NCBI GenBank assembly: GCA_964577555.1
Contig: CAZNZM010000008.1
Location: 18,495 to 50,494, forward strand
Source of the DNA: an uncultured archaeon
GTDB lineage: Archaea; Iainarchaeota; Iainarchaeia; Iainarchaeales; Iainarchaeaceae
Length of the DNA: 32,000 bases
Direction of reading: 5' to 3'
Numbering within the stretch: the stretch's first letter is position 1; each line of letters opens with the position of its first letter. Shown here one piece after another: positions 1 through 32,000 of the stretch. The notes under the pieces are model-generated. The model saw only the letters and a list, made by a program, of their open reading frames with translations, was not told the origin of the DNA and did no database searches. The position numbers were made by a program, and so were the translations under genes.

Positions 1-843
1 TTCTTGGGCTCTTCTGAGCCTATACTCTTCTACTTGTCCAGGCGCAACGAATTTTCCTATTTTGTCAAGAGCTTCCTTTTCACTCTTCACCATCAAATTT
101 TCAAGGTTTATAAGCACATCATTCTGTATTTCTTTTTGGTCAATAAACGCCTCTCTAATGCTTTGGCTGGATTTCAAACCCAACGCTTTCAACAAAACAA
201 AAAGCTTCAATTTTCTTGGCGATGAAGGAAAAGTTACAGTCAATATTCCGTCAGGCGCCCTCATTATTCTCACTCTTCCCTTGAAAGCACCTCTCGTACT
301 AATAACTTCCGCCACAGTCTTATCAGTTTGCTCCGAAACTATGACTCTGTCAGACGCAAGGACCTCTTGAGTCATGAGAGCTTTTTCCGAGCCATTGATG
401 ATAAAGTACCCGCCAAAATCCATTGGGTCTTCGCCCATCTCAATAAGCTCTTCATCAGTCTTGCCGTCAAGCCAGCACAACTTTGACTTTAACATTACGG
501 GCAATTCGCCTACATAAGTTTCTTTTCTGTCCTGCTCAACATCTCTTCTCAAAAGCTTCATAGTGAGATAAATAGGCGCGGAATAAGTTCTGTTTCTCAT
601 TCTTGCCTCCATTGGCAAAAACTTGTTTCTTGGGCTTCCATCAGCTTCCACAATTCTTGGCTTTTGTGTTACAATCTTTTCAAACTCAATCCTGACTTCC
701 TCTATTTTTGGAGTAACCTCGTTGTTTTCATGAATAATTTCAGGCAATTTCTTTTCAACAAATTGGTTAAAAGAATCTATTTCCATTTGGCTAATTTTTC
801 TATCCCTAAAATAAGCATCAATCAAACCCCAACCATCTATCAT
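1..843 (-). CDS. rpoB: DNA-directed RNA polymerase subunit B (Rpo2), N-terminal part. The gene runs off the left edge of the window.
   Basis: Absent from the ORF track because it is truncated. Manual reverse translation from the ATG (complement of 841-843) gives MIDGWGLIDAYFRDRKISQMEIDSFNQFVEKKLPEII...ARMRNRTYSAPIYL...GELPVMLKSKLCWL...DFGGYFIINGSEKALMTQE..., open for 281 codons to position 1. These are conserved N-terminal blocks of the second-largest RNAP subunit. The start overlaps the rpoH stop (ATGA), and rpoH-rpoB is the canonical archaeal order. Confidence 0.9.
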   Translation of the reverse strand, partial: MIDGWGLIDAYFRDRKISQMEIDSFNQFVEKKLPEIIHENNEVTPKIEEVRIEFEKIVTQKPRIVEADGSPRNKFLPMEARMRNRTYSAPIYLTMKLLRRDVEQDRKETYVGELPVMLKSKLCWLDGKTDEELIEMGEDPMDFGGYFIINGSEKALMTQEVLASDRVIVSEQTDKTVAEVISTRGAFKGRVRIMRAPDGILTVTFPSSPRKLKLFVLLKALGLKSSQSIREAFIDQKEIQNDVLINLENLMVKSEKEALDKIGKFVAPGQVEEYRLRRAQE

Positions 844-1097
844 TCAACCACCCTGAAATAGACAGATTTGCCGGCAGTAGGGCTGTTTCTCGTGATTTTA
901 ATAATGTCCCCTTTTTTGGCTCCTATTTCAACTATTGCAGGATCATCTTTCAAAATTCGCGGCAACTTTTCAATATTAGAACCATATTTAGCAAGCACTT
1001 CGCCAACCTTATTCTCTGGCACAATCTCATGCTTAGGAACCAGAAAATGCTGTGAAACCTTTTCCAATCCCAAGCCAACCAACCCCAAAAAAACCAA
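840..1097 (-). CDS. rpoH: DNA-directed RNA polymerase subunit H (Rpo5)
   Basis: The block HFLVPKHEIVPENKVGEVLAKYGSNIEKLPRILKDDPAIVEIGAKKGDIIKITRNSPTAGKSVYFRVV matches the RpoH/Rpb5 C-terminal domain pattern (LVPKHE...LP.I...DP....GAK.GD...I.R.SPTAG). There is no in-frame ATG. The start is TTG at 1097 or, more like known RpoH lengths, TTG at 1067. Confidence 0.9.
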   Translation of the reverse strand: MVFLGLVGLGLEKVSQHFLVPKHEIVPENKVGEVLAKYGSNIEKLPRILKDDPAIVEIGAKKGDIIKITRNSPTAGKSVYFRVVE

Positions 1098-1299
1098 CCC
1101 TTAAACCCAAATTTCTGGCTGCAAAATGCGGTTTAGGTGAAAAAACCCAAAAACCAAATGTAACAACCAGAAAGCGTGAATCCAAAACTACTATTAAATT
1201 AATAGAAAGGAATTTAAAGGTAACACAAAAAGCCAAATTTAATAATTTTGATTGTCTTAAATTTGTAGAAATGACTTTTTGCTATTAATTGCACAAAAG

Positions 1300-1826
1300 A
1301 TTTGTTGGTTTTTTACCAGCTTTTTTTGTTTTGCAAGTCAAACGGTTTTTATTGTTTTTTTTTAGTTTTTTTGGAAAGTATTTTATTTTCTTAGCTGTTT
1401 TTTTTGTGTTTTTTTTTGTCAATTTTTTTTTGTTTTTTTTTTTTGGCGGGTTGTTTTTTTTGTGGTCTTTTTTTTTGTTATTTTTTTTTGAGCCGTTTTT
1501 TTTGTCTTTTTTTTTGTGTTTTTTTTTGTCAATTTTTTTTGTTTTTTCGAACCAAATTTTTTTGTTTTAAACTTTTTTGTTTTTTTTACCAAGTTTTTTC
1601 TTTGAGGTTTTATTTTTTTGTTTTTGACATTGTTTTTTTTGGCGAGCGTTTTTTTGTCAATTTTTTTGATTTATTTTATTTTTTGTTTTTGTTGGCTTGG
1701 TTTTTTTTGTTGAGCCAATGTTGTTTTTTTTGGAAATTGTTTTTTTCTTTTTGGTTTGGATTGTCTTTTTTGCGAGCCGTTTTTTTTAGTCGGTTTATTT
1801 TCTTGGTGCTTTGATTTTTTAGCTGT
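1300..1826 (+). repeat. Strand-asymmetric oligo(T) array A with recurring GC-words. Non-coding.
   Basis: More than 35 T6-T13 runs on the + strand are separated by short G/C-containing words. A 26-nt unit GTGTTTTTTTTTGTCAATTTTTTTT occurs twice (about 1406-1431 and 1516-1540). A word family is present: GGCGGG, GAGCCG, GGCGAGCG, GAGCCAATG, TGCGAGCCG. The only ORFs are poly-Phe artefacts. Confidence 0.8.
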
Positions 1827-1916
1827 TTGCGGCAACATTTTCAATTTGTTTCCGCCACAAGATACTTTTTTTTGTTATGCTACTCTTTTTTAAGTAGTTC
1901 GCTTGTGTTTTTTTTT

Positions 1917-2567
1917 ATGAAAGAAGAGAATATAAGCTTGACAATATTGTTGGCGAAAAAAGCCGGCTTTGGAAAGAAATTCATGTTTTCCACTTCAAGC
2001 CTTGCCGAGATTACGGGGTATTCCCAGCAATCAATTTCAAGAAAATTAAGGGAAATGGAAGCAGATGGAATCATTTCAAGAAAGCCCTCGCCTTCGGGAA
2101 TTGAAATCCTGTTTACCGAAAAAGGCAGAAAGGAATTGGAATCGTTGTATTTAGAGCTTTCCGATTTGTTTTCAATAAAAAAGAAAAAAGAGTTGCAAGG
2201 AAAGGTGATTGACGGACTTGGCGAAGGAAAATATTACACTCAAATACCTCAATATAAATCTCAATTCAAAGAACTTTTCGGTATTGACTTGTATCCAGGT
2301 ACTTTGAATCTTTCAGTAGACCCTGACGAAAGATCTGCATTCCTATCAACTACTCCATTAAAAGTGAATGGTTTTCAGGATAAAGACCGGACATTTGGCG
2401 GAATAGATTGCTGGCAAGTAAAACTCAATGGTTCGGAATATGCAGTCGCAATAATACCTCACAGAACAAATCACCCAAAAAATGTGATTGAAGTGGTTTC
2501 AAGCTTCAACCTCAGAAAAAAATTGAATTTGAAAAACAATTCTGTTGTAAAAATGGTGATGGCATGA
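1917..2567 (+). CDS. rbkR: HTH-fused CTP-dependent riboflavin kinase (RbkR-type regulator/kinase)
   Basis: The C-terminal half (GKVIDGLGEGKYYTQIPQYKSQFKELFGIDLYPGTLNLSV...) matches the archaeal RibK (MJ0056) signature G.V.SGLGEG.Y....PY...F...LG..PY.GTLNL. The N-terminus (LAEITGYSQQSISRKLREMEADGII) is a winged-HTH. The likely start is ATG 1917, not the TTG at 1827, which lies inside the T array. The stop overlaps the ribC start (ATGA). Confidence 0.8.
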   Translation: MKEENISLTILLAKKAGFGKKFMFSTSSLAEITGYSQQSISRKLREMEADGIISRKPSPSGIEILFTEKGRKELESLYLELSDLFSIKKKKELQGKVIDGLGEGKYYTQIPQYKSQFKELFGIDLYPGTLNLSVDPDERSAFLSTTPLKVNGFQDKDRTFGGIDCWQVKLNGSEYAVAIIPHRTNHPKNVIEVVSSFNLRKKLNLKNNSVVKMVMA

Positions 2568-3070
2568 AAAACAAAAAAAACTCAAAACCAATAAAAATAG
2601 CTGTTGTGGACACAATGTTCAGTCGAGGCGACATGGCGCCAGTTGCAATAAACACGATGGAGGCAATGGCCAAAGAAAACAATTGGAAAATAGAAATTGT
2701 CAGAAAAACTGTGCCAGGCGTGAAAGATATTCCTGTGGCAATGCTCAATTTGCTTGAAAAAGGATGCGACGCAGGAATATGTTTCGGCATGCCAGGGAGC
2801 GAACCAATAGACAAAACATGTTCCCACGAAGCATCGTTAGGCATACAACAAGTTCAATTAATGACAAGAAAAACGGTTCTTGAAGTATTTGTGCATGAAG
2901 ATGAAGCAAGCAACGGCGAAGAACTCGGCAGGCTGATGTACAACCGCTCCGAAAAGCATGCAAAAAATCTCATGTGGATGATTTTCAAGCCAGAAGAACT
3001 TTTAAAAAGAGCCGGTACTGGAGAAAGGCAAGGAAGAGAAAACGCTTGGACAGTAGATGTCAAACCATGA
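2564..3070 (+). CDS. ribC: Archaeal-type riboflavin synthase (pentameric, lumazine-synthase-like)
   Basis: The blocks VDTMFSRGDMA...RKTVPGVKDIPVA...GMPG...CSHEASLG..QLMT...EVFVHEDEA...FKPEELLKRAGTGERQG follow the M. jannaschii MJ1184 riboflavin synthase sequence block by block. A GGTGA Shine-Dalgarno-like element precedes the ATG. Confidence 0.85.
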   Translation: MKNKKNSKPIKIAVVDTMFSRGDMAPVAINTMEAMAKENNWKIEIVRKTVPGVKDIPVAMLNLLEKGCDAGICFGMPGSEPIDKTCSHEASLGIQQVQLMTRKTVLEVFVHEDEASNGEELGRLMYNRSEKHAKNLMWMIFKPEELLKRAGTGERQGRENAWTVDVKP

Positions 3071-3088
3071 TTTACCCAGGTGCCAAAA

Positions 3089-3493
3089 ATGAAAGTCATG
3101 AAAATAGGAATTGTTATTGCGGATTTTTATCCAGAAATAGCCAGTGAAATGCTTTCCGAAGCACAAAACGCAGCCAAAGAAAAAGGCATAAAAGTAGTTG
3201 CAGTTTCAAAAGTGGTTGGCGCATTTGACATTCCTATTGCGCTAAAAAGAATTCTTGAACGGAGAGATGTAAATGCAGCAGTAGTTCTGGGAGCGGTTGT
3301 GCAGGGCGAAACATCACATGACGAAGTAGTCGCATATACTTCTGCTGAAAAAATATTGTCTCTATCGCTTCAATACAACAAACCAGTTGGCTACGGCGTT
3401 TCAGGTCCAAGAATGACGATTGCACAAGCAAAAGCAAGAGCCAAAGAGTTTGCAAGAAGAGCCGTTGAAGCAATTTTTATCAGGCAATCCTAA
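3089..3493 (+). CDS. ribH: 6,7-dimethyl-8-ribityllumazine synthase
   Basis: KIGIVIADFYPEIASEML...VSKVVGAFDIPIALKRIL...VLGAVVQGETSHDEVV fits the lumazine synthase fold and signature (VPGA.E.P......LG.VIRG.T.HF). The ORF track starts at GTG 3080, but AGGTG at 3078-3082 sits 6 nt before ATG 3089, so 3089 is favoured. Confidence 0.85.
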   Translation: MKVMKIGIVIADFYPEIASEMLSEAQNAAKEKGIKVVAVSKVVGAFDIPIALKRILERRDVNAAVVLGAVVQGETSHDEVVAYTSAEKILSLSLQYNKPVGYGVSGPRMTIAQAKARAKEFARRAVEAIFIRQS

Positions 3494-3495
3494 AA

Positions 3496-3972
3496 CTATT
3501 TGCTTTTTCTTGGCTTAACTTTATATCTATTTTCTTTAAAGTCATACTCTAAAGTCGGCAAATCCCAAAAATAAAGCCCGTTTTCAGGATCAAAAACCCT
3601 TCTTTCAACTATTAGCACTTCATTTTCATTTTCTTTAAAGTAGCAAGTCTCCCTTAATATCAATTCCATAACCTTATTTCTTATTTTGATTTTTTGAATA
3701 GACCAGACTTCTTGAGTAAAAACTTTGCCAGCAAATCTCTTTTCAGGCATGACAAAAGCATAATGCGGGTCAAGAGGACTTGCCAGTGATGGATCTTTTT
3801 CTTTCCACCAACCCATACTTTGCATGGTTGCAGGCGCCGATTCGGATTTCAAAATTTTAAGAATTCTATTCGGTACTTTTTCTCCTGGAAAAGCAATTAA
3901 TCTTCTTAAAAAAACAACAACTCTGTGCTTGGCCGTTTTAATAAAAGATTTGAATTTTGGAAATGGCCTCAT
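3496..3972 (-). CDS. Hypothetical protein (158 aa), family not recognised
   Basis: Long ORF. The track's 229-aa version would overlap ogg by about 190 nt. The internal ATG at 3972 (MRPFPKFKSF...) gives a clean divergent arrangement with ogg. I recognise no motif. Confidence 0.5.
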   Translation of the reverse strand: MRPFPKFKSFIKTAKHRVVVFLRRLIAFPGEKVPNRILKILKSESAPATMQSMGWWKEKDPSLASPLDPHYAFVMPEKRFAGKVFTQEVWSIQKIKIRNKVMELILRETCYFKENENEVLIVERRVFDPENGLYFWDLPTLEYDFKENRYKVKPRKSK

Positions 3973-4012
3973 AATTAAATAATCTTTTACACTAAACTTG
4001 TTTTTAGTATTT

Positions 4013-4645
4013 ATGTCGCAAAATTTGTTGTCAAAAATTTCAGAAATTAAAAAAAGTCCGGTGTCAATTGAAATAATGGAAAGATACCGCCAATTCAAAT
4101 CTTTTTCCTCAAAAAATGAAGAGGATTGGTTTTCCGAACTTTGTTTTTGCATTACCACTGCAAATTCCAGCGCAGAAACAGGCATAAAAATACAAAATGC
4201 CTTGGGCTTTGAAGGATTTTATTATTTGCCACAACAAGACTTGGCTAAAAAATTGAAATTATTAGGATACCGGTTTTACAACAAGCGAGCACAATACATT
4301 TGTGAAGCCAGAAAACATTTCGGAATCAAGAAAAAACTTTCAAATTTCAAATCAGACAGGGAAAAAAGATTTTATCTTGTTGAAAATGTAAAAGGTTTTT
4401 CATTCAAAGAAGCATCGCATTTCCTTCGCAACACAGGACATGACAATTGCGCAATCCTTGACAGGCACATACTCCGCATAATGTACGAAAACGGTTTTAT
4501 TCTGGAAGTGCCTAAATATTTGCCGCCAAAAAAATACTTGGAATATGAAAAAATACTTGACTCTTTTTCAGAAATGGCTGGCCTGAATCATTCCTTGCTG
4601 GACCTTTACCTTTGGTTCATGCGCACTGGAAAAATATTAAAATAA
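4013..4645 (+). CDS. ogg: 8-oxoguanine DNA glycosylase/AP lyase, archaeal Ogg2 type
   Basis: FKSFSSKNEEDWFSELCFCITTANSSAE...YRFYNKRAQYI...KGFSFKEASHFLRNTGHDNCAILDRHILR...LDLYLWFMRTGKILK is near-colinear with M. jannaschii Ogg (MJ0724), including the HhH-GPD-like KEASHFLRN and DRHIL blocks. Start taken as ATG 4013. Confidence 0.85.
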   Translation: MSQNLLSKISEIKKSPVSIEIMERYRQFKSFSSKNEEDWFSELCFCITTANSSAETGIKIQNALGFEGFYYLPQQDLAKKLKLLGYRFYNKRAQYICEARKHFGIKKKLSNFKSDREKRFYLVENVKGFSFKEASHFLRNTGHDNCAILDRHILRIMYENGFILEVPKYLPPKKYLEYEKILDSFSEMAGLNHSLLDLYLWFMRTGKILK

Positions 4646-4677
4646 TCCAAAGAGAATTTGAATACATCTAATAATAT

Positions 4678-5403
4678 TCAAAGACCTTTCATTTTACGCA
4701 TTTTCAAGAAATGATTCCAAGCCGCTTCCAAATCACTTTCAACCACGTCCGGCCAATATTTTTTTATGTGATAATATTCAGAGTATGCGCTTTGCCACAA
4801 AAGAAAACCGCTTTTTGCTTCTCTTTCAGCTTCTTCTTCGCCAGTCCTTATTATCAAATCACAACTGGATTGCACTCCCAAGTGCCTTATGACATCTTTT
4901 TCAGTCAATCCGAAAAACAAATTTTTTATTCTGTTCATCGGCGAACTGACGCTTCTAAGTATTTCCGATTGTCCAGTATAACCTATTAGTATGTTCAATA
5001 CTTTGTTTCCGTAATATTTTGTTTCGGTTTTGAGTTGTTTGCAAACTTCGATTATGTTTGACGGAATTTTGTCTTCCCGTGTTGAAACAACATTTACTTT
5101 AACTTTATTGTCGTGCAATTCTTTTGATTTCAAGAGTTTTTGAAGTTTTATATAATAAATTTCATAAAGGTTTGAAAGTTCCCTTTCGTTTCTTTTGAAG
5201 TTTTCCTCGCTCAAAGCATAAATGCTGCATTCCCCTATTTCCTTTTTTTCCATTGCCCAATCCACTAGTTTTTCAATTGTTTCCGCGCCTTTTTTATGCC
5301 CTTCCATAGGATCCAAACCGTGTTCCAATGCCCATCTCCTGTTGCCGTCAGGAATTATGCCAACATGATACAAGCCATTGTACATATCTAAAAAACACTT
5401 CAT
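4678..5403 (-). CDS. uppS: cis-prenyltransferase (undecaprenyl/dolichyl-type diphosphate synthase)
   Basis: Hallmark motifs HVGIIPDGNRRWA, IYALSEENF.R and the C-terminal IRTG...FLLWQSAYSE are present. There is a small acidic insertion (EEEAEREAK) where the R-x-S-N-F loop normally sits. Confidence 0.9.
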   Translation of the reverse strand: MKCFLDMYNGLYHVGIIPDGNRRWALEHGLDPMEGHKKGAETIEKLVDWAMEKKEIGECSIYALSEENFKRNERELSNLYEIYYIKLQKLLKSKELHDNKVKVNVVSTREDKIPSNIIEVCKQLKTETKYYGNKVLNILIGYTGQSEILRSVSSPMNRIKNLFFGLTEKDVIRHLGVQSSCDLIIRTGEEEAEREAKSGFLLWQSAYSEYYHIKKYWPDVVESDLEAAWNHFLKMRKMKGL

Positions 5404-5508
5404 AATAATATATAAATCAAATCTTTTTAGCAGTGTTGAAAATTTTTTGTTTGTTGTAAAATCGTGTTTTTTTTAGAAGTTCATCTGTTTTTTGTCCTTA
5501 TAAATTCC

Positions 5509-6684
5509 TTACCAACCATAATGTTCTGCTTTGCTATAACCAAGAGATTTCATTGCGGCTATAAATCCTTTCAAGAATATTGTCGGCTTTTTTGAGAAAA
5601 CTTTGAGCCCGAATTTCATTTTTTCAAAATAATTGAAGTTGTCAAATGTGTCAGGCAAAGAATTTCCTATTATATTTAATTCTTCATCTGTAAAACCATA
5701 TAATGCGTTTTTTCCTTTTATTATTTTTGAATACTCGGGAAATTCAGCTTTCCAGAGTTTTTCGTATTTTGAAAAAGTTTCTTTTGAAAAATCGTTTTTG
5801 TCAATCGCTTCTTTTGCAACTTCCGCGGCAAATTGTCCGCTCTTCAAGCCCAAATGCGAACCACCTTCAAACAATGGCGAAGTAAAACCCGCAGCGTCTC
5901 CAACTAACATCAAGCCTTCATCATAAGTGTTTTTAACAGGCCCAGAAGCAGGAATCAAGCCTCCAAAAACCTTGATTCTTTCCTTGTCTTTCCATCCTTT
6001 TTTTTCTATGAACACCTCGTTATATGCTTTTGCTTTGTTTTTGTCAGTAGTAACCAATCCAACATTTGCGCGCATATCTTTTTTTGGTATCATCCACAAA
6101 TAGCCATGAGGCGCCAATTTAGGCCAAATATAAAAATCTATGTAATTGTCTCTTTCAATTCCTTTAAGTTCATATTGTATGCCTATTACTGATTCAAACC
6201 TGTTATTTAACCCTATTTTTCTTGAAACAACACTTGCAACCCCTGAAGCATCAACCACTATTTTTGCTTTGAAAATACCTTTGTTTGTTTCGACTTCCCA
6301 AATTCCTTTTTCTTTTTTTATATTATCCATTCTCGTCGAAAGCCTTAGTTCGGCTCCACTCTTTACTGCTTCTCCTGAAAGCCATTGTTCAAAAAGATGC
6401 TTTTCAAGAACAAAACCCTTTTCGTTGAGTATGGTGCCCTTTCCATTAGGCCAAATAATCCTTATGCCATCTACATGAGACGAGATAACTTCTTCAGGAA
6501 TTTTTATGTTTGTATTAGTAGTGGCAAGCAGTGAAAGACATTCACCACAATGCACTGGCTCGCCTACTTTGTCATGTTCTTCAATAATTATAACCTTCAA
6601 ACCATTCCTTGCACAATGCAATGCAGCCGAGCCTCCAGCAGGACCAGCCCCTATTACTAAAACGTCATAAATTTTTTCTTCCAT
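5509..6684 (-). CDS. Geranylgeranyl reductase family flavoprotein (digeranylgeranylglycerophospholipid reductase-like)
   Basis: N-terminal FAD fold YDVLVIGAGPAGGSAA, followed by VGEPVHCGECLS (compare RCGEGLS in archaeal GGR) and LVGDAAGF. Start taken as ATG 6684 rather than GTG 6693. Confidence 0.85.
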   Translation of the reverse strand: MEEKIYDVLVIGAGPAGGSAALHCARNGLKVIIIEEHDKVGEPVHCGECLSLLATTNTNIKIPEEVISSHVDGIRIIWPNGKGTILNEKGFVLEKHLFEQWLSGEAVKSGAELRLSTRMDNIKKEKGIWEVETNKGIFKAKIVVDASGVASVVSRKIGLNNRFESVIGIQYELKGIERDNYIDFYIWPKLAPHGYLWMIPKKDMRANVGLVTTDKNKAKAYNEVFIEKKGWKDKERIKVFGGLIPASGPVKNTYDEGLMLVGDAAGFTSPLFEGGSHLGLKSGQFAAEVAKEAIDKNDFSKETFSKYEKLWKAEFPEYSKIIKGKNALYGFTDEELNIIGNSLPDTFDNFNYFEKMKFGLKVFSKKPTIFLKGFIAAMKSLGYSKAEHYGW

Positions 6685-6866
6685 ATAAAACACTTTTTGT
6701 ATTTTTATTTAAAACCAATTAATAGTGGTTATAAATTTAAATGTCATGTTAATTTAGTTGCTGTTTGCGAATAAACTGTTAAAAATTTTTGTTGCATTTG
6801 TCAATACTTTTTCCAATTTTTTTAGTTCGGATATTTAAACAGTAACTCAATTATTTTATTTGATTT

Positions 6867-7784
6867 ATGAGAATAAGATTTCCAAGGTTCAGGGACATAA
6901 GGTCAAAACTTTATTCTGCAAAACTTTTAGGCAACGTCGTAAAAAACTCTTTAATGTTCAAGATTAGACGTGGCACAATGCCAAGATTCAGGTCAAAAGA
7001 ATTTGACACTTTAATAGTTGATATGGACGGAACCCTTTACAGAACCGACGCCAACCTTGAAGCATTGGTTTTAGCATATCCAGAAAAGCTTGAAACAGGC
7101 AAGACTGCAGGAGAAGAAATTTTTGATTCCATAATTTCAAAGATAGCATCAGGAGAATACAGCATTGAAAAAGCAATTCTGGAAGGCAACAAATTTCTCA
7201 TGGCTCGAAAAATAAAAAAACAAGACTTTCATAAGATTGTTGATATAATAAAGCCAACGCTGAGAAAATCTCTTATAAAAGCGCTTGGAGACATTAAAGC
7301 AGAAGGCAAAACCATAATACTTGCAACGCTTTCGTCAAAAGACTTCGGCGAAATGGTAAATTCTTACCTAAAACTCAAGTACAATTTTGAGTTTGACATT
7401 GTTGTAGGAACAGAATTAAGATTTGAAGAAGACGGCTCTATATCAGGAATAAAATCTATTGTCGGCACGAAAGATTTCACATTTGAAGGAATACCAGTAA
7501 AATCAAAACTTTCAGCAGTTAAAGAAGCCATTTCCATTGCAGGAAAGCAATTTAATCCTAAAAGAACTGTCCTGATTACAGACGGCTATGGCGACATTGA
7601 TATAGCCAAATCATTAGTAACCATATTGATAAAACAGCATAATCCAAGCACTGCACAGAAAATATCTTATCGCTTGGGACTTGCAGATTACATTCTTCCA
7701 GACAATCGCGACCTAATAATTAATCTAAAATCAATAGTGCTAGGCGCAGAACTAAAAGAACCGGAAGCCAACCAAAACACTTGA
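6867..7784 (+). CDS. HAD-superfamily hydrolase (HAD-IB / phosphoserine-phosphatase-like)
   Basis: Motif I is LIVDMDGTL, motif II is ILATLSS, and motif III/IV is K...ITDGYGDIDIA. The start is ambiguous: ATG 6867 or ATG 6978 (MPRFRSKEFDTLIVDMDG). Confidence 0.7.
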   Translation: MRIRFPRFRDIRSKLYSAKLLGNVVKNSLMFKIRRGTMPRFRSKEFDTLIVDMDGTLYRTDANLEALVLAYPEKLETGKTAGEEIFDSIISKIASGEYSIEKAILEGNKFLMARKIKKQDFHKIVDIIKPTLRKSLIKALGDIKAEGKTIILATLSSKDFGEMVNSYLKLKYNFEFDIVVGTELRFEEDGSISGIKSIVGTKDFTFEGIPVKSKLSAVKEAISIAGKQFNPKRTVLITDGYGDIDIAKSLVTILIKQHNPSTAQKISYRLGLADYILPDNRDLIINLKSIVLGAELKEPEANQNT

Positions 7785-7945
7785 TGCCATGCTTTGCATT
7801 TTTTTGTTTTAGAAATTCAATTTTTTATTTTTTTTAATTTGAATTGTTATTTTTTGCCATTTTCAAAATCATTTTTTTTATATTAAATTCCGTTTTTAAA
7901 TTTTTTAAAACTTTGATTATTTTCCGATTTTATTTTTTCAAATTT

Positions 7946-8947
7946 TCATATTTTAATTTTTTTGACTTCCACTTTTGCTTCTTCAAGCAATTCCAACGCC
8001 TCTTTTCCAAGCGGATAATCATAATTGTAAATAACACGCTTTATTCCGGCATTAATTATCATTTTACTGCAAGTTAAACAAGGGCTGTAAGTAGTATAAA
8101 TGTCAGAGTCTTTTGTTGAAATCCCGTGATACGCTGCTTGAACTATTGCGTTTTCCTCTGCATGAGAGCATCTGCATTCATCAAGTTTCGTGCCTTCTTT
8201 TGCAAATGAATTACACCTTAAACACCCGCCTTCGTTGCAATTTCTTACTCTTCGAGGAGTTCCATTATAACCTGTTGAAATAATCCTTTTTTCCCTCACT
8301 ATAACAGCCCCAATTTTTCTCTTTATGCAATTACTCCTTGTTGCTATCTCTTTTGCAATATTCATAAAATACTCGTCCCAATCAGGCCTTTTAAAATCAA
8401 CAGGCGTTTGAAGCAATACAGAATCAATTTTTTGGAATAATTCGGCAAGCGAACCATTGTTTTCAATTGTATGTCCAGCCATTGCAGCACAAACATCCAA
8501 TTGCTGACTACTGCTTTCCCCAGAAGAACTTTCAAATCTTTCCATTTTTCTAAATTCCTCAATGGTTTTAGGGTCACCTTCCCTATTTCTTTTCAATATT
8601 CTTTCAAACCTTGTTTTTTCATCAGAAATAATATTCCAAAGGTGAAAATTTCCGATTTTTTGCAATTCTTTTATTTCCTCTGGGTTGCGCAAAGAATCAA
8701 TTACATAATTTTTGTCTTTGGACATTTTGCCTACAATTCTTTTTGACAGATACCCGTTGCCATATTTTTTTCTCAATTCATTGCCTTTAGAAATCAAATT
8801 TTCCCTTGTAACAGGCAATTTTTCTTCAGCAAGAATTTCCCTGAGTTCATCAGAAAGAGAAAGATACCCAAAACTCTTTGATTTAAGGTATTCGCAAGCA
8901 GTTGTCTTGCCGGCACAATATTTTCCAGTAACTCCAATAACTATCAT
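7946..8947 (-). CDS. Fusion protein: N-terminal P-loop nucleotide/nucleoside kinase-like domain and C-terminal dCMP (deoxycytidylate) deaminase
   Basis: N-terminus: Walker A IGVTGKYCAGKTT plus a DSLRNPEE lid-like block. C-terminus: zinc motifs CSHAEENAI (H-A-E) and SPCLTCSKMI (PCxxC), and the TGYNG block of ComEB/dCMP deaminases. Start taken as ATG 8947. The track's TTG at 9019 adds an implausible leader. Confidence 0.8.
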   Translation of the reverse strand: MIVIGVTGKYCAGKTTACEYLKSKSFGYLSLSDELREILAEEKLPVTRENLISKGNELRKKYGNGYLSKRIVGKMSKDKNYVIDSLRNPEEIKELQKIGNFHLWNIISDEKTRFERILKRNREGDPKTIEEFRKMERFESSSGESSSQQLDVCAAMAGHTIENNGSLAELFQKIDSVLLQTPVDFKRPDWDEYFMNIAKEIATRSNCIKRKIGAVIVREKRIISTGYNGTPRRVRNCNEGGCLRCNSFAKEGTKLDECRCSHAEENAIVQAAYHGISTKDSDIYTTYSPCLTCSKMIINAGIKRVIYNYDYPLGKEALELLEEAKVEVKKIKI

Positions 8948-9039
8948 TGTTGAAAAAAATTCTTCGGACAAGGGTTTATAAAATGTAGCAAAAAAAAATT
9001 CTATTTCAAACCAATCCAACTAAAATAAAATTCCTAAAG

Positions 9040-11010
9040 TTATTCGAACCCTAAAGATTTTTTTCCTGTCACCGCAACAAGCCAAATTAACCCTATAATT
9101 GAAAGCAAAAAACCTATTTTTTCAATATCAGTTTCTTCGTATCTTAATTCTATTTCTCCCTTTCCATAAACAATCATAAAGTTCGGCGAAGCCTTGTATA
9201 TTGGTGTTTCTATTCCATTTTGATATGCTTTCCATTTAGGAAAATAAGATATTTTAATATAAATCGGAACCCGCTTTTCAGATTCCACAAAAAATTTTAT
9301 TCTATCCATGGTTGGAGATTTTTCCAAAATTCTTATAACTTCAGAACCAAAACCCGGTTGCATATTTTCTTTTCCATTTATGAAAATATTTCTTCGCATG
9401 TTTTTATTGCCAAACCAATTAATGACTTCCAAATCCCAATCTTTGCCAAGATAATTTTTTGGCGCATAATCTAAAACTTGAATAAGAGAAGATTCGTTTG
9501 CTTTGTAAATATGGTAAGTATATTTCTCCATGAATTCTTTGTCAGGCTGCCAAAAGTAAAAAGAAACTATTTTCCCAAAATCTTTCCATTCTGGCAATAT
9601 TTGGTTTTTGCTGACAACATAATTAATTCCAAGCAATTCCAATTCTTCCCTTATTATATTTTTGTCAAAGTCGTTGCTATCCCATTGTTGCTCTTCCATT
9701 ACCCTTGCAATAATTGAATTTTTTGACGATTCTTGGAAAAGCCCTTTCACGCCATAAAGTTTATACTTTATAGGTATTGCATGTTGAAGCTCATGGTTAC
9801 CGGCTTGCTCGGTTTCTTTTGCATAAATTAAAACCCTTCCACTTGTTTCCCCTTGAACTTTTTCCACAAAAGGCTTTCTTATATTGCCTTCAGGATAAAG
9901 CCCAGACAAAGTCCCAACAACCAAAAGGAAAAACAAAATCGAAACTATTGGCAAAATAATACCCGGTTTTTTCCAAAATAAATTTTTGACCAAACCATAC
10001 AAGACAATAGGCAACATCAAAACTACAAACATTGTTAAACGATAGTAATGCATTGGATAATTGGCATAATTCCAGCCAACAAAACATAAAACAGCTACAA
10101 TGAAAGCAAACAAGCTTGGCTCCAAATAATCATTTTTTTTTGAAAACCACAAATAAATTGTTGCCAAGCCAGAAACAATTAAAACAATCAAATCATAAGG
10201 CAAAGAACCTGAAATAAAAAGATCAGTATAATCAATGTACGCAATTGCTGGAACCAACCAAAAAGCCGAAAGCAAAAAACCAAGCAACAATTGTTTTCCA
10301 GAAAAAAATAAACTATTTTTATTATAATGCACTATTGCAAAAGTAGATAAAAGCAAAATGGCTACAATTGAAGTAATTGTGTGTGTTAATATTATAAGAG
10401 CAAATATGAAAGCGCTTTGCAAATAATTTCCTTGCGAAAAACCCTTTTTTAGGGAACCAAAGTAAAAGAAAAAAAGCGAAAAGCCAAGCGTATTTGCCAC
10501 AAGCCCAACATTAAAAGTTGAAAACATGTCGCCACCCATAACCCCGTTTTCGAATATGAAAAGCACGGCGAACATGATTACCATAATCGAAGAGGCTTCG
10601 ATTTTTCCAATATTTTCAAAAGACCTTGCAAAATAATAGAAAGAAACAGGCAACAAAAGAATTGAAAAAGCAACAATAGATTTGAACGCATATTCAAGAG
10701 GCATTAAAAATGATAATATTACAGTTGCAAAAGTGAATAATGGCTGATAAAAAAGATTTTGTGGAAATCCAAAAAAGAAATAAGGATTCCAACCTGAAAT
10801 TTTTGGAAAAATATATTCTTTAGTGTACCAAGCTGAAAAATAATGCCCAGGTATGTCAGCAGTAAAAAGACTATTATGAATGAAAAAAGGCCAAATTAAC
10901 CAAAAAATAGAGTATGCATAAACGGCAAAAAACAATAGCAAATAAGCTTTTTCCGAAAAAAATTTTACTCCTAATTTAACAAAATCCTTTGTCTTTATCA
11001 AAATCGCCAT
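9040..11010 (-). CDS. Large polytopic membrane protein with a C-terminal soluble domain. Possibly a GT-C-fold glycosyltransferase.
   Basis: The 656-aa ORF has about 13 or more hydrophobic helices in the first ~400 aa. Next comes a ~230-aa hydrophilic domain, then a final TM helix. This architecture resembles GT-C / DUF2079-like enzymes. I did not see a diagnostic catalytic motif. Confidence 0.6.
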   Translation of the reverse strand: MAILIKTKDFVKLGVKFFSEKAYLLLFFAVYAYSIFWLIWPFFIHNSLFTADIPGHYFSAWYTKEYIFPKISGWNPYFFFGFPQNLFYQPLFTFATVILSFLMPLEYAFKSIVAFSILLLPVSFYYFARSFENIGKIEASSIMVIMFAVLFIFENGVMGGDMFSTFNVGLVANTLGFSLFFFYFGSLKKGFSQGNYLQSAFIFALIILTHTITSIVAILLLSTFAIVHYNKNSLFFSGKQLLLGFLLSAFWLVPAIAYIDYTDLFISGSLPYDLIVLIVSGLATIYLWFSKKNDYLEPSLFAFIVAVLCFVGWNYANYPMHYYRLTMFVVLMLPIVLYGLVKNLFWKKPGIILPIVSILFFLLVVGTLSGLYPEGNIRKPFVEKVQGETSGRVLIYAKETEQAGNHELQHAIPIKYKLYGVKGLFQESSKNSIIARVMEEQQWDSNDFDKNIIREELELLGINYVVSKNQILPEWKDFGKIVSFYFWQPDKEFMEKYTYHIYKANESSLIQVLDYAPKNYLGKDWDLEVINWFGNKNMRRNIFINGKENMQPGFGSEVIRILEKSPTMDRIKFFVESEKRVPIYIKISYFPKWKAYQNGIETPIYKASPNFMIVYGKGEIELRYEETDIEKIGFLLSIIGLIWLVAVTGKKSLGFE

Positions 11011-11025
11011 TCAAAAAACCGCTTT

Positions 11026-11490
11026 TCAAATTTCAGAATTTTTACAACTTTGAGGAACAAGGAAATCACTTTCAGAAACATTTTTTGAATAATTTTTTAT
11101 TGTAGATCCTTCCTTACCTATACAATTAATTATTTCAAAAGGGTTGAAATAAGGCTCTTTCGCCTTTTCATGTTTTTTTATACATCCTTTTGAAGTGATA
11201 TAATATTGTTCGCTTTCCATAACGCTCTTGTCAAAAATTTCTAAGTACTCTACAATATTGCCATGATTCACATTTTCAATTTTTTTGTATTTTATCAAAT
11301 ATTTTTCAGGCGTATCAACATGCCAATAATGCATTAAAATATTTGGTGTTTCAGCCTCCCAATAAACTTTGAAAGGCAAAACTTCTTTGCATACTATCTT
11401 CCTGTTGTCATATTCCGACTTTGCCAATGTTGCAATTAAAAAAACAGTCAAAAACAGAAATATTGCTACAACAACGTATTGCAAATTCAT
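11026..11490 (-). CDS. Hypothetical secreted or membrane-anchored Cys-containing protein
   Basis: N-terminal signal/anchor MNLQYVVVAIFLFLTVFLIATLA, followed by a hydrophilic domain with 4 Cys. Sits 15 nt downstream of the preceding gene on the same strand. Confidence 0.55.
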   Translation of the reverse strand: MNLQYVVVAIFLFLTVFLIATLAKSEYDNRKIVCKEVLPFKVYWEAETPNILMHYWHVDTPEKYLIKYKKIENVNHGNIVEYLEIFDKSVMESEQYYITSKGCIKKHEKAKEPYFNPFEIINCIGKEGSTIKNYSKNVSESDFLVPQSCKNSEI

Positions 11491-11534
11491 AAATTAACAT
11501 TCCACCATTTTATTTAAAAAAAAAAGATTTATAA

Positions 11535-11606
11535 GCGCCCACACCGGGAGTTGAACCCGGCCCTCGACCGTGACAGGGTCGCATACTAACCGATATACTA
11601 TGTGGG
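11535..11606 (-). tRNA. tRNA-Asp (GUC)
   Basis: The reverse complement folds as a cloverleaf. Acceptor is GCCCACA/TGTGGGC. Anticodon stem is CGACC/GGTCG with loop CTGTCAC. T arm is CCGGG-TTCAACT-CCCGG. Discriminator is G. No encoded CCA. Confidence 0.9.
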
Positions 11607-11764
11607 CTTTTTTAATCATAAAATCTATAATTTGAGAAGGCTTTTAATGTTTTCCAACAAATCGCAAAAAACAGAATAATTGTTTTTATTCGGCAATTTT
11701 TTGTTGTAATACATTATTTTTTTCCAGGACAAAAATTTAATAATTTGATAATTCTCGCTTTTTA

Positions 11765-12685
11765 TTATTTTTTAACCAATTTTGCCAAAAAAAACGCTTG
11801 CGAATTGTTGTCTTGCGGATAAATTCTTGCGCATTTTGACACTTCGGAATCGTATTTTTTACCATTCCACTGGCTTATTCCCTTTCTCGTCTTGAACCCA
11901 TCAACTGCAATTTCTTCAACAAAAAAACCGCCATTCTTTAATGCAAAATCCACAATCTCTTCATCTTCTTCCGGAGAAAGGGAGCATGTGCTATAAACAA
12001 TTGTTCCATTAGGCTTAAGCAATTCAATGCACTTTTTCACAAGTTTTTTTTGCAAACTTGATTTTATTTGAACAAGTTCGTTGCTCCAATTTTTAAGTGC
12101 ATCAAAATCTTTTCTTACCAAGCCTTCTGAACTGCATGGCGCATCTAAAAGTATCTTGTCAAACAAATTCTTTTTTTTTGCACCCAGCAAATCCATTCTC
12201 TTGGCTTCAACATTTCCCATTCCAAATTTTTTAATATTAAAACAAAGGCTTTTGTATCTTTCAAAATTTTTTTCTACGGCCACTATTTTTCCAAGTCCGT
12301 TCATTAAGCAAGAAAGCTGCAATGTCTTGTTACCAGGGGCTGCACAGGCATCAAGTACAATATTTTTTTGTTCAGGGTTCAAAGCTATTGCAGGCAACAT
12401 TGAAGCCTTTTCCTGCAAATTGAATAACCCGTCCTTGAATTCTCGGGTTTGCCCAGGTTTTTCAATATTTTCCAATCCAAAAGCATTTTCATGAAAAAGC
12501 CTTTCAAGTTTCCAACCTTTTTTTACAAGAATTTTTTCAAGCAACCCAGGTTTTATTTTTAGAGAATTAACCCAAATGCTTTTAGGATATTTTGTTTTGC
12601 AGAAACTGAAAAATTCTTCGCTTTCAATTCCAAGAATTTTTTCATATTTTTTCTTGAAATCCTCAGGAATAAAAGTTTTTTTCAT
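11765..12685 (-). CDS. NOL1/NOP2/Sun-family RNA cytosine-C5 methyltransferase
   Basis: SAM motif I is VLDACAAPGNKT. Catalytic motif IV is LLDAPCSSEG and motif VI is VYSTCSL. Confidence 0.85.
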   Translation of the reverse strand: MKKTFIPEDFKKKYEKILGIESEEFFSFCKTKYPKSIWVNSLKIKPGLLEKILVKKGWKLERLFHENAFGLENIEKPGQTREFKDGLFNLQEKASMLPAIALNPEQKNIVLDACAAPGNKTLQLSCLMNGLGKIVAVEKNFERYKSLCFNIKKFGMGNVEAKRMDLLGAKKKNLFDKILLDAPCSSEGLVRKDFDALKNWSNELVQIKSSLQKKLVKKCIELLKPNGTIVYSTCSLSPEEDEEIVDFALKNGGFFVEEIAVDGFKTRKGISQWNGKKYDSEVSKCARIYPQDNNSQAFFLAKLVKK

Positions 12686-12700
12686 AAACGCAATATTGAA

Positions 12701-13853
12701 TCAATTTATTTTCTTGTCCAGCACACATAACATTTCAACATGCATTGTCTGTGGAAACTGGTCAAAAGCTTTTATCGTTTTAATTTTATATTCTGGCAAA
12801 GCCTTTATATCCTGATGCAATGATTCAGGGTTGCATGAAACGTATATTATCCTATTAGGAAAAATTTTTTTTATTCCATCAATAGCTTTTCTTTCAAGCC
12901 CTTTTCTTGGCGGGTCAACTATTATTGTATCAAACCATGCTTCGGTGTTTTTAAGCCATTTTTCAACATTGCTTGAAAAAAACTGAATATTTTTTATTCC
13001 ATTTAGTTCAGCATTCATTTTTGCCGATTCTATGCTTTCTTCGTTTAATTCAACCCCGATAATTTTATTGCATTTGTCTGCAAAACATATTGCTATTGTT
13101 CCTACGCCGCAATAAAGATCAAGCACTATAGAATTTTTTTTTATGTATTTTTTTGCAATGGAAAAAATTCTTTCAGCGCTTTTTACATTCACTTGAAAAA
13201 AATTGTTTCCCCTTATAACAAACTTATTTCCAAGCAATTCCTCTATTATAAAATTTTTTCCGAATGTTTTAATTATTTTTCCTTGTGCCGAATCGCTCCA
13301 TGTTTCGTTTTGCATTATATTTACTCCGACAACTTTTTGGTTAAGCAATTCTTTGCAAAGAATTTCAATTTTTGGGTTTACGCTTCCAAAAAAAAACCAA
13401 ATTGCAAAGCATTTCCCCATTTCCGTTTCTTCGCAAAACCGCATACCTTAAACCGTGTCTTCTTTTCATTATTGTGGCGCTTTCAATTTCAAGTTCTTTC
13501 AGCTTTGAATCAATAAACATTATAATAGAATTCATTTCTTCGCTTATAAGCCAGCATTTTGAAATTTGAAAAGTTTCTTTTGCATTTTTCTTGCTTCTGA
13601 ACCCGAGTTTTTTGTTTATATAAGCTAACTCTATTTTGTTTCTGTAAAATAGGTTTGAATCAGCTGGTTCAACTTTGATTTTTCTGTTGAAAAGCAAACT
13701 TACAGCATTTGATTTTATTTTTAATTGCTCTTTGTAATCAATATCCATTAATGGGCATCCGTTGCATTCTTCTTTTTGGTGCATGCATACAGGTTCTTGC
13801 CTCATTTTTTCTGCTTTTTTCATTTTTTCCAAATCAAAAAACATTTGCATCAC
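12701..13853 (-). pseudogene. RumA/TrmA-family RNA (uracil-5)-methyltransferase interrupted by a 1-nt frameshift in a T9 homopolymer. May be a real pseudogene, a slippage site or an assembly error.
   Basis: ORF 13365-13853 carries the Fe-S Cys cluster CMHQKEECNGCP and the central domain. ORF 12701-13444 carries the methyltransferase core (FFQVN, LDLYCGVGTI, VDPPRKG, YVSCNP). The frames meet at the A9 run on the + strand (13388-13396). Removing one T gives a continuous ...GEMLCNLVFFGSVNPKIEIL... Confidence 0.75.
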
Positions 13854-14909
13854 TTATTTTATCCCAAGGTTTTTGGCTATTATTATTTTTTTTCCAAAGA
13901 AAAATGCATGCAACTTTAAATAACCTTCAAGTTTGCTTTCAATGTTTTTTTTCATTTCAATATGCTCTTTTTCCTCAAATTTTCCCCTTAAAACAATTTT
14001 GCCAGCCTTCAATTTTGCCAATTTGTCAATCATTTCATTGACTGAATCTGCTTCTCCGAGAACTTTAAACGAATTTATGAAAAAAGGCGAATTACATTTT
14101 TGTGCAGACCCCAAAAAATTTTCCTGAAAAACGAATGCTTTTTTATTAGATTTGCCCAACGAGTCATAAATTTGTTTTTGCATTTTAAACCTTACAACCC
14201 CTTCGTTCATTTCATATAAGTACCTTAATGGAAAATTTTTTGCATTGATACAATTCCCAATTTCATTTGCTTCCAATCTTTTTTTTGAAGGCAAATCCAC
14301 TACAGAAAAATTAGATTTTTTAATTTCGCCAAAATAAAGACTTATGCAGTTTGGCTTGCCATTTATTGTTATAAACTCTTTTTCGCAATTTTCTGGAAGT
14401 TCCTCAGGTTTTAGCATGTGAGAAATTTCTATGCAAAAATTTTTCACTTTGCTATCGCTTATGAATTTGATAATTTGAATTGTATCCGGTTCTGTCTCGG
14501 AAAGCGCTTTCACTCTTTTTTCTTCAACCCTTCGCGATGGATCAGCAAAAACAAAATTTGGCATTATTTCTTTCAAATCTACTTTGCGATAATCCGAGCA
14601 AATGAACTTTATATTGTTCATTTCATAGACTTCTGCATTTGCTTTTGCACATTCAATCACTTCTTTGTCCAAATCAAAAGCATAAACTTTTTCAAAATTT
14701 TTTGCCAACGCGATTGAATCCATTCCTATACCGCAACACAAATCCACCGCAATTTTTCCTGATGCCCTGCCTGCTCTGTAATTTGCAACTATTTCTGGCG
14801 TGGCTTGTTCGGCCGCGCTCATGCTTGGAAAATACATTTCTTTCCATTTTTTGAATTTGTTTGAAAGCATTTCTTTTGCCATGTGTTTTTCATATTGACT
14901 TATTAGCAT
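13854..14909 (-). CDS. Class I SAM-dependent methyltransferase with a C-terminal extension (THUMP-like-associated family). Likely acts on RNA.
   Basis: SAM motif I is VDLCCGIGMDSIALA, an acidic motif II is YAFDLD, and motif IV is FADPSRR. A ~200-aa C-terminal domain follows. The gene abuts the RumA-like gene with no spacer. Confidence 0.65.
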   Translation of the reverse strand: MLISQYEKHMAKEMLSNKFKKWKEMYFPSMSAAEQATPEIVANYRAGRASGKIAVDLCCGIGMDSIALAKNFEKVYAFDLDKEVIECAKANAEVYEMNNIKFICSDYRKVDLKEIMPNFVFADPSRRVEEKRVKALSETEPDTIQIIKFISDSKVKNFCIEISHMLKPEELPENCEKEFITINGKPNCISLYFGEIKKSNFSVVDLPSKKRLEANEIGNCINAKNFPLRYLYEMNEGVVRFKMQKQIYDSLGKSNKKAFVFQENFLGSAQKCNSPFFINSFKVLGEADSVNEMIDKLAKLKAGKIVLRGKFEEKEHIEMKKNIESKLEGYLKLHAFFFGKKIIIAKNLGIK

Positions 14910-14913
14910 GAAA

Positions 14914-16407
14914 TCATCCGATTATTTTTTTTTCGTTTTCTTTCAAAAATCGTTTTGCAGCTTTTATGGTTTTGATTCCAGGAGAAATCGCAAAGAACGT
15001 GAATATTGCTATTGAGGTTATTTCTCTTGAATATATTATTGGAACTCCGAATCTTGGAAGATCATTGTAAAGAAGATAAGTAATGTAAGCAAAACAAAAA
15101 ACCACAAATAGATTTATTATTATGTCATTAAAGTGTTTGATTTTAGGATTTGGCTGTCCAATATTTTTTTCTTCTATTTTGAAAGGCAGTTGGATTGCTG
15201 GAATTGATTTGAAAATGCTTTGATGGGTTTTTCTTGCATTATAAAGCGGTTGGAACATTAAAAGAGTAATTATTATTAGCATGAAAGCCAATGGCCCGAT
15301 AATAGAATTTTCTTTTGCCGATAATATGCCGGCAGTGACAGTTGCTATTATTACTACAAATTCTCCTAAAGGTGAAAGCAATATTGCCATTAAACTTGAA
15401 TCTTCTTCATTCAATCCAAAGCTTTTGCCAAAAATCCGCGAGCTAATTGAATGTGCTGCAATTGCTGTTAGGCCAAGTAATAGAGCCAACCCAGCAATAT
15501 AAATCAATCCGCTTATTTCCGGTATTACAACTTTTCCCTGTGTTTCATCAAAAAACAAAGTTGTTCCGAAACCTACAAAGAAAAACACGAGGAAAAAGTC
15601 TCTTAAAAAACTGACGTCTTTTTTTATTCTTTCTCCAGAATTCGTCTCATTTAATGCAAAGCCTGCAAAGTAAGCCCCTATAGCTGTCGAAAGCCCTAAA
15701 AACCCAGCGAGTGTTGCAGTTATAAGTCCGACGCCGAGTGCATATAATGTTATTTCAGTGTGTCCGAATTCGTTGTTTTTCATCCAGTCTTCAATTATTC
15801 TTGAAAGATGATAAACCGCATAGAATGTGCTTACTGCAAACACTATTGCTGAAATTGCTAGGTCTATTACTGAACCGCCTTTGGAACTCAAACTTGTGAC
15901 AAAAACCAGACAAAGTATCCCCAAAAAATCCTGTAAAATCAATATTGACAAAGATGTCTTTGCCGCAAAATTTTGCATCAACCCTTTTCCAAGTATGAAT
16001 TTTGCAACAATAGCTGTGCTAGTGCAAAACATCATTATTCCAACAACCAATGAAAATGTCACGGAATAACCTAAAAACAACATAATTGCTACGCCTAAAC
16101 CAGTTGTTAGCACCATGTCAATAATAGCCAGACCGAATATTGTGGAACCAGCCCCCAAAAATTCTTTTAGTGAAAGTTCTATTCCAAGATAAAACAAAAG
16201 TACAAAAAGCCCAAGTTCTGCAAAGCCCTTAACCAAAGGGTCTGTCGGGCTCAAGAAATGCAATCCAAAGGGGCCAAGAATAAAACCCGCGATTATGAAC
16301 CCTATTACTTCGTTTTGCCCAAGTTTTTTTATTAGAGTACTAAAAACTATTGAAATTATTATTATTACTCCTATCGTAGTAAGAGGCAATACAACTGCTT
16401 CTGTCAT
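14914..16407 (-). CDS. Cation:proton antiporter (CPA2 / Kef-NapA-like Na+/H+ exchanger family)
   Basis: About 12-13 TM helices. The N-terminus FSTLIKKLGQNEVIGFIIAGFILGPFGL is typical of Na_H_Exchanger family proteins. No RCK/KTN domain is present. Confidence 0.8.
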   Translation of the reverse strand: MTEAVVLPLTTIGVIIIISIVFSTLIKKLGQNEVIGFIIAGFILGPFGLHFLSPTDPLVKGFAELGLFVLLFYLGIELSLKEFLGAGSTIFGLAIIDMVLTTGLGVAIMLFLGYSVTFSLVVGIMMFCTSTAIVAKFILGKGLMQNFAAKTSLSILILQDFLGILCLVFVTSLSSKGGSVIDLAISAIVFAVSTFYAVYHLSRIIEDWMKNNEFGHTEITLYALGVGLITATLAGFLGLSTAIGAYFAGFALNETNSGERIKKDVSFLRDFFLVFFFVGFGTTLFFDETQGKVVIPEISGLIYIAGLALLLGLTAIAAHSISSRIFGKSFGLNEEDSSLMAILLSPLGEFVVIIATVTAGILSAKENSIIGPLAFMLIIITLLMFQPLYNARKTHQSIFKSIPAIQLPFKIEEKNIGQPNPKIKHFNDIIINLFVVFCFAYITYLLYNDLPRFGVPIIYSREITSIAIFTFFAISPGIKTIKAAKRFLKENEKKIIG

Positions 16408-16646
16408 GTTATTGAATAAATCAACTTATAATATAAAAACCTGCTTCATAGTTTTAATGATTGGTTTAGCAAAAAGAACAAAAACAAGTAATTGTCTTAA
16501 AAACCAGCCAAAAATAAAAAGTAGTTAAAAGTTGTCATGCATCAATGCTTTGCAAAGCCAATGCAAATAAAATTTTTGCAAAAAAATTTTCTTTTTTTTT
16601 TATTAAATGTGCAGCCACCAATTTGACGGCCACACTTTTATTTTAG

Positions 16647-17171
16647 TTAAATTGGAATCAAATTATAGGTTTTGCCGCCAGACACCGAAATGATCTTTGA
16701 AGGTTGTTTTGAAGGTTGCGGCATTGGCCATTTTATACTGCCATTTTTATCTGTGTTGTTCTTATCATTTATATTCTTATCCGTTATATTCATGTCAGAG
16801 GTTTGCTTTCTTTTCATAGAAATATAAACCGAATTATTTCCGGCTTTTAATATTTTTTCCTGCCCGCTGGGATAATATTTATCTTTTGTACCTATAAAAG
16901 CATAATTGCCTGGTGGAAGTTCAAACTCTGCAAGTCCATTTGAGTTTGTCATTGCAGTTCCTTCTATAACGCCATTTATTGTAGCCCACCTATCTGTTGC
17001 TATTGGAAACGAATAATTGGAATATGCTTTGACATACACTTTTTCAATAGGCATTCCGGTTGATTGATCACTCACCCAAACCGAAACATTTGCTTCAGGT
17101 TTTTCCCCGCAACCCGCCAAAATGATTGTTGCTATTGCCAACAATCCAATTATAAAAAAATTATTATTCAT
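16647..17171 (-). CDS. Lipoprotein with a carboxypeptidase-regulatory-like (CarboxypepD_reg) beta-sandwich domain
   Basis: Signal peptide with lipobox IILAGC. VWVSDQSTGMPIEKVYVKAY...TNSNGLAEFELPPGNYAF matches the CarboxypepD_reg pattern (V.D..G.P...A.V......T...G.F.....PGNY). Confidence 0.6.
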   Translation of the reverse strand: MNNNFFIIGLLAIATIILAGCGEKPEANVSVWVSDQSTGMPIEKVYVKAYSNYSFPIATDRWATINGVIEGTAMTNSNGLAEFELPPGNYAFIGTKDKYYPSGQEKILKAGNNSVYISMKRKQTSDMNITDKNINDKNNTDKNGSIKWPMPQPSKQPSKIISVSGGKTYNLIPI

Positions 17172-17254
17172 TTATATGCCTCCTTTGAATGAAATTTTAA
17201 ACATATTAATTTTGCAAGATATATTTATAACTTACTTTTAGTTTAGTTATTGAG

Positions 17255-19042
17255 TTAATTTTTTACTCTTATGTTTTTATTTTGCCTTTTTTTTGGATTA
17301 TAAACCATGTATATCCTGTCAAGATATTTGTCATTGTGCTTCATCCAACCAGGCAATACTCCTGCTTTTTCAAATCCTTCCCTTTCATAAAGTTTTATAG
17401 CTTTTTTATTATCAGAATAAACCGTAAGATAAATGTTGTGAGGTTTGAACATTTGCATGCTTTCTTTTATTATCATTCTTATAAGCGTTGTTCCAAGCCC
17501 AACCCCCCTGAACTCTTTTGCTATGTAGAAACTTAAAGAGACGTTGTCCCTTTCTCTTCTTGGCATTTTTTCCGCCACGGCTCTGCCAACAATTCTATTT
17601 TCATATTCAACTACCCAACAAATCATTTCTTTCCTATTTATTTTTGCAATGCTTTCTTCATCAATCTCTCGTTCCTCAGCGTTGCTCACTCTTTGATCTA
17701 TTGCTATATATGCTCCTTCTTCAACAAGCTTGTTGAAAAAAACCCTTAATTTTCCAAAATCATCCCTTGTAAAACTTCTAATTATTACAACCCTTCCGTC
17801 TTTCAACTTTACTTCTTTCCTGAAAAGCAATGAATTCTTAAATATTTTTTCATATTGATTAATTCTTATTGATGATGCAATCGTGGATAACACTATTGTA
17901 ATAGTAACTATTTCCGTTCCAAAACCAACCGAATTAGGATAAATGAAAATAAAAGTTGCAAGACCCGCACTTAATATGTCTCGCGGCAACATTACCACTT
18001 GAAGAAAATTTTCATGTTTTTGTGATTTTGAAATCTTATGCATTATGCCTACTACTGATGCCCTTGCAAAAAATATTCCCAACAATATAAGAATTCCTAT
18101 CAAAATGTTTTGCACAGTGAGTTGTTCAGGTCTGAAAATCATGCCCAAATAAACAAAGAAAAAAGCTCCTATAAAGAGGCTTATTTCCTGTTGGAAGAAT
18201 CTGAAGGAATCATCAACTTCAAACGAACCATGCATTTTTAAGGTTTTGAAAAAATCATCAGAATTGGCAAGCACAAAACCAATTATTGCCAAAGAAATAA
18301 CACCTATTCCGCCAAGATAAACAAAATCGATATAATAAATAGCCAAAACCAATGCAAAAAGAGGCAAAAACCCAGCTCTTTTGATTTTGAGTTTTAACAT
18401 TGCAAAAAGAAGCATTATGCCAACAATCAAACCTATAATAAAAGAAACAGAAAAAAGCCAAAACAAAACAGTGCCAACATTTATTGCAACTTTTGCAGCC
18501 TCCAACTCAGAATATTTCATTAAAGCTATTGCGATTATGCAAACAATTAAAGAAGACAAAGAAGCCTCAATATAAAGCCTGCTTCTTGTAGCATTTGTTG
18601 TTCTTAATAAAGGTGCTATATAGTATACAGTATAAGATGAAATTCCCCCAAAGATTGCTGAAAGCACAAGAGAATCTTTTAAATTCCAATCCAAAATAAA
18701 ATTTAAAATCAAAAAAATCACAATAATTGAAGTGAACGTATGAAGAAACGCTGCTAACACGGAATTCAAAATATTGCCTGCCACATCCCTGGCTTTCAAT
18801 CTGAACCCGGCTTCAAAAATAATTGAAACAATTGCAATTGCTCCAATAACAGGAGCTACGCTTTGAAGATACTCCAACTCAATTTTAGGGATTGAAAAAA
18901 AAGATATTAAACCAAGAGGACCAAGGCAAAAACCAGTTGCTATTAATATTATTGATTCCGGAATCCTTGTCTTCTCAAAAGCAAACCTGCTTGCAAAGCC
19001 AAGTCCAATTATGATACTTATAAGAAAAATTATTTCAAACAT
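17255..19042 (-). CDS. Fusion protein: cation:proton antiporter membrane domain and C-terminal GNAT N-acetyltransferase domain
   Basis: The N-terminal ~400 aa are Na+/H+-exchanger-like (FEKTRIPESIILIATGFCLGPLGL, about 11-12 TM helices). The C-terminal ~180 aa (about 17255-17815) carry GNAT motif A (FRGVGLGTTLIRMII) plus KAIKLYEREGFEKAG. Confidence 0.8.
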   Translation of the reverse strand: MFEIIFLISIIIGLGFASRFAFEKTRIPESIILIATGFCLGPLGLISFFSIPKIELEYLQSVAPVIGAIAIVSIIFEAGFRLKARDVAGNILNSVLAAFLHTFTSIIVIFLILNFILDWNLKDSLVLSAIFGGISSYTVYYIAPLLRTTNATRSRLYIEASLSSLIVCIIAIALMKYSELEAAKVAINVGTVLFWLFSVSFIIGLIVGIMLLFAMLKLKIKRAGFLPLFALVLAIYYIDFVYLGGIGVISLAIIGFVLANSDDFFKTLKMHGSFEVDDSFRFFQQEISLFIGAFFFVYLGMIFRPEQLTVQNILIGILILLGIFFARASVVGIMHKISKSQKHENFLQVVMLPRDILSAGLATFIFIYPNSVGFGTEIVTITIVLSTIASSIRINQYEKIFKNSLLFRKEVKLKDGRVVIIRSFTRDDFGKLRVFFNKLVEEGAYIAIDQRVSNAEEREIDEESIAKINRKEMICWVVEYENRIVGRAVAEKMPRRERDNVSLSFYIAKEFRGVGLGTTLIRMIIKESMQMFKPHNIYLTVYSDNKKAIKLYEREGFEKAGVLPGWMKHNDKYLDRIYMVYNPKKRQNKNIRVKN

Positions 19043-19188
19043 GCAAAATAATTGAATAAAGTTTTTTTATAGTTTGCCTAAAAAAACAATTTACAAAATT
19101 TTACTTTTAATTTTATCTTATAATTCATTATTGCTCTTTAATTGCTTGCTTCAACAATTATAATTTTATTTTGAAATTGGTTTGTTTA

Positions 19189-19390
19189 TCCCGCCTCCCG
19201 GATTTGCACCGGGGATCTTCCGGTAACCGCACAACAAACCTTGCGATTATTTTTTCCCAAAAAAGGGTTGACGCCGACAGAAAAGTGTTTTTCTGTCAAA
19301 CGCTTTTCTTTGGCTTCCGAAAAAATTTTTGTCGGAAGAAGAAAAGTGTTGAACTACAGCCGGACGCATTAGCTACTATGCTAAGGCGGG
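19189..19390 (-). tRNA. tRNA-Tyr (GUA) with a 129-nt intron at the canonical 37/38 position. Exon 1 is 19390-19354, the intron is 19353-19225, and exon 2 is 19224-19189.
   Basis: Spliced sequence: CCCGCCT-TA-GCAT-AGTAGCTA-ATGC-G-TCCGG-CTGTAGA-CCGGA-AGATC-CCCGG-TGCAAAT-CCGGG-AGGCGGG-A. C1:G72 plus A73 is the archaeal/eukaryal tRNA-Tyr identity set. The anticodon loop CU-GUA-G is interrupted by the intron before A38. No encoded CCA. Confidence 0.8.
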
Positions 19391-19502
19391 CAGAAATGTA
19401 TGCAATTAAAAGTTTTTGATTTAATTTAAAACCATATCGGAAAAAACGATAAAACTCAGCTTGTAAATTATTTATAAACACACCAGACTTATTAATTACT
19501 TT

Positions 19503-20009
19503 ATGCCTGAAACAGTGCTTTATATAATAGACCCTGAAAAATATTTCCAAGGAGTTCTTAAAATACTTGAAACTCTTAAGGGAAAAAACATTATTTACAT
19601 TTCAGCAAACAAGCCTTACAGCCACATGGTTTCCATATTAAAAAAACATGGCATTGATACTGAAAAATTCTTTTTTATAGATTGCATAACCTCGCAATTA
19701 GGTCTTCTTGCAAATGAAGAGCCATCAAATTGCATATTCATAAAAGGTCCACAAAACTTGACTGAAATAAGCATTGCAATCAACGAATGCCTTGACAAAA
19801 TGCCAGGCGAAAAGATTTTGCTAATAGATTCGATTAGTACTCTTATTTTCTATAATGATCCTGAAGTAATAGGCAAATTTTCGCATTTCTTTATTAATAG
19901 AATGCAGTTTTCTGGAATAACAACTGTAATATTGGCTCTTGAATCAGACATTAACAAGGACGTGCTTAGACAAGTTGAATCGCTTGCAGAGGAGGTAAAA
20001 AGAATATGA
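19503..20009 (+). CDS. RecA/KaiC-fold protein lacking a Walker A motif (probably an inactivated ATPase)
   Basis: The topology fits COG0467-like proteins: beta-strand NIIYISANKPY, FFIDC, and a Walker-B-like KILLIDSISTL. No GxxxxGK[ST] occurs anywhere. The stop overlaps the next gene's start (ATGA). Confidence 0.5.
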   Translation: MPETVLYIIDPEKYFQGVLKILETLKGKNIIYISANKPYSHMVSILKKHGIDTEKFFFIDCITSQLGLLANEEPSNCIFIKGPQNLTEISIAINECLDKMPGEKILLIDSISTLIFYNDPEVIGKFSHFFINRMQFSGITTVILALESDINKDVLRQVESLAEEVKRI

Positions 20010-20383
20010 ACGATACAACCATTAATTTCATTTTAGGAATAATTTCAATAATTTTTATTTTTGTTGCCAGTTTCTTTGCTTACAAAGTTTACAAATTCAA
20101 CAAGCAGGCAAAACCCTGGCTTGCAATATACTTGGGTTTTATCACCCAAGCATTATATGGCGCCTTGACCCACTTTAAAATAAATTCATATTTAAGTTCA
20201 ATAACGACAGAAAACATGAATTATATTTTGGCAATTTTATTGTTGATATCTTCAGCGTTTTTTGTATGGGGTTTTTGGAGCATGAATAAAAGCTTTGAAT
20301 CTTTTTCAGTGATACAGTCAAAGACAAAAGAAAAAATTGAGCAATTCGTAAGCAAAAACAAAAACAATTCAAAGAAAAAATAA
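20006..20383 (+). CDS. Small membrane protein (3-4 TM helices), translationally coupled to the KaiC-like gene
   Basis: Hydrophobic segments include IISIIFIFVASFFAY, WLAIYLGFITQALYGAL and ILAILLLISSAFFVWGFW. The C-terminal tail is Lys-rich. The start has a 4-nt overlap with the upstream gene. Confidence 0.55.
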   Translation: MNDTTINFILGIISIIFIFVASFFAYKVYKFNKQAKPWLAIYLGFITQALYGALTHFKINSYLSSITTENMNYILAILLLISSAFFVWGFWSMNKSFESFSVIQSKTKEKIEQFVSKNKNNSKKK

Positions 20384-20641
20384 TTTTTTTTTTGGCTTTG
20401 CAAATTTTTGCCCAAGTTTTTTGCTTGCATTTTTTTTATTTTTTGGTAAAGCTGTTTTTTTGCGAGTCATTTTTTGCGAGCCAAACATTTTTTTGTGTTT
20501 TTTTGGTTGTTGTTTTTTTTAGCTTGTTTTTTTTGATTAGTTTTGTTTTTGTAAGTAGTTGTTTTTTTGTTAGCCAAATTATTTTTTTTATTTTTTTGTT
20601 TTTTTAATGATTGTTTTTGAAGTTGTTTTTTTTGTTTTTGA
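20384..20641 (+). repeat. Strand-asymmetric oligo(T) array B with the same GC-words as arrays A and C
   Basis: T-run array containing TGCGAGTCATTTTTTGCGAGCCAAAC (20461-20486) and GTTTTTTTGTTAGCCAAATT (20561-20580). The latter is 20/20 identical to 30644-30663. The array lies in a convergent gap and continues into the Lys-rich tail codons of the PAP2 gene. Confidence 0.8.
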
Positions 20642-21616
20642 TTATGATTTTTTATTTGATTTTGGCTTTGGCATTTTTGTTTTTTTATAATTGCTTTTAT
20701 TTTCTTTTTCTTGAACAATTTGTTTAGTTTTTTGTTCCGCCGTTTTTTGGTTTTCAGTATTTTCCTGCTTTTTTGTAATGGCTTCGTATAATAAAGGATA
20801 TAAAAGAGTAATCCAGAGCCCTGCCAAAAAATAAGCTTCTGGCCCCATTGAAAAATTTTCTCCTAATAATAATATAACGCCTAATATGGCGAAGCCAAAA
20901 ATTGATTTTATTATAAATATTGATCCAGAAATTTTTTTGGTGTCAAAATTGGCTAATTTGAATGTTATTGCTCCTGCAAATAATCCTAAAAGTATTGAAG
21001 CCATTCCTATTGACCTGAAAAGCAGTGAAATTACGAGTGCTGCAATTACGAACGTAACCAGGCCTACTTCTTCAATCAGCCTTTTTTTGTCAAATCTTAT
21101 TTCTTTATAATAATCTTCAACTAAATGCATTAATCTTCCTATTGCAAAACCCAACAATGCACCTGCAAGTACGTCGCCAAGGTAATGCGCGCCAAGATAA
21201 ATTCTTGAAATCATGACAAGGATCAAAGACAAAAAACCAGCAAATTTTAATATATTTGACAATTTTGTCCAATAAAGTCCTAAAATTCCTGCAAATGTTG
21301 TGGCATGCCCTGATGGAAATGAAAAATTTGATTCAAAATCATGGTTGAATACTCTGAATTCTTCAATGGGCGGTCTTAATCTGCCTGCAAGAGGTTTAAT
21401 GATTCCAATGATCGAGGAAGTGAAAAGTATTGTTCCTGCAATCGCCATTGACTTTTTTTCTTCCCCTTTCCACCAATAAGCAGAGGCAATGATAACCCAA
21501 ACAATTGGGTGTCCCAAGTATGTTATTAAAATGAAAAACATGTCCAAGCTTGGACTTGTAAAAGACTGGACAAAATGCGAAAATAATATTTCAGGTTCAA
21601 TCGCTTCTATTGTCAT
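20642..21616 (-). CDS. PAP2-family lipid phosphate phosphatase (undecaprenyl/dolichyl-diphosphate phosphatase-like)
   Basis: All three PAP2 motifs are present: KPLAGRLRPP (KxxxxxxRP), FPSGHAT (PSGH) and SRIYLGAHYLGD (SRxxxxxHxxxD). The protein has multiple TM helices. It ends in a K/Q/N-rich tail encoded by A-rich sequence. Confidence 0.85.
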   Translation of the reverse strand: MTIEAIEPEILFSHFVQSFTSPSLDMFFILITYLGHPIVWVIIASAYWWKGEEKKSMAIAGTILFTSSIIGIIKPLAGRLRPPIEEFRVFNHDFESNFSFPSGHATTFAGILGLYWTKLSNILKFAGFLSLILVMISRIYLGAHYLGDVLAGALLGFAIGRLMHLVEDYYKEIRFDKKRLIEEVGLVTFVIAALVISLLFRSIGMASILLGLFAGAITFKLANFDTKKISGSIFIIKSIFGFAILGVILLLGENFSMGPEAYFLAGLWITLLYPLLYEAITKKQENTENQKTAEQKTKQIVQEKENKSNYKKTKMPKPKSNKKS

Positions 21617-21620
21617 TTTT

Positions 21621-22091
21621 TTACACTTTCACTTTTTTAAGCTTCTTCATACCTGGTATTTCAATTTGTGAGTAATCCACGAATAATCCACATTCTTTCA
21701 GAGCTTTTCTCATTGCATAAACTCTGCAAAATTGTTCAATTTCTTTTTGTTCATTTGATTGGAGGCTTGGCAATGCGGAAATTTCCTTTATTACTGAACT
21801 GACTTTGCGCGAATTCACTTCTTCAATTGCTTTTGCCGTGTCTTTTTTGTCAAGCCCAAGAGATGCAATTGCTGAATCAACTTTGTCAAGTTGCACTATT
21901 TTTCTCAAGTTTGTTTCTATTTTTGAGTCAAAGCTGTTTGAAAGACCTGCAATAAATTCAATTATTGTTTTAGGGTCTGTTGCAGGCTCAATTTTAAGTT
22001 TTCTGATTGCAACCCAATCATCATAATTTGCTACGAATTGAATGTACTTTTCTTCAGACACTAAACCACCTTTTAACTTTTTTTTCAACAA
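21621..22091 (-). CDS. Hypothetical soluble protein (about 150 aa), family not recognised
   Basis: ORF 4 nt upstream of the PAP2 gene on the same strand. It has TTG (22091) or GTG (22061, preceded by GGTGG) starts and is predicted to be helical. Confidence 0.5.
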   Translation of the reverse strand: MLKKKLKGGLVSEEKYIQFVANYDDWVAIRKLKIEPATDPKTIIEFIAGLSNSFDSKIETNLRKIVQLDKVDSAIASLGLDKKDTAKAIEEVNSRKVSSVIKEISALPSLQSNEQKEIEQFCRVYAMRKALKECGLFVDYSQIEIPGMKKLKKVKV

Positions 22092-22202
22092 AATAAAACT
22101 TAAATTATTTTTAATACTTTATTATTCATTGAAATTGCAAGGTTTGTTTTTTAATATCATAGTTATTTTTATTAATAAACAAATTTGTGGGGTTTTAGTA
22201 TT

Positions 22203-22508
22203 ATGGATGCATTGACGATTTTTTTTGGCATAGCAATATTGCTTTTGGCTGTTGTTTTTTCAATCGCCATATCCGCCGGGCTTTCTATTCTTCTTTACAA
22301 AAAAGCAGTCGAAAAATCGGTTGGGTTGTCAAGTAATGAAAAAGAGTTGCCTGAAATTTTGGCTAAACTTTCCAATCAAAGATTGGAAGACAAAAAAGAA
22401 TTTGATAAAAGGCTTTCCATAATAGAACACAAGATTGATGTTTTGATGATGCCAGAAGGAGTCCTCAAGGAAACTGAACTTGAAAGGTTAAAAGTTGTAA
22501 AAAAATAG
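22203..22508 (+). CDS. Small N-terminally anchored protein with a coiled-coil-like tail
   Basis: From ATG 22203 the product begins with the TM helix MDALTIFFGIAILLLAVVFSIAISAGLSILLY. A charged helical region follows. Confidence 0.45.
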   Translation: MDALTIFFGIAILLLAVVFSIAISAGLSILLYKKAVEKSVGLSSNEKELPEILAKLSNQRLEDKKEFDKRLSIIEHKIDVLMMPEGVLKETELERLKVVKK

Positions 22509-22529
22509 TCTTGACTTTTATTTTAATAA

Positions 22530-22602
22530 AGCCTCCGATGGGATTCGAACCCACGACCCGCGGTTTACAAAACCGCTGCTCTAACCGCTGAGCCACGGAG
22601 GC
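22530..22602 (-). tRNA. tRNA-Thr (UGU)
   Basis: Cloverleaf: GCCTCCG-TG-GCTC-AGCGGTTA-GAGC-A-GCGGT-TTTGTAA-ACCGC-GGGTC-GTGGG-TTCGAAT-CCCAT-CGGAGGC-T. Confidence 0.9.
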
Positions 22603-22678
22603 AAGCACTTTTTTTTATTTTTCTATTAACCAAAAAACCCCTTAATAATTTTTAATCCTTGCATGCCACAATAACTGA

Positions 22679-23326
22679 ATGAGCCATGATTTTAAATGCC
22701 ACAGATGCGGTGAATGTTGCAAAAAGTACTTTATAATCACCCTGCCGCATGAATTGAAAAAGCAAGCCAAGTTTATGGCTGTTACTGAAAAAGAATTTAT
22801 TGAGAATAACACTCAATTATTCCTGCAATTGTTTCCTTCAGGGCAAAGCGACACGAAAATTTCAATAAGTTCAGTAATGCTTCCTAAAAGAATAGCAAAA
22901 CTCGTTGAAAATGTTCATGGACATTTGCCTGATTTTCTTATTGCTTTGCCAATGCTGGCATTCAAACGAAGAAAAAACGGCGCGTGCAAATTTTTTGACG
23001 AAGACAAAAGTTGTTGTATAATTTATCCGGCAAGGCCCCTTGAATGCATTCTTTTCCCATTTATTTCAGAAAAAAAAGCCGAAAACTACTCAAAACTTTA
23101 TCCTTTTTGCAAAGGCCTTAAGGACAAAGACGGAAAACTTTCATATGCAGACTTCAGCCAAATTCATTTCAACGAAGTTTCAAAGTATTGCGACAATATA
23201 AAGAAGAAAGGGTTCGGCTCAATTTGGAAGCATTGGCCAAATAGCGGCGTTTTGCTTTTTCAAGAAAAGTTGTTAGGTAAAATAAGCCAAAAAGAATTTT
23301 TTGAAATAATTTTGCCTTATAAATGA
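22679..23326 (+). CDS. YkgJ-family (UPF0153) Cys-cluster zinc/iron-chelating protein
   Basis: The N-terminal CHRCGECC (CxxCxxCC) and the downstream GACKFF...KSCCIIYPARPLECILFP are the defining pattern of this family. Confidence 0.75.
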   Translation: MSHDFKCHRCGECCKKYFIITLPHELKKQAKFMAVTEKEFIENNTQLFLQLFPSGQSDTKISISSVMLPKRIAKLVENVHGHLPDFLIALPMLAFKRRKNGACKFFDEDKSCCIIYPARPLECILFPFISEKKAENYSKLYPFCKGLKDKDGKLSYADFSQIHFNEVSKYCDNIKKKGFGSIWKHWPNSGVLLFQEKLLGKISQKEFFEIILPYK

Positions 23327-23425
23327 AAATCTCTGATATTGCTTGACAAAGATGATTATTTTTGCTGAAATTTCAAGACAATTAGGCTTTTCGCAAATCA
23401 TGGTAAAAAAAGAATTTATTTTACG

Positions 23426-23500
23426 TGCCCTGGACGGGATTTGAACCCGTGCGTCCACCGTGAGAGGGTGGTGTCCTTGACCGGGCTAGACGACCAGGGC
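23426..23500 (-). tRNA. tRNA-Glu (CUC)
   Basis: Cloverleaf: GCCCTGG-TC-GTCT-AGCCCGGTCAA-GGAC-A-CCACC-CTCTCAC-GGTGG-ACGC-ACGGG-TTCAAAT-CCCGT-CCAGGGC-A. Confidence 0.9.
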
Positions 23501-23762
23501 AAAAAGAATTTCATAGATCGCTTTTGATTAGAAACTTGCAGGCAAATAATTAAAAGGCAAATAATTAAAATATAATTTTACAATTGCAATTTTGGAAGAT
23601 TTTTACAAGTTTAAACTAAAACCATTTTTACGACAATTGTCAAAAAAAAAAATAATATTTAATAACTATTTTTAGTTAAAAGATTAATTAATATTTGTTT
23701 TGTTATAAAATAAATATAAACAAATTGCCTTTTTTGGCTAACTTGTTAAACTGGTAATTGCA

Positions 23763-24122
23763 ATGGTTTTTTTTGAAGTAGTTCATGCTTTAATTAACCT
23801 TGACTTGGCTTTTTTTGTAGACATAACCATGAACAATATTCTTTGGGTTTTCATATTTGTTGTTTTAGTAAATTATTTCTTTAAAAAAAACAAGTTATTC
23901 TGGCTTTTATTTTTTCCAGTAGAAATTTGGGTAGTAACTGATTTCGGAAAACTCACTGGCATGGCATTTTCAGATTTCAACTTTATGATTATTAATTACA
24001 TTATAAAGTTTGCTTTGTTAATAATTGTTGTAAATATTCAAAGCTTGAAAAAATACACTATTTTGTTTTCAATACTACAAGGATATTCTGTTATATTTTT
24101 ATTTACTTTTTTATTGAAGTGA
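23763..24122 (+). CDS. Hypothetical small membrane protein in a very AT-rich orphan segment
   Basis: 119-aa ORF with 3-4 hydrophobic helices. I recognise no homology. In sequence this AT-rich, ORFs arise easily, so confidence is low. Confidence 0.35.
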   Translation: MVFFEVVHALINLDLAFFVDITMNNILWVFIFVVLVNYFFKKNKLFWLLFFPVEIWVVTDFGKLTGMAFSDFNFMIINYIIKFALLIIVVNIQSLKKYTILFSILQGYSVIFLFTFLLK

Positions 24123-24393
24123 TAAAAATGAAGTTTGCAAAATTAGCTATTTTAGGGCTTTGGTTCGGATTTTTATAAATTATTATTATGGCTATAGGCG
24201 AATCGATTTTTCCAGGCTCCTTGAGCGATAATGCATTCACAAATTTAGGAATTATTATAATATTGACATCAGGAATCATAAATTTTATATTCGCATTTCA
24301 CGGAGTAGACTAAAATTCCAATCAAAAAAAAGAATTTTCAAAAAGCATTTAATTTTTAGAAAAAAATATTAATTCAAAAATGAAGTATTACAA

Positions 24394-24633
24394 ATGCCTA
24401 AAAGAATATTTAACACTAAGCCAAAAGTACCTACCAATGCTGTAAAAAACCGTGCAAAACCGCCTATTGAAGAAACAATTGAAAAATTTTTAAAGCTGAA
24501 AGAGCAAGGAAGACTTCCAAAACAAAAGCCTGACTCATTTAGAATACTTTGCATTTTGGCTATAAGAAAAGGTTTTACTCCTGAAGAAGCAAGTATAATA
24601 GCTAATTTGGTTTTAGGAACAAAATATAATTAA
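24394..24633 (+). CDS. Hypothetical small basic protein (79 aa)
   Basis: ATG-initiated ORF with a Lys/Pro-rich N-terminus and a helical C-terminus (FRILCILAIRKGFTPEEASIIANLV). It ends 1 nt before the tRNA on the opposite strand. Confidence 0.4.
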   Translation: MPKRIFNTKPKVPTNAVKNRAKPPIEETIEKFLKLKEQGRLPKQKPDSFRILCILAIRKGFTPEEASIIANLVLGTKYN

Positions 24634-24634
24634 A

Positions 24635-24707
24635 TGTCGGTGGGCGGAATCGAACCGCCGACACCCGGCTTATGAAACCGGTGCTCTAACCCCTGAGCTA
24701 CACCGAC
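24635..24707 (-). tRNA. tRNA with CAU anticodon: elongator Met, or Ile2 if C34 is modified
   Basis: Cloverleaf: GTCGGTG-TA-GCTC-AGGGGTTA-GAGC-A-CCGGT-TTCATAA-GCCGG-GTGTC-GGCGG-TTCGATT-CCGCC-CACCGAC-A. It is not an initiator because it lacks the A1:U72 start. Confidence 0.9.
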
Positions 24708-24899
24708 AAAAACCTGAAAACAGAAACAATTTCTTGATTCGTGTTAAATTAGAAATTAAATCCAAAAGAAATAAAAGCCTCGCTAAAAGTAGAAAAAAAG
24801 ATTTGTTTACCAAGGCAAAAAATTTGAATTTAAAAATTAAAAAAAGGATTGGCTCAGCGAAAAACCTGAAAAACAATGCCAATTTACCAAATATGGAAT

Positions 24900-25571
24900 T
24901 CAACTTTTTGAAGAGCTCAACATTTCAATTTTTTTTCCATGCAAAAGAACCTTGTCAGCATAACCAACAAAAAGCCCGGTTTCTATAACCCCAGGAATAT
25001 TTTTTGATTCATATTCCAATTCATTATAATTCCATATATTGTCCATTTTGACATCAATTACATAATTCCCAGTCTCTGTTTTGATTGGAACACCATTTTT
25101 TTCCCGCCTTGAAGCCTTGCCATAAGAGTCAAGCTGATTCATTGTCCTTTTCCACCCAAAAGTAACAACTTCAAATGGAATAGTGCCTTTTACTTTTTCA
25201 ACAAATGACTTATCCAATGCAATTACAATCAAATTAGCCGCACTCTGGGCAATCATTTTATCCCTCACAAAAGAAGCAGTATTCCTTTTGACAAAATTAA
25301 AATTTTTATCAACTTGATCAGCAAAATCAATTGCCACATCAACCTCTCTTTCATTAATATCAACAATTTTCAAGCCAAGACTAGATGCAATTGTAGCCAT
25401 TCTCATTGAAGTAGGAATAAAATCAACATTATTTATTTTAATGTGATTGCTTTCCAAAGCAATAGCAAGTTTTTTCAAGAATTTTTCACCAAGCGGGCTT
25501 GAACCTATAGCCACCACATCTTCGTCATTTATATATTTTGCAATGAGTTGTTCAATATGTTCATCCTGCAT
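24900..25571 (-). CDS. rpiA: Ribose-5-phosphate isomerase A-like protein with divergent glycine loops
   Basis: Colinear with RpiA: ...VVAIGSS...FIPTS...VDVAIDFADQV...FVKRNTASFVRDK...PFEVV...TETGNYVIDV...IPGVIETGLF. The Asp/Asp/Lys positions are retained. However, GxGTGST reads IGSSPLG, KGGGG reads KRNTAS, and the catalytic Glu position reads Asp. Confidence 0.6.
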   Translation of the reverse strand: MQDEHIEQLIAKYINDEDVVAIGSSPLGEKFLKKLAIALESNHIKINNVDFIPTSMRMATIASSLGLKIVDINEREVDVAIDFADQVDKNFNFVKRNTASFVRDKMIAQSAANLIVIALDKSFVEKVKGTIPFEVVTFGWKRTMNQLDSYGKASRREKNGVPIKTETGNYVIDVKMDNIWNYNELEYESKNIPGVIETGLFVGYADKVLLHGKKIEMLSSSKS

Positions 25572-25847
25572 GAAACAAAAAATAACCAAAGGTATATTTA
25601 TTAATGACTAAAACAAAGGCCGTAATAAAAAAATCACCTTTGCTTTTAAACAAAGATCGCTTTTTTTTGTCAAAAAATTTTCTATTTTGGCTTTTTCCAA
25701 AATCGCGCTTTATAGATCATTTTTGCAAGTCTTAAAACAAGTCTATTTCAAAAACGAGAACTCCCAAAAGCCAAGGCTTGAAAAAATTAAAAAAATAAAA
25801 AATTAAGAATCAGTTTTAATTTCAAGAAACACAAAATAGACTAAAAA

Positions 25848-25994
25848 TCAATATCTATTGTCTTTCTTATGGTTCATATAGCAGTTTCTACAATAAACCG
25901 CTCTGCCTTCTGCCGGTTTGAAAGGGACTTGCGTCTGTTGTCCACAATCAGAGCATACAGCATCAAACATTTGCCTTGGCGCTCCAAATGCCAT
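25848..25994 (-). CDS. Small CxxC-x17-CxxC zinc-ribbon protein (48 aa)
   Basis: Below the ORF-track size cutoff. The reverse strand reads MAFGAPRQMFDAVCSDCGQQTQVPFKPAEGRAVYCRNCYMNHKKDNRY*. It has the C-x2-C-G...VPF.P...R.VYC..C pattern of the CxxC-x17-CxxC family. GGAGAGAG lies 7 nt upstream of the ATG. This replaces the implausible 62-aa ORF 25874-26062 in another frame. Confidence 0.75.
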   Translation of the reverse strand: MAFGAPRQMFDAVCSDCGQQTQVPFKPAEGRAVYCRNCYMNHKKDNRY

Positions 25995-26279
25995 TTTTTT
26001 CTCTCTCCTTTGTTCTTATTCAGGCACAATTTATTTTTAATTGCCTGACTATTGAAATGCAAGACACCAAGTTAAAATAATATCGTTTGGCTTTTTGTAT
26101 TCACAATATTTCAAACAAATAAAAATTGTGCTGAAACAAACATTAAGTTGTAAAATAACCAGTCAAAATTGAAACCAGCCAAAGTTAAAAAAATCAGCTT
26201 TTTTGCAAAGTCAATTTTTTTTTAATAAGAATCAATTTATACAATTACAAGTTTTTCATAGCAAAATTATCTACCGATT

Positions 26280-29200
26280 TTAACTACTGCTGTTTTTTGA
26301 AACAATTATTGAAGCAATTATTGTTATAACTACAATTAATACAATTGCCATTCCAATTCCAGCATATACTAACAATGGTTCATAATCTTGCTTCTTTTCT
26401 ATTTCTTTACCTTCTTTTTTTACTGTTAAAACACTTTCAATAACAACATATTCTTTATTTTTTTCAATTGGCATTATATTTAACCTTGCATTATAATCAC
26501 CTAATTCAGGCTTTTCCCAAATTTCAGAAAATTTATTAATTGTTTTTTTGTTTTTTTCAATTCCTTTTAAAGTTTTTTCAGCACTAAAAACAGTTTTTCC
26601 ATTTTTTGAAATGATTATCTCCGCAATAAAATTATTTATGTCGCTTTCATGATAAAAGTCAAACAATATTTCTGCATTATCTTCTGAAAGCCATTTCAAA
26701 TTTATAAAATTCACTTCAATTTTTGGTTGAAGCAACTTCTTCTCTTCGCGTTTTTTTACTTTTATTTCAATCGACTTTTGAGCTACTAAATTTTTATTGT
26801 CATATGCTTTTACCAGCAAATTATGTTCTCCAACAGGCAATTTTTCTAAATTGAAATCAAGTGTCTTGCCATATTTTTCTCCAAATTTTTTATCCCCCAC
26901 ATAGTATTCTATTCTTTCAATTGTTTTGTCGTCTTTAGTGTCAACTTTGATTGTTATTTTTGAATCATCATATATTTCATGGTTGTTATCAGGCAAGATT
27001 ATATCAAAATTTTTTTGAATAATTTTATCTTTGTCAGGTTTAGATTTTACAATTATTTTTATTTTTTCAGCTGTGTTTTTGGAAAATTCGTCATCAATTG
27101 CAATTGCATATAATTCATTTTCACCGGTTTTTGCAATCCATTTTATTGAAAAAGGCCTTGTTGTATCAGTTCCTAAAATTTCATTTTTGTTATAAAATTC
27201 AACGATTTTTATTTGCCCATCATTGTCTCTTGCATTTGCTTCGATTAGTATTTCAGTACCTTCAATGAAAATTTCTTCATTCAAAGGCCTTGTCAAGAAT
27301 ATTGTAGGCGGTTGATTTTCCCCTAACACATTAACAATTAATGGTTCTGAAGTGGCTTGTCTACCTCTGCTGTCAGTTAGTTTTGCTACAAATTCATGTC
27401 TTCCTTTTCTCAAGTTTTGATATGTAATAGTATCAACATTATTAGAGTATTCTGCAAATTTAGTGTTATCTTTAAATATTTCAAGTTTTGAGATGGCAGA
27501 GTTTGTTAATGTGATATTTACCTTAATGATTATATTTGCAGGTTCTCTTAATTTATCTTGATTTTGAAGTGCAAGACTGATTTTAGGCTCCAGTATTTTT
27601 TCTGCTATTATAGTTATTGGTTCTGATAAATTTATTGCTCCCTTCTCATCAATTGCCCTTGCATTGATTATGTATATGCCTTCATTGTTTGGAGTCCAAA
27701 TTATTGAATATGGGCTTGTCGTGGTTTCGCTTATTTTTATTCCATTTACATAGAATTCTACTTTTGTTATGGTTCCGTCTGGGTCGTTGGCGTTTGCTGT
27801 TATGGTTATGTTTGCTGGTGTTGTGAATGTTTGTCCGTTTGTGGGTGTTGTTATGGTTATTGTTGGGTTTTGGTTTGGTGGGTTTATTGTTATTGTTGTG
27901 GTTGTGGTTGTTGTTGCTAGTTGGTTGTCTGTTGCTTTTGCTGTTATTGTGTAGGTTCCTGGTGTGTTGATTGTGTGTGTGTGGGTGTATGGTGGTGTTG
28001 TTTTTGTTGCTATTAGTGTTGTGTTGAGGTAGAATTCTACTTTTGTTATGGTTCCGTCTGGGTCGTTGGCGTTTGCTGTTATGGTTATGTTTGCTGGTGT
28101 TGTGAATGTTTGTCCGTTTGTGGGTGTTGTTATTGATATAAATGGTGGTTGGTTGCTGTTGCATGTTGGTTTCCATGTTATTTCTGTTCCTGTTTTGCAT
28201 CTTATCCAATATGCTTCGTAGTTGTTTAGTTTGAAATCTATTTTGTTTCCTTTGAAATTTTCTGAAATGTTTTCAGTCCAGAATATGATTGGCCAACTTT
28301 TTCCATAGGCGTTAGAAATTAAGTCGCAATTTGGGTTTATTCTTGATATTTCTTTTAGTACTTGTGATGCCGTGTATTTATCTCCACAGAATGGTAATCC
28401 GATTAAATTGTGTTCTTCTGTTAGTTTTACTTTTGGAGAAGTGTTTAATGTGGTTCCAGAAAATGTTAGAGTTACATCATCAAGTGCTGTAACAATAATT
28501 CCTTCTCCTGAATTGAATTTTCTTTCGGTTTCGCCTATCCATTCATTGAATTCCTTGTTATATTCTAACGTTTTATAACCTTGTCTTTCTTTGTATTTGA
28601 TAATAACATTTGCAGAAGGTGGTGTTTGGAAGATCTCGTTAATAGTTTTGTTGTCTACATTTACTGGGAAAGAAATTGCATATTCATTATTGCTTTTATT
28701 TAGTTTGATGGTTGATTGGTTTATAATCTGGTAATCCGTTCCTTTGCAATGTCCTTGAAAACATCCTTCTCTGCAGATTGTTTCATTAGCAAAACCGATT
28801 TCATCACCAATGCACTCTTTTTTAGTATTGGAGTTTTCACATATCCAACTTCCTGCATCGATTTTTGTTTGGTCTTGTGTTAAGCAACCAGGATTAGTAT
28901 AAATTATTCTAATTGTTTCGTTAGTTGGAGAGTCTTTTATTCTCATTAAAGGATCGCCAATAATTGTGTTTACTGAATAGTAATTATTTTCCTTGTATGA
29001 TTTGAGAAATGCTTCCGCTATTGTGAGTCCTGCAGCGTAGTTTGCAAAGAATTTTCCCACATCGACTACATATGTTGTGGTTGGTTCGTATATATTTCCA
29101 AATGCTGCTGAAAAACTGTTTGAGTAATTTGTTCCACCGAATGCTATTGGAGAAATTGCATCTGCTATCAAACCTTGGTTTGTTTCCCTTTTTTGATTTG

Positions 29201-30224
29201 GGGCTCCTGTCATAGTTGCAGCATTCCAACTTTCAATGCTGTTAAACACCGCTCTGTTTGATACATTACTTCTTACTTTTGGGTTTCCTGCAATCCATAA
29301 AGAGTCGTATCCTTGATGAACTCCCCAACTTGAATATACTACAAGAGGCTTGTCGTAAGATGTTTTATTCCAACGTGTACTTACTACTAAGTCTGGGTTT
29401 ATGCCGACACTTTTCATTGGTCTTCCAAACATCTCTGGTATATAAAGTTTATCTGGCATTCCGAAATAATCTACTGGCATTCCGAAATAAACAGATGAAA
29501 GGTTTGGTGCTGGTTCTTGTGCTTTGTCAATCATTTTTTTTATGTCACCAATGTTAAAACCATTGAGGTGTGAAACTGCAAATCTGAGTTTTTCATCTTT
29601 ATAACGTTCAGGATCAAAGTGTTGAACTGTAGTATCCATTTTGTAATTTTCTGGCAAAGAACGAAGAATGTAGTCTTCCAAATTGGTTGCAGTTCTCCAA
29701 TTTCCTTCATATGCAAGTAATGTTGCTGTTGAGCCAATAATTAACTTGTAATCTGAGCCGGGAATCATGTTATTGCCCGGGTATTTATTTGCTTTATCAT
29801 AAATCGCGATTGGCAGATATTTTGCTATTGCCAAATGGGTTATTTTCATTTCCGGGTGTTGATTTACATATTGGAATATTGGTTTAGCAATGTATTCAAT
29901 GAATTTGTCTCCATTCATTGATTCTTTTTTTATTCTTTCATGTGGAGGAAATACTTCGTCTGGCACGTTAAGTCCTAATGATTTGGCGCCAGGCCTTTTT
30001 AAAACGTAATAATCACAAATTTCTTTTGATTCGCTTATATTTGAATTATATATGCATAAAACGTTTTGATTTGTAGGTATTGCTGAGTAGGCAAATGGTA
30101 AAGTAGTTATTATTAAAAGAAAAATTATCCAAATTTTGGTTTTAAGTCTGGGTTCGAAGTTGTTTTGCATTTGTATTTTTTTGGGATTAATCATTATATA
30201 TATTTTTTTTTTGGGATTAATCAT
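26280..30224 (-). CDS. Giant C-terminally anchored surface protein. In order: signal peptide, TIGR03790-like N-terminal domain, Cys-rich linker, beta-rich domain, about five Ig-like (Big_7-type) repeats, and a TM anchor.
   Basis: - Signal peptide: MQNNFEPRLKTKIWIIFLLIITTLPFAYS|A.
- N-terminal region: VLCIYNSNISESKEICDYYVLKRPG...IIGDPLMRI resembles the TIGR03790 family from memory.
- Ig repeats: the pattern P.NG..F..P..I.I.A.A.D.DG.I.KVEFY occurs repeatedly.
- Anchor: C-terminal GIGMAIVLIVVITIIASIIV.
- Start: probably ATG 30170 rather than 30224 or 30194 (see findings). Confidence 0.85.
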   Translation of the reverse strand: MINPKKKIYIMINPKKIQMQNNFEPRLKTKIWIIFLLIITTLPFAYSAIPTNQNVLCIYNSNISESKEICDYYVLKRPGAKSLGLNVPDEVFPPHERIKKESMNGDKFIEYIAKPIFQYVNQHPEMKITHLAIAKYLPIAIYDKANKYPGNNMIPGSDYKLIIGSTATLLAYEGNWRTATNLEDYILRSLPENYKMDTTVQHFDPERYKDEKLRFAVSHLNGFNIGDIKKMIDKAQEPAPNLSSVYFGMPVDYFGMPDKLYIPEMFGRPMKSVGINPDLVVSTRWNKTSYDKPLVVYSSWGVHQGYDSLWIAGNPKVRSNVSNRAVFNSIESWNAATMTGAPNQKRETNQGLIADAISPIAFGGTNYSNSFSAAFGNIYEPTTTYVVDVGKFFANYAAGLTIAEAFLKSYKENNYYSVNTIIGDPLMRIKDSPTNETIRIIYTNPGCLTQDQTKIDAGSWICENSNTKKECIGDEIGFANETICREGCFQGHCKGTDYQIINQSTIKLNKSNNEYAISFPVNVDNKTINEIFQTPPSANVIIKYKERQGYKTLEYNKEFNEWIGETERKFNSGEGIIVTALDDVTLTFSGTTLNTSPKVKLTEEHNLIGLPFCGDKYTASQVLKEISRINPNCDLISNAYGKSWPIIFWTENISENFKGNKIDFKLNNYEAYWIRCKTGTEITWKPTCNSNQPPFISITTPTNGQTFTTPANITITANANDPDGTITKVEFYLNTTLIATKTTPPYTHTHTINTPGTYTITAKATDNQLATTTTTTTITINPPNQNPTITITTPTNGQTFTTPANITITANANDPDGTITKVEFYVNGIKISETTTSPYSIIWTPNNEGIYIINARAIDEKGAINLSEPITIIAEKILEPKISLALQNQDKLREPANIIIKVNITLTNSAISKLEIFKDNTKFAEYSNNVDTITYQNLRKGRHEFVAKLTDSRGRQATSEPLIVNVLGENQPPTIFLTRPLNEEIFIEGTEILIEANARDNDGQIKIVEFYNKNEILGTDTTRPFSIKWIAKTGENELYAIAIDDEFSKNTAEKIKIIVKSKPDKDKIIQKNFDIILPDNNHEIYDDSKITIKVDTKDDKTIERIEYYVGDKKFGEKYGKTLDFNLEKLPVGEHNLLVKAYDNKNLVAQKSIEIKVKKREEKKLLQPKIEVNFINLKWLSEDNAEILFDFYHESDINNFIAEIIISKNGKTVFSAEKTLKGIEKNKKTINKFSEIWEKPELGDYNARLNIMPIEKNKEYVVIESVLTVKKEGKEIEKKQDYEPLLVYAGIGMAIVLIVVITIIASIIVSKNSSS
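27751..28133 (-). repeat. Intragenic direct repeat: two 104-bp perfectly identical copies spaced 279 bp (93 codons) apart, duplicating an Ig-like domain
   Basis: 27751-27854 and 28030-28133 are identical by direct reading (TAGAATTCTACTTTTGTTATGGTTCCGTCTGGGTCGTTGGCG...GTGGGTGTTGTTAT). Both encode TTPTNGQTFTTPANITITANANDPDGTITKVEFY. Confidence 0.9.
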
Positions 30225-30240
30225 TAATCATTATATATAT
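30176..30240 (-). repeat. Tandem ~30-bp duplication of the TATA-like box plus the ATG and first codons of the surface-protein gene
   Basis: On the minus strand, ATATATATA-ATGATTAATCCCAAAAAAA occurs twice. The ATGs are at 30224 and 30194. The upstream copy carries an extra 7-bp ATGATTA duplication. The result is MINPKK...MINPKK at the predicted N-terminus. Confidence 0.85.
30195..30203 (-). promoter_or_regulatory. Candidate TATA box for the surface-protein gene, implying a leaderless or near-leaderless mRNA starting at ATG 30170
   Basis: ATATATATA is centred about 29 nt upstream of ATG 30170, which begins a textbook signal peptide. Archaeal TATA boxes sit about 26-27 nt upstream of the transcription start. 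Confidence 0.4.
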
Positions 30241-30295
30241 TTTTCTAATCATTGTTTTTTCTTATTTTTCAGAGTTTTTTTGAAAGCTGTTTTAA

Positions 30296-30367
30296 AGCCT
30301 CTGGCGAGAATTGAACTCGCGACCCCGTCCTTACCAAGGACGTGCTCTACCACTGAGCCACAGAGGC
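30296..30367 (-). tRNA. tRNA-Thr (GGU)
   Basis: Cloverleaf: GCCTCTG-TG-GCTC-AGTGGTA-GAGC-A-CGTCC-TTGGTAA-GGACG-GGGTC-GCGAG-TTCAATT-CTCGC-CAGAGGC-T. TTTATAATTG lies about 24-33 nt upstream and is a plausible TATA box. Confidence 0.9.
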
Positions 30368-30402
30368 GTTTTTCAGAAAGTAATATAAAACAATTATAAA
30401 AT

Positions 30403-30422
30403 CCTCTTCAAAGAGGGTTTTT
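30403..30422 (+). terminator. GC-rich hairpin followed by T5 (intrinsic-terminator-like). The strand on which it functions is unclear.
   Basis: CCTCTT-CAA-AGAGGG followed by TTTTT. It lies between oligo(T) array C and the tRNA-Thr(GGU) promoter. No + strand gene lies upstream, so it may instead end the minus-strand lipoprotein transcript, where the hairpin is followed by ATTTTATAATTGTTTT. Confidence 0.3.
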
Positions 30423-30589
30423 AACTTTTGCGAGTCCCAGGTTGTGTAGAAATCATGTTTGCTTTTTGTGTAAGGCTTATTTTTTTGTCAAAAAGTTTTT
30501 TTGTTGCTTTATAAATAATTTCTACATGGTCAGAGTCGGAAAACGCGTGTATTCAAAGATTTTGATTTAGTGCAAGTATCTTATATTTT

Positions 30590-30788
30590 TTCGTAAGCTA
30601 TTTTTTATTTGATTTTTTTTGTTTTTGCGAGCCGAATTGTCGTGTTTTTTTGTTAGCCAAATTTGTTTTTCTTATTTTGTGATTTTTATTTTTTTGTTTG
30701 TTTTTTTGCGCGCCATTTTTTTAGCAAAACTTTTTTTGTCATATTTTTTTGATATTTTTTTAATTGGAATTTGTTTTTTGTAGTATTT
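30590..30788 (+). repeat. Strand-asymmetric oligo(T) array C with the same GC-words as arrays A and B
   Basis: T-run array containing GTTTTTGCGAGCCGAATTGTCG (30621-30642), GTTTTTTTGTTAGCCAAATT (30644-30663) and TTTTTTTGCGCGCCATTTTTTT (30701-30720). It directly abuts the stop codon of the lipoprotein gene. Confidence 0.8.
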
Positions 30789-31574
30789 TTACTTTTTAAT
30801 TATTTTGAGTATTACCATTCCAATTATTGGAATCGTGATAATTCCTATTGCAATAATTGATAATATTATAATTATTCCAAAGTTAATATCAAATCCTTCA
30901 AAATTTATATTTAGGGTGTTTCCAAAATCAAAGCCGGTTTCTTCTGAAATTATTTCTATGTCTGATTTTAGTTTTTGTTCTTCTTGGATAAAATCAATTA
31001 CGACGCTTTTTCCGTCTTCCGATATTTTTCCTGCATTTGTTGATATTATTTTTCCCGGCATTTTAATGGTCAAATTGATTTCCATTCCAGTCATTTTTAT
31101 CTTTTCAGGCGTTAATTCCATGTTGTTTTCTGCTTCTTTTTGCTCTTTATTATAAGCTTTTAACGTGAATTTGTATTTTTTAGGATTCGCCTTTTCATCA
31201 ACAGTGAATGAATCGCTGAAATCCACGTTTTTCCATGCCAATTTTACATAGTCTTCAACAGCTGTGCATTCCGCTTCTGACGGATCCAATTTTATTTTTC
31301 CAGGAAGAACTCCTGTCCCGCTTTCTTTGTAATCTTTATTTTGTGCTTTAATTGTTTCACATATGTTTTCTTTTTTGTATTTTTCTTCAAAATCCCCTTC
31401 CTGGTTTTCCATGTTTTTGATTGCTTCAACAAATTTTTTTATGTCTGTTGTTATTTCAACATTGCCTTTTCCATCTTTACCTATTTCGTATTTTAAATTC
31501 ATTTTTATGCAACCAGACAAAGAAAAAGTCAATAGTATTAAAATGGCGACAAATAAGACTTTTGTTTTTTGCAT
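30789..31574 (-). CDS. Lipoprotein-like surface protein with a C-terminal TM anchor
   Basis: From ATG 31574 the product begins MQKTKVLFVAILILLTFSLSGC (lipobox LSGC). A hydrophilic K/E-rich domain follows. The C-terminus is the helix FGIIIILSIIAIGIITIPIIGMVILKIIKK. The track's longer N-terminus (KYKYKYK) is probably not translated. Confidence 0.6.
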   Translation of the reverse strand: MQKTKVLFVAILILLTFSLSGCIKMNLKYEIGKDGKGNVEITTDIKKFVEAIKNMENQEGDFEEKYKKENICETIKAQNKDYKESGTGVLPGKIKLDPSEAECTAVEDYVKLAWKNVDFSDSFTVDEKANPKKYKFTLKAYNKEQKEAENNMELTPEKIKMTGMEINLTIKMPGKIISTNAGKISEDGKSVVIDFIQEEQKLKSDIEIISEETGFDFGNTLNINFEGFDINFGIIIILSIIAIGIITIPIIGMVILKIIKK

Positions 31575-31857
31575 AGATGACACAATAATTTTTTTATATT
31601 TATATTTATATTTTCTAATTTTAACTTTTGCTATATACTGAAATCCTCGTCTTTTCAGGTTTTTATAATTAAAGATAGTTTTTTTTATTATAGAGAAATA
31701 CACGAACCGTAAGTAGAGATGTTTTTCATTGCAAGTAACTTAGTACTTCAGACAGGAGTAAATTATTTTACAATAAAATAGTCAATGATTAGATAACGCA
31801 AAAAAATTCTTGAATAATTTAAAAAGAAAAAGAGTTTGTTTTTTTATCAATTTTTTA

Positions 31858-32000
31858 TTATATTTTGCAGTTGTTGTTTGTGTATGTTGCTATTGCTGTT
31901 CCTAATAGTATGTTGTTGATTGTGTTGTTGGTTATGTTTGTCCAAGTTTTTGTTGTTGGATTGTATTGCATTGTTGCTTCTATCATACAGTTTCCTAATT
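31858..32000 (-). CDS. C-terminal end of a Thr/Asn-rich protein (partial, continues beyond the window). Possibly another surface protein.
   Basis: Manual reverse translation gives ...LGNCMIEATMQYNPTTKTWTNITNNTINNILLGTAIATYTNNNCKI*, with the stop at 31858-31860. The G/T-rich + strand composition matches the repeat region of the 1314-aa protein. Confidence 0.4.
   Translation of the reverse strand, partial: LGNCMIEATMQYNPTTKTWTNITNNTINNILLGTAIATYTNNNCKI

Follow-up and report, generated by a model that had tools for sequence, protein, structure and literature searches.

The window analysed here is a 32,000-nucleotide stretch of DNA from an archaeon that RpoB'' (89-90% identity) places in Candidatus Iainarchaeum, a DPANN lineage. 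Near its left end, rpoH, which opens the rpoH-B-A operon, and rbkR, encoding an HTH domain and a CTP-dependent riboflavin kinase, lie on opposite strands, and the spacer between them holds a T-rich block that we call array A1 (Table 1). The base fractions over positions 1300-1826 are T 0.658, G 0.165, C 0.072 and A 0.104; there are 31 runs of at least six T (T6+) and 35 of at least five, the longest having 12, and no A4+ run. T6+ runs reach a density of 58.8 per kb, compared with 4.6 per kb across the remaining window, and 1000 composition shuffles gave 14.6 ± 2.3 of them, with a maximum of 21. Under a 150-bp sliding criterion the T-rich zone extends from 1268 to 1852. These composition and run statistics confirm that the block is real, as the preliminary description held; its estimates, above 35 for the number of T6-T13 runs and about three quarters for the T content, were slightly too high, the values being 31 runs of T6-T12 and 66% T.

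The T-runs are separated by recurring words, all of which were found where that description had placed them. GTGTTTTTTTTTGTCAATTTTTTTT occurs at 1406 and 1516, and TTTTTGTCAATTTTTTT at 1413, 1523 and 1651, while a looser family comprises GGCGGG (1445), GAGCCG (1490 and 1774), GGCGAGCG (1641), GAGCCAATG (1712) and TGCGAGCCG (1771). Also borne out were the irregular spacing of the runs, which start 5-24 nt apart with spectral peaks at 14-18 nt that differ among arrays, and the lack of coding potential, the + strand ORFs of A1 encoding poly-Phe only. Phased A-tract bent DNA was rejected for the arrays because helical phasing at 10-11 bp is absent, and a CRISPR array because no constant direct repeat was found in them. 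TRF detected weak periods of 12-38 nt overall in A1 of the window (a period of 12 at 67% matches and a 38-nt unit present 2.3 times). At the gathering score, Rfam matched five tRNAs in the window and none of the arrays, and the fold z-scores are -2.3 for the + strand and -0.5 for the - strand.

Table 1. Coordinates of the arrays, their characteristic words and the features flanking A1 in the window.
Feature	Position	Strand	Remarks
rpoH	840..1022/1097	-	First gene of rpoH-B-A operon, left flank; PF01191
rpoH-upstream (promoter) region	1098..1260	-	Near-identical in relative R; compared with L138 8031-8200
Array A1, oligo(T)-word array	1300..1826	+	31 T6+ runs, T 0.66, A 0.10
Inverted pair TTGGCTTGG-T8-GTTGAGCCAA, then T-run	1690..1720	+	Recurrent hairpin module of the family
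Signature word TTTTTGCGAGCCG	1767..1779	+	Family motif T5+ GCGAGCC R, then T-run
rbkR promoter/operator-like block	1855..1916	+	Conserved across Iainarchaeota; abuts array end
rbkR	1917..2567	+	HTH + CTP-dependent riboflavin kinase, right flank
A4, weaker T-rich convergent spacer	7785..7945	+	Between HAD (+) and dCMP-deaminase gene (-)
Array A2	20384..20641	+	Convergent junction of h125 (+) and PAP2 (-)
TTTTTGCGAGTC in A2	20457-20468		One-mismatch copy of TTTTTGCGAGCC
TTTTTGCGAGCC word in A2	20471..20482	+	
Array A3	30585..30795	+	LppM-like gene (-) 3' end to tRNA-Thr(GGT) (-) promoter
TTTTTGCGAGCC word in A3	30622..30633	+	

The rpoH/rbkR spacer is base-for-base identical in assembly L001 and, where they cover it, in L002, L003 and L004 (one SNP in L004), and the A3 region (window 30368-30800) is identical in four assemblies. 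Three contigs start inside A1, at window 1586 and 1704, and several independent assemblies are broken within it. Frequent contig breaks in the arrays, together with an AT-rich and easily melted sequence, could indicate an assembly or sequencing artefact, or else a replication origin or DNA-unwinding element. We consider this highly improbable: the same sequence was recovered in three to four independent assemblies from different samples, and orthologous arrays occur in related genomes, while an origin would have to be reconciled with six copies in ~50 kb, with flanking genes rpoH and rbkR and no adjacent Orc1/Cdc6 gene, and with the lack of ORB-like inverted repeats. All assemblies of the window strain (W) are clonal and identical, and they are thus uninformative about strain-level variation in run length.

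The promoter block of rbkR contains ACTCnTTTTTGnTAAGCAnCnCATTTTTAAGTAnTTC, found in 8 relatives, and the block is kept as well in the 95%-identical relative R (L138). The genes rpoH and rbkR are close neighbours in ~20 other Iainarchaeota, none of which has an array; in ~12 relatives they are adjacent, with an ordinary spacer of 250-440 bp. In many relatives mscS lies between them, and the 60-110 bp from the mscS stop to the rbkR ATG hold the same promoter block as window 1862-1900. In relative R, mscS is followed by a 610-bp array homologous to A1 (9330-9940) and then by the same rbkR promoter. Judged from these gene orders, A1 is no ancestral spacer: at least 500 bp were inserted, or arose by expansion, between the stop of mscS and the conserved promoter of rbkR. 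The mscS gene was deleted afterwards in the window strain, leaving a junction at ~1260-1300, and the array was retained.

Only the window strain and two close relatives (R and S) carry arrays, and none of 80 GTDB species representatives collected via RpoB'' has one; A-rich regions flagged in these representatives proved to be K-rich coding sequence, in the N-termini of RpoA'' and in a K/E-rich protein that neighbours rbkR. The preliminary description had named absence or lack of conservation at orthologous loci as a ground for its rejection: this is what is seen phylum-wide, but not among the close relatives. The arrays are recent insertions at gene junctions of one small lineage, with fast turnover.

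Six loci, A1-A6, make up the family, four of them in the window (A4 being weak) and two outside it, with lengths of 210-900 bp and 8-41 T6+ runs each. The recurrence reported at 20384-20641 and 30590-30788, T-rich on the + strand, thus holds, and A4 is an additional, weaker block. Beyond A2, T-richness extends to ~20780, within the coding sequence for the K/E/Q-rich C-terminal tail of PAP2. A2, with orthologues at L139 4467-5123 and L144 16884-17662, varies three-fold in size (258, 657 and 780-900 bp), and the same junction has no array in relatives L140 and L145. A3, with orthologues at L144 10741-11048 and L139 6785-7081, is A-rich in the sense of both flanking genes; its 21-nt segment TGTTTTTTTGTTAGCCAAATT (30643-30663; family D4) exactly matches 20560-20580 in A2. 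Neither the A2 nor the A3 junction holds an array in relatives at 51-62% identity.

BLAST scores between arrays were not above those of token-shuffled controls and are uninformative, since T-runs dominate them, and we therefore used the sharing of T-poor k-mers as the measure of likeness between arrays. Non-homologous loci have 94 T-poor 10-mers in common, against 12.5 ± 4.8 expected (maximum 33), so that they share sequence beyond composition, as members of a dispersed repeat family do. The vocabulary consists of a T-run followed by GCGAGCC and R, of TTGGCT…AGCCAA pairs and of GTCAA. GCGAGCC occurs at 2.34 per kb in arrays and 0.02 per kb in the background, in 9 of 12 arrays, and always with T5+ before it and R plus a T-run after it; a separate search for the signature word gave 6 matches where 0.39 were expected. 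The full motif T5+GCGAGCC-R is ~100-fold enriched in arrays, with a strand bias of 13:1. AGCCAA is present in both orientations, as inverted pairs, and TTGGCT…AGCCAA recurs. The strong enrichment and strand specificity of GCGAGCC and the inverted pairs of AGCCAA lend partial support to the earlier idea of a binding array for a putative factor; taken by itself, GTTAGCCAAA shows no enrichment in the window when one mismatch is allowed.

Short inverted word pairs, with 6-bp stems and T-rich loops, exceed shuffles in the arrays; counted over all of them, perfect 6-bp stems number 7, against 1.9 ± 1.6 in shuffles. The hairpin module TTGGCTTGG-T8-GTTGAGCCAA of A1 is also present in R_A2 and R_A6, the corresponding arrays of relative R. 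As candidates for a bacterial-type intrinsic terminator, with a GC-rich hairpin before a T-run, A1 has two weak ones (1690-1720 and 1304-1320) against 0.9 expected, and R_A6 has none. T-run lengths in the arrays peak at 7-8 with a sharp cut-off at 9 and are not geometrically distributed, and the base after a T-run is G in 58% of cases. The block upstream of rbkR is member A1 of a lineage-specific, strand-polar oligo(T)-word family in a small Candidatus Iainarchaeum clade.

The W and R arrays can barely be aligned, though their flanks are ~100% conserved, and word order and array ends differ between the two. In R_A1 a 176-bp unit is tandemly repeated three times, and an 82-nt copy of this unit, at 100% identity, lies 6 kb away in R_A4 (L138 15972-16053), the orthologue of an A4 that in the window has none of the family vocabulary. 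The arrays grow and turn over through changes in run length, tandem duplication of long units and copying of segments between loci. The description of the arrays as a decaying family of intergenic repeats is accordingly half right: the shared 10-mers make the family real, while the 176-bp triplication and the 82-bp copy show it to be active. What persists is composition, a run length of T7-8, polarity and a limited set of words; the sequence itself does not. All of A1-A5 are kept in W and R despite a divergence of 0.25-0.40 at 4-fold sites and the loss of mscS. The arrays coincide with rearrangements, namely the mscS deletion and inversion breakpoints. A MITE or other transposable element was rejected for lack of TIRs, defined ends and target-site duplication; the inverted-repeat search returned low-complexity matches between A-runs and T-runs of array and flanks.

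How do the arrays compare with known systems? Like archaeal oligo-T terminators, whether intrinsic or assisted by aCPSF1/FttA, they present T runs on the non-template strand, and their runs of 6-9 match the efficient class. Known terminators, however, comprise 1 to ~4 tracts in ~30-50 nt, whereas the arrays hold 10-40 tracts spread over 200-900 bp. For half of them, no gene on the T-rich strand ends at the array, and the arrays have non-T words in common and duplicate and disperse in the manner of a repeat family. Poly(dA:dT) intergenic DNA is known from Plasmodium, Dictyostelium and yeast promoter tracts, where it occurs on both strands, genome-wide and at much greater lengths, and promoter-proximal tracts in yeast and Plasmodium keep histones or nucleoid proteins off the DNA. 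The arrays resemble it in dense tracts confined to intergenic DNA, in fast evolution by slippage, in conservation of composition rather than sequence and in lying upstream of promoters, but they are one-stranded, capped at 9, limited to few loci and located in a prokaryote with ~33% GC coding DNA.

With REP/BIME, MITEs, Correia and RPE elements the arrays share lineage specificity, intergenic location, multiple copies with recent transfer between loci, assembly breaks and association with rearrangements. They differ in having no TIRs, unit ends or target duplications, in being of low complexity rather than a palindromic unit, and no association of the arrays with transposases was seen. The 176-bp unit of R_A1 and the weak TRF periods of A1 are reminiscent of minisatellites, but this likeness is local to R_A1: most of each array is irregular, with 64-79% matches, 5-24 nt spacing and no common period. 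Polar chromosome signals and barriers (KOPS/SRS, Chi, Ter/Tus, the rDNA RFB and the Pol I T-rich + Reb1 terminator) are short sites that occur singly across genes and spacers, and the eukaryotic Pol I terminator of the roadblock type combines a T-rich element with a Reb1/Nsi1 site. The arrays share with these signals a single polarity over tens of kb whatever the gene orientation and a GCGAGCC word beside a T-run, but they are 500-bp low-complexity blocks.

All six loci have the same polarity in the ancestral gene order, regardless of the orientation of flanking genes (about p = 0.03). This polarity is antisense to most genes, the opposite of what would be expected for overgrown terminators of the majority of genes. 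The rule that an array is T-rich in the sense of the gene ending there fails for A3, A5 and A6, and the opposite rule fails for A1 and A6, so that only a common chromosomal polarity fits all six.

Archaeal terminators consist of U4-U7 tracts, and termination becomes stronger with more tracts (PMC8716108). The explanation that we favour, tentatively and from sequence features, is that the arrays are a self-propagating polar repeat family whose T-strand may act as stacked archaeal terminator signals and thereby as a one-way barrier to transcription. Each T6-9 run on the T-rich strand would be an archaeal intrinsic or aCPSF1-type terminator signal, so that an array, such as A1 with its 31 T6+ runs on the + strand, would be a near-absolute stop for RNA polymerase travelling in the + direction of the window; polymerase coming from the other side would meet no T-runs in the array, and the barrier would work one way. 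It could end + strand genes where genes converge (A2, A4 and also A1, which follows mscS in the relative) and kill divergent or antisense transcripts from strong minus-strand promoters, those of the rpoH operon (A1) and of tRNA genes (A3, A5), while the prevailing minus-strand transcription would pass untouched.

The proposal of the preliminary description that stacked terminators form an insulator fares similarly. The run grammar and the positions of A2, A4 and R_A1 directly 3' of + strand genes are in keeping with it, whereas A3, A5 and the length of the arrays are not, and A1 in the window has no upstream + strand gene. A3 and A5 are each flanked on both sides by minus-strand genes, in whose sense they are A-rich, and could thus stop only antisense or divergent transcripts; neither has an annotated + strand transcript to stop, and a divergent source is assumed. 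The arrays are more than ten times longer than ordinary terminators of this genome (1-7 runs in <200 bp in the window, where ordinary spacers hold 0-7 T5+ or A5+ runs), and since 2-4 T-runs suffice for termination, a length of 250-900 bp seems grossly excessive. Gaps of 2-32 bp and no array are found at several convergent junctions of the window, so such barriers are not generally needed. Moreover, the unconserved word order between W and R argues against precisely positioned functional sites, the uniform polarity of only six loci in ~50 kb may have arisen by local, directly oriented copying or by a mutational bias tied to replication, and a pure oligo-T terminator model leaves the role of GCGAGCC unexplained.

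The main rival reading is that the same family is a functionless expansion of simple sequence, selfish or neutral, with any termination incidental. Slippage-prone T-runs, seeded by terminators or K codons, would expand through replication slippage, unequal crossing-over and gene conversion and be tolerated between genes. The arrays are recent and lineage-specific, their sequence has turned over almost completely between W and R, and tandem triplication, copying between arrays, the three-fold size variation of A2, the ties to the mscS deletion and inversion breakpoints and a length out of proportion to what termination needs all fit such an origin. We regard it as a serious but rather unlikely account, because A1-A5 persist in both lineages in a gene-dense genome, where adjacent genes overlap or lie a few nt apart and mscS beside A1 has just been lost, run lengths peak at 7-8 with a sharp cut-off instead of a geometric distribution, a specific strand-biased word survives the turnover, and the polarity is uniform. 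A further reading is that the arrays are polar assemblies of protein-binding sites, in which GCGAGCC and/or TTGGCT…AGCCAA would be bound by a DNA- or RNA-binding factor, with the T-runs acting as spacers or release elements, forming either a roadblock-type terminator or a chromosome-orienting signal co-oriented with replication like KOPS or Chi. The ~100-fold enrichment of GCGAGCC after T5+ and before R plus a T-run, its strand bias, the inverted half-sites GGCT/AGCC, including a perfect palindrome GGCTAGCC in relative R, and a polarity independent of neighbouring genes speak for such sites, and a GC3 skew of the same sign in + and - genes (~2 SE only) hints that polarity may parallel the direction of replication. 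However, GCGAGCC comes only about once in 400 bp, so that the bulk of an array lies outside it; W and R do not share its positions, and the polarity is supported by six loci only. We think this reading improbable.

Somewhat less probable still is a structural element in which rigid poly(dA:dT) tracts would exclude histones or nucleoid proteins from the DNA ahead of strong promoters (those of the rpoH operon, two tRNAs and rbkR) or buffer supercoiling or unwinding. Four of the six arrays do have their end 80-220 bp upstream of a gene that the A-rich strand encodes (rpoH, tRNA-Thr, a tRNA with an intron and a 502-aa gene), a run length of 7-8 belongs to the DNA-stiffening class, and composition is conserved where sequence is not; but A2 and A4 lie at convergent 3' ends without a promoter, helical phasing is absent, and the strict strand asymmetry and GCGAGCC would be left unexplained. 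Lysine-rich coding on the minus strand, as a separate gene or as C-terminal tails broken by homopolymer errors or frameshifted, would explain why the A-rich strand has few stops and receives 55-57-aa ORFs from gene callers, and the overlap of the PAP2 tail with a T-rich zone and the frequency of K-rich coding stretches in Iainarchaeota point the same way. Yet stops occur every 30-60 codons in all three minus frames, each of which reads as K-rich, homopolymer lengths are identical among independent assemblies, the A-rich strand has more C than G whereas true K-rich coding of relatives has more G than C, and no frame is conserved between W and R. On the stops, the base bias and the unconserved frame, such coding is effectively refuted.

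A bolder version of the barrier, which we consider improbable and which likewise starts from sequence patterns, is that the arrays are an undescribed class of chromosome-polar one-way "valves" made of iterated oligo(T) and GCGAGCC and co-oriented over a replichore. They might block polymerases running against the prevailing, replication-co-directional direction and so suppress head-on or antisense transcription, or they might orient a tracking or termination factor that reads GCGAGCC. If this were true, their persistence through complete turnover in a streamlined genome would mean selection on polarity and composition, not on sequence.

We found no description of such arrays in the literature on Diapherotrites and DPANN. 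A scan of metagenome contigs with TTTTTTTGTTAGCCAAATT gave 30 matches, all by chance in ordinary sequence, the collection evidently lacking this organism, and a search of viral contigs with three array words gave chance matches only and no arrays, so that nothing points to a virus or plasmid as their source. DPANN genomes are generally seen as reduced to essentials; in this case recently acquired strand-polar oligo(T) arrays occupy ~5% of a 45-kb stretch and survived while a neighbouring gene was lost. Should the arrays be directional barriers, an archaeon lacking hairpin-dependent terminators would be building near-absolute, orientation-specific insulators from a minimal terminator signal, and these would be natural parts for probing archaeal termination (U-tract number, aCPSF1/FttA dependence). 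Should they be selfish, a new type of low-complexity repeat would be spreading in a streamlined archaeal genome and favouring deletions and inversions there. Because the arrays break short-read assemblies, MAGs contain too few of them, and their true range may be wider than databases suggest.

The array between rpoH and rbkR (A1) belongs to a lineage-specific, dispersed, strand-polar and fast-turnover family of oligo(T)-word repeats, inserted at gene junctions. A1 consists of 65.8% T, 16.5% G, 7.2% C and 10.4% A, with 31 runs of T≥6 (35 of T≥5), a longest run of 12 and not a single A4+ run between 1300 and 1826. The preliminary description had estimated three quarters T and slightly too many and too long runs; the strong T bias and the dense runs stand, and every word and coordinate it quoted was correct on recount. 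The density of T6+ runs is 58.8 per kb, compared to 4.6 (T6+) and 3.1 per kb (A6+) across the remaining window, and the clustering exceeds what the composition of A1 itself gives (31 runs vs. 14.6 ± 2.3, maximum 21, in 1000 shuffles). The composition profile of the window has three AT-skew troughs (~1200-2000, 20400-20800 and 30400-30800), a sliding criterion returns four T-rich and no A-rich blocks, and an Rfam search yields five tRNAs and nothing else. The plus-strand ORFs of the array are poly-Phe, and all three minus-strand frames are K-rich text with stops each 30-60 codons.

The exact RbkR protein is present on four contigs from four samples. The sole contig spanning the spacer is identical to the window, while the remaining three begin within A1 (window 1586, 1586 and 1704) and are identical thereafter save for one SNP. 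The A3 region (window 30368-30800) is identical across four assemblies. A1 is not an assembly artefact, though assemblers stumble there; coding, artefact and replication-origin readings of the arrays are effectively excluded. Short-read contigs end repeatedly within arrays (window 1586 and 1704, the end of R contig L138 at 16093, and both ends of S contig L139), and MAGs and contig ends therefore probably show fewer of them than there are.

Using the proteins adjoining A2 and A3, we recovered ~10 kb of the window strain (W) past the window (L141), as well as 37 kb of R (L138, L144) and 7 kb of S (L139), two close relatives.

Oligo(T) array loci and the conserved block upstream of rbkR (W, window strain; R, JGI 3300010938; S, JGI 3300035183)
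Feature	Window position	Junction	Neighbouring genes	Occurrence
A1	1300-1826	rpoH/rbkR	divergent in W; in R between two plus genes, T-rich in their sense	W, R
A2	20384-20641	h125 or rpiA/PAP2	convergent	W, R, S
A3	30585-30795	LppM-like/tRNA-Thr(GGT)	minus-strand genes, A-rich in their sense	W, R, S
A4	7785-7945	HAD/dCMP deaminase	convergent	weak in W; family member in R
A5		M24 peptidase/intron-containing tRNA	minus-strand genes, A-rich in their sense	W, R
A6		divergent gene pair	divergent	R
Promoter/operator-like block ACTCnTTTTTGnTAAGCAnCnCATTTTTAAGTAnTTC	1862-1900	directly upstream of rbkR		recognisable in W; in at least 8 Iainarchaeota

Base content is uniform over the arrays (T 0.54-0.66, G 0.12-0.17, C 0.07-0.13, A 0.10-0.21), and arrays at non-homologous loci have 94 T-poor 10-mers in common (vs. 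12.5 ± 4.8, maximum 33, in 300 within-word letter shuffles). What marks the family is T5+ GCGAGCC R with a T-run after it. In 5.5 kb of arrays we counted 13 copies of GCGAGCC, spread over 9 of the 12 arrays, and a single copy of its complement on that strand; outside the arrays the background is 0.02 per kb. With at most one mismatch, TTTTTGCGAGCC has 6 matches in the window where 0.39 are expected. AGCCAA and TTGGCT are found in both orientations and as short inverted pairs flanking a T-run, e.g. at 1690-1720. Word pairs form 7 perfect 6-bp stems (vs. 1.9 ± 1.6), 9 of 25 [CT]GAGCC occurrences are preceded by a GG[CT]T[CT][GA] arm (vs. 3.5 ± 1.6), and local fold energy goes beyond word-shuffled controls on both strands (summed z -3.0 and -6.4). 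The lengths of array T-runs peak at 7-8 and are non-geometric, whereas the background is geometric; 71 runs have length 6, 105 length 7 and 77 length 8, before a collapse from 9 upwards (14, then 2). G is the base after 58% of the runs. No common T-run period was found across the arrays.

A1 is flanked on the left by rpoH (PF01191), the head of the rpoH-B''-B'-A'-A'' operon, and on the right by rbkR (HTH plus CTP-dependent riboflavin kinase) and then two lumazine-synthase-family genes. RpoB'' is 89-90% identical to that of Candidatus Iainarchaeum / Diapherotrites MAGs. In ~20 species-level relatives, rbkR is on the strand opposite to rpoH and no more than a few kb upstream of it, and none of them has an array: in about a dozen the two genes are neighbours and the spacer is an ordinary 250-440 bp, and in the others it is 0.9-3.2 kb and contains extra genes. 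One of these genes, found in many Iainarchaeota, encodes an MscS-type channel on the rbkR strand; from its stop to the rbkR ATG there are 60-110 bp, filled by the conserved block ACTCnTTTTTGnTAAGCAnCnCATTTTTAAGTAnTTC, which is probably the TATA/BRE together with an RbkR operator. The closest relative located is R (RbkR 95% identical, 4-fold sites 25-40% different from W), where rpoH is followed by a frameshifted mscS, which an oligo(T) array of 610 bp separates from the same promoter block and rbkR. The mscS gene of R (L138 8243-9320) is split into at least two frames; that of W is wholly deleted (window 1260-1300), the adjoining A1 being kept. Because R retains the mscS-array-promoter order and the relatives have 60-110 bp only, at least 500 bp of array arose in the shared ancestor of W and R, after the mscS stop and before the rbkR promoter; W lost mscS later and kept the array. 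A1 was inserted recently and does not represent an old spacer.

The same is true of A2. In relatives with 51% and 62% identical PAP2, the convergent neighbour of PAP2 is 1-5 bp away, while A2 measures 258 bp in W, 657 bp in S (PAP2 81%) and about 780-900 bp in R. At the A3 position, downstream of the LppM-like gene, a 52% relative has normal sequence and no array. The PAP2 C-terminus has a ~45-aa K/E/Q/N-rich tail (window 20642-20780, minus strand), missing from shorter homologues (285-313 aa); it overlaps the T-rich zone, and the edge of the array may thus have been co-opted for coding.

Turnover within the arrays is extensive. In R, A1 carries a 176-nt unit three times in tandem (100%, 96% and 74%), 82 nt of which have a 100% copy in A4 of R, 6 kb away, and a ~90% copy in A2 of R. 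Arrays at the same locus in W and R are barely alignable, in contrast to about 100% conservation of the tRNA genes and promoters next to them. Structural change coincides with arrays, namely the mscS deletion by A1 and an inversion from A2/PAP2 to tRNA-Met in R and S relative to W (window 20384-24708; L144 16884-20798; L139 1-5123). The W order is ancestral, as it is shared by the outgroups L140 and L145, and S has arrays of opposite polarity at both inversion junctions, as if one breakpoint had fallen inside A2. The arrays lack both terminal inverted repeats and ends that would define an element, and no array-related sequence was found in viral contigs.

In all five arrays of W, spread across about 45 kb, the window plus strand is the T-rich one, and the orthologous arrays of R and S have the same polarity except for A2, which lies within the inverted block. 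One polarity at six independent loci has a p of about 0.03, and it is independent of neighbouring gene orientation. Most genes run antisense to the T-rich strand (the opposite strand carries 29 of 39 protein genes and every tRNA), and the ordinary terminators of minus-strand genes are short, unexpanded plus-strand A-run clusters (e.g. 8948-9039, 24709-24899 and 25770-25805); therefore overgrowth of majority-gene terminators does not by itself account for the arrays. GC3 skew has the same sign in plus and minus genes (-0.08 and -0.05 in plus-strand coordinates, each about 2 SE), weakly hinting at the minus strand as the leading one.

Could the arrays be one-way stops for transcription? Tracts of U4-U7 terminate archaeal RNA polymerase, and the more of them there are, the higher the efficiency and the aCPSF1 binding (PMC8716108); we therefore predict that an array would be a near-absolute stop along the T-rich strand and transparent the opposite way. 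The plus-strand transcripts would come from the upstream plus gene at A2, A4 and A1 of R, and at A1 of W, A3, A5 and A6 from divergent initiation at strong minus-strand promoters (assumed at A3 and A5), those of the rpoH operon, two tRNAs and a 502-aa gene. With only moderate confidence we generalize to all loci the one-directional insulator that the preliminary description had suggested. All five comparable loci keep their arrays in W and R despite the 25-40% divergence at 4-fold sites, in genomes otherwise tightly packed with genes, W having just lost mscS beside A1. Against a barrier, the arrays exceed the required length 10-fold, there are convergent junctions that lack one, word order is not conserved and GCGAGCC is left unexplained.

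The main rival is a selfish or neutral simple sequence that slippage, duplication and gene conversion sustain, any termination being a by-product; the tandem units and shared copies in R are to be set beside the retention of every comparable array. Smaller rivals are a polar protein-binding array, with GCGAGCC or GGCT-AGCC half-sites as putative sites, and a chromatin-excluding element upstream of promoters. The arrays share their grammar with archaeal oligo-T terminators but not their compactness; as for position, A2, A4 and A1 of R lie 3' of a gene and are T-rich in its sense, while A3 and A5 are not. Like the intergenic poly(dA:dT) tracts of AT-rich eukaryotes they are conserved in composition only, but they differ in one-strand polarity, the cap at T9 and the few loci. 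They behave like dispersed repeat families, without MITE or REP structure. We found no description of comparable arrays in the literature on Diapherotrites or DPANN. The arrays combine features of two familiar kinds of element, terminator-signal arrays and families of intergenic repeats, and it is improbable that they represent a new class of chromosome-polar element.

Several further features were observed near the arrays. The intron-containing tRNA just downstream of A5 (L141 ~3270-3370, about 7 kb past the right end of the window; L144 ~8000-8100) does not differ between W and R and went uncalled by ARAGORN in bacterial mode. Between A5/tRNA and tRNA-Leu, W has ~3.5 kb with an amine-oxidase-like gene and a 600-aa gene (L141 3376-7110 vs. 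L144 8107-8583); missing in R, this segment is a variable island adjoining array and tRNA genes. A small hairpin with T5 (CCTCTTCAAAGAGGGTTTTT) and the palindromic TATA-like TTTATAAATA lie between tRNA-Thr and A3 (window 30403-30422 and 30509-30520), where they could represent a divergent promoter or a small RNA; the block beside the tRNA-Thr promoter is conserved in R.

Lysine-rich coding sequence in other Iainarchaeota mimics A-rich arrays by composition (L014, L016, L024, L030, L042, L079 and L084, ~11.8-12.1 kb; L042 4394-4888); the stretches lie at the RpoA'' N-terminus and in a K/E-rich protein beside rbkR, with G>C and intact frames. A gene for a 1314-aa Big_7/PKD surface protein (window 26280-30224, minus strand) with 167-nt internal repeats (27709/27988, 83%) yields a T/G-skewed plus-strand patch, especially at 27600-28400, which is coding and not array. 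JGI contigs break in this gene (window ~27880), and it is absent at that position in S (L139). The T/G-rich stretch GTTGTTGTTTGTGTATGTTG… at the window end (31800-32000) resembles the Big_7 repeat patch and probably belongs to the 3' part of a further repeat protein on the minus strand.

Follow-up and report, generated by a model that had tools for sequence, protein, structure and literature searches.

A long, folded intron and an A18/G55 elbow in the tRNA-Tyr(GUA) gene of Iainarchaeota

Can a tRNA gene that default searches overlook, that is interrupted by 129 nt of intron and that carries a G in place of T-loop U55, be a working gene, and if so, what is the nature of its intron? We asked this of a candidate tRNA-Tyr(GUA) locus in a 32,000-nt stretch of DNA (the window) from an uncultured Iainarchaeota archaeon. 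Our analysis makes it probable that the gene works, that its transcript follows the ordinary archaeal splicing route, that the bulk of its intron is lineage-specific and that its elbow is compensated, with no role in trans indicated for the intron. The long folded intron and the compensated elbow are both conserved across Iainarchaeota, and we found no published description of either: literature searches on tRNA introns of Iainarchaeota or Diapherotrites, on G55, and on triple helices together with tRNA introns returned nothing specific.

Gene identity, conservation and elbow

When introns were allowed, ARAGORN called a tRNA-Tyr(GUA) at 19189–19390 on the minus strand (as are all features below), with exons of 37 and 36 nt, a 129-nt intron (19225–19353) reported as "Intron Insertion Position(37-38)" and a predicted mature length of 73 nt. 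This call reproduces exactly the identity, coordinates, exon lengths and canonical intron position proposed by the initial annotation, and bears out its remark that the intron is far longer than is usual for an archaeal tRNA. Default ARAGORN missed the gene and called only the five other tRNAs of the window, the same five that were matched by Rfam at gathering threshold, which missed it as well. The exons read CCCGCCUUAGCAUAGUAGCUAAUGCGUCCGGCUGUAG and ACCGGAAGAUCCCCGGUGCAAAUCCGGGAGGCGGGA. The 5' exon (19354–19390, tRNA positions 1–37) comprises the acceptor 5' strand, the D arm with loop AGUAGCUA (A18 G19), the 5' strand of the anticodon stem and C32 U33 G34 U35 A36 G37, while the 3' exon (19189–19224, positions 38–73) comprises the 3' strand of the anticodon stem, variable loop AGAUC, T arm CCCGG-UGCAAAU-CCGGG (G55 C56), the acceptor 3' strand and A73. 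C1:G72 with A73 is the archaeal tyrosine identity set, and both are present, as had been noted. In some relatives ARAGORN instead parses the locus as tRNA-Asn(GUU) or tRNA-Asp; we rejected this parse because it puts U at position 37 in most members and because C1:G72/A73 is the tyrosine set. An alternative UAGC/GCUA pairing of the D arm, present in the minimum free energy (MFE) fold, was likewise discarded, being broken by an A9 to U change in four relatives.

The predicted spliced product differs from four intron-less orthologues by a single base, in the T loop, and its G37–A38 junction is the junction of these orthologues. The exon assembly was judged by proxy with the Rfam tRNA model (RF00005), which accepts it: an intron-less orthologue one base off the window's predicted product (L013) scored 63.2 bits against a threshold of 29, and an orthologue with a 41-nt intron scored 51.6 bits. 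G+C content is 62% in the exons and 38% in the intron. A 342-nt region of this locus is identical in three independent assemblies, and the window and one relative (L018) share the tRNA order Glu(CUC)-Thr(UGU)-Tyr.

The same exons were detected in 29 species-level genomes, all of them Iainarchaeota or archaeal metagenome-assembled genomes (14 are Ca. Iainarchaeum). All 29 have the same D arm and anticodon loop, and the remaining exon sequence is nearly invariant. Among these genomes the intron measures 0 to 181 nt, and one metagenome contig has an intron of 238 nt; the same exons lack any intron in several lineages and flank an unrelated intron of 40–41 nt in others. The window's intron belongs to a phylum-wide family of hypervariable length (0–238 nt), and is therefore dispensable for tRNA-Tyr function. 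A viral origin was considered and rejected, the exon pattern having no match in IMG/VR.

A putative TATA box (UUUUAAAU, 19424–19431) lies at -41 to -34 from the mature 5' end, and TTTTAAAT or TTTATAAA is found equally far upstream of tRNA-Tyr in eight relatives. Directly upstream of the tRNA is a leader or start-site motif (GCAUACAUUUCUG, 19391–19403), found as (G)CATACATTTCT in at least nine relatives whose flanks are otherwise different; this motif (GCATACATTTCT) and the TATA box are both conserved upstream of tRNA-Tyr.

The initial annotation had described a D loop without GG and inferred that the canonical elbow contacts could not form as usual, which holds only in part. The D loop reads A14 G15 U16 A18 G19 C20 U20a A21, a numbering fixed by comparison with the tRNA-Tyr of L030 (AGUGGCUA with UUCAAGU), and the 7-nt T loop reads U54 G55 C56 A57 A58 A59 U60. 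G18 is indeed absent, but G19 is present, and therefore only the 18:55 contact is altered: A18 and G55 stand where G18 and U/psi55 would make contact, whereas the 7-nt T loop and the residues of G19:C56 and U54–A58 are kept, so that these pairs are predicted still to form. Moreover, positions 18 and 55 covary: among distinct tRNAs, A18 occurs with G55 in 20 and G18 with U55 in 25, with no true discordant case, and G55–C56 is invariant in every orthologue carrying A18. The same exchange is seen in the tRNA-Thr(GGU) of L039 (AGCAGCCA with UGCAACU, 42.2 bits); the window's own tRNA-Thr(GGU) has a canonical elbow. This pattern points to a compensated variant, with A18/G55 for G18/psi55 and G19:C56 retained, and to no defect; the exchange has arisen independently in tRNA-Tyr and tRNA-Thr(GGU). 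Animal mitochondrial tRNAs and tRNA-Pyl also depart from the conserved G18 and U55 (PMC7912444). Unlike these, the window's tRNA-Tyr is a cytoplasmic archaeal elongator that swaps only the covarying 18:55 pair and keeps G19:C56, U54, A58, the loop sizes and all stems.

Splice sites and intron fold

The splice-site pairings previously read from the sequence, including two G-U pairs and an offset unpaired U, are all present. In the central helix, C32–U35 (19356–19359) pairs with intron GCGG (19227–19230) as C:G, U:G, G:C and U:G, giving a 5' bulge of A36, G37 and the first intron nucleotide, U (AG/U, 19353–19355), and a 3' bulge of U, U and A38 (UU/A, 19224–19226). An outer helix pairs CAACA (intron nt 3–7, 19347–19351) with UGUUG (nt 118–122, 19232–19236), offset by a mismatch of the unpaired U2 and U123. 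With the anticodon stem as h and the outer helix as h', these elements form the hBHBh' architecture, comprising two 3-nt bulges and a 4-bp central helix of two Watson–Crick and two G-U pairs. The GCGG or GCAG partner of C32–U35 is conserved in all long introns, h' measures 4–7 bp in introns of the window type, and three of four h' pairs have changed on both sides (alignment A5). The modelled motif is hence a slightly relaxed, near-canonical bulge-helix-bulge, not a strict one, in line with the earlier reading. The further suggestion of a broad-specificity splicing endonuclease is not needed for this intron, because its splice motif, with a central helix of 4 bp, bulges of 3 nt and an outer helix of 5 bp, is near canonical and the outer helix covaries. 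A tRNA_int_endo domain was found in none of the 29 open reading frames of the window.

Maturation most likely takes the ordinary archaeal route. Transcription would start from the conserved putative TATA box about 40 nt upstream, and the pre-tRNA would fold with C32–U35 on the intron GCGG and intron nt 3–7 on nt 118–122, presenting a bulge-helix-bulge at 37/38 for cutting by the archaeal splicing endonuclease and exon joining by RtcB, as in established archaeal tRNA splicing. A three-hairpin junction closed by the outer helix would keep the long insert self-folded and bring the two splice sites together.

Inside the outer helix, the three hairpins proposed by the initial annotation were all recovered, together with its closing helix CAACA/UGUUG. 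H1 (19303–19346) has a pyrimidine arm C-UUUUCUU-CUUCCGA and a purine arm UCGGAAG-(CCA)-AAGAAAAG, and reads CUUUUCUU-CUUCCGA...UCGGAAG-CCA-AAGAAAAG; H2 (19272–19302) pairs CG-UUU-GACAGAAAA with UUUUCUGUC-GG-CG and contains GACAGAAAA-ACAC-UUUUCUGUC; and H3 (19256–19267) is CCC-UUUUUU-GGG. The predicted folding energy is -74.0 kcal/mol (z = -4.69) for the pre-tRNA and -39.3 kcal/mol (z = -4.03) for the isolated intron. Homologous introns were collected with a covariance model (R1) built from four introns, which picks up nine more tRNA-Tyr introns at 37–114 bits. In the resulting 13-intron alignment, which was fitted to the model structure and so somewhat inflates pairing, 94.0% of cells are able to pair compared to 82.7% in shuffles. 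Changes on both sides affect 24 of 42 pairs, compared to 11.2 expected from shuffles, a count reached by none of 500 shuffles, and 5–10 pairs in slid controls on the same alignment. The intron helices therefore pass the covariation check. Compensatory changes involve 9 of the 11 modelled pairs of H1 and 8 of the 13 of H2 across the 13 introns, and 4 of the 5 of H3 in relatives.

One element of the predicted fold would compete with the splice motif. A conserved motif, UAAUCGC (19243–19249; UAACCGU in relatives), identified from the RNAalifold consensus, the window MFE fold and a partner survey, can pair with the last six intron nucleotides and A38 (GCGGUU+A38). The resulting hairpin competes with the central helix and is favoured by both the MFE fold and RNAalifold; the splicing-competent cloverleaf folds at -71.4 kcal/mol, compared to -74.0 for the MFE. 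Compensatory variants of this hairpin occur in L026, L051 and L020. There is thus moderate support, from modelling, for a hairpin that would mask the 3' splice site, and its preference, which counts against our favoured explanation, hints at either a regulated switch or selection on the excised intron's own fold. We nonetheless leave it unexplained rather than established, because shuffling individual sequences yields weak significance for introns of the window type (p about 0.1).

A repeat module and the competing accounts of the intron

In relatives, a repeat module found in the intron recurs at other tRNA genes, in their leaders, trailers and flanks. The module consists of a pyrimidine/purine (Y/R) hairpin and a mirror tract, and occurs in two orientations: the tRNA-Tyr intron and flanks have Y-loop-R-linker-R2, and Y3-linker-Y-loop-R is found immediately upstream of tRNA-Thr and of tRNA-Glu and also downstream of tRNA-Pro, with shared linkers of the CUCGRCC / CGUYGACG type. 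Because of low complexity, a MAFFT alignment of 17 copies was too disordered to support a covariance model, and we instead used a rule-based scan and a mirror-versus-direct test. The scan returned 32 matches in 331,558 nt, all of which, except one weak match, lie inside a tRNA-Tyr intron or at most 108 nt from a tRNA. In relatives, the mirror reading beats the direct one in 14 of 19 modules, with five ties and no reversal, and in L056 the mirror score is 14/14, including parts of the tract that are unpaired in the secondary structure. No Rfam family was matched by the module in nine related loci. A repeat or mobile copy elsewhere in the window was rejected, since a blastn search of the intron against the window recovered only the intron itself and a strict module scan of the window gave no match.

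The window's own copy is altered. H1 is the homologue of the module's Y/R hairpin with a lineage-specific tip extension, its homopyrimidine/homopurine part being C-UUUUCUU-CUUCC with GGAAG-(CCA)-AAGAAAAG, and the 5' arm of H2, AGAAAAA, occupies the place of the mirror purine tract R2 of relatives. This third tract scores 6/8 for the mirror and direct readings alike (p about 0.06). An alignment of window-type introns indicates that H1 and the purine tract opening H2 descend from the module, in degenerate form. Gain, duplication and loss of modules would produce the lineage-specific intron bulk, from 0 to 238 nt across the phylum. Separately, we observe that the compensatory upkeep of H1–H3, combined with the strict mirror rule of the relatives, represents more constraint than a purely passive insert needs, a point that counts against the overall explanation favoured here.

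One alternative, possible but not probable in our view, is that the hairpin content reflects a DNA-level or selfish element, an A/T-rich intrastrand-triplex (mirror-repeat) module that settles wherever tRNA transcription units have parts to be removed and makes the surrounding sequence unstable, the intron structure being tolerated without further adaptive role. Both orientations of the module near tRNA-Tyr, tRNA-Thr, tRNA-Glu and tRNA-Pro, the shared linkers and the hypervariable intron length among species with near-identical exons are consistent with this. So is the precedent of the bacterial intrastrand triplex repeats PIT, BoxC and TM-ECO, which are scattered and conserved and have been tied to instability of the genome around them (PMC4666352): the archaeal module likewise has three consecutive same-strand tracts under triplex rules, and is dispersed in non-coding DNA in both orientations and linked to locally variable sequence. 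However, the archaeal module is rich in A/T and the bacterial motif that was studied is rich in G/C, the archaeal one was found, one weak match apart, only in or near tRNA genes, in transcribed regions that are later removed, and the window's own copy seems no longer to follow the mirror rule. Against a purely DNA-level origin, the G-U pairs and compensatory changes of H2 and h' make sense only in sense-strand RNA, no pair of empty and filled sites with a target-site duplication was found, and copies located 2–17 nt from mature tRNA ends suggest an RNA-processing constraint. This alternative also overlaps the explanation we favour, and differs from it only on whether selection maintains the structure.

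We regard as rather unlikely a second alternative, in which the intron, once excised and probably circularised, acts as a functional or at least deliberately stabilised RNA in its own right, with the hairpins, the alternative 3' hairpin and the relatives' triple helix kept for decay resistance, splicing timing or partner binding. The covariation of H1, H2 and H3 goes beyond what juxtaposing the splice sites would need, the mirror rule is never reversed and extends to unpaired tract parts, and the alternative hairpin has compensatory variants. In addition, archaeal tRNA introns are circularised once cleaved out, and a structured 113-nt tRNA-Tyr intron of Drosophila is a stable circular RNA (PMC4536317). 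Conversely, the intron is missing or replaced by an unrelated short one in lineages with the same exons, the number and length of its hairpins vary freely, the mirror tract is degenerate in the window, the occurrence of the module in both orientations relative to tRNA genes fits poorly with a single RNA-level function, and no target complementarity was found. Overall, nothing was found that points to a trans-acting role.

More doubtful still is the reading in which Iainarchaeota pre-tRNAs carry genuine RNA triple helices in their discarded parts. The leader modules before tRNA-Thr and tRNA-Glu would then be an archaeal counterpart of the MALAT1 triple helix/mascRNA arrangement, and the tRNA-Tyr intron would have the same module in opposite polarity, with a purine third strand of reverse-Hoogsteen type. 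In the tRNA-Thr and tRNA-Glu leaders of L018, L003 and L039, as distinct from the window, a U/C-rich tract, the U/C-rich arm of a hairpin and its A/G-rich arm stop 2–5 nt short of the tRNA 5' end, where RNase P cuts, a layout that resembles the triple helix that lies, in MALAT1 and MEN-beta, upstream of a tRNA-like RNase P site (PMC8457004), the likeness being one of resemblance only. As in MALAT1, a cut by RNase P would produce an A-rich 3' end that could fit into a U.A-U / C+.G-C triple helix; in contrast to MALAT1, the topology is a simple hairpin plus a 5' strand, with no ENE. If this reading were true, the helices and the hairpin masking the 3' splice site might stabilise the released leader or circular intron, or time processing, and the window intron would represent, in partly decayed form, a new class of structured, triplex-bearing tRNA by-product RNAs.

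It is very improbable that the locus is a decaying or silent copy while another tRNA-Tyr works elsewhere. On that view the odd D and T loops and the oversized intron would be marks of lost function, and both the G in place of the conserved T-loop U55 (PMC7912444) and the failure of standard tRNA finders to detect the gene speak for it; yet the gene's exons stay near invariant where introns and flanks diverge, its acceptor-stem changes are compensatory (the 4:69 pair is GC, CG, UA or UG), A18 and G55 covary in two tRNA families, the promoter is conserved and the exon search pattern has a single match per genome. The locus is thus best read as a working tRNA-Tyr(GUA) gene of an Iainarchaeota (DPANN) archaeon.

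Hardly any weight attaches to the idea of an intron that houses a guide RNA, whether of box C/D type as in tRNA-Trp or of H/ACA type for psi35, or that represents the remnant of a homing endonuclease or a self-splicing ribozyme. Its length is like that of guide-carrying tRNA-Trp introns and its hairpins resemble sRNA stems, but it holds no RUGAUGA, UGAUGA, UGAUG or CUGA motif, matches no C/D-box or archaeal H/ACA family in Rfam at E <= 10, and has in H1 a one-sided 3-nt internal loop instead of a two-sided pseudouridylation pocket; at 129 nt it is also too short to encode an endonuclease. The best Rfam matches are sub-threshold miRNA-like hairpins led by mir-3747 (25.3 bits, threshold 63), and H/ACA RNAs are represented by a single match, to a nematode snoRNA and on the opposite strand (17 bits, threshold 60). 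On the C/D guide and the endonuclease, the initial annotation had reached the same view.

A split-gene intermediate, with a 5' half ending at U6 runs and a 3' half started from an internal A/T-rich element and joined in trans, seems scarcely credible: the intron has two U6 runs and a conserved motif, GAAAAUAAYCG, about 25 nt upstream of the 3' exon, but the U runs are not conserved there in relatives (H3 loops include UUGC, UUUGAU and AUUUU, among others), pairing with the 3' splice junction accounts better for the motif, and h' covaries as a cis helix. U6 runs resemble archaeal transcription termination signals, and the presence of two inside the intron counts against our favoured explanation of the locus.

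Relation to known introns and significance

Among known systems, the closest are archaeal 37/38 bulge-helix-bulge introns, with which this one shares its position one nucleotide 3' of the anticodon, its two 3-nt bulges and 4-bp helix (nt 32–35 with the intron 3' end) flanked by the anticodon stem and outer helix, and presumably its removal by endonuclease and RtcB. It differs in forming a covarying multi-hairpin junction, in the two G-U pairs of the central helix and the U-U offset of the outer helix, and in size: archaeal tRNA introns are reported at 11–129 nt, with medians of 12–25 nt (PMC4090602), so that 129 nt is the top of the reported range, and relatives reach 181 and 238 nt. The euryarchaeal tRNA-Trp intron is likewise long, structured and at 37/38, with competing conformations plausible, but the tRNA-Tyr intron lacks its C, D, C' and D' boxes, and has no Rfam snoRNA match or guide complementarity. 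Among tricRNAs, Drosophila tric31905 (PMC4536317) also comes from a tRNA-Tyr(GUA) gene, whose intron is similarly far above the usual length (about 113–129 nt for the two) and has an evolutionarily conserved base-paired structure. In contrast, the intron described here belongs to another domain of life, has no sequence relation to tric31905 and is missing in sister lineages.

Since default searches miss the tRNA-Tyr gene, genomes of Iainarchaeota may appear to lack tRNA-Tyr, distorting completeness estimates. The relatives extend the size range known for archaeal tRNA introns beyond its earlier maximum of 129 nt (PMC4090602), to 181–238 nt, and the family as a whole, with lengths of 0–238 nt between near-identical exons, offers a rare homologue-rich case for studying intron growth, folding and loss. 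The replacement of the strongly conserved G18/psi55 (PMC7912444) by A18/G55, twice independently, amounts to a natural compensatory experiment on the elbow, a region that RNase P, the ribosome and modification enzymes recognise and in which no psi55 can be made where position 55 is G. Finally, a triplex-capable mirror-repeat module tied to tRNA genes offers a testable lead in the search for natural triple helices, of RNA or DNA, in Archaea.

Gene identity, orthologues and flanks

The tRNA-Tyr(GUA) gene is absent from default ARAGORN and Rfam gathering-score calls, both of which report the other five window tRNAs only. With introns allowed, ARAGORN places tRNA-Tyr(gta) at c[19189,19390], split at 37/38 by an intron of 129 nt, matching the coordinates and intron of the initial annotation; exon 1 (CCCGCCUUAGCAUAGUAGCUAAUGCGUCCGGCUGUAG) starts at 19390 and exon 2 (ACCGGAAGAUCCCCGGUGCAAAUCCGGGAGGCGGGA) ends at 19189, with the intron between them, all on the minus strand. 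G+C content is 62% in the exons, 38% in the intron, and 33% across the window. A 342-nt region holding the gene recurs without a single base difference in three independent public assemblies (contigs L058, L059, and L060; samples JGI 3300037501, JGI 3300043177, and SRA SRR12686701), and hence is not an assembly artefact and belongs to an organism that recurs across samples.

A scan for the pattern of D arm and anticodon loop, with each prokaryotic species represented by one genome, returned 29 loci, all from archaeal MAGs, including 14 titled Candidatus Iainarchaeum (phylum Ca. Iainarchaeota, DPANN/Nanobdellati). The order tRNA-Glu(CUC)-Thr(UGU)-Tyr is common to the window and one relative, L018. 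Across the 29 species loci, exons are almost invariant and introns are variable, being missing (0 nt) in L006, L011, L012, L013, and L023, 40–41 nt in six loci, and otherwise 71, 85, 93, 110, 122, 126, 129 (the window), 142, 150, 154, 170, 176, 177, 178, or 181 nt, while a metagenome contig (L030) carries one of 238 nt. Archaeal tRNA introns have been reported at 11–129 nt, with medians of 12–25 nt (PMC4090602), whereas the homologous family of this phylum spans 0–238 nt. A 107-nt A-rich intron in the tRNA-Thr(UGU) of another relative (L028, 1663–1841) indicates that long introns in the phylum are not confined to tRNA-Tyr.

Several features suggest that the locus bears the marks of a working gene rather than a relic. 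A single T-loop base separates the predicted spliced product from intron-less orthologues such as L006; on the Rfam tRNA model (threshold 29), the intron-less L013 reaches 63.2 bits and an orthologue with a 41-nt intron 51.6 bits; and acceptor pair 4:69 is compensatory among orthologues (GC, CG, UA, UG). A putative TATA box (TTTTAAAT or TTTATAAA, −41 to −34 in the window) and a motif, GCATACATTTCT, directly abutting the 5′ end of the gene are kept in at least nine relatives (window 19391–19431; equivalent flanks in L002, L003, L004, L005, L018, L027, L031, and L055), and probably represent the promoter and, with a short leader that is likewise conserved, the start site. The copy number of tRNA-Tyr is viewed here from 32 kb of genome. 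Downstream lies a gene for a 595-aa protein in which a Na+/H+ exchanger domain is joined to a C-terminal GNAT acetyltransferase domain (17255–19042, minus), and a second exchanger gene is found at 14914–16407. The window also encodes a 656-aa ORF with no Pfam match (9040–11010, minus) and a 1314-aa protein with four Big_7 Ig-like repeats and PKD (26280–30224, minus), likely a surface protein.

A probable compensated exchange at the elbow

The G18–U55 and G19–C56 pairs are key conserved contacts that join the D loop to the T loop (PMC7912444). In all orthologues, the D loop reads AGUAGCUA (AGCAGCUA in L035) and the T loop UGCRANU (CGCACAU in L001 and L015), i.e., G55 C56. The tRNA-Tyr of the close relative L030 shares the same acceptor, D, and anticodon stems and combines D loop AGUGGCUA with T loop UUCAAGU, the canonical GG/UUC pairing. 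This comparison fixes the numbering as A14 G15 U16 N18 G19 C20 U20a A21 and shows a change from G18/U55 to A18/G55 with G19:C56 intact. The Rfam alignment of this loop is ambiguous (posterior about 0.7). A second, independent covariation at 18:55 is provided by the tRNA-Thr(GGU) of L039 (10759–10852, minus; 42.2 bits, 20-nt intron), which combines AGCAGCCA with UGCAACU; the window tRNA-Thr(GGU) (30296–30367) is canonical, with AGUGGUA and UUCAAUU. Among distinct tRNAs of the loci, 25 pair GG with UUC and 20 pair AG with UGC, alongside three apparent exceptions. Two of these are ARAGORN mis-parses, and the third, the tRNA-Met(CAU) of L009 (525–597), has a normal GG D loop and a T loop UCCGACU with C55, another departure from U55.

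We read the elbow as an exchange at 18:55 that is compensated, with a predicted geometry. The G at the U55 position noticed in the initial annotation is real, but of the two contacts it considered unable to form as usual only 18:55 is altered, in a covarying way, and G19:C56 is intact. We found no description of a compensated A18/G55 elbow in the literature. Pseudouridine 55 is impossible on G55. A run of RNA methyltransferase genes (11765–14909, minus), encoding RsmB/F-type (306 aa), tRNA (uracil-5)-methyltransferase-like (247 aa), and Trm-like class I (351 aa) proteins, may be relevant to the elbow modifications made by this organism. An alternative D-arm pairing of U8 A9 G10 C11 with G18 C19 U20 A21 (19370–19383, positions 8–21), used by the minimum free energy (MFE) fold, is broken by U9 in L009, L014, L021, and L050 and is probably incidental.

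Splice motif and covarying intron helices

Predicted folding energies are −74.0 kcal/mol (z = −4.69) for the pre-tRNA and −39.3 kcal/mol (z = −4.03) for the intron by itself, and all helices named in the initial annotation are present. At the splice sites, C32–U35 can pair with GCGG (intron nt 124–127) as C:G, U:G, G:C, and U:G to form the central helix H, with bulges A36 G37|U1 and U128 U129|A38, and the outer helix h′ joins C3–A7 to U118–G122 beyond a U2/U123 mismatch. All long introns hold the GCGG (or GCAG) strand, and h′ is 4–7 bp among window-type introns. Forcing the cloverleaf and bulge-helix-bulge gives −71.4 against −74.0 kcal/mol for the MFE fold, a cost of 2.6, with h′ closing a junction of hairpins H1, H2, and H3 and a small fourth hairpin, the latter not conserved. 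The predicted motif is a near-canonical hBHBh′, and would therefore not require the broad-specificity endonuclease raised as a possibility in the initial annotation. EndA types differ among DPANN (PMC5829648), and no EndA gene is found among the genes encoded in the window. In the 40–41-nt introns of some relatives, H contains a U-U mismatch and h′ is poor.

Window-type introns can be aligned end to end. A covariance model based on four such introns, those of the window, L018, L055, and L056, with the structure h (the anticodon stem), H, h′, H1, H2, and H3, matched nine further tRNA-Tyr introns at 37–114 bits. In the resulting 13-sequence alignment, 94.0% of cells are standard pairs (82.7% after shuffling, 42–58% in slid controls), and 24 of 42 pairs have changed on both sides (11.2 after shuffling, 5–10 in slid controls), values reached by none of 500 shuffles. 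These changes include 3/4 pairs of h′, 9/11 of H1, 8/13 of H2, and 4/5 of H3. The margins are large even allowing for the bias towards pairing that comes from fitting the alignment to the model. The lack of covariation that the initial annotation named as refuting is not seen.

A possible competing pairing of the conserved motif UAAUCGC (19243–19249; UAACCGU in relatives) with the last six intron bases, GCGGUU, and A38 (19224–19230) would hide the 3′ splice site and exclude helix H, and is preferred by the MFE fold as well as by RNAalifold. In other subfamilies of the intron, the 3′ end differs and its partner differs to match (p = 0.003 in L026, 0.027 in L051, and 0.013 in L020), and the per-sequence test of the window-type pairing is weak (p about 0.1). 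This pairing may act as a conformational switch, or may be the way in which the intron folds once excised. Two U6 runs lie within the intron of this presumably essential tRNA (19320–19325 and 19259–19264; pre-tRNA RNA positions 66–71 and 127–132). Oligo-U tracts resemble archaeal termination signals; these are not kept at equivalent places in relatives.

A tRNA-associated mirror-repeat module and the constraint on the intron

Among relatives with long introns, H1 mostly takes the form of a perfect pyrimidine (Y)/purine (R) hairpin followed by a 6–11-nt linker (CUCGRCC, CGUYGACG, or CCUGGGG) and a purine tract that mirrors the purine arm of the hairpin, e.g., A3GA6 then A6GA4 in L004 and A2GA4 then A4GA2 in L008, with matches of 14/14 in L056 and 13/13 in L007. 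Across 19 non-redundant modules, the mirror reading beats the direct one in 14 and is beaten by it in none, with five ties. Antiparallel reverse-Hoogsteen triplexes (G.G-C, A.A-U) obey the rule that a purine tract beside a Y/R duplex is mirror-symmetric (PMC13541005; PMC4666352).

The module also occurs outside the intron, in both polarities. Its reverse complement (Y3-linker-Y-loop-R, in U.A-U/C+.G-C order) is found 2–5 nt upstream of tRNA-Thr(UGU) in L018, L003 (3182–3230), and L039 (2735–2800) and of tRNA-Glu(CUC) in L018 (both L018 copies at 2215–2271 and 3111–3172), and 17 nt downstream of tRNA-Pro in L013 (7584–7640); sense copies lie 7 nt after tRNA-Tyr in L016 (3153–3199) and 108 nt before it in L024 (3373–3409). 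In the tRNA-Thr leader, the three strands swap run order jointly, from U4CU5/U5CU4/A4GA5 in L018 to U5CU4/U4CU5/A5GA4 in L039. When 331,558 nt were scanned with a rule-based search, 32 modules came up, 31 of them either inside a tRNA-Tyr intron or no more than 108 nt from a tRNA, the lone outlier being a weak match; no Rfam family matched the module in nine related loci. The 238-nt intron of L030 includes copies of both polarities, and beside it lies an RNase P RNA of archaeal type at 96.8 bits (L030 867–1179 and 1–222).

The window copy is a degenerate one, with an interrupted and extended H1; AGAAAAA, at the mirror position R2, matches 6/8 in mirror and direct readings alike, and the strict scan returned nothing in the window. 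The structured appearance of the window intron is therefore largely derived from the module, together with H3 and the closing helix. Upstream of the window tRNA-Thr(UGU) (22603–22640) there is only GGGGUUUUUUGG...AAAAAUAAAAAAAAG, which may be what decay has left of the leader module present in L018, L003, and L039. These leader modules resemble the MALAT1 triple helix beside its RNase P site (PMC8457004). That the removed segments of these pre-tRNAs form genuine triple helices seems improbable to us.

A BHB intron at the canonical position of a tRNA-Tyr gene is of an already known kind; we found no published description of a homologous, covarying, multi-hairpin tRNA intron family of 0–238 nt across a phylum, or of intron hairpins derived from a tRNA-associated, triplex-capable mirror-repeat module. 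At 129 nt the intron is too short to encode a protein, no second copy occurs in the window, and an Rfam search at E ≤ 10 returned sub-threshold hairpin look-alikes only. Its closest functional analogues are the Drosophila tRNA-Tyr tricRNA, bacterial intrastrand triplex repeats, and the guide-carrying tRNA-Trp intron, unlike which it holds no guide, having neither UGAUGA nor CUGA, as the initial annotation had maintained. The constraint on H1–H3 and the mirror tracts may reflect no more than local folding that keeps the insert out of the way, a role of the excised RNA, or the way a triplex repeat behaves at the DNA level.

The analysis shows the identity and boundaries of the gene, its conservation and compatibility with a BHB, the covariation both of the helices and of 18/55, and the mirror rule and tRNA association of the module; established archaeal tRNA biology suggests the remaining steps. 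Transcription would start from the conserved TATA box, the hairpins would hold the insert self-contained and bring the splice sites together, the splicing endonuclease would cleave, RtcB would ligate the exons and circularise the intron (PMC4536317), and CCA would be added, as none is encoded in the gene. The intron itself, absent in sister lineages, is by this distribution dispensable, and we consider it likely that an ordinary splicing route acts here on an extraordinary intron.

Follow-up and report, generated by a model that had tools for sequence, protein, structure and literature searches.

Strand-polar oligo(T) arrays in an Iainarchaeota genome and the basic tail of a neighbouring PAP2 protein

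The PAP2 locus and its oligo(T) array

The DNA analysed here (the window) is a stretch of 32,000 nucleotides that corresponds to positions 18495–50494 of contig C8, from an Iainarchaeota genome of 979 kb with 15 contigs and a GC content of 34%. Within it, a gap of 258 nt separates a two-gene unit on the plus strand, which ends with a small membrane-protein gene, from a convergent gene on the minus strand that encodes a membrane phosphatase of the PAP2 family (Table 1). The stop codons that flank this gap had been placed at 20383 (+) and 20642 (-) in the first-pass annotation, and both positions are right. The gap is occupied by an oligo(T) array, which opens with a run of ten thymines (T10) at 20384, immediately past the TAA stop codon of the plus-strand gene, and in which TRF detects weak periods of 14–17. 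It holds a single canonical copy of the core GCGAGCC, at 20476, as well as the variants GCGAGTC and GTTAGCC; a genome-wide word search revealed that the latter is a rare variant of the family word described below. An artefact of assembly or of homopolymer calling is very unlikely, given that the JGI metagenome record L142 (sample 3300043177), which may share its source sample with the window genome, differs from the window at 1 base in 6605 and shows the same length for every homopolymer of the array.

Table 1. Features of the window around the oligo(T) array
Feature	Position	Strand	Remarks
First array of the window, in a divergent gap	1300..1830	+	Shares blocks with C4 and C8 arrays
Two-gene unit	19503..20383	+	KaiC-like 168-aa protein and 125-aa membrane protein; stop abuts T10
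Untranslated oligo(T) array	20384..20641	+	T-runs of at least 5: 19; T-runs of at least 7: 12
Family core word TTTTTGCGAGCC	20471..20482	+	45 genome copies, 43 in or near arrays; matrix from 232 copies
Private 20-mer GTTTTTTTGTTAGCCAAATT	20561..20580	+	Other copy only at 30644-30663
Single compositional block, 397 nt	20384..20779		Array 20384-20641 plus PAP2 tail DNA to 20779; defined by composition
PAP2 C-terminal tail (KKQENTENQKTAEQKTKQIVQEKENKSNYKKTKMPKPKSNKKS) and stop	20642..20779	-	Coding, array-like composition
PAP2-family membrane phosphatase, conserved core	20780..21616	-	PF01569; invariant PSGH, SRxYxGxH
Solitary unit TTTTTTGGCTAAC	23727..23742	+	T-run plus G-initial word, usual polarity; contains GTTAGCCAAA at 23733-23742 (-)
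Small degenerate array of opposite polarity	24730..24890	-	A-rich on plus strand; between tRNA-Met and an RpiA-like gene
Third array, between two minus-strand genes	30560..30790	+	Position kept in L003 (6820-7032), sequence not

It had been claimed that this array shares exact words with distant parts of the window, and that this is unlikely by chance. The words are real: all of them were found at or near the positions given, with counts far above the chance expectation. The window contains three copies of TTTTTGCGAGCC (1767, 20471 and 30622) versus 0.02 expected, and three of GTTAGCCAAA (20569 and 30652 on the plus strand, 23733 on the minus strand) versus 0.17 expected, a count reached by none of 100 shuffles. 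Likewise, the identity over 20 nt between 20561 and 30644 holds, and a search of the whole 979 kb genome found two copies of this 20-mer, both in the window and 10 kb apart, so it is not common genome-wide. A 26-mer, TGCGAGTCATTTTTTGCGAGCCAAAC, is located at 20461. The third copy of GTTAGCCAAA does exist, but approx. 12 nt away from where it had been placed (~23745–23757), and its description as inverted was mistaken, because the plus strand at this point reads TTTTTTGGCTAAC in the usual polarity and the copy is part of a solitary unit; the same form is also present inside arrays on C2 and C3.

The product of the minus-strand gene matches the PAP2 profile PF01569 with an E value of 7.8e-19 and 68.2 bits (cutoff 27.2), and shows the motifs KxxxxxxRP, PSGH and SRxxxxxHxxxD. 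A total of 213 homologs were collected; in the 18 in which motif invariance was scored, residues R81, P82, P101, S102, H104, S137, R138, H144 and D148 are invariant. The T-rich texture of the array was said to continue past the stop codon of this gene, and composition bears this out: the tail DNA (20645–20779) has T 0.63, A 0.13, G 0.14 and C 0.10, the array has T 0.64, A 0.14, G 0.16 and C 0.07, and the T content of the gene outside the tail is 0.30. The compositional break is found around 20780–20790, where the last helix ends, rather than at the stop codon. On the A-rich strand of this region, long open stretches exist in each of the three frames, and the +1 frame stays open for 110 codons; therefore, indels in the A-runs will alter the length of the tail freely. 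The A-rich strand contains few stop codons, and the PAP2 frame thus extends by approx. 45 codons into DNA of array composition.

Comparison of the PAP2 C-terminus across homologs revealed a tail that is specific to the lineage and of variable length. The majority of homologs (284–291 aa) stop about 10 residues past the last helix, and where tails are present they vary in both length and sequence. In the closest available relative, L003 (JGI 3300035183), whose PAP2 is 81% identical, a 1-nt indel is followed by alignable DNA, CAATTGTTCA[A/G]GAAAAAGAAAA, which is read as IQLFRKKKTKSS and a stop, as against QIVQEKENKS... in the window. Given that the homologous DNA is translated in a different frame in L003, the distal tail is free of amino-acid constraint. 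On the other hand, K/R-rich tails of 20–50 residues were found with no array at the site in L012 (51% GC), L018 and L019, all from the same genus, and likewise in L004, a metagenome homolog with 48% GC and no established lineage. The tails of these array-free homologs carry clusters such as KKKSRRK, KKKSGRQKRKK and KNKKIKNK, which indicates that a basic tail predates the array.

The first-pass annotation had suggested that arrays can be captured as Lys-rich tails by stop-codon drift. This is plausible for the distal part of the PAP2 tail, in view of the frame shift seen in L003, but it does not seem to be a common fate of the arrays: basic tails exist in array-free relatives, and A-rich tails of at least 20 codons were detected in 18 of the 486 genes read from the A strand, among which PAP2 has the second longest. 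A conserved tail in unrelated archaea, which would speak against capture, was nearly encountered: basic tails were indeed found, but they occur in relatives and cannot be aligned with the tail of the window. We interpret these data as a short basic cytoplasmic tail ancestral to the clade, whose distal part has merged with the array in this lineage and drifts along with it. In effect, the distal basic tail would thus be repeat DNA that is translated and altered by indels, a view that is in part observed directly and in part deduced.

The array family and its turnover

When arrays were called with a threshold of 63% T and a length of at least 100 nt, 253 of them were detected, which together occupy 62.7 kb (6.4% of a genome of 0.98 Mb) and have a composition of A.13, C.08, G.14 and T.65. 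The unit consensus, obtained from 232 aligned copies, consists of T7-8, (G)G[C/T][G/A]AGCC[A/G] and T6-7; the 232 core copies sit in T-rich flanks, and the position matrix shows that these flanks are conserved. The spacers between T-runs begin with G, and the units are strung irregularly. The shared words noted in the window belong to a real family, given that GCGAGCC occurs 82 times in arrays versus 0.5 expected after shuffling of the spacer letters. Relative to the T-runs, GAGCC is found 209 times in the forward and 4 times in the reverse orientation, and the 18-mer TTTTTGYGAGCCRWTTTT has 76 copies in this genome, none of which is read backwards. The length of the T-runs has a sharp peak at 7–8 and nearly none is above 9, a distribution that is predicted neither by composition alone nor by open-ended slippage. 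A proportion of 6.4% is much for pure filler in a reduced genome of 1 Mb. About ten contig ends in the assembly are arrays.

The 18-mer was absent from 30 relatives, 4 of them from the same genus, and a metagenome scan gave a single match per stretch, from unrelated environments, among the approx. 80/120 stretches listed, which is uninformative as to how widely the word is distributed. Two genomes of the same genus, G001 and G002, have co-oriented T-run arrays with G-initial spacers that are built from other words. Polar T-run arrays thus characterise those members of the genus that have a low GC content, and GYGAGCC is a passenger word at the level of the species.

A coding role for the array, either as a continuation of PAP2 by frameshift or through the 83-aa Lys-rich ORF at 20467–20718 as a true gene, is extremely improbable. 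The +1 frame that is open for 110 codons could suggest it, as could the 83-aa and 39-aa genes that an annotation pipeline placed within the array on L142; however, open frames cover a fraction of 0.72 of the array versus 0.61 in shuffles and are thus driven by composition, indels occur throughout in the comparison with L003, the orthologous gaps in relatives measure 5–30 nt, and the unit lengths are distributed as 834:874:909 modulo 3, that is, without three-base periodicity. The mod-3 result and the composition-driven frames ruled out the array as coding DNA. The array was also discarded as a structured RNA and as a member of any RNA family on record: folding of the array gave z-scores of -1.5 and -1.0 for the two strands versus shuffles, and a search of Rfam over 3 kb found nothing in the array and one weak match outside of it, far below the gathering score. 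The units are spaced at widely varying distances, most often 16 nt, and the arrays lack the 10–11 nt periodicity expected of curved DNA with T-tracts phased to the helix. TRF reported weak periods of 8–21 nt with 64–88% matches; the arrays are irregular and do not appear to be true tandem repeats. Mobility of the REP/RAYT type was also rejected, since hairpins are lacking, the cores lie in one orientation only, and a Y1/RAYT transposase (PF01797) is absent from the 95.5%-complete genome in a search whose controls were positive.

Intergenic gaps have medians of 10–25 nt without arrays and ~355 nt with them. Arrays were found in all four classes of gaps, more often in convergent (31%) than in divergent ones (17%, p = 0.004). 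The gap between PAP2 and the membrane gene measures 5 nt in L004 and approx. 15–30 nt in the same-genus genome G002 (L019); from these tiny orthologous gaps, it follows that the 258-nt array is a lineage-specific insertion, which expanded a convergent gap that ancestrally measured 5–30 nt. Arrays of the genome have many 30-mers in common (1650, versus 89 in a unit-permutation control). For instance, the array at 1300–1830 matches C4:2816–2870 over a block of 55 nt with 100% identity, and positions 8071–8137 in another array of contig C8, upstream of the window, over a block of 67 nt with 95.5% identity. In L003 the flanking DNA is 83–87% identical to the window, and arrays are present at the same three positions, which are all the positions that can be compared with this ~17% diverged relative; nevertheless, the array beside PAP2 measures 258 nt in the window and ~650 nt in L003, and between the two genomes the arrays are no more alignable than any other pair of arrays. 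These comparisons point to concerted evolution of the arrays within a genome and fast divergence between genomes. The arrays may lengthen and shorten by slippage, and the blocks they share suggest that they trade multi-unit segments by ectopic copying; such an exchange would make arrays alike within a genome and unalignable between species. A selected function would fit the positions kept relative to L003 and the near-perfect polarity without skew that is described below.

Arrays may also act as substrates or breakpoints of rearrangements. The segment 20383–24799 of the window (4.4 kb) is inverted in L003, and both breakpoints are at arrays: one lies at an array edge, and the right-hand one falls between ~24799 and 24832, inside the array at 24730–24890. 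Array-free relatives retain PAP2 convergent with the membrane gene, which indicates that the order of the window is ancestral and that of L003 derived.

Orientation of the arrays and the readings it allows

Within contigs, 250 of the 253 arrays follow the majority direction and 3 are opposite. On C8, all five strong arrays are co-oriented and one weak array is opposite. The orientation is independent of gene direction, as illustrated by C6, where the genes show no strand bias (34+/29-) and the arrays are distributed 14:0. The single flip of polarity within a contig was found on C1 at ~149 kb, at the only gene for a tyrosine recombinase of Xer size and a 420-nt gap devoid of an array; no flip occurs at either of the two cdc6 genes. 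At the C1 switch, a search by consensus patterns for ORB and dif, whose outcome serves as a lead only, detected one ORB-like word (AGTGGAACTAAAGGGGGT) and no dif-like palindrome, and convincing repeats were not found there.

The composition of neutral sites was evaluated as the skew (T-A)/(T+A) at four-fold sites of genes of at least 250 aa, and two regimes were found. The skew is +0.02 to +0.03 in C1a, C5–C8, C10 and C12 overall (+0.05 in C8), and +0.54 to +0.61 in C1b and C2–C4, where 58–61% of the four-fold sites are T on the array T strand, in either gene direction. The arrays in the unskewed part are equally T-rich, longer, and have more cores (4.5 versus 2.9 per kb). Array polarity thus persists on C8 without strand skew, which is the new observation of this study, and local mutation pressure is not sufficient for the co-orientation of arrays in the unskewed part. 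The GC skew, measured against the T-array strand, has opposite signs in the two regimes (+0.24 versus -0.13), and for this reason leading and lagging strands were left unassigned. Candidates to explain the co-orientation would be an orientation-dependent copying process tied to replication, or selection.

That the co-orientation is no more than a side product of mutations being biased toward T on one strand throughout the chromosome seems quite unlikely to us. It would agree with the T strand of the skewed contigs, whose four-fold sites (A.15, C.08, G.16, T.61) match the arrays in composition, with the fact that arrays are densest where the skew is highest, and with the same-genus genome G002, which combines an extreme skew (four-fold T of ~0.8) with many T-run arrays. 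However, around half of the assembly (~450 kb, including the window) is skewed by just +0.02 to +0.05, and there 55 of 57 arrays follow the orientation of their contig, as do ~92 of 98 cores; moreover, arrays in this unskewed part are cleaner rather than decayed, the lengths of T-runs are not geometric, and C5 of G001 likewise has arrays without background skew. Independence from local skew and from gene direction, together with the ratio of 250:3, would instead favour an actively maintained orientation, in which the arrays or their GYGAGCC core are signals of replication or segregation polarity, analogous to KOPS, ASPS or Chi, or else strand-specific priming or fork sites. A core density of ~1 per 4 kb and the coincidence of the sole intra-contig flip with the only Xer-sized recombinase gene could be accommodated by this proposal, and archaeal polarised words that flip at dif have been documented (PMC2958812). 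It is nonetheless weakened by several facts: the words are restricted to intergenic arrays, rather than distributed throughout genes like KOPS and Chi; the core is absent from same-genus relatives, whose T-run arrays use other words; the C1 switch showed one ORB-like element and no dif-like site by consensus pattern; and one switch beside one recombinase gene is a single coincidence in an assembly of unordered contigs. For these reasons we regard it as improbable, to the same degree as the mutation bias, that the arrays are oriented elements of chromosome polarity, whether copied or retained in one orientation relative to replication or segregation with a flip at an Xer-associated site, or serving in fork priming or termination. 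If they were, the U-tracts and Lys-rich tail that they give to neighbouring genes would be incidental.

In archaea, stacked U-tracts are a strong intrinsic termination signal that is assisted by aCPSF1. Transcription termination was therefore weighed as well, namely that the arrays are selected terminators whose stacked U-tracts insulate transcription units, with the array at 20384–20641 terminating the 19503–20383 operon. Among the local transcripts, only that of this operon would carry the array as U-tracts: T10 starts one base past its stop codon and is followed by 18 further T-runs of at least 5, so that two or more T4 runs after the stop, the mark of an archaeal U-tract terminator, are present. 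The array would supply the operon with T10 and 18 U-tracts as a termination signal, and to see in it the terminator of this operon is reasonable. For the family as a whole, the same reading draws on the first T5+ run of the T-sense genes beside arrays, located at a median of 6 nt past the stop and within 30 nt in 83% of them, on the enrichment of arrays in convergent gaps, and on a 639-aa beta-CASP protein of aCPSF1 size encoded in the genome. In Methanococcus, at least two U4 tracts lead to the highest termination efficacy and aCPSF1 binding, and the number of U-tracts raises efficacy (PMC8716108). Nevertheless, two tracts suffice in that study and the arrays hold 10–50. PAP2, on the minus strand, reads oligo(A) and meets no U-tract for ~260 nt, and the same applies to the A-sense genes beside arrays, which account for 95 of the 154 adjacent gene 3' ends and have their first T5+ run at a median of 426 nt. 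Given this majority without a nearby U-tract, termination cannot be the general purpose of the arrays. In addition, divergent (promoter) gaps hold arrays too, the orientation of the arrays follows the contig (250:3) instead of the terminated gene, and the four exceptions to the polarity show no consistent link with a terminator role. Overall, selection of the arrays as terminators is unlikely. The reading that we consider probable is that the block at 20384–20779 belongs to a lineage-restricted, non-coding and strand-polar family of repeats, which behaves like a dispersed satellite that evolves in concert.

Relation to known repeats and meaning of the arrays

The array family can be classed among the dispersed intergenic repeats, and it shares traits with several known systems without coinciding with any of them. 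Like the archaeal oligo(U) terminators used with aCPSF1/FttA (PMC8716108), the arrays show several sense-strand tracts of at least four T right after a stop codon, in a genome with a beta-CASP protein of aCPSF1 size. They differ from these terminators in having 19 tracts within 258 nt, when two are sufficient, and in reaching up to ~950 nt at other sites; in being mostly read as oligo(A) by their neighbours, with an orientation set per chromosome region rather than per gene; and in the GYGAGCC word that recurs between tracts. In common with REP/BIME, BOX and ERIC elements, they have short units in variable intergenic arrays with hundreds of copies, are absent from near relatives and are associated with rearrangements. 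REP/BIME units alternate in orientation; in contrast with them, the arrays keep a strict single orientation and lack both a palindrome or hairpin and a RAYT/Y1 transposase.

The arrays resemble KOPS and Chi, which are 8-mers distributed throughout genes, and the archaeal ASPS in a strand polarity that is near-complete over hundreds of kb, as well as in the array flip that adjoins a gene for an Xer-type recombinase. They differ in having units of 15–25 nt, gathered in intergenic clusters and with a species-specific sequence; dispersal through genes is not seen for GCGAGCC, which has a density of 1.31 per kb in arrays and 0.03 per kb elsewhere. We know of no translocase or nuclease partner for the array words. 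The ASPS described by Cortez et al. (2010) are polarised 4-mers of archaea (PMC2958812). As for strand compositional asymmetry, such as that of Borrelia and of mitochondria, with a G+T-rich strand, the composition of neutral sites on the T-rich strand in the skewed half of the genome equals that of the arrays, and array density tracks the skew, whereas in the window the arrays are polar beside unskewed neutral sites and the run lengths are peaked and not geometric. Finally, the PAP2 tail resembles a C-terminal extension by loss or shift of a stop codon, since it has the composition of its flank, all its frames are open, and a 1-nt indel in the closest relative alters its sequence and length. 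It departs from such extensions in that a basic tail is already present in array-free relatives and only the distal part looks captured, and tails of this kind are rare among the other array-adjacent genes of the genome.

Few known genomes are as compact as those of DPANN archaea, and yet in this reduced genome 6% of the DNA consists of repeat arrays that point one way. Since arrays remain polar beside unskewed neutral sites, a mutation bias of the whole strand is removed there as the cause, and the orientation of a chromosome becomes a concrete and testable question in an archaeon that, to our knowledge, has neither FtsK nor a known Chi. In practical terms, the arrays break assemblies and seed false calls of Lys-rich ORFs, they flank at least one inversion that distinguishes close relatives, and the C-terminal tails of array-adjacent genes are unreliable as conserved features. 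The PAP2 locus is a small and clean case in which repeat DNA and a protein terminus lie on one sequence continuum, and the polarity that is independent of skew is the part worth following.

T-run lengths in the arrays

Across the genome, the lengths of the T runs in the arrays, the intergenic strand-polar repeats of T7-8 followed by a G-initial word, are not geometrically distributed. Runs of 8 nt are the most numerous (1047), followed by those of 7 nt (893), 5 nt (747) and 6 nt (503); beyond 8 nt the counts drop to 357 at 9 nt, 55 at 10 nt and 12 at 11 nt or more. The peak at 7-8 nt and the steep ceiling near 9-10 nt suggest either a length-dependent balance of slippage or selection against longer runs.

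Gene order, open frames and contig ends at arrays

The 4.4 kb block that runs from the PAP2 gene to tRNA-Met (window 20383-24799) is inverted in the closest available relative, 81% identical (L003, 217-4743), and the breakpoints of this inversion are at arrays. The gene for a surface protein of 1314 residues (window 26280-30224) is missing in L003, where approx. 240 nt are found instead. In most family-level relatives (L010, L011 and L013-L016) an intron-containing tRNA-Tyr (CCCCCCTTAGCTTAGTAGCTAAAGCGTCCGGCTGTAG...) follows directly after PAP2, but in the window this tRNA (19189-19390) is located upstream of the KaiC-like operon; therefore, the KaiC-like and membrane-protein gene pair appears to lie, in the window lineage, between two genes that were ancestrally adjacent.

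In L142, a metagenome record that is nearly identical to the window, a public annotation pipeline called two genes of 83 and 39 aa within the array. These Lys-rich frames are open as a product of composition and both are probably false gene calls; similar Lys-rich false calls are likely at many other arrays. Approximately ten contig ends of the genome fall within arrays, which are therefore what breaks this assembly, and the internal array at C1:76487-77402 and the one that opens C7 have 183 30-mers in common.

Positions of array-associated and C1 ~149 kb features
Feature	Position
83-aa ORF call	L142 529-780 (window about 20467-20718)
39-aa ORF call	L142 759-878 (adjoining stretch of the window)
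Both contig ends inside arrays	C1, C4, C12
One contig end inside an array	C2, C6, C10, C14
Xer-sized tyrosine recombinase gene, only one in the genome	C1 ~149 kb, within C1:147,900-150,300 (locus L021)
Non-array gap, 420 nt, with one ORB-like word AGTGGAACTAAAGGGGGT	C1 ~149 kb, L021
PRC-barrel gene	C1 ~149 kb, L021

Compositional regimes and strand

Whole-genome comparison revealed two compositional regimes. The skewed one (C1 beyond 149 kb and C2-C4, approx. 440 kb) has 58-61% T at four-fold sites of one strand, irrespective of gene direction; C1 before 125 kb, C5-C8, C10 and C12 show no skew. The change of regime at C1 ~149 kb coincides with a flip in array polarity. The word in the gap at this site is a candidate ORB-like element.

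Within the genus, the skew of G002 (C2, C8 and C9; L143-L147) exceeds that of the window's genome, with four-fold T of ~0.8 on one strand in both gene orientations. The T-run arrays of G002 and G001 (C5 and C45; L148, L149) are co-oriented and have G-initial spacers, and the GYGAGCC core is absent from them. G003 and G004 are essentially devoid of T-run arrays, and the PAP2 locus of G003 has 51% GC.

Genes on the strand that reads the arrays as oligo(A) generally lack a nearby U-tract. Genome-wide, their first run of at least five T is found at a median of 122 nt where there is no array and 426 nt where there is one; for oligo(T)-strand genes the corresponding medians are 33 nt and 6 nt. These distances suggest a systematic difference in termination signals between one strand and the other.
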